Positions 1 to 64,000 of a stretch of DNA of 64,000 bases are shown here, piece after piece. The position numbers were made by a program, and so were the translations under genes. Under the pieces are notes generated by a model that saw nothing but the letters and a program-made list of their open reading frames with translations, did not search any database and was not told the DNA's origin. Source of the DNA: Leucoraja erinacea. Lineage: Eukaryota. The stretch's first letter is position 1, and the number at the start of each line of letters is the position of its first letter. The stretch lies in contig NC_073385.1 in assembly GCF_028641065.1 (NCBI RefSeq), positions 18,600,001 through 18,664,000 of the forward strand, read 5' to 3'.

Positions 1-273
1 ACGATCAGTTTTATAGTTATATATGGATATTTATTATATAAATCTGTGCTATTAACTGCCTATGTCCTTACTGTTTTAAATTGTATTTTTGTTTGGACCT
101 GCGATCTTGTGGAAAGCATTTTGGCTTGCATTCAATTGTATGAGAAGTGTTATATAAATAAAGTTATTTATTATTATTATATGGGCCAAGCACAAGTAAG
201 TAGGACTTGTGTAGATGGGGCATGTTGGCCGTGTTGGTCTGAAGGGCCTGTTTCTGCGCTGTGTGACGATTAC

Positions 274-279
274 TTTATT
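274..279 (-). promoter_or_regulatory. Candidate polyadenylation signal of HHIPL1
   Basis: AATAAA on the minus strand about 105 nt after the stop codon; motif evidence only. Confidence 0.4.
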
Positions 280-384
280 CCCAGTACCAGTGTATGTCTC
301 CTGTTGCAAGGTTGTGGTCCCAGGGACTGACTGCCCCTTTGCGCTGTTATTTCCCGTTGTCGGCAGGCATTTTCCGTGGTGTTT

Positions 385-927
<543 letters not shown>

Positions 928-2079
928 TCAGTGTCGGCAAGGAATGAGTGCAAGGCACCAAAAACTCAGTCAGTCTGACGAAGGGTCCCAACCCGAAACC
1001 TCACCCCTCCCCTCTTCTCCAGAGATGCGGCCTGGCTCGCTGAGTTACTCCAGTATTTTGTCTCTCTTGAGTTTCACTTTTAGAGATACGGCATGGAAAC
1101 AGGCCCTTCAGCCCACTGGGTCCGCGCCGACCAGCGATCACCCAGTACACTAGCACTATCCCACACACTAGGGACTGTTTACAGAAGCCAATTAACCTAC
1201 AAATCCGCACGTCTTTGGAGCGTGGGAGGAAACCGGAGCTCCCGGAGAAAACCCACGTGGTTTTTAGTTTAGAGATCCAGCTTAGAAACAGGCCCTTCGG
1301 CCCAACGGGTCCGCGCCGACCAGCGATCCCCGCACATCAACGCCATCCTATACACACTGGGGGCAATTTTTACATTTACCAAGTCAATTAAACCTACAAA
1401 CCTGTACGTCTTTGGAGTGTGGGAGGAAATCGAAGATCTCAGAGAAAACCCATGCAAGTCACGGGGAGAACGTGCAGACTCCGTACAGACAGCGCCTGTA
1501 GTTGGAGTTTTTTGGTGTAAACCAGCATCTGCAGTTCCTTGTTTATACGCCCAGTCAGTGAAGCTGGAAAGGGCGTAGAGAAGATTCTGAAGATGTTGCC
1601 AGGACTTGAGGGCCTGATCTACAGGGAGAGGTTGAGCTGGCTGGGAGTTATCTTTGGAGCGCAGGAGGCTGAGGGGTGACCTTATTGAGGTGCACAAGAT
1701 CATGAGAAGGCACAGATAAAGTGAACACTCACAGTCTTTCTCCCAGGGTAGAAGATTCTAAGACTGGAGCACACAGGTTGAAAGTAAACGAGACGTTATT
1801 TAACAAGAAACATAGAAACATAGAAAATCGGTGCAGGAGGAGGCCATTCGGCCCTTCGAGCCAGCACCACCATTCATTGTGATCATGGCTGATTGGCCCC
1901 AATCAATAACCCGTGCCTGCCTTCTCCCCATACAGGCAGTTTAAAAGGCATTTGGACAGGTGCATGGATAGGATGTGGGTCAGATGGAGGCAGGTGGGAC
2001 CAGTGTAGATGGGGCGTCTTGGTCAGCATGGATAAGTAAGTTGGGGCCTGTTTCCGTGCTGTGAGAGAGAGAGATAGCT

Positions 2080-3075
2080 ATGGCATAAACTACAGCTCTG
2101 CCTTTAATACCATTACACCATCCATGCTCGTCACCAAACTCACTGGATTTAGTGCCAGCTCTCATCTCTATAACTGGATCCTTGACTTCCTGACCAACAG
2201 ACCCCACTCAGTGAGGATAGGGGAGGTCAGAGGGAGAATGTAAATCTCGTACAAGGAAGCACACGTCGTCAGGATCGAAACCCGGGTGTTGGCTGTGAGG
2301 CTGCAAATCAACGCATGAGCCCACCGTGCTGCCCTACAAATTATCCTCTACGATGACCCTCAACACTGGTGCTCCACAAGGCTGCGTTCTCAGCCCCATC
2401 TTTACTCCTTGTACACCCACCACTGTGCAGCCACGTACTAATCTAATTCAATTTTAATAATTCCACAGACGACACCACCGTCGTGGGTCGGATAACAACT
2501 AATGATGAGACGGAGTACGGGAAGGAGATCGAGAACCTCGTGTCCGCGTGTCGAGATCAACAACCTTTCTCTCAATGTCAGCAAGACAAAGGGGACAGTG
2601 ATGGACTTCAGGAAGTGAAGTTGTCCACATTCCCCAGTTTGCATTGACGGTGCCAAAGTAGGGAAGGTTGAAAACTAGGCGTCAATATCACCAACTACAT
2701 CTCCTGGGCCACCCATATTGAAGCAACGACCAAGAAAGCACATCGACACCTCTACTTCCTTTGAAGGTTTAGGAAGTTCTGCATGTCCCCAACAACTCTC
2801 CCCAACTTCTACAGATGCGCCGTAGAGAGCATTTTATCGGGATGCATCACAGCTCGGTTTGGGAACAGCTCCATCCAAGACAGCAAGAAATTGCAGAGAA
2901 TTGTGGATGTAGCCCAGACCATCACGCAACCCAACCTCCCTTCCATTGACTCCATCTACACCTCACGCTGCCTCGGCAAGGCCAGCAGCATAATCAAGGA
3001 CCAGTCTCACCCCCAGTCACTCCCTCTTCTCCCCTCTCCCATCGGGCAAGTGGTACAGAAGTGTGAAACACGCAC
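2080..3075 (+). mobile_element. Rex1/Babar-like LINE 3' fragment
   Basis: [51 protein letters not shown]. Confidence 0.75.
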
Positions 3076-3105
3076 GCACAGCTCCACAATAATAAGAGAA
3101 CTTAC

Positions 3106-3188
3106 TTGGCCGAGGTGCAAAGTTGATGAGTTTGCTTTTCACTTTCACTGCCAGCGGTGAGTAGCGACATTTCCTGGGCGGGGCTCTC
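3106..3188 (-). CDS. HHIPL1: HHIPL1 coding exon 8
   Basis: Acceptor tttcccag; RAPPRKCRYSPLAVKVKSKLINFAPRP. Donor GTAAGT; 83 nt. Confidence 0.9.
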
Positions 3189-3889
3189 CTGGGAAATGGA
3201 CACAACAAGTGATTATGCTTGAGGTGACCCCTTTCTCCCCCCCACACCCACCCATGCTGTCCCTGCCCTGAGAGGGTACAGAGGGAGGTAGACACGAAAT
3301 GCTGGAGTAACTCCGCGGGACAGGCAGCATCTCTGGGGAGAAGGAATTGGTGACGTTTCGGGCCGAGACCCTTCTTCAGCGTAGTGGGTGCTTCGCTCTG
3401 TATCGATCCAACACAGAGAAAATTGAGTGTTACAGAACATAGCACAGGTCAATAGACAATAGGAATAGGCGATTCGGCCCTTCGAGCTAGCACCGCCATT
3501 CAATGTGATCATGGCTGATCATCCGCAATCAGTACCCCGTTCCTGCCTTCTCCCCATACCCCCTGACTCCGCTATCGTTAAGGGCCCTATCTTGCTCTCT
3601 CTTGAAAGTATCCAGAGAACCGTCTTCCACCGCCCTCTGAGGCAGAGATTTCCACAGACTTACAACTCTCTGTGAGAAAAAGTGTTTCGTCGTCGCCGTT
3701 CTAAACGGCTTACCCCTTATTCTTAAACTGTGGCTCCTGGTTCTGGACTCCCCCAACATAACGTAGTTGGGACATGTTGGCCAGTGTGGGCGAGTTGGGC
3801 CGAAGGGCCTGTTTCTGTGCTGTGTGACTACGACTCTACAATTCCTCTCCAGAGACTTCTCCCTCCCCCTCCCCCTCCTCCAACCTAAT

Positions 3890-4402
3890 CTGCACCTCCT
3901 CCAACCTCATCTATTGCATCCTCATCCGCGCTGCTCTAGGTGTCAGCTGCTCTACATCGGTGAGACCAAGCGTAGGCTCGGCGATCGTTTCGCCCATGAC
4001 CTCCGCACTGTTCGCCATAACCAACCTGATCGCCCGGTGGCTCAGCACTTCAACTTCCCCTCCCATTCCGAATCCGACCTTTCTGTCCTGGGCCTCCTCC
4101 ATGGCCAGAGTCAGTGTAAATTGGAGGAGCAGCACGTCATATTTCACTTGGGTAGTTTACACCCCAGTGGTAAGAACATTGACTTCTCCAATTTCAGGTA
4201 GTCCTTGCTTTCTCCCTCTTTCCCCTCCCCTTCCCAGCTCTCCCACAGCCCACTGTCTCTGCCTCTTCCTTTCTTCTTCCTGCGCCCACCACCCCCCCCA
4301 CATCAATCTGAAGAAGGGTCTCGACCCGAAACATCACTTATTCCTTCGCTCCATAGATGCTGCCGCACCCGCTGAGTTTCTCCAGCATTTTTGTCTGCCT
4401 TC
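3890..4402 (+). mobile_element. Penelope-like element 3' fragment: GIY-YIG endonuclease, 3'UTR and hammerhead-like tail
   Basis: NLIYCI..CSRCQLLYIGETKRRLGDRF.........PVAQHFN...H........EEQH.IF.LGSL.P.G.NIDFSNF*, then a pyrimidine-rich UTR and CTGAAGAAGGGTCTCGACCCGAAAC at 4308. Confidence 0.88.
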
Positions 4403-4765
4403 AGTAGAAGTTGCGATCACTGTCGTACATGGCATTGTAAGGAACGATGATAAAGCACACACACACCAAAACCCTGTACTTCCAGCGGCGGAAGTCCGCA
4501 GGAACTGGAGGACAGAGACGTGTGGTGCGTCCGTCACCGTTCCCGTCGGAAACCAGCGCCACTGCGTCGCTAATGTTTTCAACGATGATGGATGAATTAA
4601 ACGTTATTCCCTTATCCTGTATCTGTACACTGCGAATGGCTCGATTGTAATCATGTGTAGTCTTTCTGCTGACTGGATAGCACGCAACAAACGCGTTTCA
4701 CTGTACACGTGACAATAATCTAAACTGAACCAAACTATTTACTTGTTTCTGTTACTGTGGCTTAC

Positions 4766-4847
4766 CTTGCAGGATCGACTATTTTGTAAACAACTCCAGT
4801 TGGGGATGTGGATGTTGGTATCCGGGTGGATAGGAAGTATAATTCTC
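4766..4847 (-). CDS. HHIPL1: HHIPL1 coding exon 7 (not in the ORF track)
   Basis: Acceptor tttccctag; GELYFLSTRIPTSTSPTGVVYKIVDPAR. Donor GTAAGC; 82 nt. Confidence 0.93.
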
Positions 4848-6158
4848 CTAGGGAAACAAGAAGAGACAGCTGTAAGGATTTTTATTGCAACTCAGAGCAA
4901 TACGTTTTTTACCTAAAAACCAGGCCTCTGTGATCAGGCTTCTGAACAGCCCATCCATAAGCTAGGGTACTGTCCGATTCACCTCTAACCCATTGCGGAC
5001 ATTGGACCTTGTTTTAGTCTTTAGTTTTAGTTTTAGAGATAACAGCACGGAAACAGGCCGATCGGCCCGCCAAGCCCGCACCGACCAGCGATCACCACCG
5101 TACACTAGCATCTTCCTACACGCTATTTACAATTTAACATTTTTACCGAACCTGTACGTCTTTGGATTTAACCTACAAACCTGTACGTCTTTGGAATGTG
5201 GGAGGAAACCGGAGCACTGGGGGAAAACCCACAGGGTCACAGGGAGATCGTGCAAACTCCGTACAGACAGCACCCATAGTCAGGATGGAACCTGGGTCTC
5301 TGACGCTGCGAGGCAGCAACTCTACCGCTGCGCCACCGTGCCATTTTGTCTGTGGAACTGATGCGCTATAATGCTGAGAACTATATTCTGCACTCTGAAT
5401 CTTCCCCTTTGCTCTACCTGTTGTGCTTGAGTCTGATCTGAAGCTAGGCACAAAATGCTGGAGTAACTCAGCGGGACTGGAAGCATCTCTGGAGAGAAGG
5501 GATGGGTGACGTTTCGGTAGAGACCCTTCTTCGGTATCTGATCTGTTTGTGTGTAGAGGTACACTCTACACACTAGGTTGTGTACACACAATGTTTCTTC
5601 ATTGAACGAGACAGCCCCGGCACTCACGCGCATTCAGTTAATCTTTAACTATAAACCTTGGCCCCGTTCGTGAGCACACCAGCTATGGCCCTGTCCCACT
5701 TCGGTGATTTTTCAGCGGACTGCCAGCGGCTGTCAAGTTGCCAGCAGTCGCCTGAAAAACCGGCACCTTGAAAGGCCACTGTCAGAGTTCCCAGGAACAT
5801 TGGAAGTTGAGGGATGGAAGTATATAAAATTACGAGAGGCATAGATAGGGTAGACAGCCAGAATTTGTTTCCCAAGGTGGAAGTGCCAAAGCCTAGAGGG
5901 CATGAAAACCGAAACCTAAACCTAAAAATGGAAACCATCTGAACTCTTATATTTGACACCTCTTCACTGAATATCAGAGTGCATCATATCCACTGAAGCA
6001 TTTTTTGGTGTATATCCGTTGGAATTTTGATTTAGAAACAGATTGATTGAATCAATTGAAAGATACAGCATGGAAACAGGCCCTTCGGCCCACCGAGTCC
6101 ACGCTGACCATCGATCAGCCATTCGCACCAGTTCCGTGTTATCCCACTTTCCCATTCA

Positions 6159-6692
<534 letters not shown>

Positions 6693-8128
6693 TTAGAAGC
6701 CATTTAGAGGGACGAAGTGGGGACCTCGTTGAAAACTTACTGCATATACCCACTGCTCAGTTTCAAGAAGAATCTCGACCCGAAACGTCACCCATTCCTT
6801 CTCTCCAGAGATGCTGCCCGTCCCGCAGAGTTACTCCAGCATTTTGTGTCTATCTTCGGTTTAAACCGGCAGCTGAAGTCCTTTCCTACACACTGTTCCG
6901 TCCGCTACGTAAACAATATTATTCCTCATACCCTTTTTGTTTCTCTTACTTGTGCAGTTTTGGTCCCCTAATTTGAGGAAGGACATTCGTGCTATTGAGG
7001 GAGTGCAGCGTAGGTTCACCAGGTTAATTCCCGGGATGGCGGGACTGTCATATGCTGAGAGAATGGAGCAGCTGGGCTTGTACACTCTGGTGTTTAGAAG
7101 GATGAGAGGGATCTCATTGAAACATATAAGATTATTAAGGGCTTGGACACGCTAGAGGCAGGAAACGTGTTCCCGATGTTGGGGGAGTCCAGAACCAGGG
7201 GCCACAGTTTAAGAATAAGGAGTAAGCCATTTAGAACGAAGACGGGGAAACACTTTTTCTCACAGAGAGTTGTGAGTCTGTGGAATTCTCTGCCTCAGAA
7301 GGGCGGTGGAGGCCGGTTATCTGGATGCTTTCAAGAGCGAGCCAGATAGGGCTCTTAAAAATAATGGATATGTGGAGAAGGCAGGAACGGGGTACTGATT
7401 GTGGATGATCAGCCATGATCACATTGAATGGCGATGCTGGCTCGAAGGGCCGAATGGCCTACTCCTGCACCTATTGTCTAGTGTTATTCACTGCTCTGTT
7501 CTCTGGTCATTGAGTACTTTCCTGGCAGGCCGTGGGCCGAGGTGCTTTTTCGGTCAAGTTGGTGACCCAAATAACGTAAACCACCTGATGGAGCCGGCAC
7601 TATGGGGGTGCTGAACTCATGGCATGGACTCAGTGGGCCAAAGGACCTGTTCTTCCTTCTCCCCTCTCCCATCAGGCAAGAGGTACAGAAGTTTGGTCCC
7701 GGGTCTGCGAGGCAGCAACTCTGTTGATAGACCACTCCTGCTAAATGCAATGGGCTGACGTGTAATACGCAACGGGGCGGAACGTGGGCCTTTTTTTCAT
7801 CCATTTCCGTAACCCGACCCGACCCAACTCACAGTGTAATCAACGTTGCGGGGGAACAGTTTGTGTTAATAAATTAAAATTCTGAAAATGAGGAGAAGGT
7901 TTTTACCAAATAACTTTTATTTTTACGAGGATGTTTCCGTAACCGGCTTCCGTCTCCGCACTAGTATCCTACGGGATCTTTGGTGCGGAGACGTAAGCTG
8001 GTTACGGAAAAGGGGCCTTAAATTACCCGTGAATCTGCCCGTGACCGAACTACGTATTTTTCATCGAGTGGACTATCTTGCTCGCTATAGGATCTTTGAC
8101 CGTGACCTCCCTAGTCGCCAGCGACTCA

Positions 8129-8341
<213 letters not shown>

Positions 8342-8345
8342 CTAA

Positions 8346-8679
8346 AGGGCCTGACCCACTCACGCCAATTTTTTCAGTGACTTGCCGGCACCCGTCATAG
8401 TCGCGGCAGGTGGCCGAAAATGTTCAACATGTTGAAAATCCAGCGGCTAGTCCAGAATACTAGTCCAGAAAAAGGTTTGGCTCTTTGGGTGACTACTCAT
8501 GACCATACTGACATGTCGCGGTGTGATGTCTGTTTGGTGGTGAGTAGTCGCCCAAAGAGCCGTACCTTTATCTGGTCGCCGCTGGATTTTCAGCATGTTG
8601 AACATTTTCGACCACCTGCCGCGACTATGACGGGTGCCAGCAAGTCGCCGAAAAAAATCGCATAAGTGGGACAGGCCCT
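8346..8679. mobile_element. PIF/Harbinger-type MITE
   Basis: Termini AGGGCCTGACCCACT...AGTGGGACAGGCCCT, long imperfect inverted arms, flanks TAA/TCA. A partial relative lies at 5688-5790. Confidence 0.7.
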
Positions 8680-9399
8680 TCACTTGCAGCCTGGCACACC
8701 AGAATCTGTAAACATAGTACACTGGAAAGAAATATACTAAACGACAAAAACAAAATACAGTGTGTGTGTGTGTGTGTGTGGTCATAGAACAGAATTGATG
8801 GGCTGAATGGCTTCTTGCTCCTACCTTCTATGTTTCCAACTTATCAGAGTCGTCCAGCCCCGTACAGTAACGACATGTACCAACGCATCCATGCCGATCA
8901 AGTTGCCCCATTTACACTAGTCCCATTTGCCTGCATTTGGCCCATATCCCTCTAAACCATTCCGATCCATGTACCTGTCCAAGTGCCTGTTAAATGGTAC
9001 CTGCCTCAACTACCGCCTCTGGCAGCTCGTTCCATACACCCACCACTCTCTGAGTGAAAAAGTTGCTCCTCAGATTCCTAATAAATCTTTCCCCTCCCAC
9101 ATTAAATGCATGTCCCCCTGGTACTTGATTCCCCGACTCTAGGTGAAACATGGACAATGTGAGCTAAAGGGCCTGTTTCTGGGCTGTACAGTTCTATGTT
9201 CTATTAATAACCACAGCCTAATAGCCCAGGAAAGAGAGAGCTAGATAGGGCTCTAAAAGATAGCGAAGTCAGGGGATATGGGGAGAAGGCAGGAACGGGG
9301 TACTGATTGGGGATGATCAGCCATTATCACAGTGAATGGGGCTCTCGAGGGGCCTAATGGCCTACTCCTGCACCTATTGTCTATTGTCTACTGAAAGGG

Positions 9400-9655
9400 T
9401 GGCAGGGTGGCGCAGCGGTAGAGTTGCTGCCTAACAGCGCCAGAGACCCGGGTTTGATCCTGACTACGGGTGCTGCCTGTACGGAGTTTGCACGTTCTCC
9501 CCGTGACCTGCGTGGGTTTTCTCCGGGTGCTCCGGTTTCATTCCACACTCCAAAGACGTGCAGATTTGTAGGTTAATTGGCTTCTGTAAATTGTAAATTG
9601 TTCCCAGTTTGAAGAATGGTGCTAGTGTACGGAGTGGTCGCTGGTCAGCTCTAAA
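9400..9655 (+). mobile_element. tRNA-derived V-SINE (HE1-like); representative of about 12 copies
   Basis: A box TGGCGCAGCGG, B box GGTT(C/T)GATCC and a conserved core GTGGGTTTTCTCCGGGTGCTCCGGTTTC. Other copies near 1075-1500, 5020-5342, 6050-6368, 43715-44236, 46339-46850, 50370-50655 and 60945-61040. Confidence 0.8.
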
Positions 9656-9982
9656 CGACATTAGAAAATACTGGGTCGAGTGAAGATTGGCTGCCGATTC
9701 CAATTCGATCAGACGTTAGGGTCTTAATTTAATTTAGTTTAGAGATACAGCGCGGAAACAGGCCCTTTGGCGTACCGAGTCCACGCCGACCAGCGATTCC
9801 CCACACTAGTTTAGACAATAGACAATAGGTGCAGGAGTAGGCCATTCGGCCCTTCGTGCCAGCACCGCCATTCAATGTGATCATGGCTGATCATCCCCAA
9901 TCAGTACCCCGTTCCTACCTGCCTTCCGTTATTTTCCCCGTATTCTCCCCAGATCCCCTGACTCCACAGCTTAGGTGATTTA

Positions 9983-10369
<387 letters not shown>

Positions 10370-10479
10370 TCAACCCTTCAGCTCAGTTCAAGCGGAGGAA
10401 GGAACTGCAGGTGCTGGTTTAATCCGAAGATAGACACAAAAAAACCCAATGGGACAGGCAGCATCTCCGGAGAGAAGGA

Positions 10480-11720
10480 ATGACAATAGACAATAGACAA
10501 CAGGTGCAGGAGTAGGCGATTTGGTCCTTTGAGCCAGCACCGCCATTCAATGTGATCATGGATGATCATCCCCAATCAGTACCCCTTTCCTGCCATCTCC
10601 CCATATCCCCTGACTCCGCTATCTTTAAGAGCCCTATCTAGCTCTCTCCTGAAAGCGACCAGAGAACCGGCCTTCACCGCCCTCTGAGGCAGAGAATTCC
10701 ACAGACTCACAACTCTCTGTGAGAAACGGTGTTTCCCGGTCTCCGTTCTAAATGGCTTACTACTGATTCTTAAACTGTGGCACCTGGTTCTGGACTCCCC
10801 CAAAATCAGGAACATGTTTCCTGTATCTAGTTTGTCCAAGCCATTAACAATCTTATATGTTTCAATGAGATAACCTCTCATCCTTCTAAACTCCAGAGTG
10901 TACAAGCCCAGCCGCTCCGTTCTCTCAGCATCTGACAGTCCCGCCATCCCGGGGATTAACCTTGTAAACCTACGCTGCACTCCCTCAATAGCAAGAATTG
11001 AGGGGAGGCCTGATAGAAGGATATACAATTATTAGAGGCACAGATAGGATAGCCAGTTAGAACCTTTTTCTCAGGGTGGAAGTGTCAGGCGGTGAAGAAA
11101 GCGAATGGCATGTTGGCCTTCATAACAAGAGGAGTTGAGTATAGGAGCAAAGAGGTCCTTCTGCAGCTGTACAGGGCCCTAGTGAGACCACACCTAGAGT
11201 ATTGTGTGCAGTTTTGGTCTCCAAATTTGAGGAAGGACATTTTTGCTATTGAGGGAGCGCAGCGTAGGTTCACCAGGTTAATTCCCGGGATGGCGGGACT
11301 GTCATATGTTGATAGAATGGAGCAGCTGGGCTTGTACACTCTGGAATTTAAAAGGATGAGAGGGATCTTATTGAAACATATAAGATTATTAAGGGATTGG
11401 ACACGCTAGACCAGGAAACATGTTCCCGATGTTGGGGGAGTCTAGAACCAGGAGCTACAGTTTAAGAATGAGGGGTCGGCTATGTAGAACGGAGACGAGG
11501 AAAAACCTTTTTCACCCAGAGAGATGTGAGTCTGTGGAATTCTCTGCGTCAGAAGGTGGTGGAGGTCAATTCTCTGGATGCTTTCAAGACAGTTAGATAG
11601 GATATGGGGAGAAGGCAGGAACGGGGTACTAATTGGGGATAATCAGCCATGATGACATTGAATGGCGGTGCTGGCTCGAAGGGCCAAATGGCCTCCTCCT
11701 GCACATATTGTCTATTGTCT
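10480..11720. mobile_element. Head-to-head CR1 3' fragments (representative of >15 short CR1 tails in the window)
   Basis: LAIEGVQRRFTRLIPGM...RTRGHSL...FFSQRVV.LWNSLP and (CTATTGT)n tails. Others at about 3450-3765, 6950-7480, 12030-12330, 13745-14110, 19245-19695, 37412-37920, 41300-41820, 49735-50280, 52330-53240 and 63460-63990. Confidence 0.85.
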
Positions 11721-11853
11721 AAAGACTAGAGAGCACACCCTTAAAGTGAGAGGCGTACTTAATCGCAGAATAATATAGTCTCAAATATCATTTCGGGAAA
11801 AAACAAATCGACAACTGGTGAAACTAAGGAATGTTTTTTTTTAATTTGCATTA

Positions 11854-12090
<237 letters not shown>

Positions 12091-12374
12091 TCATTGCGAT
12101 CATGGCTGATCGTCCCCAATCAATAACCCGTGCCTGCCTTCTCCCCATATCCCCTGACTCCTCCATCCCCAAGAGCTCTATCTAATTCTCTCTTAAATCC
12201 ATCCAGTGATTTGGCCTCCACACTGCCCTCTGTGGCAGGGAATTCCTCAAATTCACAACTCTCTGGGTGAAAAAGTTTTTCCTCACCTCAGTCTTAAATG
12301 GCCTCCCCTTTATTCTAAGGCTGTGGCCCCCTGTCTTGCCCCAGTCATTCCCTCTTCTCCCGTCTCCATAACCA

Positions 12375-12437
12375 TAACCTTAACCTTAACCTTAACCCTA
12401 ACCCTATCCCTATCCCTATCCCTAACCCTAACCCTAA
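12375..12437. repeat. Degenerate telomere-like (CCCTAA/CCTTAA/CCCTAT)n tract
   Basis: About 10 hexamer units in HHIPL1 intron 2. Confidence 0.7.
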
Positions 12438-12494
12438 TGCAAGATAAACGTCTCACCCCAGTCACTCCCTCTTCTCCCCTCTCCCTAACCATAA

Positions 12495-12711
12495 CGCCTC
12501 TGGTCCCACTTAGGAAACCTGAACGGAAACCTCTGGAGACTTTGCGCCCCACCCAAGGTTTCCGTGCGGTTCCCGTAGGTTGCAGGAGGTTGCAGGTAGT
12601 GGAAGCAGGTAGGGAGACTGACAAAAACCTCCGGGAACTGCACGGAAACCTTGGGTGGGGCGCAAAGTCTCCAGAGGTTTCCGTTCAGGTTTCCTAAGTG
12701 GGACAGGGGCA
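12495..12711. mobile_element. PIF/Harbinger-type MITE (near-perfect ~80-bp inverted arms)
   Basis: GTCCCACTTAGGAAACCTGAACGGAAACC... is mirrored at the right end; TAA on both sides. Confidence 0.75.
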
Positions 12712-12811
12712 TAACTCTCCACAATCAGTACCCCGTTCCTGCCTTCTCCCCCATATCCCATTCCACACCAGTCAGCGGAAAGACTATACGCGAGTACACT
12801 CGAGCTGCCTA

Positions 12812-13522
<711 letters not shown>

Positions 13523-14415
13523 CTACAAAGGGGACACACACCGCGGTCAGACCAGGTGGACAATGCCGACCATCGATAATTGTGTCACACCGTCAAGCAG
13601 TGGTACAGCACGGAAACAGGCCCTTCGGCCCCACTTCCCAAGCCCCATCTACACTAGACCCACCTGCCCGCATTTGGCCCATATCCTTCGAAAACCTGTC
13701 CGACCCATGTATCCATGTTCCATGAGTCTGAAGAAGGGTTTCAATAGACAATAGGTGCAGGAGTAGGTCATTTGGCCCTTCGAGCCAGCACCGCCATTCA
13801 ATGTGATCATGGCTGATCATCCCCAATCAGTACCCCGTTCCTGCCTTCTCCCCATATCCCATGACACCGCTATCTTTAAGATCCCTATCCAGCTCTCTCT
13901 TGAAAGCATCCAGAAAACCTGCCTCCACCGCCCTCTGAGGCAGAGAATTCAACAGACTCACAACTCTCTGTGCGAAAATGTGTTTCCTCGTCTCCGTTCT
14001 AAATGGCTTACTCCTTATTCGTAAACTGTGGCCTCTGGTTCTGGACTCCCCCAACATCGGGAACATGTTTCCTGCCTCTAGTGTGTCCAAGCCCTTAACA
14101 ATCTTAAGGTTCAGGGCGACGCACTCTTTGCGGGGGGGGGGGGGGGAGGGGGGGGCAGGTCCGAGCGAGTGGGGCTGTGGTGTTCGGCGTCCACAGTGAA
14201 TTACGGAGGTGATGAAGTCTTTTCCCAGCTGATTCTCCATGCCTCAATTAACTACTTCTTCTGGAAGCTTATTCCATATCACCACCACCCACCGAGTGAA
14301 AAGGTTCCCATTAAATCTACCACCTCTCACCCTAAACCTACACCCTCTGGTTCTTGATTCCCCTACTCTGGGTAAAAGACTGTACAGTCAAAAAGGCACA
14401 ACAGATGATGTACTT

Positions 14416-16710
14416 AGAAACATAGAAACATAGAAAATAGGTGCAGGAATAGGCCATTCGGCCCTTCGAGCCTGCATCGCCATTCAATATGATCATGGCT
14501 GATCATCCAACTCAGTATCCTGTACCTGCCTTCTCTCCAAACCCCCTGATTCCTTTAGCCACAAGGGCCACATCTAACTCTCTCTTAAATATAATCAATG
14601 AACTGGCCTCAACTACCTTCTGCGGGAGAGAATTCCAGAGATTCACCACTCTCTGTGTGAAAAATGTTTTCCTCATCTCGGTCGTAAAATATTTCCCCCT
14701 TATCCTTAAACTGTGACCCCTTGTTCTCGACTTCCCCAACATTGGGAACAATCTTCCTGCATCTAGCCTGTCCAACCCCTTAAGAATTTTGTAAGTTTCT
14801 ATAAGATCCCCCTCAATCTTCTAAATTCTAGCGAGTACAAACTGAGTTGATCCAGTCTTTCTTCATATGAAAGTCCTGACATCCCAGGAATCAGTCTGGT
14901 GAACCTTCTCTGCACTCCCTCTATGACAAGAATGTCTTTCCTCAGATTAGGAGACCAAAACTGTATGCAATACTCCTGGTGTGGTCTCACCAAGACCCTG
15001 TACAACTGCAGTAGAACCTCCCTGCTCCTATACTCAAATCCTTTTGCTATGAATGCTAACATACTATTCGCCTTCTTCACTGCCTGCTGCACCTGCATGC
15101 CTACTTTTAATGACTGGTGTACCATGACACCCAGGTCTCGTTGCATCTCCCCCTTTCCTAAATGGCCACCATTCAGATAATAATCTACTTTCCTGTTTTT
15201 GCCACCAAAGTGGATAACCTCACATTTATCCACATTATACTGCATCTGCCATGCATTTGCCCACTCACCCAGCCTATCAAGTCACCTTGCAGCCTCCTAG
15301 CATCCTCCTCACAGCTAACACTGCCCCCCAGCTTTGTGTCATCCGTAAACTTGGAGATGTTGCATTCAATTCCCTCGTCCAAATCATTAACATATATTGT
15401 AAATAGCTGGGGTCCCAGAACTGAGCCTTGCAGTACCCCACTAGTCACTACCTGCCATTGTGAAAAGGACCCGTTTACTCCTACTCTTTGCTTCCTGTCT
15501 GCCAGCCAGTTCTCTATCCACATCAATACTGAACCCCCAATACCGTGTGCTTTAAGTTTTATACTAATCTCTTATGTGGGACCTTGTCGAGAGCCTTCTG
15601 AAAGTCCAGATATAACACATCCACTGGTTTTCCCTTATCCACTCTACTAGTTACATCCTCGAAAAATTCTATAAGATTCGTCAGACATGATTTGCCCTTC
15701 ATAAATCCATGCTGACTTTGTCCAATGATTTCACCACTTTCCAAATGTGCTGCTATCCCATCTTTAGTATAACTGATTCTAGCAGTTTCTCCACTACCCT
15801 TTTTAAAGTGGTGTTACATTAGCTACCCTCCAATCCTCAGGAACTACTCCAGAATCTAAAGAGTTTTGAAAAATTATCACTAATGCATCCACTATTTCTG
15901 GGGCTACTTCCTTAAGTACTCTGGGACGCAGCCTATCTGGCCCTGGGGATTTATCGGCCTTTAATCCATTCAATTTACCTAACACCACTTCCCGGCTAAC
16001 CTGGATTTCACTCAATTCCTCCAACTCCTTTGACCCGCGGCCCCCTGCTATTTCCGGCAGATTATTTATGTCTTCCTTAGTGAGGACAGAACCAAAGTAG
16101 TTATTCAATTGGTTACCATTCCCTTGTTCCCCATGATCAATTCACCCTTTTCTGACTGCAAGGGACCTACATTTGTTTTAACTAATCTTTTTTTCTTCAC
16201 ATATGTATAAAAGCTTTTGCAGTCAGTTTTTATGTTCCCTGCCAGGTTTCTTTCATAATCTATTTTTCCTTTCCTAATTAAGCCCTTTGTCCTCCTCTGC
16301 TGGTCTCTGAATTTCTCCCAGTCCTCTGGTAGGCTGCTTTTTCTGGCTGATTTGTAGGCTTCATCTTTTGTTTTGATATTATCCCTGATTTCCCTTGTTA
16401 TTCACGGATGCACTACCTTCCCTGATTTATTTTTTTGCCAAACTGGGATGAACAATTGTTGTAGTTCATCCATGCAGTATTTAAATGCCTTCCATTGCAT
16501 ATCCACCGTCAACCCTTTCAGAATCAATTGCCAGTCTATCTTGGCCAATTCACGTCTCATACCCTCAAAGTCACCTTTCTTTAAGTTCAGGACCCTGTTT
16601 CTGAATTAACGATGTCACTCTCCATCCTAATGAAGAACTCAACCATATTATGGTCACTCTTGCCCAAGGGGCCACGCACAACAAGACTGCTAACTAACCC
16701 TTCCTCATTC
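14416..16710 (-). mobile_element. CR1-clade (HER1-like) LINE, 2.3-kb 3' portion, nested in a Rex1-like fragment
   Basis: RT motifs KSPGPD, QHGF.KGKSCLTNL, YLDFQKA.DKVPH, SGV.QGSVLGP, F.DDTKL, LVRPH.EYC.QFWSP; (TTTCTATG)n tail. The Rex1-like sequence is split at 14414/16735. Confidence 0.92.
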
Positions 16711-16734
16711 CTTCCTTCCTTCAAGGAACCCTTC

Positions 16735-17320
16735 CACTTCCTGCGGCAGCTGAGGAAGCACAATCTGCCAGAGGCAATGATGGTCCAATTCTACACGGCC
16801 ATCATAGAATCTGTCCTCACCTTCTCCATCATGGTCTGGTTTGGCTCAGCCACCAAGCACGATACCTGGAGGCTGCAGCGAATCATCCGATCAGCAGAGA
16901 AGGTTATTGGCTGCAACCTTCCCTCCTTTGACGAACTGTACACTGCAAGGGCCAGGAAGCGAGCGGGCAAGATCATCTCTGACCCATCTCACCCTGGCCC
17001 CAAACTCTTTGAATCACTTCCCTCTGGAAGGCGACTCCGGATTGTCAAAACTGCCACAGCCAGACATAAAAACAGTTTTTATCCACGAGTAGTTGCTCTA
17101 CTCAACAACCAAAAATCTGTAGCCTCCCTTTGATCTGGTATTTTGTTGGTTCACATGCTTGATCAATGGTGTATTCTCATTAATGTTTTATTATTATTAA
17201 TGTTTAGTGTTTTCTGAGTAATTCGTAACTGTCACTGTATGTCATGTTGTTACTTGCGGGCGGAGCACCAAGGCAAATTCCATGTATGTGAATACTTGGC
17301 CAGTAAACGTACTTACTTTC
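16735..17320 (+). mobile_element. Rex1/Babar-like LINE 3' end (also at 27460-28111, 42763-43290 and 47690-48460)
   Basis: FLRQLRK..LP...MVQFYTAIIESVLTFSI.VWFGS...LPSGRR.R....T.RHKNSF.P followed by short tandem tails. Confidence 0.75.
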
Positions 17321-17874
17321 TTATTCACCCTATCTGCCCCTCTCGTGATCTTATACACATCCTCCTGTGCTGGAAGGAATGCAGTCCCATGCTGCTCAAT
17401 CTCACCCTATAGCTCAGGCCCTCAAGTCCTGGCAACATGCTCCTAACATAACACACCATAACAATTGGGTGGCACGGTGGCTCAGCGGTGGGATTGCTGC
17501 CTTACAGCGCCAGAGACCTACGTTCAATCCTGACTACGGCCCACGATAGTCAAGAGCCTTTTATTGTCATGTGTCCCAGGATTAAATTCTTCCATGGCTG
17601 ATCTATCTTTCCCTCTCAACCCCATTCTCCTGCCTTCTCCCCATAACCCCTGACACCCGTACTAATCAAGAATCAGTCAATCTCTGCCATAGAAATATCT
17701 ATTGCCTTGGCCTCCGTCACAGTCTATGGCCCTAACATTTCAGAATAAGGGGCATGCCATTTAGAACAGTGATGAGGAAAAATGTTTTTCACCCAGAGAG
17801 TTGTGAGTCTGTGGAATTCTCTGCCACAGAAGGCAGTGGAGGCCACTTCTCTGGAGGCTTTCAAGAGAGGCTTA

Positions 17875-18206
17875 TAGCCCTGTCCCACGGTGCGAATTCA
17901 TTCCAAGAGCTCTCCCGTGTTTAAAAAAAAAAGCAAGCTCATGGTAAGCACGGAGAATGAACATAGCGGGTACGTCAGAGCTCGGGGACGTCTCTTAGTG
18001 GCTCGTAACGCTAATGGCAGGTACTCGGGAAGACTCGCTAACGGCAGGTAAGCACGGGAAGACTCGTGAAGATTTTTCAACACGATGAAAAATGTCCACG
18101 AGAGCCCCGAGTACCGACGAGTGGCCATTACCGTAAATCTCCGAATTCGAATCAGGGCAAACTCGGGAGAGCTCTTGGAAATAACTCGTACCGTGGGACA
18201 GGGCTT
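17875..18206. mobile_element. PIF/Harbinger-type MITE inserted in a CR1 tail
   Basis: AGCCCTGTCCCACGG...CCGTGGGACAGGGCT with TTA duplicated. It splits the CR1 consensus AAGAGAGAG-TTA-GATAGAGC. Confidence 0.78.
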
Positions 18207-18513
18207 TTAGATAGAGCCCTCAAAGATAGCGGAGTCAGGGGATACGGGGAGAAGGCAGGAGCGGGGTACAGATTGGGGATGATCAGCCATGATCACATTG
18301 AATGGCGGTGCTGGCTCGAAGGGCCGAATGGCCTACTCCTGCACCTATTGTCTACTGTCTGTGATAATGCATTCTTCTTCTTCTTCTTCTTGCGAATGGC
18401 GTGCACAGCCTAAAGTTGTTCTGTTTGAACTTCTGTTTGTGCATGCCAGGTTGATTGCATTCGTCGAAACAGGGTGGACCACGTGAAGGTGGCAATATAA
18501 TAGTGTCACTTAC

Positions 18514-18813
18514 CCCACACAAGATGTCCTGCACAAAGCCGGCGCAGGTGTGGTACAGGGAGTAGTCAACGTTGTCCATCACCCTGTAGAAGCGACTCCT
18601 GATCTCAGCATCTTTGGCCGACTCGCAGCAGCCCAGGCTGGCGTAGCGGGTGCAGAAGGCCAGGCCATGGGGAGGCCGGAAGGGAGGTTTGAAGTCCAGG
18701 CACTGGGGGTGGCCACTGACCAGAGGGAGGACGCAGGGGAGGAGAATATAAAATGGCCATGTCCTGCTACCTCCCCGGCCAGAACCACTGCCGCCTGTCC
18801 CGGCCTCCCTCAT
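18514..18813 (-). CDS. HHIPL1: HHIP-like protein 1, coding exon 1 (signal peptide and start of the Cys-rich folate-receptor-like domain)
   Basis: ATG at 18813; translates MREAG...FYILLPCVLPLVSG-HPQCLDFKPPF...FCTRY..LGCC...QDILCG. Donor GTAAGT at 18513, phase 0. HPQCLDFKPPF is the characteristic HHIPL N-terminus. The start codon is inferred. Confidence 0.9.
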
Positions 18814-20159
18814 CTCCAGCGACCGAGCGAGAACGAGGCCCAGAGCTGCTGGACAGTCAGTCCGAGTCCGAGTCCCGGCCCGAAACGTCACCCATCACCT
18901 TCTCTCCGGAGATACTGCCTGTCCCGCTGAGTCACTCCAGCTTTCTGTGTCTACCTTCAAAGAAAGTGGCTGACCGCAAATTACAGCAAGGAAAAACAAA
19001 CGGGAGGCCCTGTCAACTCCCTCGGACTGTGAACTTTGCCCAGGGACCTGCTTCTCACAGTCACGTTCCATGTCGTCATCTTGGCCAATCTTTAAACTGC
19101 TTTATCTGTGACCCAATGCAAACAGAGCCCAGCACAACAGTAAACGTGTTAAAATATAACTATCTTTCATTGGAGAGCTCCTGTACCCTGCGTGTGTGAA
19201 TCCACCTCCTCTGGCAGCTCGTTCCATATACAAGTTAAGTCAAGAGGACTGTCATATGCAGAGAGAATGGAACGGCTGGGCTTGTACACTCTGGAGTTTA
19301 GAAGGATGAGAGGGTTTCTTATTGAAACATATAAGATTGTTAAGGGCTAGGACACACTAGAGGCAGGAAACATGTTCCCGATGTTGGGGGAGTCCAGAAC
19401 CAGGGGCCACAGCTTAAGAAGAAGTAGTAAGCCATTTAGAACGGGGATGAGGAAACACTTTTTGTCACAGAGAGTGGTGAGTGTGTGGAATTCTCTGCCT
19501 CAGAGGGCGGTGGAGGCCAGTTCTCTGGATACTTCCAAGAGAGAGTTAGATAGGGCTCTTAAAGATAGCGGAGTCAGGGGATATGGGGAGAAGGCAGCAA
19601 CGGGGTACTGATTGGGGATGATCAGCCATGATCACATTGAATGGTGGTGTTGGCTCGAAGGGCCGAATGGCCTACTCCTGCACCTATTGTCTATTGGCAC
19701 AGAGTATAAGAATGAGTTGGGACATGCAGGAAGGAGCTGCAGGTGGTGTTATATGCCGAAGGTAGACACAAATTGCTGGAGTAGCCTACAGTCTGAAGAA
19801 GGGTCTCGACCCGAAATGTCACCCATTCCTTCTCTCCGGAGATGCTGCCTGACCCGCTGAGTTCCTCCAGCATTTTGTGTCTATTATAAACGTCTACGTT
19901 CTGTTGTAAGTTTATCAAACTCTCTTCAGTCGGCTCTTGGAATATTGTGTGCAGTTCTGTGTGGCCATGAAGTCATGAGGATGTTTCCAGGACTAAGGAG
20001 CCTGAGTTATCGGGCGAGGCTGGGCAGGCTAAGAGTTTATTCCTCGGATTGCAGGAGGATGAGGGGTGTTCAACATACAAATGCACTTTCTTGCTGCAAA
20101 CATGGAGTATGTGACCAAACGAGCAATACTCCTGTTATCTACTGAAACGTACGTTATTA

Positions 20160-20389
20160 AGGGCCTGTCCCACTTGGGCGTCATTTGCGAGTCATTTACG
20201 TGACATTATTTACGTGACACGCAGGTGATGTGCACATGGCATGCATTACGCGCGCATGGCGCGTGGTGAGGCGTGGTGGCGTAGGCAGTGACGCGCGGTC
20301 GCGAGCAGCGCCCCAGGATTTTGGGATTCACAAATTCTTCACGGGCCACCTGCGTGACGTGCAAAAGACGCCCACGTGGGACAGGTCCT
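20160..20389. mobile_element. PIF/Harbinger-type MITE
   Basis: AGGGCCTGTCCCAC...GTGGGACAGGTCCT with TTA on both sides and a CpG-rich interior. Confidence 0.75.
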
Positions 20390-21189
20390 TTAATTGTAAC
20401 GCTGCATAATAAACGGATGAAATTAAATATGTAATTTCTATAGGTTGTAGGTTAGTGGGTAAGGATCATGTTAATGCATGTAACCCATTTGTCACAAAGT
20501 GGGGGTGAGCGCTATATTGGACCAATCCCCCTCAAATATATGTTAAATGAAAAACTAAACTATGTACAGTATTCATGTCGAAAGCTCGCACTTCTGCACC
20601 AGTGTAGGTATGTGTACACTACATTTTATTACACTAATATAGAATGAAAAGTATGGAAACATATCTTGGCATGTGTTCATTGATATTTTATTCACAGTAT
20701 TAGGATTTCATAGAGGGAGGGGGAGAGAGAGAGAGGGTGGAAGAAAGAAAGAAAAAAAAGGTTGCTCAACGAATAATTAGAGGAAATCACAAGAAAGAAA
20801 CTGGAGAAATATATATGTGTGTGTGTGTTAAATATTTATAACATATATCACACACACACACACACACACACACAATGAATATATGTGTTTATATCTATAT
20901 TACTAAATCTCTGATCTTGACTGCTTTCGGCCCACTGTGCTGCGATTTCCAACAGAACGCCGCCACCTACGGCCGTCATCTTTGGGCCACCTCGCTCAGA
21001 GCCCCCAGGGAGAGGGGCGGGACTATAACAACAAAAATACCAGGAAGTGGTGTGCCTCACTCAGTCTCTGCAAGATGGGATGAAGCCCAAGGGTCACGCC
21101 TCTCTGAGCTCTAGAATAACACTGAACAAAGGTCTACACAACTGATGTTAGTACCCTTAAATGTGGTTTGAAATTGATAATAGGTTTGT

Positions 21190-21900
21190 TTGAAGTAATG
21201 CAAAAAGCACTGCCTGCAAATGGAGTGGTTATCGTTTGGGTGCTTTAGCATTGAAGTTGAAGATGCACTACTAATTACTGCAAAATAAAATTGGGTGAGC
21301 TTGGGCTGCTTTGAACTTGAGGTTTGAAAGGCATTACTTACTGCAACTAGTGGCCTTGGTGCAGTTGCTGGCTTGAAGTGAAAAGGACACTACTTACTGC
21401 AAATGGCTTGGCTTGGGAGCTTTTGCTTGTGAGTGAAAGGCACTACTTACTGCAAAATGGTTGTTGTGTGTTTCTGCTTGAAGTTGAAAAGGCACTACTT
21501 ACTGCCACATGGGGGCTTTGAGTGCTTTGGCTGAAAGCTGAAAGGGGCCACTACTTACTGCAATGGTGGCGGGTGCTTGGCTTGAAAGTTTGAAAGGCAT
21601 ACTTACTGCCCCAATGGTGGCATGAAGTTACGAAAGGCACGACTACTTACTGCAAATGGTGGGTGATTGGGTGCTTTCGGCTGAAGTTGAAAGGCACTAC
21701 TTACTACAATACAAATGGTGGATTGGGTGCTTTGGCTTGAGGTGAAAGGAAACTACTTGCTGCAAACGGTTGGCCTTGGCCGTGCTTTGGATTGAAGTTT
21801 GAAAAGGCACTTCTTACTGCAAACGGCCGGGCTTGGGTGCTTTGCGCCTTTGGCGTTTGAGTTATACAAAGGCCATTAAACTGCAAATGCCCACTTACGT
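21190..21900. repeat. Minisatellite with a ~45-50 bp unit
   Basis: Recurrent GGCACTACTTACTGCAAATGG...GCTTTGGCTTGAAGTTGAAA with many indels. Confidence 0.85.
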
Positions 21901-22384
21901 TGCTCTGTTTGCTCTGACTGCACCTAATGGTGAATTTAGATAAAAACATCTACAACGGCACTTATTTAATGGCCATCTTACCCGTCAGATCCCCTACAAC
22001 GGGATTGCATGGCCCTTGATCCCGAACGCTGCCCAAGAGCAGGTGCAGGAGAATTCTTCCTATCAAATGAAAAATAAATGTTGTGGTTATTAGTGTTTTA
22101 AATAATGTTAGAGAATCTATCTCACATGTCAATCACGCCATGGGTGAAAGCCACACCTTTCCTATGCTGTGTGGAGCCAGGGGAGGGAGGGGCGTTATAA
22201 AACCCGGAAAGTGTGGGTGCCTGCGCTCAGTCTCAGTCATGAGTGGAGGGAGCGAGAGGTTATGACTCGTGTCTGAGCCTGTGAATCAACATGAACACAC
22301 TGAATGTCTACTGAACTGATGTTTGAGTGGTGTTGGGTGTGTTTCTATGGTGGTTTCACACTGCATGAAATGGTGATTATGCAG

Positions 22385-24230
22385 GAAAACATAGAAAATA
22401 AGAAATTAGGTGCAGGAGTAGGCCATTCGGCCACTTCGAGGCCTGCCACCGGCCGATTCAATAGTGATCATGGAATGATATTCCAATCAGTATCCCGTAC
22501 CTGCCTTCTTCCATACCCCTGATCCCCTTAAGCCACAAGGCACCACAACACTAAAACTCCCTCTTAAATATAGCCAATGAAACTAGGCCTCAACTACCCT
22601 CTGCTTTAGGCAGAGAGAGTTCCAGAGATTCACCACTCTCTGCGTGAAAAGAAAGGTCTTCTTCTCATGCTCGGTTTTAAAGGATTCCCACTTTATCCTT
22701 CAAGCTTTTTGTGACCCCTTAGTCCTGGACTTCCCTAACAGCGGGAACAATCTTCCTGCATCTAGCCTGTCCAACCCCTTAAGAATTTTGTAAGTTTCTA
22801 TAAGATCCCCTCTCAATCTCCTAAATTCTAGAGAGTATAAAACCAAGTCTATATCAGTTCTTTCTTAATAAGACAGTACCGGACATCCCAGGAATCTCAG
22901 TCGTGGTGAACCGTCTACGTGGTCATACTCCCTCTATGGCAATAATGTCCTATCCTCAGATTTGGAGACCAAAAACTGTACGCACTACTCCAGGTGTGGT
23001 CTCACCAAGACCCTGTACAACTGCAGTAGAACCTCTCTGTTCCTATACTCAAATCCTTTTGCAATGAAAGCTAACATACCAATTCGCTTTCTTTACTGCC
23101 TGCTGCACCTGCATGCCTACCTTCAAAGACTGGTGTACCATGACACCCAGGTCTCGCTGCATCTCCCCTTTTCCTAGTCGGCCACCATTTAGATAATAGT
23201 CTTTCCTGTTTTTGCCACCAAAATGGATAACCTCACATTTATCCACATTATACTGCATCTGCCAAACATTTGCCCACTCCCCAAGCCTATCCAAGTCACC
23301 CTGCAGTCTCCTAGCATCCTCCTCACAGCTAACACTGCCCCCCAGCTTAGTGTCATCCGCAAACTTGGAGATATTGCCTTCAATTCCCTCATCCAGATCA
23401 TTAATATATATTGTTAATAGCTGGGGTCCCAGCACTGAGCCTTGCGGTACCCCACTAGTCACTGCCTGCCATTGTGAAAAGGACCCGTTTACTCCTACTC
23501 TTTTGCTTCCTGTTTGCCAGCCAGTTCTCTATCCCCACATAAATACTGAACCCCCAATGCCTTGTTTAAGTTTGCTTTAAGTCTTGTATTGTCGAATAAT
23601 TGCTTAAATGGAAAAAAGAAAATAAACCTTTTTTCTTTTAAAAAAAAAAAAAAAGCCTTCTAAGGAAGTCCAGATACACCACATCAAATGGTTCTCCCCT
23701 ATCCCACGATACTAGTTACATCCTCGAAAAATTCTATAAGATTCGTCAGACATGATTTACCTTTCGTAAAATCCCTGATGATTTGGTCCAATGAATTTCA
23801 CCACTTTCCAAATGTGCTGCTATATCCCATCTTTGAATAAACTGACTCTAGCAGGTTTCCCCACTACCGATGTTAGACTAACCTGGTCTGTAATTCCCAT
23901 TTTCTCTTCCCTCCCTTCTTAAAAAGTGGGGGTTACGTTTGCTACCCGCCAATACTTCAGGAACATACTCCAGAATCTAAAGAGTTTTGAAAGATTATTA
24001 CTAATGCATCCACTATTTCTGGAGCTACTTCCTTAAGTACTCTGGGATGCAGCCTATCTGGCCCTGGGGAGGATTTATCGGCCTTTAATCCATTCAATTT
24101 ACCCAACACCACTTCCCGGATAACCTGGATTTCACTCAAATTCCTCCAACTCCTCTTGACCAGCGGTCCCCTGCCTATTTTACGGCAAAGTTATTTTATG
24201 ATTCCTTAGTGAAGACGGAACCAAAGTAGC
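22385..24230 (-). mobile_element. CR1-clade LINE 3' portion (indel-rich)
   Basis: SGVPQGSVLGPQL, FADDTKL; same family as 14416-16710. Confidence 0.88.
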
Positions 24231-24587
24231 TGCATTTGAATTTGGTGGCCTTGGATCCAGCTTGAAGTGGTATGAAACTGCATGAATTTGGTGGCCTTGC
24301 ACCCTGCTTGAAATGGTAGGAACATGGATTTGAATTTGATGGCCTTGCACTCTGCTTGAAATGGAATTTCAAGGAATAGTCATGAGTCAACTGCCAGCCC
24401 ACCAGCCATGAGTGAGCTGCCAGCAGATCAGGCTTGAGGGACTGAGCTGCCACCCCAAGAACCCATACCAACATTCCAGAAAGCCCCCCCACTGGCCACC
24501 AATATTGGAATTGGTGGAGAGGTGGAATATTGCGTCGGGGGCCCAGCCCTCCCGTGTGAACATGGGACCCGTTCCCACTTAGACTAG

Positions 24588-25892
24588 TACATTACTAAAA
24601 CTCGGATCTTGTGCTCATCCGGTTTTGCTTTTTTTTCTACCTGCAAGGCCCCAGCCGGGGTTCTACACAGGATCCGAGAAGCATCGAGACCACGGCGTTG
24701 AGGCCTTGCGACGGTGGGGCCTCACGGCGGTGGTGGGACCTTGCCGAATTTCTAAATCCGCGTAGAAATCTATCTCTTCCTCCTTTTTCAGTTTTTTTCC
24801 TGTCGCATAGTCTCGTGGGGAGGGGGGGGCGGGGATGGGGGAGGAATAGGGGAGCCAGGGTGCTAGTGGGGGCAGGGGTGAGGTGAGAGATTGCGATTGA
24901 GGGAGGAGGTGGGGCGGGCATAGGGGGAGGTGAGTGGGGGAGGTGAGGAAGTGGGGGGAAAGAGGGGGATAGGGAGGGGCGGTTGCGGTGTGGGAGGGGA
25001 TAGCGAGGATTGTCAGCGGAGAGGTAGGGATAGGAGAGGGTGAGCACGGAGGGGAGATGTGGAAGGAGCGTGAGGAGGTAGAGGAGAGCGGGAAGAATTG
25101 GGGAGGTGAGAGGAGAGGGGGAGAAAGAAGAGGCTGAGGGTGAATAGGGGGGGAGGGAGAGTGCTGGGGGGGGAGGGGAGGACTAGATGAGAGAGGTTAC
25201 GGGAGAGGGGGGGAGTGTGTGGAGTGGGAATAGTAGGGATAGGAGGGCCAGAGGCGAGTGGAGTAGTGAGTAGTGAGGGAACGTGGTGTGGGCGGTGACG
25301 GAGGACAGGAGGGAGGGAGGGAGGGAGGAGGGAGTATGTACTGAGTTTAGGGCCTCTCTCTGAGAAGGAGGAATTGGGGAGGGGAGAGAGAGGAGAGAAG
25401 GAGAGGCGAGAAGAAGGAGAGGAGGAATCGGGAAGAGGAGCCTAGAGGAGAGAGAGGTCGGGAGTGTGGGATAGGGAATAGAGGGATAGGAGGGCCATAG
25501 CGAGAGAAAGAGGAGTCAGGAGGGGAGATAGAGTGTCGGGGGAGAGAGGGGTGATAGAGAGATTGGATAGCGTGAGAAGGAGATAGAGAAAAAGCGGAAG
25601 AGGAGGAGGGGGGAGGAAGGCTGGGAAGGGGAGAGGAGGGAGGGGACCCGGTGACTGAGGGTAGGAGGAGAGGGGAAAGAAGAAGGTAGGAAGTGAAGAG
25701 GAGGGGGAGGGAAGTGCTAGACGGGAGAGGGAAAATGAGCCGCACGCCTGCCCAATTGGGGGCTATAGGTCACGTGAGTGGTGGAAGGAATATTGCATTG
25801 AGGATGGGTTGCGTTTGGGCGATTGGGGAGCAGGCATGCTCCTGTGTGACAGGCCTCAGGCTTGGCGACCAAACAGTTCCACTTAGTCATAG
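24588..25892 (+). mobile_element. Second, tandem Helitron-like unit with a purine-rich interior
   Basis: Begins TACATTACTAAAACTCGGATCTTG (similar to the 20894 start) and ends ...TCCACTTAGTCATAG|T; G/A-rich tract at 24820-25740. Confidence 0.4.
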
Positions 25893-25939
25893 TAGTTATA
25901 TATAGTATTATATATTATAAATAGATACAATGTTCATTA

Positions 25940-28900
25940 CAGAAACAATTTTGAAGGTCCATATGGTAGATTTTTGATGGCGATTACCTGGTGTTTTTTA
26001 TAACCAAAAAGGGTCGCTTATGCCGTGCAATGTTTATGCACCAAAATATTCGAGTCACCCTGAGTTTTTTAAACAGTTAATTGCATCCTTTCATAATTTG
26101 ACAGATCTACATCTGCTATGTGCGTTGCCATCATGTGACTTCCAAATTCTGTTTTTTTTTGATACAGCTAGTTTTATCAATCATTTGTTTACTGACTCTG
26201 GAATGCTTTCAGATGTCTGTCTGAAGATTCTTACACCCAAATGACAAAGAATTTTCTATTTTTCTCATGTATATCATAGTTATTCTAGGATAACTTTATA
26301 ATAGATTCTCGGCTAGTTTCATCGGTCACTGTATGTGAGTATGATGCAATTGTTATTTCTAATCATGCACCATTGAAACTATCAAACAAACTACCTGATT
26401 CCACACTAAGCAATGGCGATTTAATGCTTCTTTGATTCAAGATTTAAATTTTGTTAATTTTATTAAAGATCAGATTGCTTTCTTCTTCTTAACAAACTCT
26501 ACTGAAGAAATATCCAATGGTGTAGTCTGGGATGCTTTTAAGGCATATATTCGTGGACAAATTATTTCATACTCCGCGGGATTAAAAATACAAACTTAAA
26601 ATTAAATATGTATATTGGCTGATGAGATTAGAGAAATCTCCTAGTTTAGAGCTCTATAAAAATAGTTGTTGAAACTTCAATTGGATATAATTTGTTATTA
26701 CTATCACCAATGAGAACCAGCTACTTAAAACCAAAAGTCAATTTATAATTCATGTCGTGAAAAATCATCTGGTAAATTCACTCGCCAATCAGTTGAAAGC
26801 ACACACGTTTGTCGGCGTTGTGTGCAAATGTCAGATTACTAAAGTAGTGCTAAACGGGATGGTACACTAATGGTGGCCATGACGAAATTAAATAAATCCT
26901 TTCAGGACGAACTTTATACCTCCCTATACCAATCAGAATTTCCTACTGATTCCCCAATATAATGCAAGAGTTTGCCAAATCTTACCATATAAATGAGTCT
27001 CTGTCGTTAGATGAACCCATACAGCACGGCAGTGAAGAAAATACACAAATAAAATTGCTTTCAATGAATTCTGGTAAAGCCCGGTTTTAGATGGGTTACA
27101 GTAGAAGATTTTTTTTAGGTATTTCTCAAGTTTTCTGTATCCCCCGACTATGCAAGGGTTTTAAAAGAAGCCGTTTTAATGAATAGATTACCACAATCCT
27201 TTATGAAGCATCTATTTCTTAAATTCTTTAAAAAAGATAAAGACCCTACTGAAGTGACATCATATAGACCTATATCAATGTTTACAAAGTAGATTCCAAC
27301 AATTCTTTCCAAAATAGATAGCTATGAGACATATGGAACATAATATTATACCGCAAAATTATTTCTGAATTGCATCCGACAGGTTTTATTCAAAAAAATC
27401 GTTACTCATACTTTAACGTTAGGAGAATAATGGAAATATCGTTATATACACCGTTTATTTAAAGGTATAAAGGCGTAAGGCAAGGCAGCGCCTTTACCAC
27501 CTCCTCAGGCCATTGAGCGGAAATTACAGAGTGATCTCCGAGGATCCGACAGTGCTTCTATGCAGCGGGCGGGGTGGGGGGCCCGATGGAAAGCATCTTG
27601 TCCGGCCCCGACATTACATCTGGTTGGCGGAATTGCTCTGCCAAGGACGAGAAGAGCTCTGCCAGAGAGTAAGTGCCGTTCGGCACGAACGAACACTATG
27701 GGAACTTCACTCACCCCCCTGCAGGAAAACTATACAACGAGGAGGGTGCAACTCCAGAGCAAACAAAATCCTGATGAGACACTGTTCCACCCTGCAACGG
27801 ACTGTTCCAGCCGCTACGGTCAGGCCAAACGCCTCGTTACCATGCGGGTGAGAACGGAAGAGGTGAGAAGGAGTTTTTCTTCCCAGAGGCAATTCGGACT
27901 GTAAACGCCTTCTCACAGGGACTAACTGTACAGAAATTCGTTTTTCCTTCTATTATGATTATTTATTAGCTAATATATAATGTGTCTGTGTGTTAATGAT
28001 TATGTTTATAATTTGTTTGGATGTTTTGTTATTCCGCGAGCATTGCCACTTTCATTTCACTGCACATCTCGTATGTGTATGTGACAAATAAACTTGACTT
28101 GACTTGACTTGAAATATAAAACCCCAGAAATGCTGTCAATTTCACTTGATGCGAGAGAAGAAGGCGTTGATGATAGAAGTAGCATGGACCGGGATACTTT
28201 ATTCAATCACACTGAAAAATCTAAAAAAAAGTATAATATTTTTGGTATTGTCTGCGGGAATAAGACACATAAGCTATCTCTTTATGCAGATGATCTGTTA
28301 TTATTCATTTCTAATGCTGAGAAATCTATTCCGGCAATAGTAGCACCACTTAATTAATTTAGTAGTTTGTCTGGTTATAAACTAAATCTTAGTGAGAGTG
28401 AGCCTTTTCCATTAAACAATCTAGTTTTGAATTATGGACAGTTTCCATTTAGATTGACTACCGAAAGTTTTACTTATTCAGGTATTAAGATCACCAAGAA
28501 ACGCAAGGATTTATTTAAAGCTAATTTTACGCCTCTAATTGACCATATCAAACAACAGTTTACTAAATGGTCACCAGTATCCTTATTTTTATTCGGCTGA
28601 ATCAATGCTATTAAAATGTTTGTCTTACCTAAATGTTTGTATTTATTTCAGACAATACCAATTTTTATTGCCAAATCTTTCTTTGATATTATTGATTCCA
28701 AAATGTCTTCATATATATGGCAGAATAAAAATTCCAAACTAAGTAAAAAATACTTACAGAAATCAAAAAAAGATGGTGGTTTGGCACTGCCGAACCTTAG
28801 ATTCTACTATTGGGCAGTTAATGTTCGTTATTTAACGTTTTGGACAAAAGATTTAGAAGATACCCAATGCCCAGGATAGATAAATCTTGAACGTGATTCT

Positions 28901-31900
28901 ATACGGGCTATCATTGGCTTCTATTCTAGGGGCCTCGTTACCTTTTACAATCACGAGATTGGATAAATATACGACTAACCCAATAATAAGACATACGTAC
29001 TTTTCGAATATGGTATCAATTTTGTAAGTTTTTTGGATTGAATGATTTTATCTTATCGAATCCTATCATATCTAATTTTTCTCTTCCAACCATCTAGTAC
29101 TGATCAAGCCTTTCTGTTATGGAAGAGGAAGGGATTAGTAACTTTTAGAGATTTGTTTTTGGATGGTTGTTTTATGTCTTTCGAACAACTCTCCAATAAA
29201 TATAATTTACCTAACACACTCTTTTAGATATTTACAAATTAGACATTTTTTGAAGGCTTCTCTACCCTTTTTTCCGCTACCACATCAAACCGAAATCTTG
29301 TAATTTATTTACATTTGAACCCTTATCAGAAAGGATTAATAACGACTATTTATGAGTTGATTTTGAAATTACAAATAGATATATTTGATAAAATTAAGAA
29401 TGACTGGGAAAGAACTACAAATTTTACTTCGGAGTCACGTGAGTGACTACGTGAAGAACCCCGCCAGGACGCATGCGTGCCATATCGCTACACGCATTGC
29501 AACGAGTCACAGCAGGGGGAACGACGTTCCCTTAGCGGCAAAATTTGAAAGCCGGGAACAGCAGGTAAGGAGACTCTGCGTTCCAGAATTTGAAAGTCGG
29601 GAACAGCAGGTAAGAAGACTCTGCGTTCCTTCCACTTACCTTTTAGGTGGCGACATGGACCGGATCCACGAAGGCTGCGGGAAAGCTGGCGGGGGAGAAC
29701 CGCGGAGTTGCGGGCAGCCGGCAGCAGCAGCCAAAGGCACGCTAATCTCCCGTAATGGGAACAGCTGTGCCCGACTTCGTTCCCGACTTCGCTCCCGCAC
29801 CGGCCAAGCCGGGCGGGAGAGGGAAGCAAAACCTAAGAGGGTCATTGACTCCGAGGAGTCCGACTCTGAATAGCCGCGAGTGGCCAGTGCCCGTGCGCAT
29901 TGGGGCCGGTTGGAGCGGCTGGGAGCGGGGAACAAAGCAGCCGCGACGGCCAGTGCCCGTGAGCATTGGGGCCGGTTGGAGCGGCTGCAGGATCAGCAGC
30001 AGCTGGGAGTTGCCTATGCCCGAGAGCATAAGAGCCAGTTGGAACGGCTGCTGGAGGAAATACCCCAAAGTGGCAGGCTCCGGGAGATGGAGGCTAGCCA
30101 CAGTGGGCAGTTAGTAAGCCCCACAGCAGTACCTCGTGTAGGGCTGCACAGTGTTTCTCCCTCATCAGAGGGGAACACCGAGGGTCAATCCTGGGCTGAC
30201 TGCAGGAGCTGGAGCAGGAGCGGCCTCAGGAGTAGCGGCTTCAGGAGCAGCCGCGATGGCCAGTGGCCATGTGCATTGGAGCCGGTTGGGTGCCCGAGAG
30301 CATCGGAGCCAGCTGGAGCGGCTGTTGGAGCAGGTAAGTGGCAGGCTCCGGGAGATGGAGACTAGTCACAGGGGGCAGCTAGTAAGTCCTACAGCAGTAC
30401 CTCTTGTAGGGCTGCACAGTGTTTCTCCCTCATCAGAGGGGAGTATAGGGGGTCAATTCTGGGCTGCACCTGAAGAGGGGTGCAGAACATACCCCTAGTG
30501 CACATGGGGTGCAGAAAACCTATTGGAAGACAGGGAACTGCAAAACATTGAATGTTCCCAGGGTCAACCAGTGTATTTGAAAACATGGCAGGGCAGGGAA
30601 TTGAAACAAAAGAAAGTTCTAAAAGTCCTAACAGCGGGACGGGTTCGCCCGCACAATAAACAAAGACACGACACTAGATCACCAGGATGCACTAGCCTTA
30701 TTTTGCAACTACCAATACGAGTAACAGCATTAGGAAAAAGTACCATCCAACCGGCTTTAGACCCTAATTTGCAGGCCTATGCAAACCTGGAACCTCCAAA
30801 CCTCCAATATTAAAATTTGGAGGCATCTTAACTTAACAGGTGAAGAACTTGACAAAGAGGGTAAAACCCTGGGGCACATTAAGCAACATCTAAAAACTAC
30901 TTCCTGGGGAATGCGCTAACCCTCAACACAGACCCAACTACAGATCCAGACACCGGCACCTCAACGTCCACGGAAGATGCCGAAATAGTAACAATCCTAC
31001 CAATAGTAACCATGGAGGTAGGTGGGTCTGGTTCCTTACGAGGTTGGTGGGAGATTACAGTTCTATCTGGATGCATAGAATATATTACCACTGACACTTA
31101 TATTTCAGAAGTATAGGAGTATACCATAGAATTATTCAAAACATAATCCTCCAGTACAGCATGTACCGAACTGAATGTTCGTGCTTACAGGCAAAGAAAT
31201 AATCAAAAGCGCATGCTGAACTACAGTGCCCTAATAAAATAGGAATAATGGAGGACAACCAACACGAATCACAGGAATTCGTGTCCAAAAATCTTTATCA
31301 TAACACAGATTTGACTAACATCATAGAATTGACTAATTCGTACTTTATATTCATTACTAGATGGGAACCTTTGTTACTGCAAAGGTATTGATCCTAGGGT
31401 ACTACATGGCAAGCATCGTATTAAAATATGCTTGCTATACAGTACTCATTGGAGGGGACCACAGATGTATTTAACACAATGGATCATCTGCGGTTCACCA
31501 TTAACACAGTTCACATGTCAGTGACTTTGCCGTAAGAAAGGGTACAGCCTTAATGGAGGCTTGCAGCAAAACAAAACCATCCATCAGACTGGTAGTAGAA
31601 TAATTGGCATTTAGTGGCTGTGTTCCAGCCACATAAATTGGACCTTTACATTATCAAATTACTGAGCGCAATCATGCGTGCACTCAAAAATTATGGGGGT
31701 CATTCTGACAGACCTATGAAGCTACCAACAGAGGCCACTATGGAACTAAAATGGTGGAAACATAACATTAGGCATTGTTCCAATCCAAACATTAACAGCT
31801 ACCCGTCTATGGAACTACATACTGATGGGCACTTGGATTGGGATGCTACCAATTCCATCTCCAGCTATGGGGGAGATGGAATGCACAGGAGGCATCATTA

Positions 31901-34900
31901 CAAACGCTGGGCATAAATACCTGGGGAAGTGAGTGCATGCCATGGCTTTAAGTCGTATTGTTCTGGGTTATATCACCAGTATGTTAGACACCACCGTGGT
32001 AGCATATGTCAACCATATGGGTGGAAACATATCGACATCGTGTGACAATCTGGCCAACACAATTTGGCAATGGTGTATCCAGATAGATATTTGGATATCA
32101 ACTACCAACTTACCAGGTAAACTGAATTAGTGGCAGGCAACAGGTTACGCTAGGTCTAGAACACTGTATGGATGTTGGATAAAAAATGTATTGCTGAAAT
32201 TACAGCAAGGTATGGAACACCAGATAATGACCTATTCGCATCCATGCTCTCACCAGTTGTCGAATTATGTCTTGGGAACCAGAACCTGGGGCAGTGGCTA
32301 CAGATGCATCTTCGCTGTTTTGGGGGATCATTTATGCATCCCTCCTTCTGCCTCATCAGTCGGGATATTTAGGGACAGTAGACTCCGCGTCTGGTATTTT
32401 GATAGTACCTGATTGGCCTACTCAACCATGGGTCCCGGTGATACACGACATGGTTTTAGAACCATGCATCACCATCCATCATAGACCTAATTTACTGGTT
32501 CTTCCCGCAACAAGGGGAGTTACCCATGTCATAATTATATAAACCTATTAATTTATAGAGTTGAAAGCACCTCTACTACACCTGGGACTGACGGACCGAA
32601 CAGTGGATATTATTTCAGCGGCCCACAGACAGTCCACCAAAAAATCATTACTTGGTGTCATCAAGAAATGGGAAGTACTGTCACAACAATAAACATCACC
32701 CACAGATCTATAAACATCCCGTCTGTTCTGCAATTCCTGGCAAGCCTCCATTACGATGAGAGGCTGTCATAATGCCGTCAACTGCGCCAGAAGTGCTCTG
32801 TCAACATACCTGTGGCAAGGAACAGAGCGGCATTCTGTTGGAACACACCCTGGTAACCAAACTCATGAGGGGCATTTTAACGTTAATCCCCCAAGAACCA
32901 GGTACTCCCAAATATGGGATGTGAGCATTGTACTGACCATGTTAAGAAACTGGTCTCCAGCTACAACTCTGTCCCTACAGAAACTGACTATGAAAACAGT
33001 CATGCTGATGGCCTTGGCCATGGCACAAAGGGCCCAGTTACTACAGAAACTAAGGCTGGACAACATGATTATTCATCTGGAAATTTATCTTTTCACATCA
33101 ATGAAATAGTCAAACAGAACAGACAGGGGTCAGCAGGCCTAAAAACAGAATTCAGGGCCTACCCGACAGATGGTCGTCTCTGTATTGTAACACACTTACT
33201 ATTATATATGGAGTATACTAAGATCATCAGAGGGAAGAAATGTAACTTTAATCAGCTACAAACAGCCACTCAAAACAGTGACAGTCCAGACCATCTCTAG
33301 ATGGCTAAAACAGGTCCTAATAAAGGCTGGAGTAGATACTAGCATTTTTAAATCTCACTCCACCAGGGCTGCAGCTACATCGGCAGCTATGAAGTTGGAT
33401 GTTCCTATGGACCAAATCCTCAAGACAGCAGGATGGTCAATGGAGGAATCTTTCCAACGACTTTATAACAAACCAGTCATTGAACCTGGAACATTTGCAG
33501 AAACAAATTTGAGTTCTGTAATATCATTTACCCCACAAATAGGGGCAATAATTGGTGTTAATATTTTTATCGTTGGGTTCTCAATATCGTATTGATGTCT
33601 GATGATGTTAACTCTATTCTCCCCATAATCAAGGCAGATGTGATGCATGGACTTGTTTCCACGGCATGAAATCACAGAGCTTTAAAATCTTCACGTAGTC
33701 ACTCACGTGACTCCGAAGTAAAATAGTAAGATTAAACGAGAACTTACCAGTTTGAAGTTTGATCGTTATTTTATGAGGAGTAACGTTGAGGGAATACGTG
33801 CCCTCCGCTCCCACCCTTGATCATATACTCAACTGGTATCCCTTCTCTAATCTTACTATGTTTAGTCATTACAGTTATCTGTGATTTCACACCGCTGCTT
33901 TGAAGAATGACACGCATGCGTCCTGGCGGGGTTCTTCACATATTCCCTCAACGTTACTCCTCATAAAATAACGATCAAACTTCAAACTGGTAAGTTCTCG
34001 TTTAATCTTACTATTTCTTTATCTATACAGGAATGGGAGAGGATTCTTCAATTAGTCAATACCTCTTCAATGTGTGCACGACATGCTCTGATACAATTCA
34101 AGATGGTTCACAGAGTTCATATGTCAAAAGATAAATTGGTTCATTTCTATGGTCACATAAATCCTACCTGTGACAGATGTAACTCTGAAGTGGCCTCGCT
34201 GACCCATATGTTTTGGTCCTGCCCACTTTTGGAAAAATATTGGAAATATATTTTTGAGACTATTTCTGTAGTTTTAGGTATTGATTTACAACCTCATCCT
34301 ATTATTGCAATTTTTGCGGCTACCAATGTTAGATTCTACTCATTTGTCCCGTTCCACCCATCGGCTGATTGCTTTTACCATATTAATCACCAGAAGATCT
34401 ATTTTATTTAAATGGAAAGACTCTAAACCTCCGACCACACTCCATTGGTACTCTGAAACGATATCATGTTTAAATTTAGAAAAAAATCAGGAGTGACAAT
34501 GTTGAACCCTTGGTTAAGTTTGATAAGACTTGGGAAAGATTTATTCAACATTTTCACACAACATAAATTGTTTACTATACAACCGTTATAAAAATTATTT
34601 TACCTTTATACGGTGGAACAGACTTGACAACAAACAGGGACTTAAATTGTCGAAATTCTTTGCAGCTCAGACTCTGTTTTGCTTTTTTTTCTAGTTTAGG
34701 GGGGTTTTGTTTTTTCCTTTTTTCTCTTTTTTAAATTTTTAATTTTTTATCTTTTTGGGTTTTTTTAAATGTATATAAGTTTTCTTTTAAACATTTAACT
34801 ATATTTACATAGAGGTCGGGAAGTCTATATTCAATGTGTATTTTGATACTAGACATCTAGGTTATACCTGTTATTAATGTAATCCTAATGCCTATGTATC

Positions 34901-34995
34901 AATATCATTGTTATGTTTATCATTATTCTTTTTGTTTTGTTTTTGTTTCTGGAAGAAAAAAGCTAATAAAAAGATTTTAAAAGAAAGAAAGAAAA
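25940..34995 (+). mobile_element. L1-clade LINE (5'-truncated, degenerate), interrupted by a Rex1-like fragment and by the DIRS element
   Basis: APE remnants (NVYAP), RT YADDLLL, GGLALPNLRFYYWA, C-terminal CCHC (CDRC...LTHMFWSC at 34070-34411), T-rich 3'UTR, AATAAA and (GAAA)n tail near 34990. Confidence 0.9.
29421..34012 (+). mobile_element. DIRS1-type tyrosine-recombinase retrotransposon, full structure, ORFs decayed
   Basis: Inverted terminal segment 29451-29479 vs 33911-33939. Internal complementary region 33688-33800 equals the reverse complement of both termini joined. Remnants of RNase H (LHTD, DTTVVAYVNHMGG), a methyltransferase-like domain (DLFAS, IVPDWPTQPW) and YR (HSTR..A.S, AGW, LY.KP at 33278-33595). 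ATTT at both junctions; interrupts L1 ORF2. Confidence 0.93.
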
Positions 34996-35260
34996 TTTCA
35001 TTCAGTTTTCTTAATTTTTAAGAAAGTTATGGGCTTTTGACTGTCCTCAATCACAGCTTTTGAGTTAAGTCAATGGAAAAGCAATTTGCAATTTGCATTG
35101 CAATCTAGGGCAAGATGCTAATTTCAGAGTATGAAACTTTTTTAATACTAAAGATATGAAAGTGAATTAGGTGTCAAATTAAACTACTTTTTATGCTTTA
35201 TCTGATGGGATAAATTGCAGACTTGATTTTTTAAATCTAAACATTTTGTAATATTGCTAA

Positions 35261-36253
35261 TCAGAGGGGAAGGTCTGAGATGTGTTTAGGGGTCTGGTCG
35301 GCACGGTGGTGTTCCAGCCGCCCACAGAGCCGCGGCAGTTTGTGTTTGAGGGCGGTGGTCAAGTGGACAATGTCCTGTCGTGCCGCGTCGGAGAGCCAGC
35401 AGTAGAGGATGGGGTCGGCCGCGCAGTTGACTCCAGTCCAGGCGAAGAAGACATTGTAGGGGGTGATGGCGAGCTGGGCGAAGGGGCAATTGCCCGGCTC
35501 GGCCACGCTGCGGGCAAGGGAGGTCAACTGGTAAGGCCCGAAGCTGACGGCGTAGACCAGGAGGAGCAAGAGCAGCAACTTGGCGATCTTCCTCTTCTCT
35601 CCGTCTTCCACGCCGCTGCTCCTGGCCACCGCCCTGTAGATCCTCTGGGAGCTGAAGAGGAAGAGGGAGAAGGGGAGGCAGAAGCTGAGGAGGAAACGTA
35701 TCAGGTATGCCTCGGCCGTGGTGGCCTCCAGGGGAAGATCCACCCAGAGTGGCCTGGAGGTGAAGTCGGAGGAGAGGAGGCCCTGCTGGTGGAGGAGGAG
35801 GGCGTGGAGGGACAGCTGGAGCAGCCAGCACATCGCGCTCACTGCCGCGGCTGCCCGCAGGGTCCTCAGCCGGTGGAACCGGAGAGGATGGACAATGGCG
35901 AGGTGGCGGTCCGCCGCAATGCAGCACAGGAAGGCAGGGCTCATGTACATGGTGCTGGAGGACAACACCGCCACCGTGTTGTGCACGGACACGTTGCCGA
36001 TGGCGGTAGTGAAGTGATGGCAGAACCAGTAGGGCAAGGTGAGGGTGTAGATGATGTCGACGAAGCAAAGGTTGATCAAGTAGACGCCGATCTCGTTGCC
36101 TCTCTTCACTTGCAATGCGGCCATGTAGATGGACAGGCAGTTGCCGGGCAAGCTGACGAGGAAGGTGGCGGCGTAGATGACCGGCACCAGGACATCCGCG
36201 CTGTTGTCCACCAAGCAACTGGAGTTGGACCTCCCGACCGTCACGTTGTCCAT
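35261..36253 (-). CDS. Class A GPCR, GPR4/GPR65/GPR68 (proton-sensing) family-like, copy 1, 330 aa
   Basis: Intronless GC-rich ORF from MDNVTVG with seven hydrophobic segments. Family motifs: LPGNCLS, QV+++NE.GVYL.NL, LPYW, AFLCCIAADRHLA.VHPLRF..LR, FGPY, NC.ADPILYC. Polypyrimidine-AG acceptor about 35 nt upstream of the ATG. Confidence 0.9.
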   Translation of the reverse strand: MDNVTVGRSNSSCLVDNSADVLVPVIYAATFLVSLPGNCLSIYMAALQVKRGNEIGVYLINLCFVDIIYTLTLPYWFCHHFTTAIGNVSVHNTVAVLSSSTMYMSPAFLCCIAADRHLAIVHPLRFHRLRTLRAAAAVSAMCWLLQLSLHALLLHQQGLLSSDFTSRPLWVDLPLEATTAEAYLIRFLLSFCLPFSLFLFSSQRIYRAVARSSGVEDGEKRKIAKLLLLLLLVYAVSFGPYQLTSLARSVAEPGNCPFAQLAITPYNVFFAWTGVNCAADPILYCWLSDAARQDIVHLTTALKHKLPRLCGRLEHHRADQTPKHISDLPL

Positions 36254-36381
36254 CAATGTCAACAGGTCACATAGGTTGAACCAACACCTGCGCCGGGGAA
36301 TAGAGAGAGATACGTGGAGACAACAGACAATAGTCAAAAGGAGTAGGCCATTTAGCCCTTCGAACCAGCACCGCCATTCAC

Positions 36382-37411
36382 TAGGTATGTTACAATACTT
36401 GCCTTCAGTGGCGCTGCATTTCTGCCACTGGCCGTGTGCGCGACTTTGGCATCTTCGAGGGGGGGGCGGGATTAAAATGCCATTTTCTCCTGCCTGTCCG
36501 AAATATATTTTCTCGGCTGCTAGCTGATGCAGAAAAATAATTCCTACTTCCGTTCTCGGAAGTTTAAAAAAAAAATCGCGGGACAATTTAATCCCTGGAG
36601 TAAAATAAAAAACTACTTCTAATGCCGTCAACGCCTACAACTGGAAGGATCTCACGTAGGAGACAAAACATAAGGTAAGTCATCTATTTTACGTATAAAC
36701 TTGCTTCTTAGGATTTAATTAAAATTTCATTGGCGAAAATTTGATTTTGGCCCCATATGAATCGGCAGCATTTTTCCTGCCAATATGGGGTTCAAATTCA
36801 CTGCAACCACAACGTTTCAATCGACTGCGTTCCACAAAAACCCACTCGCTAGATGATTAAAATGTCCATTCATTTAAGGGAATTAAACATTAAATTCCTT
36901 CCATTTGGCCTATAAATTCACGACTGAGATGTAAAAATCATCTTAAATTGTGAATTCTTGTGTGAATGTTATTTGGACACTTAGGCTATTTAAAAATGTT
37001 AATCTTTTCTTAAGAAATGGATAGACGTTTAGATCTAGTAATTGAATTTTGTAATTAGCTACAATTAGGTAACTAACTAATTATATGCTTTAATATCAGG
37101 TCATCCAAGTAAGATTGTTTAATATTTGTTTCAGAATGCTTCAATTTATAATAACTGAAAATTTCATTCAGTTCTCTTAACTTTTAAGAAAGTTATGGGC
37201 TATTGACTGTCCTTGATAACAGCTTTTGAGTTAAGTCAATGGAAAAGCAATAGGGAACTAGATGCTAATTTCAGTATGTAAATGGCCATAACGTTTTTAA
37301 TACTGAAGATAGGAAAGTTTAGATGTCAAATTAAACTTCTTTTTATGCTTTATCTGATGGGATAAATTGCAGACTTGATTTTTTGAATCTCAAAGTTTTG
37401 TAACGTTGCTA
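36382..37411. mobile_element. Non-autonomous hAT-like DNA transposon inserted in a CR1 tail
   Basis: Imperfect 14-bp TIR (TAGGTATGTTACAA vs TAGCAACGTTACAA) with CATTCAC(T) duplicated. Same family at 34995-35259, 54466-54724 and 59814-60700. The superfamily assignment is tentative. Confidence 0.65.
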
Positions 37412-38140
37412 CATTCACTGTGATCATGGCTGATCATCCACAATCAGTACCCCGTTCCTGCCATCTCCCCATTTCCCCTGACTCCGCTACCTTTAAGAGC
37501 CCTATCTAGCTCTCCCTTGAAAGTATCCAGAGAACCTGCCTCCACCACCCTCTGAGGCAGAGAATTCCACAGACTCACAACACTGGGTGAAAAAGTGTTT
37601 CCTCGTCTCCGTTCCAAATGGCCTACCCCTTATTCTTAAACTGTGGCCCCTTTTTTCTGGACTCCCCCAACATCAGGAACATGTTTCCTGCCTCTAGCGT
37701 GTCCAATCCCTTAATAATCTTATATGTTTCAATAAGATTGCCTCTCATCCTTTTAAACTCCAGAGTGAACAAGCCCAGCCACTCCATTCTCTCAGCATAT
37801 GACAGTCCCGCCATCCCGGGAATTAACCTTGTAAACCTACGCTGCTCTCCCTCAATAGCAAGAATGTCCTTCCTTAAATTAGGGGACCAAAACTGCACAA
37901 AATACTCCAGGTGTGGTCTCGTGTACTGCCTCAGTGTCATCGTCCGCTCACTCTTTAGCAATCTTTCACCCAGAATCTAAACTACATCACCCTTATCTAA
38001 TGTAATGCCCTCACTGAGTCCCTTAGCCACCCCTCCACTCTGCAGTAGTATCACCATGCCTCTTACACTACTTCCCTACTCATGCACAATCAATACCTCT
38101 AGATTCTGCTTTACATTTGCCACCAGTCTTTCTCATTCTC

Positions 38141-38173
<33 letters not shown>

Positions 38174-38418
38174 TCTCTCTCTCACTCTCTCTATATTTGT
38201 CTCTGTCTCTGTTCCACTCTGAGTTGAATTTCATTGAATACTTTATTGTCACCTGTGACAAGTAATTGAACCTCTTTGCTTGTGTACCCAAGGTATGCAA
38301 ATAGTCGCCCATAAAAGGCACTGATACGATTAAGGAGATCCCTCGGGTCCAGGTCCCCCTTTGTTGTCCCCTCTCCTCCCCCTCCTCACGGAGGAACCTC
38401 CTAAACTGGGTCTGTACA

Positions 38419-38450
<32 letters not shown>

Positions 38451-38479
38451 CGATAGACAACAAATGCTGGAGTAACCCG

Positions 38480-38898
38480 GTCTATTCGAGGTCCGGGTCC
38501 CTGGAGGCCTCTCTCTCTGCCCCTGCCCCCTCTCTGCCCCTGTCCTACCCTCCTCTCTGGCCGTGACTCCTCTCTGGCCGTGCCTGCGAGTTGGGGGCTA
38601 TGCGTGAGTGGATAGGGTGGGGATGAGGTAAAAGGAGCGAATGAATAATATTAATATAATATCAAGGGGGATGATTAGTGTGTGCGTGTGGGGTGGTTAG
38701 TATGATTAGTGTGTGCGTGTGGGGTTGGTTAGTATGTGTGTGTGTGTGTGGGGTGCTGGTTAGTGTGTGTGTGCGTGTGTGGTAGTGGTTAGTGTGTGTG
38801 TGTGTGTGTGTGAGACGCCCAGCCCCCCCCCCCCCCCCCCCCCCCCACAGCAACCGTGTGTTGAGGAGACGGGACCCAACGAGTCCCACTTGCTCCAG
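38480..38898 (+). mobile_element. Helitron-like 3' fragment with (GT)n and poly-C; mirrored at 51194-51608
   Basis: Terminal hairpin GGGACCCAACGAGTCCC followed by ACTTGCTCCAG|T. Confidence 0.4.
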
Positions 38899-39617
38899 TT
38901 AACATTAAAAGTAACGAACAGCAGTGTCATACAGAAAAATCTTCAGCCTCGATTTAAAATAACTGAGAGTCGGAGCAGGCCTGCATTTTTCTGGAAGTTT
39001 GTTCCCTTTCTGGCTGTCGGTCATAAAGAAAGGAAGAGAGAAATGTTGGCTATACCTGAATGACAACTGCGGTCAATGTGCGTACTCCACTCGTTTCCTG
39101 CGGACACGGTCCTTGCACCTACTCGCTGCTACTGATAGCTCGGTACCAGGATGTATAACTGACTATAGAAATAAAGAGCAGCCCTTCACATGCGTAGTGA
39201 AATTTAAACAAATTACGTGTCACACGAGGGGAAAACAAGATCATTTAAATATTAAAGTAAACTCCGGATTTTTGCATATGGCATGAAAATATTATGAATA
39301 TGAAATATTGGGATGGAAATGTGAGAGAAACCACACTGTGAGATGTGCGGGGTGAGACCTTTTACACAGAGGGTGGTGGGTGCCTGGAACACGCAGCCAG
39401 GGGTGGTGGTGGAGGCAGATTTGAGTTTAGTTTCGAGATACAGTGCGGAAACAGGCCCTTCGGCCCACCGAGTCCCGCCTACCAGCCATCCCTGCACACT
39501 AGCACTATCATACACACACTAGGGACAATTTTTACAATCAGACACAAGCCAATTGACCTACAAACCTGTACGTTTTGTTTGGCGTGTGGGTGGAAACCGG
39601 AGATCCTGGAGAAAGCC

Positions 39618-41113
39618 TTGTTAAATGTTAAATTTACAATCTATATTAATGATCTGGATGAGGGAATTGAATGCAACATCTCCAGGTTTGTGGATGACAT
39701 GAAGCTGGGGGGCAGTGTTAGCTGTGAGGAGGATGCTAGGAGGCTGCAAGGTGACTTGGATAGGCTGGGTGAGTGGGCAAATGCATGGCAGATGCAGTAT
39801 AATGTGGATAAATGTGAGGTTATCCATTTTGGTGGCAAAAACAGGAAAGTAGACAATTATCTGAATAGAGGCCGATTAGGAAAGGGGGAGATGCAACGAG
39901 ACCTGGGTGTCATGGTACACTAGTCATTGAAAGTAGGCATGCAGGTGCAGCAGGCAGTGAAGAAAGTGAATGGTATGTTAGCATTCATAGCAAAAGGATT
40001 TGAGCATAAGAGCAGGGAGGTTCTACTGCAGTTGTACAGGGTCTTGGTGAGACCACACCTGGAGTATTGCATACAGTTTTGGTCTCCTAATCTGAGGAAA
40101 GACATTCTTGCCATAGAAGGAGTACAGAGAAGGTTCACCAGGCTGATTCCTGGGATGGCAGGACTTTCATATGAAGAAAGACTGGATAGACTCGGCTTGT
40201 ACTCGCTAGAATTTAGAAGATTGAGGGGGATCTTATAGAAACTTACAAAATTCTTAAGGGGTTGGACAGGCTAGATGCAGGAAGATTGTTCCCAATGTTG
40301 GGGAAGTCCAGAACAAGGGGTCACAGTTTAAGGATAAGGGGGAAGTCTTTTAGGACCAAGATGAGAAAAACATTTTTCACACAGAGAGTGGTGAATCTGT
40401 GGAATTCTCTGCCACAGAAGGTAGTTGAGGCCAGTTCATTGGCTATATTTAAGAGGGAGTTAGATGTGGTCCTTGTGGCTAAGGGGATCAGGGGGTGTGG
40501 AGAGAAGGCAGGTACGGTATACTGAGTTGGATGATCATATTGAATGGCGGTGCAGGCTCGAAGGGCCGAATGGCCTACTCCTGCACCTATTTTCTATGTT
40601 TCTATTGTTAACAAAATAGAGAGAGTACAGAGGAGATTTACTAGAATGTTGCCTGGGTTTCAGCAACTAAGTTACAGAGAAAGGTTGAACAAGTTAGGGC
40701 TTTATTCTTTGGAGCGCAGAAGGTTAAGGGGGGACTTGATAGAGGTTTTTAAAATGATGATAGGGATAGACAGAGTTGACGTGGAAAAGCTTTTCCCGCT
40801 GAGAGTAGGGAAGATTCAAACAAGGGGACATGACATGAGAATTAAGGGACTGAAGTTTAGGGGTAACATGAGGGGGAACTTCTTTACTCAGAGAGCGGTA
40901 GCTGTGTGGAATGAGCTTCCAGTGAAGGTGGTGGAGGCGGGTTTGTTTTTATCATTTAAAAATAAATTGGATAGTTATATGGATGGGAAGGGAATGGGGG
41001 GTTATGGTCTGAGCGCAGGTATATGGGACTAGGGGAGATTATGTGTTCGGCACGGACTAGAAGGGTCGAGATGGCCTGTTTCCGTGCTGTAATTGTTATA
41101 TGGTTATATGGTT
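39618..41113 (+). mobile_element. Composite of two CR1 3' fragments inserted in a SINE; left arm only
   Basis: Two successive RT C-termini with different tails; AAAGCC at both ends. Absent from the mirrored SINE at about 50460. Confidence 0.85.
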
Positions 41114-44100
41114 AAAGCCCACACACGTCACGGGGAGAACGTACAAACTCCGTACATATAGGTCAGGATGGAACCTGGGTCTCTGGCACTGTGAGGCAGC
41201 AACTCTACCCTGTAAGGAGCGTTATAATATTATAGTGGCGACCGTTTAAGTCAAGACCCAGCTACTTGTTGGGTCATTTCTGTCAGACTTGAAAGTTACA
41301 GCATGGTCCCCTAATCTGAGGAAGGACATTCTTGCTATTGAGGGAGTGCAGCGTAGGTTTACAAGGTTAATTCCCGGGATGGCGGGACTGTCATATGCTG
41401 AGAGAATGGAGTGGCTGGGCTTGTACACTCTGGAGTTTAGAAGGATTAGAGGGGATCTTATTGAAACGTATAAGATTATTAAGGGTTTGGACACGCTAGA
41501 GGCAGGAAACATGTTCCCGTTGTTGGAGGAGTCCAGAACCAGGGGCCACAGTTTAAGAATAAGGAGTAAGCCATTTAGAATGGAGACGAGGAAACACTTT
41601 TTCTCCCAGAGAGTTGTGAGTCTGTGGAATTCTCTGCCGGTTCTCTGGATACTTTCAAGAGAGAGCTAGGTAGGGCTCTTAAAGATAGCAGAGGGGATAT
41701 GGGGAGAAGACAGGAACGAGGTGCTGATTGGGGATGATCAGCCATGATCATATTGAATGGTGGTGCTGGCTCAAAGGGCTGAATGGCCTACTCCTGCTCC
41801 TATTGTCTAATGTCTATTGACATAGTTTGGTTTAATTTAGTTCAGTTTGGTGTCGCGTGTACCGAGATTCAGTGAAAAACCTTTTTGTTGCGTGCTATCC
41901 AGTCAGCGGAAAGACTGTACATGATTACAATCCAGCCGTCCACAGTGTACAGATACAGGATAAAGGAATAAAGTTTAGTGCAAGGTTAAGCCCAGTAAAG
42001 CCTGATTAAAGATAGACTGAGGGTCTCCAATGAGGTAGATGGGAGGTCAGGACTGCTCTCTAGTTGGTGATAGGATGATTCAGTTGCCTGATAACAGCTG
42101 GGAAGAAACTCTCCCTCAATCTGGAGGTGTGCCTTTTCACACTTCTGTACCTCTTGCCTGATGGGAGAGGGCAGAGGGATGAACAGGCCCTTCGGCCCAC
42201 CGAGTCCATGCCGTGAGTCCAGTTTCCCTCACATACAGACTGCCCACCCTTAGGCCCATAACTCTGGTGATAAAAAAATTACCCAGGAAAGTACTCGTTG
42301 ACCAGGGAACAGAGCAGTGAATAACATCAAATAAGAGAAACAAAAAGGGTATGAAGAATAATATTTTTGATGTAGCGGGCGGAACAGTGTGTAGGAAAGA
42401 ACTGCAGATGCTGGTTTGAATCAATGGTGGACACAAAATGCTGGAGTGACTCAGCGGGACAGGCAGCATCTCTGGAGAGAAGGAATGGGTGGAAACGTTT
42501 CAGGTCGAGACCCTTCTTGAAACTGGACAGTGGGGGCAGGTTTCAAAGAACATAGAACAGCACAGCACAGGAACAGGCCCTTCGGCCCACAAACCCTGTG
42601 CTGAACACGATGCCAGAACCAACCCTTACTTGCCTGCACGTAGGCCAAAGCCCTCCATTCCCTGCATATCCATGTGCCCATCCAAAAACCTCTTAAACAC
42701 CACTATCGTATCTGCCTCCACCACCATCCCCTGGCAGCACGTTCCACGCACCCACCACCCTCTGTTGAGTAGAGCTACAACTCGTGGAAAAAAAAGCTGT
42801 TTTTATGTCTGGCTGTGGCAGCTTTGACAGTCCGGTGTCGCCTTCCAGAGGGAAGTGATTCAAAGAGGTTGTGGCCAGGGTGAGACGGGTCAGAGATGAT
42901 CTTGCCCGCTCACTTCCTGGCCCTTGCAGTGTATAGTTCGTCAATGGAGGGAAGGTTGCAGCCAATAACCTTCTCTGCTGATCGGGCGATTCACTGCAGC
43001 CTCCAGGTGTCGAGTTTGGTGGCTGAGCCAAACCAGACCATGATGGAGAAGGTGAGGACAGACTCTACGATGGCCGTGTAGAATTGGACCATCATTGCCT
43101 GTGGCAGATTGTGCTTTCTCAGCTGCCGCAGGAAGTACATCCTCTGTTGTGCCTTTTTGACTGTGGAGTCGATGGTAGCCCCCCACTTAAGGTCCTTGGA
43201 GATGATGGTTCCCAGGAATTTAAAAGACTCCACAGATGTGACTGTGGTGTTGTTGATGGTGAATGGGGTGAGGGGAGGGGGAGCTCCCTCTAATATGTTT
43301 ATTAGGCATTAGCAGCCTTGTGGCCCTGCGGTGGAGCCTGATCTTGGGTGCTGTGTGTGTGAAGTGTAATTTAGTTCAGTTTAGTCTGTAGTCGCGTGGC
43401 TTGGTGACTTTGGCATCATGGGGCTGTGGGCTGCGGAGCTTCTAGCTGCGGGCGTGGTGTGGACTTACCCTCGCGGGGATTGCCGGAGAAGAGCTCCGAC
43501 CTCCGGCCTGTGTGCGGCCTAAAACATCCTGAAGCCACGGTCTCTGGTAGGAAAGTGCCGATTCGGGCGCTCCAAGCCACGCAGTGTGTTCGACCGTCCC
43601 GACGTCGGATTTTGGATCATCCCGACGAGAGGGCCTGTACATCGGGCCGTCCGTAGTGGCGACTACGGAGGGCTCACGGCCCCGACCACAGGTGAACAAA
43701 GGAGGAGGACTGACCACGTGGGTTTCCTCCGGGTACTCCGGTTTCCTCCCACACTACAAACACTTGTTGGTTTGTAGGTTATTTGGCCCCTAGTGTGTAG
43801 GGAGTGGATGGGAAAGGTGGGATAAGGTGAAACTAGTGTGAACGGGTGATCGATGGCCGGCCTGGACTCGGTGGGCTGAATATAATATAACGTTACTGAA
43901 TGTATGTACAGTCGCTGAGAAGGTCTTTTAGTTTTGTTTGGAGATACATTGCGAATACAGGCCATTCGACCCACCAAGTCCATGCCAACCAGCGATCATC
44001 CCGTACAGTAACACTATCCCACACACACTCGCGACAATTTACAATTTTACCAAAGCCAACCTACAAACCCGTACGTCTTTGGAGTGTGGGAGGAAACCGG

Positions 44101-44407
44101 AGCACCCGGAGAAAACCCACGCAGGTCACGGGGAGAACGTACAAACTCCGTACAGACAGCACCCGTAGTCAGGATTGAACCCGGGTCTCTGGCGCTGTGA
44201 GGCAGCAACTCTACCTCTGCGCCACCGTGCCGCCCTCTATATAATTGGAGGTGCGGTACGTGATAGTTTTATTAAACACTATCCAATATAACGCTAAAGA
44301 ATGTATGTATAGCGGCTGAGAATGTCGGAAGCATTTTCACAGTTCTAGGTTTGTTTATATTTGTTATTATTCCGAATAAAGTTTATTCTTGGGGAAAGAA
44401 AATCAAT

Positions 44408-44580
44408 TAACCAATAACCAATCAACCAATAACCAAACAATAGCCAACCAACCAATAACCAGCCAATAACCAACCAATAACCAACCAATAACCAACCAAT
44501 AACCAACCAATAACCAACCAATAACCAACCAACCAATAACTAACCAATAACCAGCCAACCAACCAACCAATCAATCAATC
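44408..44580. repeat. (AACCAAT/AACC)n simple repeat
   Basis: Directly visible; lies at the start of the palindrome spacer. Confidence 0.9.
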
Positions 44581-44648
44581 AAATGAAAAGCTTTTACAAT
44601 CTGCTACATATATTCATTGATAATCTAATCCAGAATCTAATCTCCCTT

Positions 44649-44852
44649 TTTTGAAGCGGAACTGGTTAAACCGAAGATAGACACAAAAAGCTGGAGTAAC
44701 TCAGCAGGCCAGGCACCATCTCTGGAGAGAAGGAATGAGTTAAGTTTTGGGTCGTGTCTGAAGAAGGCTCTCGACCCGAAACGCCACCCATTCCTTTTCT
44801 CCAGTGATGCTGCCTGTCCCGCTGAGTTACTCCAGCTGTTTGTGTCTATCGA
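44649..44852. mobile_element. Foldback Penelope-tail element with 18-bp TSD
   Basis: CAGAATCTAATCTCCCTT at 44631-44648 and 44853-44870; inverted arms with a hammerhead-like core at 44758. Confidence 0.8.
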
Positions 44853-45059
44853 CAGAATCTAATCTCCCTTATACGACAATGTTTCAATAATGTGTTGGAT
44901 GGGAACTGCAAATGCTGGTTTACACCGAAGAGAGAGACAAAAAAGCTGGAGTAACTCAGCAGGACAGGCAGCATCTCTGAACTGAACTGAACTGAACTTT
45001 ATTTATAGAGCACTTTAAAAACAACCACTGTTGCAACAAAGTGCTGTGCATGACTAATC

Positions 45060-45800
45060 ATAAACATAAAACAAAACAATAAAAACATTAAAAGACAGTA
45101 AAAACAATAAAAAAACCAACAGAAACACTAAAACAGGAGCAAAGTCTCATGCAGGGTCGAAAGCCAAGGAATAGAAAAGGGTTTTAAGACTGGTTTTGAA
45201 AATGGACAGTGAAAGGGCCTGTCTAATGTGCAAAAGTAGAGTGTTCCATAATGTCGGAGCAGCAACAGAGAAGACTCTATCCCTTCTGAGCTTCCGCTTA
45301 GACCTCAGTACCTCCAGGAGCAGCTGATCAGCTGACCTGAGGCACGTTGGGATGAAGCAGCTCAGAGAGGTAAGGCGGGGCGAGACCATTTAAAGATTTA
45401 AAAACAAATAAAAGAATCTTAAAATGAACTCTAAAGTACACCGGCAGCCAGTGGAGGGAGGCTGCTCCCTCTTACGTGTTCCAGTTAAAAGGCGAACAGC
45501 AGCATTCTGAACCAACTGGAGACGTGCAAGGGAAGATTGGCTAACTCCAAAATAAAGTGCGTTACAGTAATCCAGCCGAGACGTGATGAAGGCATGGATT
45601 ACTGTTTCAAAATGCTGTCGTTCAAGAGTGGGCTTCACCTTTGCCAGCTGCCTTAAATGAAAGAAGCTGGACTTAACTACCGCGCCTATTTGACGATCTA
45701 ATTTAAAATCACTGTCCATCTTAAAACCCAAGTTTAAAACTGTTGGCTTCACATACAATGCCAAGGGACCCAAGTCAACAGGGGGAGGTTCACGGGAGCC
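45060..45800 (-). mobile_element. L2-clade LINE 3' fragment in the palindrome spacer
   Basis: NLG...DS......I..VVKSSFFHLR.LAKV......HAFITSRLDYCNAL......LQLVQNAA.RLL. Confidence 0.75.
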
Positions 45801-47420
45801 ATTCACAGTAGTTCCCACTTTCCCATCCACTCCCTACACACGAGGGCCAATTAACATGCAGACCAGCATGTGTGTGAGTGATGTGGGAGGAAACCTGAGC
45901 AACCGGAGAAAACCCACGTGGTCACAGGAAGTACGTACTTTACTGGGCATTATATTGCCGTATATCATGTATCGGTACGCTGTAATCATCTTTCATGATC
46001 CTCTTTCAGCTGGCTGATATAAATTTGAGCTTGAATAGAGATGATGTCTCTACTTCGCCTTTGCATATTTCCTTGTTCCACGACCGCAGCTCTGGCCATG
46101 ATACGCCTGTGTCTGTTCCAGCCCTCTGGTGAGATCAAACACAAAGCACTCACTGTCGTTTCCAGCAAGACAAAAGCCTAATTGTGTCATCAGATGCCAG
46201 TCCTGGCGTGTTGGTGCCGGAAGGGAACATGATTTTAATTTAGAGATTCAGCGCAGAAACAGGACCTTCAGCCCATCGAGTCCGGGCCAGCCATCTATCA
46301 CCCGTTCACACAAGTTCGACCCTTTCCCAATATATAGAGGGCGGCACGGTGGCGCAGCGGTAGAGTTGCTGCCTCACAACGCCAGAGACCCGGGACCAAT
46401 CCTGACTACGGGTGCTGTCTGTGCGTTCTCCCCGTGACCTGCGTGGGTTTCTCCAGGCACTCCGGTTTCCTCCCACACTCCAAAGACATACGGGTTTGTA
46501 GGTTGGCTTAGGTAAAATTGTAAATTGTTGCTAGTGTGTGTGGGATAGTGTTACTGTACGGGGTGATCGCTGTTGGCATGGACTTGGTGGGCATGATGTA
46601 TCTCTAAACAAAACTAAAAGACCTTCTCAGCGGCTGTCCATACATTCATTAACATTATATTATATTTAGCCCACCGAGTCCAGGCGATCCATCGATCACC
46701 CGTTCACACTAGTTCCACCTTATCCCACCTTTCCCATCCACTCCCTACACACTAGGGGCCAAATAACCTACAAACCAGCACATGTTTGTAGTGTGGGAGG
46801 AAACCGGAGCACCCGGAGGAAACTCACGCAGTCACAGGGAGAACGTACTTTACTGAACTTTATCTTGCATTAAATGTTATTCAAAGTCAATGTTATACAT
46901 CACATGTACCCGAAGGTGCAGTGAAATGTATTTGCCAGCAGCGATACTTAAAAAGAACGCACAGTACACAATAAGATTTAACACAAACATCCCCCACAAC
47001 ATTCTTCACTGGGGTGGAAGGCAACAAAGTTCAGCCAGTCCTCCTCCTTTGTTCACCCGTGGTCGGGGCCGTGAGCCCTCCGTAGTCGCCACTACGGACA
47101 GCCCGATGTACAGGCCCTCTCGTCGGGATGATCCAAACTCCGACGTCGGGACGGTCGAATACACTCCGCGGCTTGGAGCGCCCGAATCGGCACTTTCCTA
47201 CCGGAGACCGCGGCTTCTGGATGTTATAGGCTGCAGACAGGCCGGCAGTCGGAGCTGTTCTCCGGTGATCCCCGGCGAGGGATCCCAGATCCCTCGTGGT
47301 AAGTCCACGTGGTAAGTCCACGCCACGCCCTCGGCTAGAAGCTCCGCAGACCACAGTCCCATGATGCCAAAGTCACCAGGCCACGTGACAATAGACTAAA
47401 CTGAACTAAATTAAACTTCA

Positions 47421-47617
47421 AAGGTACACAAAAAAGCTGGAGAAACTCAGCGGGTGCAGCAGCATCTATGGAGCGAAGGAAATAGATAACGTTTCAGGCC
47501 AAAACCCCCCCAAACGTTGCCTATTTCCTTCGCTCCATAGATACTGCTGCACCCGCTGAGTTTCTCCAGCTTTTTTGTGTACCTTCGATTTTTCAGCATC
47601 TGCAGTTCCTTCTTAAA
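47421..47617. mobile_element. Foldback Penelope-tail element with 14-bp TSD
   Basis: Inverted arms of about 70-80 bp; TAAATTAAACTTCA at 47407-47420 and 47618-47631. Empty site in the opposite arm at about 43360-43380. Confidence 0.85.
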
Positions 47618-50600
47618 TAAATTAAACTTCACACAGACAGCATCTAAGATCAGGCACTACCGCTGGGTCACGAGGCTGCTAATGTCTAATAAACATATTA
47701 GAGGGAGCTCTCCGCTCCCCCTCATCCCACTCATCATCAATAACACCACAGTCACAACTGTGGAGTCTTTTAAGTTCCTGGGAACCATCATCTCCAAGAA
47801 CCTTAAGTGGTTCTCCTGGGACCAAGTGGGGGGCTACCATCGACTCCACAGTCAAAAAGGCACAACAGAAGATGGACTTCCTGCGGCAGCTGAGGAAGCA
47901 TAATCTGCCACAGGCAATGATGATCCAATTCTATACGGCCATCGCAGAGTCTGTCCTCACCTTCTCCTCATGGTCTGGTTTGGCTCAGCCACCAAACACA
48001 ACACCTGGAGGCTGCAGTGAATCGTACGATCAGCAGAGAAGGTTATTGGCTGCAACCTTCCCTCCATTGATGAACTGTACACCGTAAGGGCCAGGAAGCG
48101 AGCTGGTAAGATCATCTCTGACCCCTCTCACCCTGGCCACAAACTTTTTGAATCACTTCCCTCTGGAAGGCAACTCCGTACTGTCAAAGCTACCACAGCC
48201 AGACATAAAAACAGTTTTTATCCAGGAGTAGTTGCTCTACTCACCAGCCAAAAATCTGTAGCTTCCCTTTGATCTGGTATTTTATTTAATTCACATGTTT
48301 AATCGATAATGTTTTATTAATAATGTTTTATGTGTCATTCCTAACTGTCACTGTATGTCATGTTGTCACTTGCGCGCGGAGCACCAAGGCAAATCCCTTG
48401 TATGTGAATACTTGGCCAATAAATGTATTCATTCATTCAATCATTCAGTCATTCATTCATCTAATAAATAAATGCAATTAGGCTGCTTTTGAGTCTGGCA
48501 TCCAGTTCTGATTGCCGCATTACAGGGAGGCTTTGGAGAGGGTGTAGAAGATGTTTACCAGAATGCTGCCCAGATTAAAGTGTATTAACTCCAAGGAGAG
48601 GATCGACAGACTTGAATCGTTTACTCTTGAGCGTCGGAGGTTGGGGACACCTGAGAGAAGTATATAAAATGATGAGAGGCATAGATGTGGTAGACAGTCA
48701 GAACCTTTTCCCCATTGCGGAAATGTCAAAGACTAGAGGGTGTAGCTTTAAGGTGAGAGGGGCAAAGTGTGGGGCAAGTTTTTTTTACACAGAGGGTGGC
48801 GGGTGCCTGGAAAGTGCTGCCAGGGGATGGTGGTGGAGGCAGATACGATAGTGGTGTTTAAGAGGTTTTTGGATGGGCACATGGATATGCAGGGAATGGA
48901 GGGCTATGGACTACGTGCAGGCAAGTAAGGGTTGGTTCTGGCATCGTGTTCAGCACAGGGTTTGTGGGCCGAAGGGCCTGTTCCTGTGCTGTGCTGTTCT
49001 ATGTTCTTTGAAACCTGCCCCCACTGTCCAGTTTCAAGAAGGGTCTCGACCTGAAACGTTTCCACCCATTCCTTCTCTCCAGAGATGCTGCCTGTCCCGC
49101 TGAGTCACTCCAGCATTTTGTGTCCACCATTGATTCAAACCAGCATCTGCAGTTCTTTCCTACACACTGTTCCGCCCGCTACATCACAAATATTATTCCT
49201 CATACCCTTTTTGTTTCTCTTATTTGATGTTATTCACTGCTCTGTTCCCCGGTCAACGAGCACTTTCCTGGGTAATTTTTATCACCAGAGTTATGAGCCT
49301 AAGGGTGGGCAGTCTGTATGTGAGGGAAACTGGACTCACGGCATGGACTCGGTGGGCCGAAGGGCCTGTTCATCCCTCTGCCCTCTCCCATCAGGCAAGA
49401 GGTACAGAAGTGTGAAAAGGCACACCTCCAGATTGAGGGAGAGTTTCTTCCCAGCTGTTATCAGGCAACTGAACCATCCTATCACCAACTAGAGAGCAGT
49501 CCTGACCTCCCATCTACCTCATTGGAGACCCTCAGTCTATCTTTAATCAGGCTTTACTGGGCTTAACCTTGCACTAAACTTTATTCCTTTATCCTGTACC
49601 TGTACACTGTGGACGGCTGGATTGTAATCATGTAGTCTTTCTGCTGACTGGATAGCACGCAACAAAAAAGGTTTTTCACTGTATCTCGATACACGCGACA
49701 CCAAACTGAACTAAATTAAACTAAACAAAACTATGTCAATAGACAATAGACAATAGGAGCAGGAGTAGGCCATTTGGCCCTTCGAGCCAACACCGCCATT
49801 CAATATGATCATGGCTGAGATCATCCCCAATCAGTACCCCGTTCCTGCCTTCTCCCCATATCCTCTGTCCCGCTATCTTTAAGAGCCTTATCTAGCTCTC
49901 TCTTGAAAGTATCCAGAGAACCGGCCCCCACCGCCCTCTGCGGCAGAGAATTCCACAGACTCACCACTCTCTGTGAGAAAAAGTGTTTCCTTATCTCCGT
50001 TCTAAATGGCTTTGCCCCTTATTCTTAAACTGTGGCCCCTGGTTCTGGACTCCCCCAACATCGGGAACATGTTTCCAGCCTCTAGCGTGTCCAAGCCCTT
50101 AATAATCTTATATGTTTCAATAAGATCCCCTCTAATCCTTCAAAACTCCAGAGTGTACAAGCCCAGCCGCTCCATTCTCTCAGCATAAGACAGTCCCGCC
50201 ATCCCGAGAATTAACCTTGTAAACCTACGCTGCACTCCCTCAATAGCACGAATGTCCTTCCTCAGATTAGGGGACCATGCTGTAACTTTCAAGCCTGACA
50301 GAAATGACCCAACAAGTAGCTGGGTCTTGACTTAAACTGTTGCCACTATAATATCATAACGCCCCTTACAGGGTAGAGTTGCTGCCTCACAGCGCCAGAG
50401 ACCCGGGTTCCATCCTGACCTATATGTACGGAGTTTGTACGTTCTCCCCGTGATGCGTGTGGGCTTTCTCCAGGATCTCCAGTTTCCCCCCACACTCCAA
50501 ACAAAACGTACAGGTTTGTAGGTCAATTGGCTTGTGTCTGATTGTAAAAATTGTCCCTAGTGTGTGTATGATAGTGCTAGTGTGCGGGGATGGCTGGTAG

Positions 50601-51287
50601 GCGGGACTCGGTGGGCCGAAGGGCCTGCTTCCGCACTGTATCTCGAAACTAAACTCAAATCTGCCTCCACCACCACCCCTGGCTGCGTGTGTAAAAGGTC
50701 TCACCACCCTCTGTGTAAAAGGTCTCACCCCGCACATCTCACAGTGTGGTTTCTTTCCATCCCAACGTTTCACATTCATAAGATTTTCATGTCATATGCA
50801 AAAATCCAGAGTTCACTTTAATATTTAAATAATTAAATAAACTTGTTTTCCCCTCGTGTGACACGTAATTTGTTTAAATTTCACTACGCATGTGAAGGGC
50901 TGCTCTTTATTTCTATAGTCAGTTATACATCCTGGTACCGAGTTATCAGTAGCAGCGAGTAGGTGCAAGAACCATCGCCGCAGGAAACGAGTGAAGTACG
51001 CACATTGACCGCAGTTGTCATTCAGGTACAGACAACATTTCTCTCTTCCTTTCTTTATGACCGACAGCCAGAAAGGGAACAAACTTTCAACAAACTTCCA
51101 GAAAACTGCAGGCCTGCTCCGAATCTCAGTTATTTTAAATCGAGGCTGAAGACTTTTCTGTTTGACGCTGCTGTTCATTACTTTTAATGTTAACTGGAGC
51201 AAGTGGGACTCGTTGGGGTCCCATCTCCTCAACACACGGTTGCGGGGGGGGGGGGGGGGAGGAGGGGGGGGGGGGAGGCCTGTGGCG

Positions 51288-51360
<73 letters not shown>

Positions 51361-51795
51361 CCACCCCACCACACATACACTAACTAACCCCCTTGATATT
51401 ATATTAATATTATTAATTCGCTCCTTTTACCCCATCCCCGCCCTATCCACTCACACATAGCCCCCAACTTGCAGGCGCGGCTGGAGAGGGAGAGGGGGCA
51501 GGGACAGAGGGGGTAGGGCAGGGGCAGAGGGAGGGGGCAGGGGCAGAGGGAGGGCAGGGGAAGAGAGAGAGGGCAGGGGCAGAGAGAGAGGGCAGGGGCA
51601 GAGGGACAATACTTTTCTGCTGAACCCTGCTGTTCATTACTTTTAATTTAAATTAAACTAAATAAGTAATTCATTTTTAACACTGCACTGTCATTTTTAT
51701 TCTGTTTAAGAAGGAACTGCTGATGCTGGAAAAATCAAAGGTAGACAAAAACCCTGAAGAAACTCAGTCGAGACCCTTCTTCAGACTCAGACTTT

Positions 51796-51829
51796 GGTCT
51801 GAAGAAGGGTCCCGTCCCGAAACGTCACC
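51796..51829 (+). ncRNA. Minimal type I hammerhead-ribozyme motif (best-preserved copy; Penelope-derived)
   Basis: GGU-CUGAAGA-A-GGG(UCCCGU)CCC-GAAA-CG-UC-ACC: core boxes, stem II, a palindromic ACGU in place of stem III, GUC cleavage triplet and a 3-bp stem I. Related cores at 975(+), 3351-3379(-), 4308(+), 19793(+), 44758(+), 60175-60203(-). Activity not shown. Confidence 0.65.
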
Positions 51830-53471
51830 TATATCCTTCTCTCCATAGGTGCTAACTCACCCGCTGAGCTTCTCCAGGGTTTTTGTCGACCTGTAATTTG
51901 TATTTTTGTATTTTATACTTGTCTTATTCTATTCTAGCTTGTTTTTATTTTATTTTATTTTTAATGACTGTTTTTATTTGCTTTTGATTGCTTTTTAATG
52001 CTTAGTGTAAAGCACTTTGAATTGCCTCGTTGTTGAAACGTGCGGTATAAATAAACTTGCTTGCTTGCTTTACAGCATTAACAAAAAATTAAGTTGCACA
52101 GAGGCGCAGAGGGTAGAGCTGCTGCCTCCAGGGACCCGGGTTCGATCCTGACCTCGAGAAGAATAGACCGGGTAGATGCACAGAGAGGCTCTTGCCCATA
52201 GTAGGGGAAGCGAGGACCAGAGCATTTAGGTTTAAGGTGAAGGGGGGGGGAAGATTTAATAGGAATCTGAGGGCTAACATTTTCACACAAAGGCTGGTGG
52301 GTGTATGGAACGAGCTGCCAGAGGAAGTAGTGCTATGAGAATGCAGGGTGACTTGGACAGGTTGGATGAGTGGGCAGATGCATGGCAGAGGATGTTTAAT
52401 GTGGATAAATGTGAGGTTATCCACTTTGGTAGCAAACAACAGCAAGGCAGATTACTATCTAAATGATGTCAAGTAAAAGGGGAAGTACAACGGGATCTGG
52501 GGGGGGGGGGGTGCTTGTTCATCAGTCAATGAAAGTAAGCATGCAGGTACATTTAGAAAAAATTACATGCAGGCAGTGAAGAAAGCGAATGGCATGTTGG
52601 CCTTTATAACAAGAGGAGTTGAGTATAGGAGCAAAGAGGAGGTCCTTCTGCAGTTGTACAGAGCCCTAGTGAGACCACACCTGGAGTATTGTGTGCAGTT
52701 TTGGTCCCCTAATTTCAGGAAGGACATTCTTGCTATTGAGGGAGTGCAGCGTAGGTTTACAAGGTTAATTCCCGAGATGGCGGGACTGTCATATGCTGAG
52801 AGAATGGAGCGGCAGGGCTTGTACACTCTGGAATTTAGAGGGATGAGAGGATATCTTATTGAAATATTTAAGATGTTTAAGGGCTTGGACATGCTAGAGG
52901 CAGGAAACATGTTCCTGATGTTGGGGGAGTCCAGAACCAGGGCCACAGTTTAAGAATAAGGGGTAGGCCATTTAGAACGGAGACGAGGAAACACTTTTTC
53001 ACACAGAGAGTTGTGAGTCTGTGGAATTCTCTGCTTCAGAGGGCGGTGGAGGCCGGTTCTCTGGATACTTTCAAGAGAGAGCTAGATAGGGCTCTTAAAG
53101 ATAGCGGAGTCAGGGGATATGGGGAGAAGGCAGGAAAGGGGTACTGATTGGGGACGATCAGCCATGATCACATTGAATGGCGGTGCTGGCTCGAAGGGCC
53201 GAATGGCCTACTCCTGCACCTATTGTCCATTGTCTATTGTAGTTGAGGCTGGGACTATCTCAACTTTTAAGAAACAGTTAGACAGGTACATGGATAGGAC
53301 AGATTTGGAGGGATATGGCAGGTGGGACTTGTGTAGCTGGGATATGTTGGCCGGTGTGGGCAAGTTGGGCCGAATGGCCTACTCCTGTTGTCTATTGTCC
53401 ATCGTCTCCACGTATCTCTCTCTATTCCCCAGCGCAGGTGTTGGTTCAACCTATGTGACCTGTTGACATTG

Positions 53472-54464
53472 ATGGACAACGTGACGGTCGGGAGGTCCAA
53501 CTCCAGTTGCTTGGTGGACAACAGCGCGGATGTCCTGGTGCCAGTCATCTACGCCGCCACCTTCCTTGTCAGCTTGCCCGGCAACTGCCTGTCCATCTAC
53601 GTGGCCGCATTGCAAGTGAAGAGAGGCAACGAGATCGGTGTCTACTTGATCAACCTTTGCTTCGTCGACATCATCAACACCCTCATCTTGCCCTACTGGT
53701 TCTGCCATCACTTCACTACCGCCATCGGCAACGTGTCCGTGCACAACACGGTGGCGGTGTTGTCCTCCAGCACCATGTACATGAGCCCTGCCTTCCTGTG
53801 CTGCATTGCGGCGGACCGCCACCTCGCCATCGTCCACCCTCTCCGGTTCCACCGGCTGAGGACCCTGCGGGCAGCCGTGGCGGTGAGCGCGACGTGCTGG
53901 CTGCTCCAGCTGTCCCTCCACGCCCTCCTCCTCCACCAGCAGGGCCTCCTCTCCTCCGACTTCACCTCCAGGCCACTCTGGGTGGATCTTCCCCTGGAGG
54001 CCACCGCGGCCGAGGTGTGCCTGATACGTTTCGTCCTCAGCTTCTGCCTCCCCTTCTCCCTCTTCCTCTTCTGCTCCCAGAGGATCTACAGGGCGGTGGC
54101 CAGGAGCAGCGGCGTGGAAGACGGAGAGAAGAGGAAGATCGCCAAGTTGCTGCTCTTGCTCCTCCTGGTCTACGCCGTCAGCTTCGGGCCTTACCAGTTG
54201 ACCTCCCTTGCCCGCAGCGTGGCCGAGCCGGGCAATTGCCCCTTCGCCCAGCTCGCCATCACCCCCTACAACGTCTTCTTCGCCTGGACTGGAGTCAACT
54301 GCGCGGCCGACCCCATCCTCTACTGCTGGCTCTCCGACGCGGCACGACAGGACATTGTCCACTTGACCACCGCCCTCAAACACAAACTGCCGCGGCTCTG
54401 TAGGCGGCTGGAACACCACCGTGCCGACCGGACCCCCAAACACATCTCAGACCTCCCCCTCTGA
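53472..54464 (+). CDS. Class A GPCR, GPR4/GPR65/GPR68 family-like, copy 2, 330 aa
   Basis: Same protein as copy 1 with 12 aa differences by eye; intact ORF. Acceptor tctctctctattccccagcgcag ends at 53437. Confidence 0.9.
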   Translation: MDNVTVGRSNSSCLVDNSADVLVPVIYAATFLVSLPGNCLSIYVAALQVKRGNEIGVYLINLCFVDIINTLILPYWFCHHFTTAIGNVSVHNTVAVLSSSTMYMSPAFLCCIAADRHLAIVHPLRFHRLRTLRAAVAVSATCWLLQLSLHALLLHQQGLLSSDFTSRPLWVDLPLEATAAEVCLIRFVLSFCLPFSLFLFCSQRIYRAVARSSGVEDGEKRKIAKLLLLLLLVYAVSFGPYQLTSLARSVAEPGNCPFAQLAITPYNVFFAWTGVNCAADPILYCWLSDAARQDIVHLTTALKHKLPRLCRRLEHHRADRTPKHISDLPL

Positions 54465-54724
54465 TTAGCAATATTACAAAATGTTTAGATTTTTTAAATC
54501 AAGTCTGCAATTTATCCCATCAGATAAAGCGTAAAAAGAAGTTTAATTTGACACCTAATTCACTTTCATATCTTTAGTATTATAAAAGTTATGGCCATTT
54601 TCATACTCTGAAATTAGCATCTTGTTCCCTATTGCTTTTCCATTGACTTAACTCAAAAGCTGTGATCAAGGACAGTCAAAAGCCCATAACTTTGTTAAAA
54701 AATTAAGAGAACTGAATGAAATTT

Positions 54725-57700
54725 TCTTTCTTTCTTTCTTTTAAAATCCATCCTGGGCATTGTGTATTTTCTAAATCATTTGTCCAAAACATTAAATAAC
54801 GAACATTAACTGCCCAATAGTAGAATCTAAGGTTCGGCAGTGCCAATCCGCTGTCTTTTTTTGATTTATGTAAGTATTTTTTACTTAGTCTGGAATTTTT
54901 ATTCTGCCATATACATGAAAACATTTTGGAATCAATAATATCAAAGAAAGATTTGGCAATAAAAATTGGGATCGTCTGAAATAAATACAAAAATTTTGGT
55001 ATGATAAACATTTTAATAGCATTGATTCAGCCGATTAAAAATAAGGATATTGGTGACCATTTAGTAAACTGTTGTTTGATATGGTCAATTAGAGGCGTAA
55101 AATTAGCTTTAAATAAATCCTTGCGTTTCTTGGTAATCTTAATACCTGAATAAGTAAAACTTTCGGTAGTCAATCTAAATGGAAACTGTCCATAATTCAA
55201 AACTAGATTGTTTAATGGAAAAGGCTCACTCTTACTAAGATTTAGTTTATAACCAGACAAACTACTAAATTGATTAAGTGGTGCTACTATTGCCGGAATA
55301 GATTTCTCAGCATTAGAAATGAATAATAACAGATCATCTGCATAAAGAGATAGCTTATGTGTCTTATTCCCGCGGACAATACCAAAAATATTAGGGGATT
55401 CCCTAATAGCGGTGGCCAAAGGTTCCAAAGCAATGTCAAACAGTAAAGGACTTAAAGGACAGCCCTGTCTAGTACCTCGAAAGAGCCTGAAAAAAGGGGA
55501 TCTCTGATTATTGGTAAGTACAGAAGCCTGAGGTATATGATATATCAGCTTGACCCAAGAAATACATTTTGGACCAATCTTAGATTTTTCAAGTGTGTTG
55601 AATAAGTATTCCCATGCTACTCTATCAAACGCCTTCTCGGCATCAAGTGAAATGACACATTCTGGGGTTTTATTTAACGGTGTATATACGATATTCATTA
55701 TTCTCCTAATGTTAAAGTATGAGTAACGATTTTTAATAAAACCTGTCGGATCTTCAGATATAATTTGCGGTAATATATTTTCCAATCTCATAGCTAATAT
55801 TTTGGAAATAATTTTGGAATCTACATTTAACAGTGATATAGGTCTATATGATGTCACTTCAGTAGGGTCTTTATCTTTTTTAAGAATTAAAGAAATAGAT
55901 GTTTCATAAAAGGATTGTGGTAATCTATTCATTAAAAAGGCTTCTTTAAAACCCTTGCATAGCCAGGGAGACAGTAAACTTGAGAATTAGAATTCTACTG
56001 TAAACCCATCTAAACCGGGAGCTTTACCAGAATTCATTGAAGCGATTTATTTCTGTATTTCTTCCTCCGTGATGGGTTCATCTAACAACAGAGACTCATT
56101 ATGTGGTAAATTTGGCAAACTCTTGCATTATATTGGAATCAGTAGGAAATTCTGATTGGTATAGGGAGGTATAAAATTCCTGAAAGGATTTATTAATTTC
56201 GTCATGGTCAACAGTTAGTGTACCATCCCGTTTACTCACTTTAGTAATCTGACATTTGGCCGACACCGCTTTAAACTGATTAGCGAGTAATTTACCAGAT
56301 TTTTCACCATGAATATAAAATTGACTTTTGGTTTTAAGTAGCTGGTTCTAAATCGGTGATATTAATAACAAATCATATCTCAATTGAAGTTCAACTCTAT
56401 TTTTATAGAGCTCTAAACTAGGAGCTTTTGAATATTTTTTATCACTTTCTCTAATCTCATCAGTCAATATACGTATTTCGTTTTGAGTTTGTATTTTTAA
56501 TCCCGTGGAGTATGAAATAATTTGTCCACGAATATATGCCTTAAAAGCATCCCAGACTACATCATTGGATATTTCTTCAGTAGAGTTTGTTAAGAAGAAG
56601 AAAGCAATCTGATCTTTAATAAAATTAACAAAATTTAAATCTTGAAGCAAATTAGCATTAAATCGCCATTGTTTAGCACTAAACGTGGAATCAGGTAGTT
56701 TGTTTGATAGTTTCAATGGTGCATGATCAGAAATAACAATTGCATCATACTTACATGCAGTGACCGATGAAACTAGCCGAGAATTTATTATAAACTAGTC
56801 AATCCTAGAATAACTATGAGAATACATATACATGAGAAAAAAAAGAAAATTCTTTGTCATTTGGGTGTAAGAATCTCCAGACTTCTAACATTCCAGAATC
56901 AAGTAAAAAAGAATTGATAAAACTAGCTAATTTATTTGGAAGCACATGATCAGCTGTAGATCTGTCAATCGAGGGGTTCAAACAACAGTAAAAATCTCCA
57001 CCCATTATTAAAAAGTGTTCATTTAAATTAGGATAGGATGCAATTAACTGTTTAAAAAACTCAGGGTGATCAATATTTGGTGCATAAACATTCACCATAG
57101 CAACTTTTTGGTTATAAAGAACACCAGTAATCACCAAAAAATCTACCATATGGATCAAACATTATTTCATAATGAACAAATGGAATTGAGGAGTCCATAG
57201 AAATCGAGACTCCTTTCACTTTAGCCTGTGAATTTGAATGAAACTGCTGTCCTCTACGAAACTTGAAAAACCGTTGTCATCTTGCCTTACATGAGTTTCC
57301 TGAACAAAAATAATCTGAGCATTTAGTCTACAAAGAACTTAAAACATTTTTTTTGTCTTAATTGGATGGTTCAAGCCATTCACATTCCATGAAAGGAAAT
57401 TAATACCTTTATCCATATTATTTGTAAAAATCATGTGGGATGTAAAGGGTTAATTTCTTAAAGCATAATAGTTCATGGTACTGGAAGAAGAAAAATCTTG
57501 GGCGGAGCCAGAAGTGATGACATTTCAGACATTTTGTAATTCAGATTCTGCACAAATGAAAAACACTAAGCTAAAAACAAAAGACCCCACCCGTGCAAAA
57601 CCCGAAACTGACCAATACAGTCAGTACGCTACCTAATCCCTTCCCTACCCCCATCTCTCCTAACAATAGCACCCAGCGTAAAAAGAAAGCATATTTGCCA

Positions 57701-59379
57701 CTCAATAGCCAAAACAAAGTCAATGTTTTTTTTTTAAAGTACATGTTGGCAGTGGAACGCAAGAGCAAGAGCTACTTCATATTATTTATCCAAGGTCAAA
57801 ATATTTAAAACAAGAACTGCGTTCACTTAATTTGTCTGAAGACAGGCGGGAAAAAAATTCCTTCAATTTAAAAAATAGAAAAACTAACAAAGAAAATCTT
57901 AAAAATTAATCTTTTTTTCTCTCTTTTTTGTATGGCTTTGTAAATATTTGATTAGTATATAAATGTAAATAATTTGCTGTGCATATAGCTGCTGGTGTAC
58001 ATATGGTGTACATATAGCTGCTAAATTTGTATAAGATAATTATAAGCAGTTGAATAAGGGATGGGAATTAATAAGCTTTGGCTTCTTCCTGCTCCTTTTC
58101 GGACACATACGATTTCATTTATTTATAGATATTGTTTATGACACTTTATAAATATTCTTGTTTTGTTTTTTGCATGCTGTTTCACACTTGCTTTTTATTC
58201 TTTTATTTTGTTCGAAATAAAGAATTAAAATAAATAAATATATATATATATATAACTCGTCCAGTTAAATTCTTATTCATTACCAAATGATATATTGTCA
58301 AACTAGGAACAGTACAATCTCCAATATAATCTCCAATTATAACTTAATCAGCTATCAATTGCTCCCAGTCAGAACTTCACTCTTGTAGCCTCCAGAAAGC
58401 TGGAAGCGTCTTGAGGATTGTTAAAAAATCGAATGTTACCATTAAAGTGTTGTATACGCAGTCTAGTTGGATAAAGTAAGGCTGGGCGCAACTTTTTCTT
58501 AAACAAATCAGACATTACATTATGGAAAGACTTTCTTATTTCTAAAAGCTCGTAACTATAATCAGGAACAAACCGAAACTTGCATCCTTAATATTCAACC
58601 ACGCCCAACTTTTTTGCTGCCTGGAGAATGTTCTCCTTCATTTATAAAAAAGTAAAACCGAACAATCAAATGTCTCGGTTTATTACCAGATTTCTTCCCA
58701 ATCCTGTGTGCGTTATCCAAAAATGGAAGATTTTCATAGTGTTCGATGTTGAAAGTCTCCTTTATCATTTTAGAAGCATATTTTATAACATTATCTCCTT
58801 CTTGACCTTCCAGCAAAGCACCAATTTGCAAATTCAGTCGACGGCTTCTGTTTTCCAGATCCATATTTTTAATCTTGTATTGCTGGAGTGCCCGAGTATT
58901 TTCATTCATTTTCCGTTCCAGTTTTTCAATCTTCAAATCTCTCTCCTGGCCCAGGCTACGCAAGTTATCAAGTTGTTCCTTCTGTTCACGAGATTCATCT
59001 TGTAACACAATCAGCTTGTCTTGAACATCCTTCAATTTGATCGAAACTCCTTTCACCAATTCTTCCAAACTGCAAAATGTTGTTTTCATTTCATTTTTCA
59101 GTTCATCATTCATTTTCGATATTGCTTCTAAGATACTAGAGTCAGAAGCTGTGGCTGTGGCTTTCCCAAGTTCCTTCCTTGGAGAGCCTCCTTTCCCTCT
59201 TGTCTCCATCCTTTACACGATTAAGGTGTATAAAAGTGTTATCAACACTTTATGAACAGTTAGACAGTGCCTTGAAGTCAAGTAATAACAAGTAACATTG
59301 AAAGAGTGGTAAGTCAAAGTTACAAGTTAAGGGAGCAAACAAATTTGCAACCTTACAGCATGCTGCCACTGGGAGAGTT
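54725..59379 (-). mobile_element. L1-clade LINE with ORF1 and ORF2 remnants and a 3' internal deletion
   Basis: ORF1 58595-59209 (coiled coil, DLENRSRRLNL, AHRIG, PR.LIVRF). ORF2 starts at ATG 57416 (INFLSWNVNGLN). RT 55027-55932 (YRPISLLNVD, LDAEKAFDRV, RGTRQGCPLSPLLF, YADD). ORF2 joins the (GAAA)n tail directly near 54745. Confidence 0.92.
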
Positions 59380-59812
59380 CCTGATATGTTTCCTCATCAG
59401 CTTCTGCCTCTCCTTCTCCCTCTTCCTCTTCTGCTCCCAGAGGATCTACAGGGCGTTGGCCAGGAGCAGCGGCGTGGAAGACGGAGAGAAGAGGAAGATC
59501 GCCAAGTTGCTGCTCTTGCTCCTCCTGGTCTATATAATCAGCTTTGGGCCTTACCATTTTGCCGCCCTTGCCCATGGCGTGGCCGAGCCGGGCAGTTGCC
59601 CCTTCGCCCAGCTCGCTATCACCCCCTACAACGTCTTCTTCGCCTGGACTGGAGTCAACTGTGTGGCCGACCCCATCCTCTACTGCTGGCTCTCCGACAC
59701 GGCATGACACTGGACCCCCACCCTCAAACACAAACTGCTGCGGCTCTGTAGGCGGCTGGAACACCACCGTGCCGACCGGACCCCCAAACACATCTCAGAC
59801 CTTCCCCTCTGA
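59380..59812 (+). pseudogene. Truncated third GPCR copy (TM5 to C-terminus only)
   Basis: Homologous to 54020-54464. The 5' part is replaced by an L1 end; CGA>TGA nonsense at 59705-59707 plus a small deletion after it. Confidence 0.88.
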
Positions 59813-59813
59813 T

Positions 59814-60700
59814 TAGCAATATTACAAAATGTTTAGATTTTAAAAATCAAGTCTGCAATTTATCCCATCAGATAAAGCATGAAAAGAAGTTTAATTTGAC
59901 ACCTAATTCACTTTCATATCTTTAGTATTAAAAAAGTTTCATACTCTGAAATTAGCATCTTGTTCCCTATTGCTTTTCCATTGACAACTCAAAAGCTGTG
60001 ATCGAGGACAGTCAAAAGCCCATAACTTTCATAAAAATTAAGAGAACTGATTGAAATTTTCAGTTATTATAGATTGAAGCATTCTGAAACAAATATGAAA
60101 CAATCTTAGGTACACAAAAAAGCTGGAGAAACTCAGTGGGTGCAGCAGCATCTATGGAGCGAAGGAAATAGGCAATGTTTTGGGCCGAAACCCTTCTTCA
60201 GACGGAAGATGAAACAATCTTACTTGGATGACCTGAAATTAAAGCATATAATTAGTTAGTTACCTAATTGTTGCTAATTACAAAATTCAATTACTAGATC
60301 TAAACTATCCATGTTTTAAGAAAAGGTTAACATTTTTAAATAGCCTAAGTGTCCAAATAACATTCACACAAGAATTCACAATATAACATGATTTTTTAAA
60401 TTTAATTGTCATTAATTTATAGGCCAAATGGAGGGAATTCAATATTTAATTCCCCTAAATGAATGGACATTTTAATAATCTTGCGAGTGGGTGTTTGTGG
60501 AATGCGATCGACTGGAACGTTGCGGTTGCAGTAAATTTGAACCCCATATCAGCAGGAAAAATACTGTCGGTTCGTATGGGGCCAAAATCACATTATCGCC
60601 AATGAAATTTTGATTAAAGTCATCCTAAGAAGCAAGTTTATATGTAAAATAGACGACTTACCTTATGTCTTGTCCCCTACGTGAGATCCGTCCCATTGTG
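59814..60700. mobile_element. Second long copy of the hAT-like element
   Basis: Collinear with the reverse complement of about 36640-37411; begins TAGCAATATTACAAAA. Confidence 0.7.
60109..60208 (-). mobile_element. 100-bp Penelope-tail mini-insertion with 14-bp TSD
   Basis: ATGAAACAATCTTA at 60095-60108 and 60209-60222. The homologous empty site is in the repeat copy at about 37105-37125. Confidence 0.85.
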
Positions 60701-61606
60701 GACAAGATGGGCTGAACGGCTCTTATCCACACTCTATGACTCTCCAATTCAGATATCATTCTGGCAATCCAGGGCATATTCTAAAACTGAGATCAAAGGT
60801 TCAAGAGTTTAGTAGTTCAGTATTACAATACTGGTCTTCATTGCAACATTTATCGAGCTGCAATTCAATTCCTTTTTCGCAGTTTACCAATAATCTTAGA
60901 AACAAGGAACCGCAGATGCTGGTTTACAAAAGAAAGCGGCCCAGTGCCGCAGCGGTAGAGTTGCTGCCTCACAGCACCAGAGACCCGGGTTCCATCCTGA
61001 CCTGGGGTGCTGTCTGTACGGAGTTTGCACGTTCTCATGATTGTGGTCGGAGTTTGTACGTAAGCCAGCACATCTTTCCTCAGATACGGTGCACAAAACT
61101 GCTCACTTAACTCCAAATGCGGTCTGACCAGCGCCTTATAGAGCCTCAGCATTGCATTCCTATGTGAAAATGTGGGGAGAAGGTTCTGACCTCAGTCAGC
61201 TCACCCTTCAGCCCTTTCTTCCCAACCTATCCCATTTCTCCCTAATCCAGGCAACATCGTCAGATTCACTCATTTCCTGCACTATAGTCATACAGTACTT
61301 GTCCACGCCAAGCAAGATTCCCCATCTCAGCAAATCCCTCCTGTCCGCATCTGGCCCACATCCCTCTAAAACTTTCCTATCCATCTCCCCTGACCAAATG
61401 CCATTATAGTCCCAGCCTCAACTACCTCCTCTAGCAGTTCATTCCATACACCCACTGTGTGGAAAAGTTGCCCCTCAGGTTCCTATTAAAACGTTCACCG
61501 CTCACCCTAAAGCTATGCCGCCTGGTTCCTGCTTCCCTTCCCCGAGGGTTAAAAGGCTCTGTAAATTCACCCTAGCCATTCTCCTCATAATTCTACACAC
61601 CTCCAT

Positions 61607-61800
61607 NNNNNNNNNNNNNNNNNNNNNNNNNNNNNNNNNNNNNNNNNNNNNNNNNNNNNNNNNNNNNNNNNNNNNNNNNNNNNNNNNNNNNNNNNNNNNN
61701 NNNNNNNNNNNNNNNNNNNNNNNNNNNNNNNNNNNNNNNNNNNNNNNNNNNNNNNNNNNNNNNNNNNNNNNNNNNNNNNNNNNNNNNNNNNNNNNNNNNN
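61607..61800. other. Assembly gap
   Basis: Run of 194 N. Confidence 1.
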
Positions 61801-63082
61801 ATTTATGAATCCCAAGATCCTGGAGCGCTGCCTACGCCACCACGCCTCGCCACACGCCATTACAGGAGGTAGTTGAGGCAGGTACTATAACAATGTTTAA
61901 AATACCTTTGGACAGGCATGTGGATTGGAAAGGTTTAGAGGGATGTAGGCCAAATGTGGGCAGGAGGGACTAGCGTAGATGGGGCATCTTGATCAGCATG
62001 GGCAAGTTGGGCCGAAGGGCCTGATTTCACGCTATATAACTTTATAACTCTATGGATATGGGCCAAATGTGGGCAGGAGGGACTAGTGTAGATGGGGTAT
62101 CTTGGTGGGCATGGGCAAGTTGGGCCGAAGGGCTTGTTTTGGTGCTGTACCACTCTATGACTCTAGTCTGGTCAGGGTACGAGTGCTTCTGCCAGGAGTC
62201 TTTGTGGGCATCTTGTTAGTGGTGAACCGTCTGCTGGTGTTGGGGAAGGGGTGACGTATGAAAGGGAACAGGTCACCTGGCACAGGTGAGGAGGCTGTGA
62301 CATCACGCCCACAAGCCACTGCTTCCATTCATGATGTCACACAGCAGGGAGCTTTGTTCAACATGGCTGCTCGCAGAGGGACGCCAAGCTAACCCCCGAG
62401 CAAGGACCACAGCGATCAGGAGCGACAGAGAGACGCCAACTGACGTCCACAGGTCAGTCTCACCTTGGGCCACAACACCAGCTGGTCGAAACTCAAATTT
62501 GAAAAAGTGTTGCCCTACAGGTCCCAGTCCGAAACGTCACCTATCCACGTTCTCCACAGATGTCCACAGATGCTGCCTGACCTGCTGAGTTACTCCAGCA
62601 CTCTGTGAAACGTCACCTATCCACGTTCTCCACAGATGCTGCCCGACCCGCTGAGTTACTCCAGCACTCTGTGTCTATCTTCAGCCTACACCAGGCCCTG
62701 TCTCCCAGAGAGGGATCACGGAACCGGGGGCTAACTGCTCCAAAAAGTGGTCGTAATGCCGTACAGGCCCTTCGGCCCGACCCGTCCATACCAGCCCTTC
62801 AAAGCAAATCCCATTTGTCCATGAATGCCCCATCTAAACTGGTCCCACCAGTCCGTGTTTGGCCCATATCCCTCTAAACCATTCCTATCCATGTTCCTGT
62901 CAAAATGTCTTCCAAATTATCCATGCCTCCTTGACCTCCTCTGGCAGCTCACTCCGTAAACCCACCACCTTCTGTGTGAAAAAGTAGCTCCTCGGGTTCT
63001 TGTTAACTCTTTTCCCTCTCACCGTCAATCTATATATGTTGCCCTGCCTCTGATTCCTCGACCCTGGGGTATAAGATTCTGT

Positions 63083-63257
63083 ATAGGCAAAATTGCTGGA
63101 GAAACTCAGCGGGTGCGGCAGCATCTGTGGAGCAAAGGAAATAGGCCTCGAAACGTTGCCTATTTCCTTCGCACCATAGATGCTGCTGCACCCGCTGAGT
63201 TTCTCCAGCAATTTTGTCTACCTTCGATTTTCCAGCGTCTGCAGTTCCTTCTTGAAC
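63083..63257. mobile_element. Foldback Penelope-tail element with 12-bp TSD
   Basis: ATAAGATTCTGT at 63071-63082 and 63258-63269; inverted arms of about 60 bp; inserted in a CR1 fragment. Confidence 0.8.
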
Positions 63258-64000
63258 ATAAGATTCTGTGTATTCACCCTATTTTCCTCTTTTGATCGCA
63301 TTGTAAACACATCTGTTAGATCAGCCCTCAATCTCCGATGCGTCAAGCAATAGCCTCCAAGCCCGACCAACCTCACCCTGTAGTTCAGGCCCTTGAGATC
63401 TGCCCCACATCCTCGTAAATCTTCCCTCGTTCCAGCTTCATGACATCCTTCCTTTCATCGACAATAGACAATAGGTGCAGGAGTAGGCCATTCGGCCCTT
63501 CGAGTCAGCACCGCCATTCAATATGATCACGGCTGGTCATCCCCAATCAGTACCCCGTTCCTGCCTTTTCCCCATATCCCCTGACTCCACTGTCTTTAAG
63601 AGCCCTATCTAGCTCTATCTTGAAAGCATCCAGAGAACTGCCCTCTGTAAAGGCAGAGAATTCCACAGACTCACAACTCTCTGAGTGAAAAAATGTTTTC
63701 TTGCCTCCGTTCTAAATGGCTTACCCCTTATTCTTAAACTGTGGCCCCTGGTTCTGGACTCCCCCAACATCAGGAACATGTTTCCTGCCTCTAGTGTAAG
63801 ATCTCTATATAAGATTATTATAATCTTATATGTTTCAATAAGATGCCCTCACATCCTTCTAAACTCTAGAGTGTACAAGCCCAGCTGCTGCATTCTCTCA
63901 GCGTATGACAGTCCTGACATCCCGGGAATTAACCTCAAGAACATTAGCAGGGAGATCAAAAACTGAACACACTAGATACTCCAAGTGCTGTGTCAGCAAA

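Follow-up and report, generated by a model that had tools for sequence, protein, structure and literature searches.

Over 90% of class A receptors carry a disulfide that links TM3 with ECL2 (PMC9287403), and a tryptophan in ECL1 packs on this bond as a latch (PMC7707821). Human GPR68 and GPR4 have cysteines at both positions, 3.25 and 45.50, in our phmmer alignments, and substitutions of C94 and C172 in human GPR68 are described as universally deleterious; E149Q and positive residues at H269 are reported to increase GPR68 activity (PMC11042331). The E4.53Q mutation in GPR4 and GPR68 is reported to lead to a loss of sensing below pH 7.4 (PMC7948426), with the pH50 moved upward and signalling not abolished (PMC7948426; PMC11042331). 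Chicken and zebrafish GPR65 reportedly gave no proton response (PMC6790391). A further orphan, 'GPR68B', is described for fishes and coelacanth only, with no function given in the available section of that paper (PMC6504862).

We analyzed a window of 64,000 nucleotides from Leucoraja erinacea, which contains two intact copies of a receptor gene and the remnant of a third (Table 1). Copies A and B most likely arose by a recent duplication, and their gene is the orthologue, in cartilaginous fishes, of an orphan class A GPCR. They differ at 12 amino acids; copy B carries Tyr69Asn in TM2 and is alone in having an extra cysteine, Cys183, at the top of TM5. The dN/dS ratio between them, 0.42, does not fall significantly short of 1 (p=0.07). 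Coding identity is about 98%, compared with 87-95% for the duplicated blocks and flanks, and the third copy shares about 90% nucleotide identity with copies A and B. The frames given in the original prediction ran from stop to stop; the start positions of the two ORFs are 36253 and 53472. In four of 12 RNA runs, which carry no tissue labels and were read to 1-25% each, the ORF was covered by about one read pair in two runs and by none in the other two; repeats were covered, and no splice junction was found in these reads.

Table 1. Positions of the receptor copies and of selected codons in the window
Feature	Positions	Strand	Description
Copy A (P0001)	35261..36253	minus	class A GPCR of 330 aa from an intact ORF in one exon, cartilaginous-fish GPR68B-type
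Copy B (P0002)	53472..54464	plus	intact ORF, 330 aa
Third copy, remnant	59378..59812	plus	5'-truncated, begins at TM5; 12-nt gap, premature stop
Segmental duplication	34973..54748	.	inverted, head-to-head; blocks 35.0-44.2 kb mirror 46.3-54.7 kb
Putative splice acceptor, copy A	36287..36312	minus	CAG preceded by a pyrimidine tract; the ATG follows 34 nt downstream
Putative splice acceptor, copy B	before 53438	plus	same site, from sequence
Position 3.25, copy A	35981..35983	minus	codon 91, His (CAC), not Cys
Position 3.25, copy B	53742-53744	plus	codon 91, His (CAC), not Cys
Position 45.50, copy A	35747..35749	minus	codon 169, Leu (CTC), not Cys
Position 45.50, copy B	53976-53978	plus	codon 169, Leu (CTC), not Cys
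Position 4.53, copy A	35816..35818	minus	codon 146, Gln, not the buried Glu of the acidic triad
Position 4.53, copy B	53907-53909	plus	codon 146, Gln, not the buried Glu of the acidic triad
Cys13, copy A	36215..36217	minus	N-terminal partner of retained N-terminus/ECL3 pair
Cys256, copy A	35486..35488	minus	ECL3/TM7 partner of retained pair

Both copies had been predicted to lack the two cysteines of the class A disulfide while keeping one cysteine in the N-terminus and one in ECL3, and this is what we found: His91 and Leu169 occupy the disulfide positions, with 3.25 assigned as 25 residues before R3.50, ECL2 contains no cysteine in either copy, and Cys13 and Cys256 are present. A cysteine is located at 3.25 plus or minus 2 in 105 of 110 anchorable relatives (147 representatives), and the GPR68 of the same species (P0240) keeps both, so the loss in the skate copies is not a matter of chance. 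The same states recur in 18 other species, each with an independent genome, which rules out a frameshift or assembly artefact. The DRH motif in place of DRY, also part of the original prediction, does occur in both skate copies but is a minor skate trait found in 3 of 21 clade members, and we dropped it as a key change. The protein scores 123 bits against Pfam 7tm_1 (cut-off 30.5). Structure prediction, which had been suggested as a check, yielded a class A fold of seven helices plus helix 8 (AlphaFold, pLDDT 77.0 and 84.5), with GPR4 and GPR68 as best matches in Foldseek and likewise among PDB sequences.

In our trees the cartilaginous-fish proteins form a clade (support 100/100), and its sister group consists of the bony-fish and coelacanth proteins, with support of 97/95 and, when a mixture model is used, 99/98; the mixture-model tree did not resolve where coelacanth branches within the 16-row clade. 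GPR65 is the next clade out (100/96 and 99/96), and the whole is placed inside the GPR4/GPR65/GPR68 clade to the exclusion of GPR132 and GPR184 (100/98; 99/96 under the mixture model). By phylogeny, membership of the proton-sensing family was borne out, but the receptor is not a derivative of GPR4 or GPR68, belonging instead to a bony-fish/coelacanth subfamily that adjoins GPR65. Orthology with either receptor was rejected, as the AU test excludes grouping the clade with GPR4 (p=0.006) or GPR68 (p=0.035) and the skate has its separate canonical GPR68. It is highly likely that we are dealing with the cartilaginous-fish orthologue of this GPR65-adjacent orphan subfamily, whose members come from cartilaginous fishes, coelacanth, sturgeon, bowfin and teleosts. 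The subfamily is very probably the orphan 'GPR68B' of Rinne et al. 2019 (PMC6504862); by accession order the coelacanth protein P0066 (H2ZTA5) would correspond to their ENSLACP00000000626, a match of accessions rather than sequences that is exact under one of three accession alphabets. As to gene order, contigs of matching length carry the receptor and GPR68 in four species, and the receptor and GPR132 in one. No cartilaginous-fish GPR65 was among the matches obtained. Our literature search, with subscription journals mostly outside its coverage, returned the name 'GPR68B' from one paper and no description of the clade or of this cysteine loss in cartilaginous fishes. The database names GPR4-like, OGR1-like and GPR65-like for these genes are hereby corrected.

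Both cysteines are missing in 21 of 21 cartilaginous-fish proteins from 19 species, from chimaera to skates. Position 3.25 is Tyr in 15, His in five and Gln in one; 45.50 is Tyr in 14, Leu in four, Phe in two and a gap in one. Bony-fish and coelacanth orthologues, by contrast, have both in 116 of 119 cases. In two of the bony exceptions, P0261 and P0040, a deletion and not a substitution spans the top of TM3, and the apparent loss of Cys45.50 in sturgeon P0064 is a gene-model gap, the near-identical P0294 carrying the cysteine; medaka P0067 is a chimeric model, of which only part was used. A silverside (Menidia) gene model has lost both cysteines (Tyr3.25/Phe45.50), possibly independently of the cartilaginous fishes. 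A clade-wide compensating disulfide through Cys78 (in the motif WFCHH) was rejected, with no ECL2 cysteine in any of the 21 proteins and no cysteine in ECL1 or the top of TM3 in 11 of them, and so was Cys183, given its presence in copy B only. The N-terminus/TM7 cysteine pair is kept (19/19 full-length proteins and 21/21; the residues were read, the bond is predicted). The original prediction of remodelling rather than decay is upheld by the fixation of the double loss, by the conserved transmembrane and intracellular parts and by the lack of a compensating ECL2 cysteine. Its notion of a lineage-specific receptor has to be given up: orthologues exist in bony fishes and coelacanth, and the cysteines disappeared on the stem of the cartilaginous fishes, well outside the skates.

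The loop that carries the tryptophan latch is altered throughout the subfamily. All 20 cartilaginous proteins that were scored have an ECL1 of 13-14 residues, and 115 of the 119 bony ones have 12-13, compared with 15-17 in all 12 GPR4/65/68/132/184 references; its Trp is found in 0 of 21, 8 of 119 and 12 of 12, respectively. Alignments and trees together show that, across the whole subfamily, ECL1 had become about three residues shorter and its Trp had mostly gone before the cysteines disappeared, and that both cysteines then gave way, mostly to Tyr, on the stem of the cartilaginous fishes. In a set of 14 members with each genus represented once, mean identity is 0.79 in TM2/ICL1, 0.73 in TM7 and 0.84 in ECL3, with ECL1 (0.25) and ECL2 (0.44) the least conserved loops. 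Chimaera-shark and shark-shark pairs are 58-79% identical. Between skate and sevengill identity is 56%, versus 72% for GPR68, and the receptor thus evolves faster than GPR68.

The acidic triad (Asp2.50, Glu4.53, Asp7.49) is incomplete in both skate copies, which keep the two Asp residues and have Gln at 4.53. Gln4.53 is present in 18 of 21 cartilaginous proteins versus Glu4.53 in 119 of 119 bony ones; it is not tied to the disulfide loss, since chimaera, whale shark and sawfish keep Glu4.53. The relay residues His1.31, Tyr3.33, Glu45.52, Arg6.58 and His/Arg7.36 are mostly gone from the skate copies, which have Asp, Ser, Val, Arg and Asn there. The changes at 3.33 and 7.36, and at 45.52 in L. 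erinacea, are further steps taken in skates; sharks keep Tyr3.33, Glu/Asp45.52, Arg6.58 and both Asp, with Lys at 7.36. Clade-wide, Tyr3.33 is kept in 16 of 21 proteins, Glu/Asp45.52 in 18, Arg6.58 and His4.57 in 21 each and the buried Asp pair in 20-21; His1.31 and His7.36 are missing in all and His6.52 in 13. Position 7.36 is Lys in 16 and Asn in five, and bony members also lack His7.36. By analogy with the GPR68 mutants, Gln4.53 and Lys7.36 would mimic the protonated state. The altered relay fits a different pH response, and the skate receptor may, as originally proposed, differ in ligand or pH response.

We consider it somewhat better than an even bet that this orthologue is functional but not a canonical acid sensor. 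After the subfamily had shortened ECL1 and lost the Trp, the cartilaginous stem exchanged both cysteines while retaining the N-terminus/ECL3 cysteines, Asp2.50, Asp7.49, Arg6.58 and the G-protein face. Non-covalent packing, together with the one disulfide left, may now keep ECL2 in place, in a receptor that would fold and signal. Unlike GPR4 and GPR68, it would not switch on between pH 7.4 and 6.5; with a core that may resemble the protonated state, it would show basal activity or respond in an alkaline-shifted range, and regulation, if any, would come from a ligand or from expression. Against this stand the deleterious C94/C172 substitutions in human GPR68, the fact that mutant effects need not carry over at 33% identity, and the uncoupling of Gln4.53 from the disulfide loss, as well as the few RNA reads on the ORF, the dN/dS value between the copies and the faster evolution compared with GPR68; the relay residues and Asp pair kept in sharks also make some pH dependence possible. 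These same residues, with the invariant His4.57, could serve a proton sensor that still works over a re-tuned range, on a scaffold where the disulfide is dispensable. Their retention, and the persistence of signalling at a raised pH50 in E4.53Q mutants, speak for this reading, yet we hold it to be unlikely given the missing histidines at 1.31, 7.36 and often 6.52, the Ser3.33, Val45.52 and Asn7.36 of the skate copies and the proton-unresponsive GPR65 of even chicken and zebrafish.

Compatible with our preferred explanation, though quite unlikely as an account of its own, is a ligand-gated receptor of low basal activity, in which a freed ECL2 gives a ligand (lipid, metabolite or peptide) access to the pocket, and the fast-changing ECL1 and ECL2, the least conserved loops, would follow that ligand. 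S1P1, S1P3, LPA1, CB1 and CB2 (PMC8779880), MrgD and melanocortin receptors (PMC9287403) and GPR20 (PMC12444479) lack the bond, and the related GPR132, which also has His4.57, responds to oxidised fatty acids (PMC8392051). However, the bond-less receptors belong elsewhere in the tree, and several of them make up for the bond with substitute disulfides, of which the cartilaginous clade has none, and Gln4.53/Lys7.36 indicate raised basal activity. A candidate metal or proton site formed by Cys78, His79, His80 and His91, where the tops of TM2 and TM3 neighbour each other, might replace the disulfide in rajids. All four Leucoraja and Amblyraja proteins have the four residues; sharks and other rays do not, and the older, clade-wide loss would be left unexplained, making this cluster a very improbable answer. 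The long skate branch, the broken third copy, Tyr69Asn and the near absence of RNA reads on the ORF could point to skate copies decaying or silent under relaxed selection after duplication, and to a barely functional protein clade-wide. But the coding sequence is conserved in 19 species, intact pairs exist in two skate genera, and the copies agree better in coding sequence than in their flanks; we give decay only the slimmest chance. More tentatively than our preferred explanation, we propose a 'pre-protonated', disulfide-free relative of the proton sensors kept since the cartilaginous-fish ancestor, in which Tyr3.25/Tyr45.50 replaced the cystine after loss of the Trp latch, Gln4.53/Lys7.36 fixed an active or alkaline-sensing state, and Menidia took the same route independently. 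If so, losing the latch would be a route by which class A receptors can repeatedly escape their most conserved bond.

The closest comparison is with the bony 'GPR68B' members, the sister group in both trees, which share the short ECL1 without Trp, His4.57, the common Gln6.52, the E-P-x-N-C pattern of ECL3 and the lack of His7.36, but differ in having the disulfide cysteines, Glu4.53 and Leu/Met at 7.36. GPR65 (TDAG8) resembles the clade in its basic residue at 7.36 and in Asp2.50, Asp7.49 and Arg6.58, whereas the aligned tetrapod GPR65 proteins retain the disulfide as well as the ECL1 Trp and, one frog protein apart, Glu4.53. A carp gene model (P0029) fuses a bony orthologue to a GPR65-type receptor, and the two are therefore in tandem in carp. 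GPR68 (OGR1) and GPR4 have in common with the clade the N-terminus/ECL3 cysteine pair and the database names 'OGR1-like' and 'GPR4-like'; the skate's own GPR68, 33% identical to the copies and located on a contig of equal length, differs in its two disulfide cysteines, Glu4.53 and His7.36. E4.53Q and 7.36-basic mutants have been used to argue the mechanism of proton sensing, and as the clade carries their natural equivalents, its assay would test the triad and relay models. The absence of the bond is not unprecedented, since S1P1/3, LPA1, CB1/2, melanocortin receptors, MrgD and GPR20 lack it and do signal. Those receptors, however, belong to other families, several with substitute bonds (intra-ECL2, TM4-TM5), whereas the cartilaginous clade has no ECL2 cysteine, and the bond persists in orthologues close to it. 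It thus offers a natural test of a receptor working without the disulfide: orthologues with and without the bond coexist with an intermediate that has lost the Trp and kept the bond, and with a possible independent repeat, making direct swap experiments on the role of the bond possible.

Both intact receptor ORFs in the window (copies A and B) carry a 7tm_1 domain, have GPR68 and GPR4 as their top PDB matches, and differ at 21 codons, of which 12 are non-synonymous and 9 synonymous. At positions 3.25 and 45.50, the sites of the canonical class A TM3-ECL2 disulfide cysteines, we found His91 and Leu169, and ECL2 is free of Cys, in agreement with the original prediction. The N-terminal Cys, the ECL3 Cys and the DRH motif that it described are likewise present (Cys13, Cys256). 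Absence of the 3.25 cysteine is unusual, since the DRY motif allowed 110 of 147 surveyed class A representatives to be anchored and 105 of these have a Cys within two residues of this site.

Using copy A and the clade alignment as queries, we obtained 21 usable proteins from 19 species and 16 genera of cartilaginous fishes, spanning a chimaera, seven shark genera, a sawfish, stingrays, devil rays and skates; same-species duplicates (P0014, P0022, P0026), the joined skate model P0020 and the broken model P0058 were left out. The loss claimed for the two skate copies extends to these orthologues: both disulfide cysteines are absent in 21/21 proteins, with Tyr (15), His (5) or Gln (1) at 3.25 and Tyr (14), Leu (4), Phe (2) or a deletion (1) at 45.50, and none of the 21 has a Cys anywhere in ECL2. 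All 19 full-length proteins keep the N-terminal Cys and all 21 keep the ECL3 Cys; DRH occurs in only three.

To place the receptor, 76 rows were collected and 59 entered an IQ-TREE analysis, after removal of 17 that were distant or long. The cartilaginous clade is supported at 100/100, its sister is a coelacanth, sturgeon and teleost clade (97/95), and the two group with GPR65 (100/96), answering the proposed comparison with GPR4, GPR65, GPR68 and GPR132. A mixture-model tree of 36 rows again unites the cartilaginous and bony clades (99/98) and joins them to GPR65 (99/96), with the coelacanth left without resolution inside the clade. The notion of a lineage-specific receptor thus fails, because this sister clade exists. 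Joining the cartilaginous clade to GPR4 (AU p=0.006) or to GPR68 (p=0.035) was rejected. The stretch from the TM2 Trp to 3.25 measures 13-14 residues in 20/20 scored cartilaginous members, 12-13 in 115/119 bony members and 15-17 in 12 GPR4/65/68/132/184 references; its shortness is an independent character in agreement with the tree. A canonical GPR68 retaining both cysteines exists as a second gene in skates and one shark, on contigs equal in length to those that carry the present gene. Rinne et al. (2019, PMC6504862) use the name GPR68B for a group of fish and coelacanth sequences close to GPR65, exemplified by ENSLACP00000000626; counting accessions from the paper's GPR184 example, the coelacanth protein P0066 is 626 exactly in one of three alphabets tried. 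The GPR68B label is very probable but not proven for our subfamily. Among the matches of 513-571 aa, P0029 (Cirrhinus) has the subfamily gene fused to a GPR65-type receptor, which shows that the two genes lie in tandem in carp.

Both cysteines are kept in GPR4, GPR65, GPR68 and 116 of 119 bony members (from the best 120 of 304 matches to the bony alignment, 119 of them inside the clade; none of the named matches is a tetrapod). The disulfide loss is therefore a derived state that goes back to the stem of the cartilaginous fishes. The ECL1 Trp, reported to pack against the disulfide (PMC7707821), is in place in 12/12 outside references, 8/119 bony and 0/21 cartilaginous proteins, and thus this latch was lost before the bond. 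One bony gene model, the otherwise intact Menidia menidia P0361, carries Tyr3.25 and Phe45.50; its sister Odontesthes keeps both cysteines, and the paired loss in this single model appears independent of the cartilaginous one.

Copies A and B stand head to head within an inverted duplication whose arms are 87-95% identical. Skate copies cluster by species (18 species-split sites versus one common to the same copy across species), a pattern compatible with separate duplications or with gene conversion. Copy B and the truncated third copy are joined in the public 471-aa little-skate model P0020, probably an annotation artefact. The LINE remnant may have cut off the 5' half of the third copy, the recombinase-like frames are probably a DIRS-type retroelement remnant, and further receptor copies may lie past the assembly gap. 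The multi-exon neighbour is presumably HHIPL1. Both arms share a non-repeat block, a candidate promoter and first exon, that contains a possible splice donor besides TGTGGT and CAGGAA motifs. Four RNA runs (tissue unspecified) covered the region's repeats; two of them placed about one read pair on the ORF and the other two none, and no run had a splice junction at the receptor or reads over the block.

Features of the receptor locus (window coordinates)
Feature	Position	Strand	Remarks
Multi-exon gene	385-18894 (about 0.4-18.9 kb)	minus	Folate-receptor-like, GSDH and SRCR domains; neighbour of receptor cluster
Tyrosine-recombinase-like broken frames	32887-33595	plus	Weak Phage_integrase match, E=0.0009
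Duplicated arms	35.0-44.2 kb, 46.3-54.7 kb		Mirror images
Copy A	35261-36253	minus	Single-exon intact ORF, 330 aa
Shared non-repeat block	38900-39300	minus
Shared non-repeat block	50800-51250	plus
Copy B	53472-54464	plus	Single-exon intact ORF, 330 aa
Joined model P0020	53472-59707
LINE remnant	55027-59212	minus	Separates copy B from third copy; reverse transcriptase (E=4e-38), coiled-coil ORF1-like frame
Third copy	59378-59812		Starts at TM5; premature stop
Assembly gap	61607-61800		194 N

Among 14 cartilaginous members, one per genus, mean identity is high in ICL1/TM2 (0.79), TM3 (0.71), ICL2 (0.69), TM7 (0.73) and ECL3 (0.84) and lowest in ECL1 (0.25) and ECL2 (0.44). Compared across matching pairs of species, the clade evolves more rapidly than GPR68 (92 versus 95, 71 versus 88 and 56 versus 72% identity), and dN/dS between copies A and B is 0.42 (p=0.07). 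The structure prediction that had been proposed returned seven helices followed by helix 8, and ECL2 modelled as coil (AlphaFold, pLDDT 77.0 for copy A, 84.5 for horn shark), and Foldseek ranked GPR4 and GPR68 highest.

In GPR4, GPR65 and GPR68, pH sensing is reported to be set by a buried acidic triad (Asp2.50, Glu4.53, Asp7.49), and E4.53Q mutants lose the response below pH 7.4 (PMC7948426). The cartilaginous clade keeps both triad aspartates and Arg6.58; position 4.53 is Gln in 18/21 proteins and Glu in chimaera, whale shark and sawfish, and Glu in 119/119 bony members among the best 120 of 304 matches. Gln4.53 is also present in the GPR65-like P0073 (reedfish) and P0077 (Discoglossus), and this natural substitution thus recurs outside the clade. 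A GPR68 scan describes both disulfides as intolerant to change, a relay of His7.36, Tyr3.33, Glu45.52 and Arg6.58, and higher activity with E149Q or with a positively charged residue at position 7.36 (PMC11042331). Sixteen cartilaginous proteins have Lys at 7.36 and five have Asn, His1.31 is absent, and copies A and B additionally have Ser3.33, Val45.52 and Asn7.36. The simplest reading of these residues would be a receptor that retains G-protein coupling without titrating in the acid range; activity in sharks may be basal or alkaline-shifted, and GPR68-type proton gating is probably absent in skates. Against this reading, the mutants were made in a protein that shares 33% identity, and sharks retain part of the proton relay. 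Chicken and zebrafish GPR65 set a precedent for losing the response to protons (PMC6790391).

The disulfide loss is a real, class-wide and apparently unreported structural variant of a named, uncharacterised fish orphan; a literature search covering few subscription journals returned nothing on the clade in cartilaginous fishes or on its disulfide loss. If true, a fixed-active or alkaline-sensing receptor and a repeated route of bond loss would raise the interest of the finding. The related GPR132 is reported to respond to oxidised fatty acids (PMC8392051). GPR4 depends on an N-terminus/TM7 bond (PMC12187918) and, unlike the cartilaginous clade, retains the TM3-ECL2 disulfide in its reported structures (PMC11724869). 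The clade in this respect resembles the S1P, LPA1, cannabinoid, melanocortin, MrgD and GPR20 receptors, which are described as likewise lacking the TM3-ECL2 bond (PMC8779880, PMC9287403, PMC12444479).
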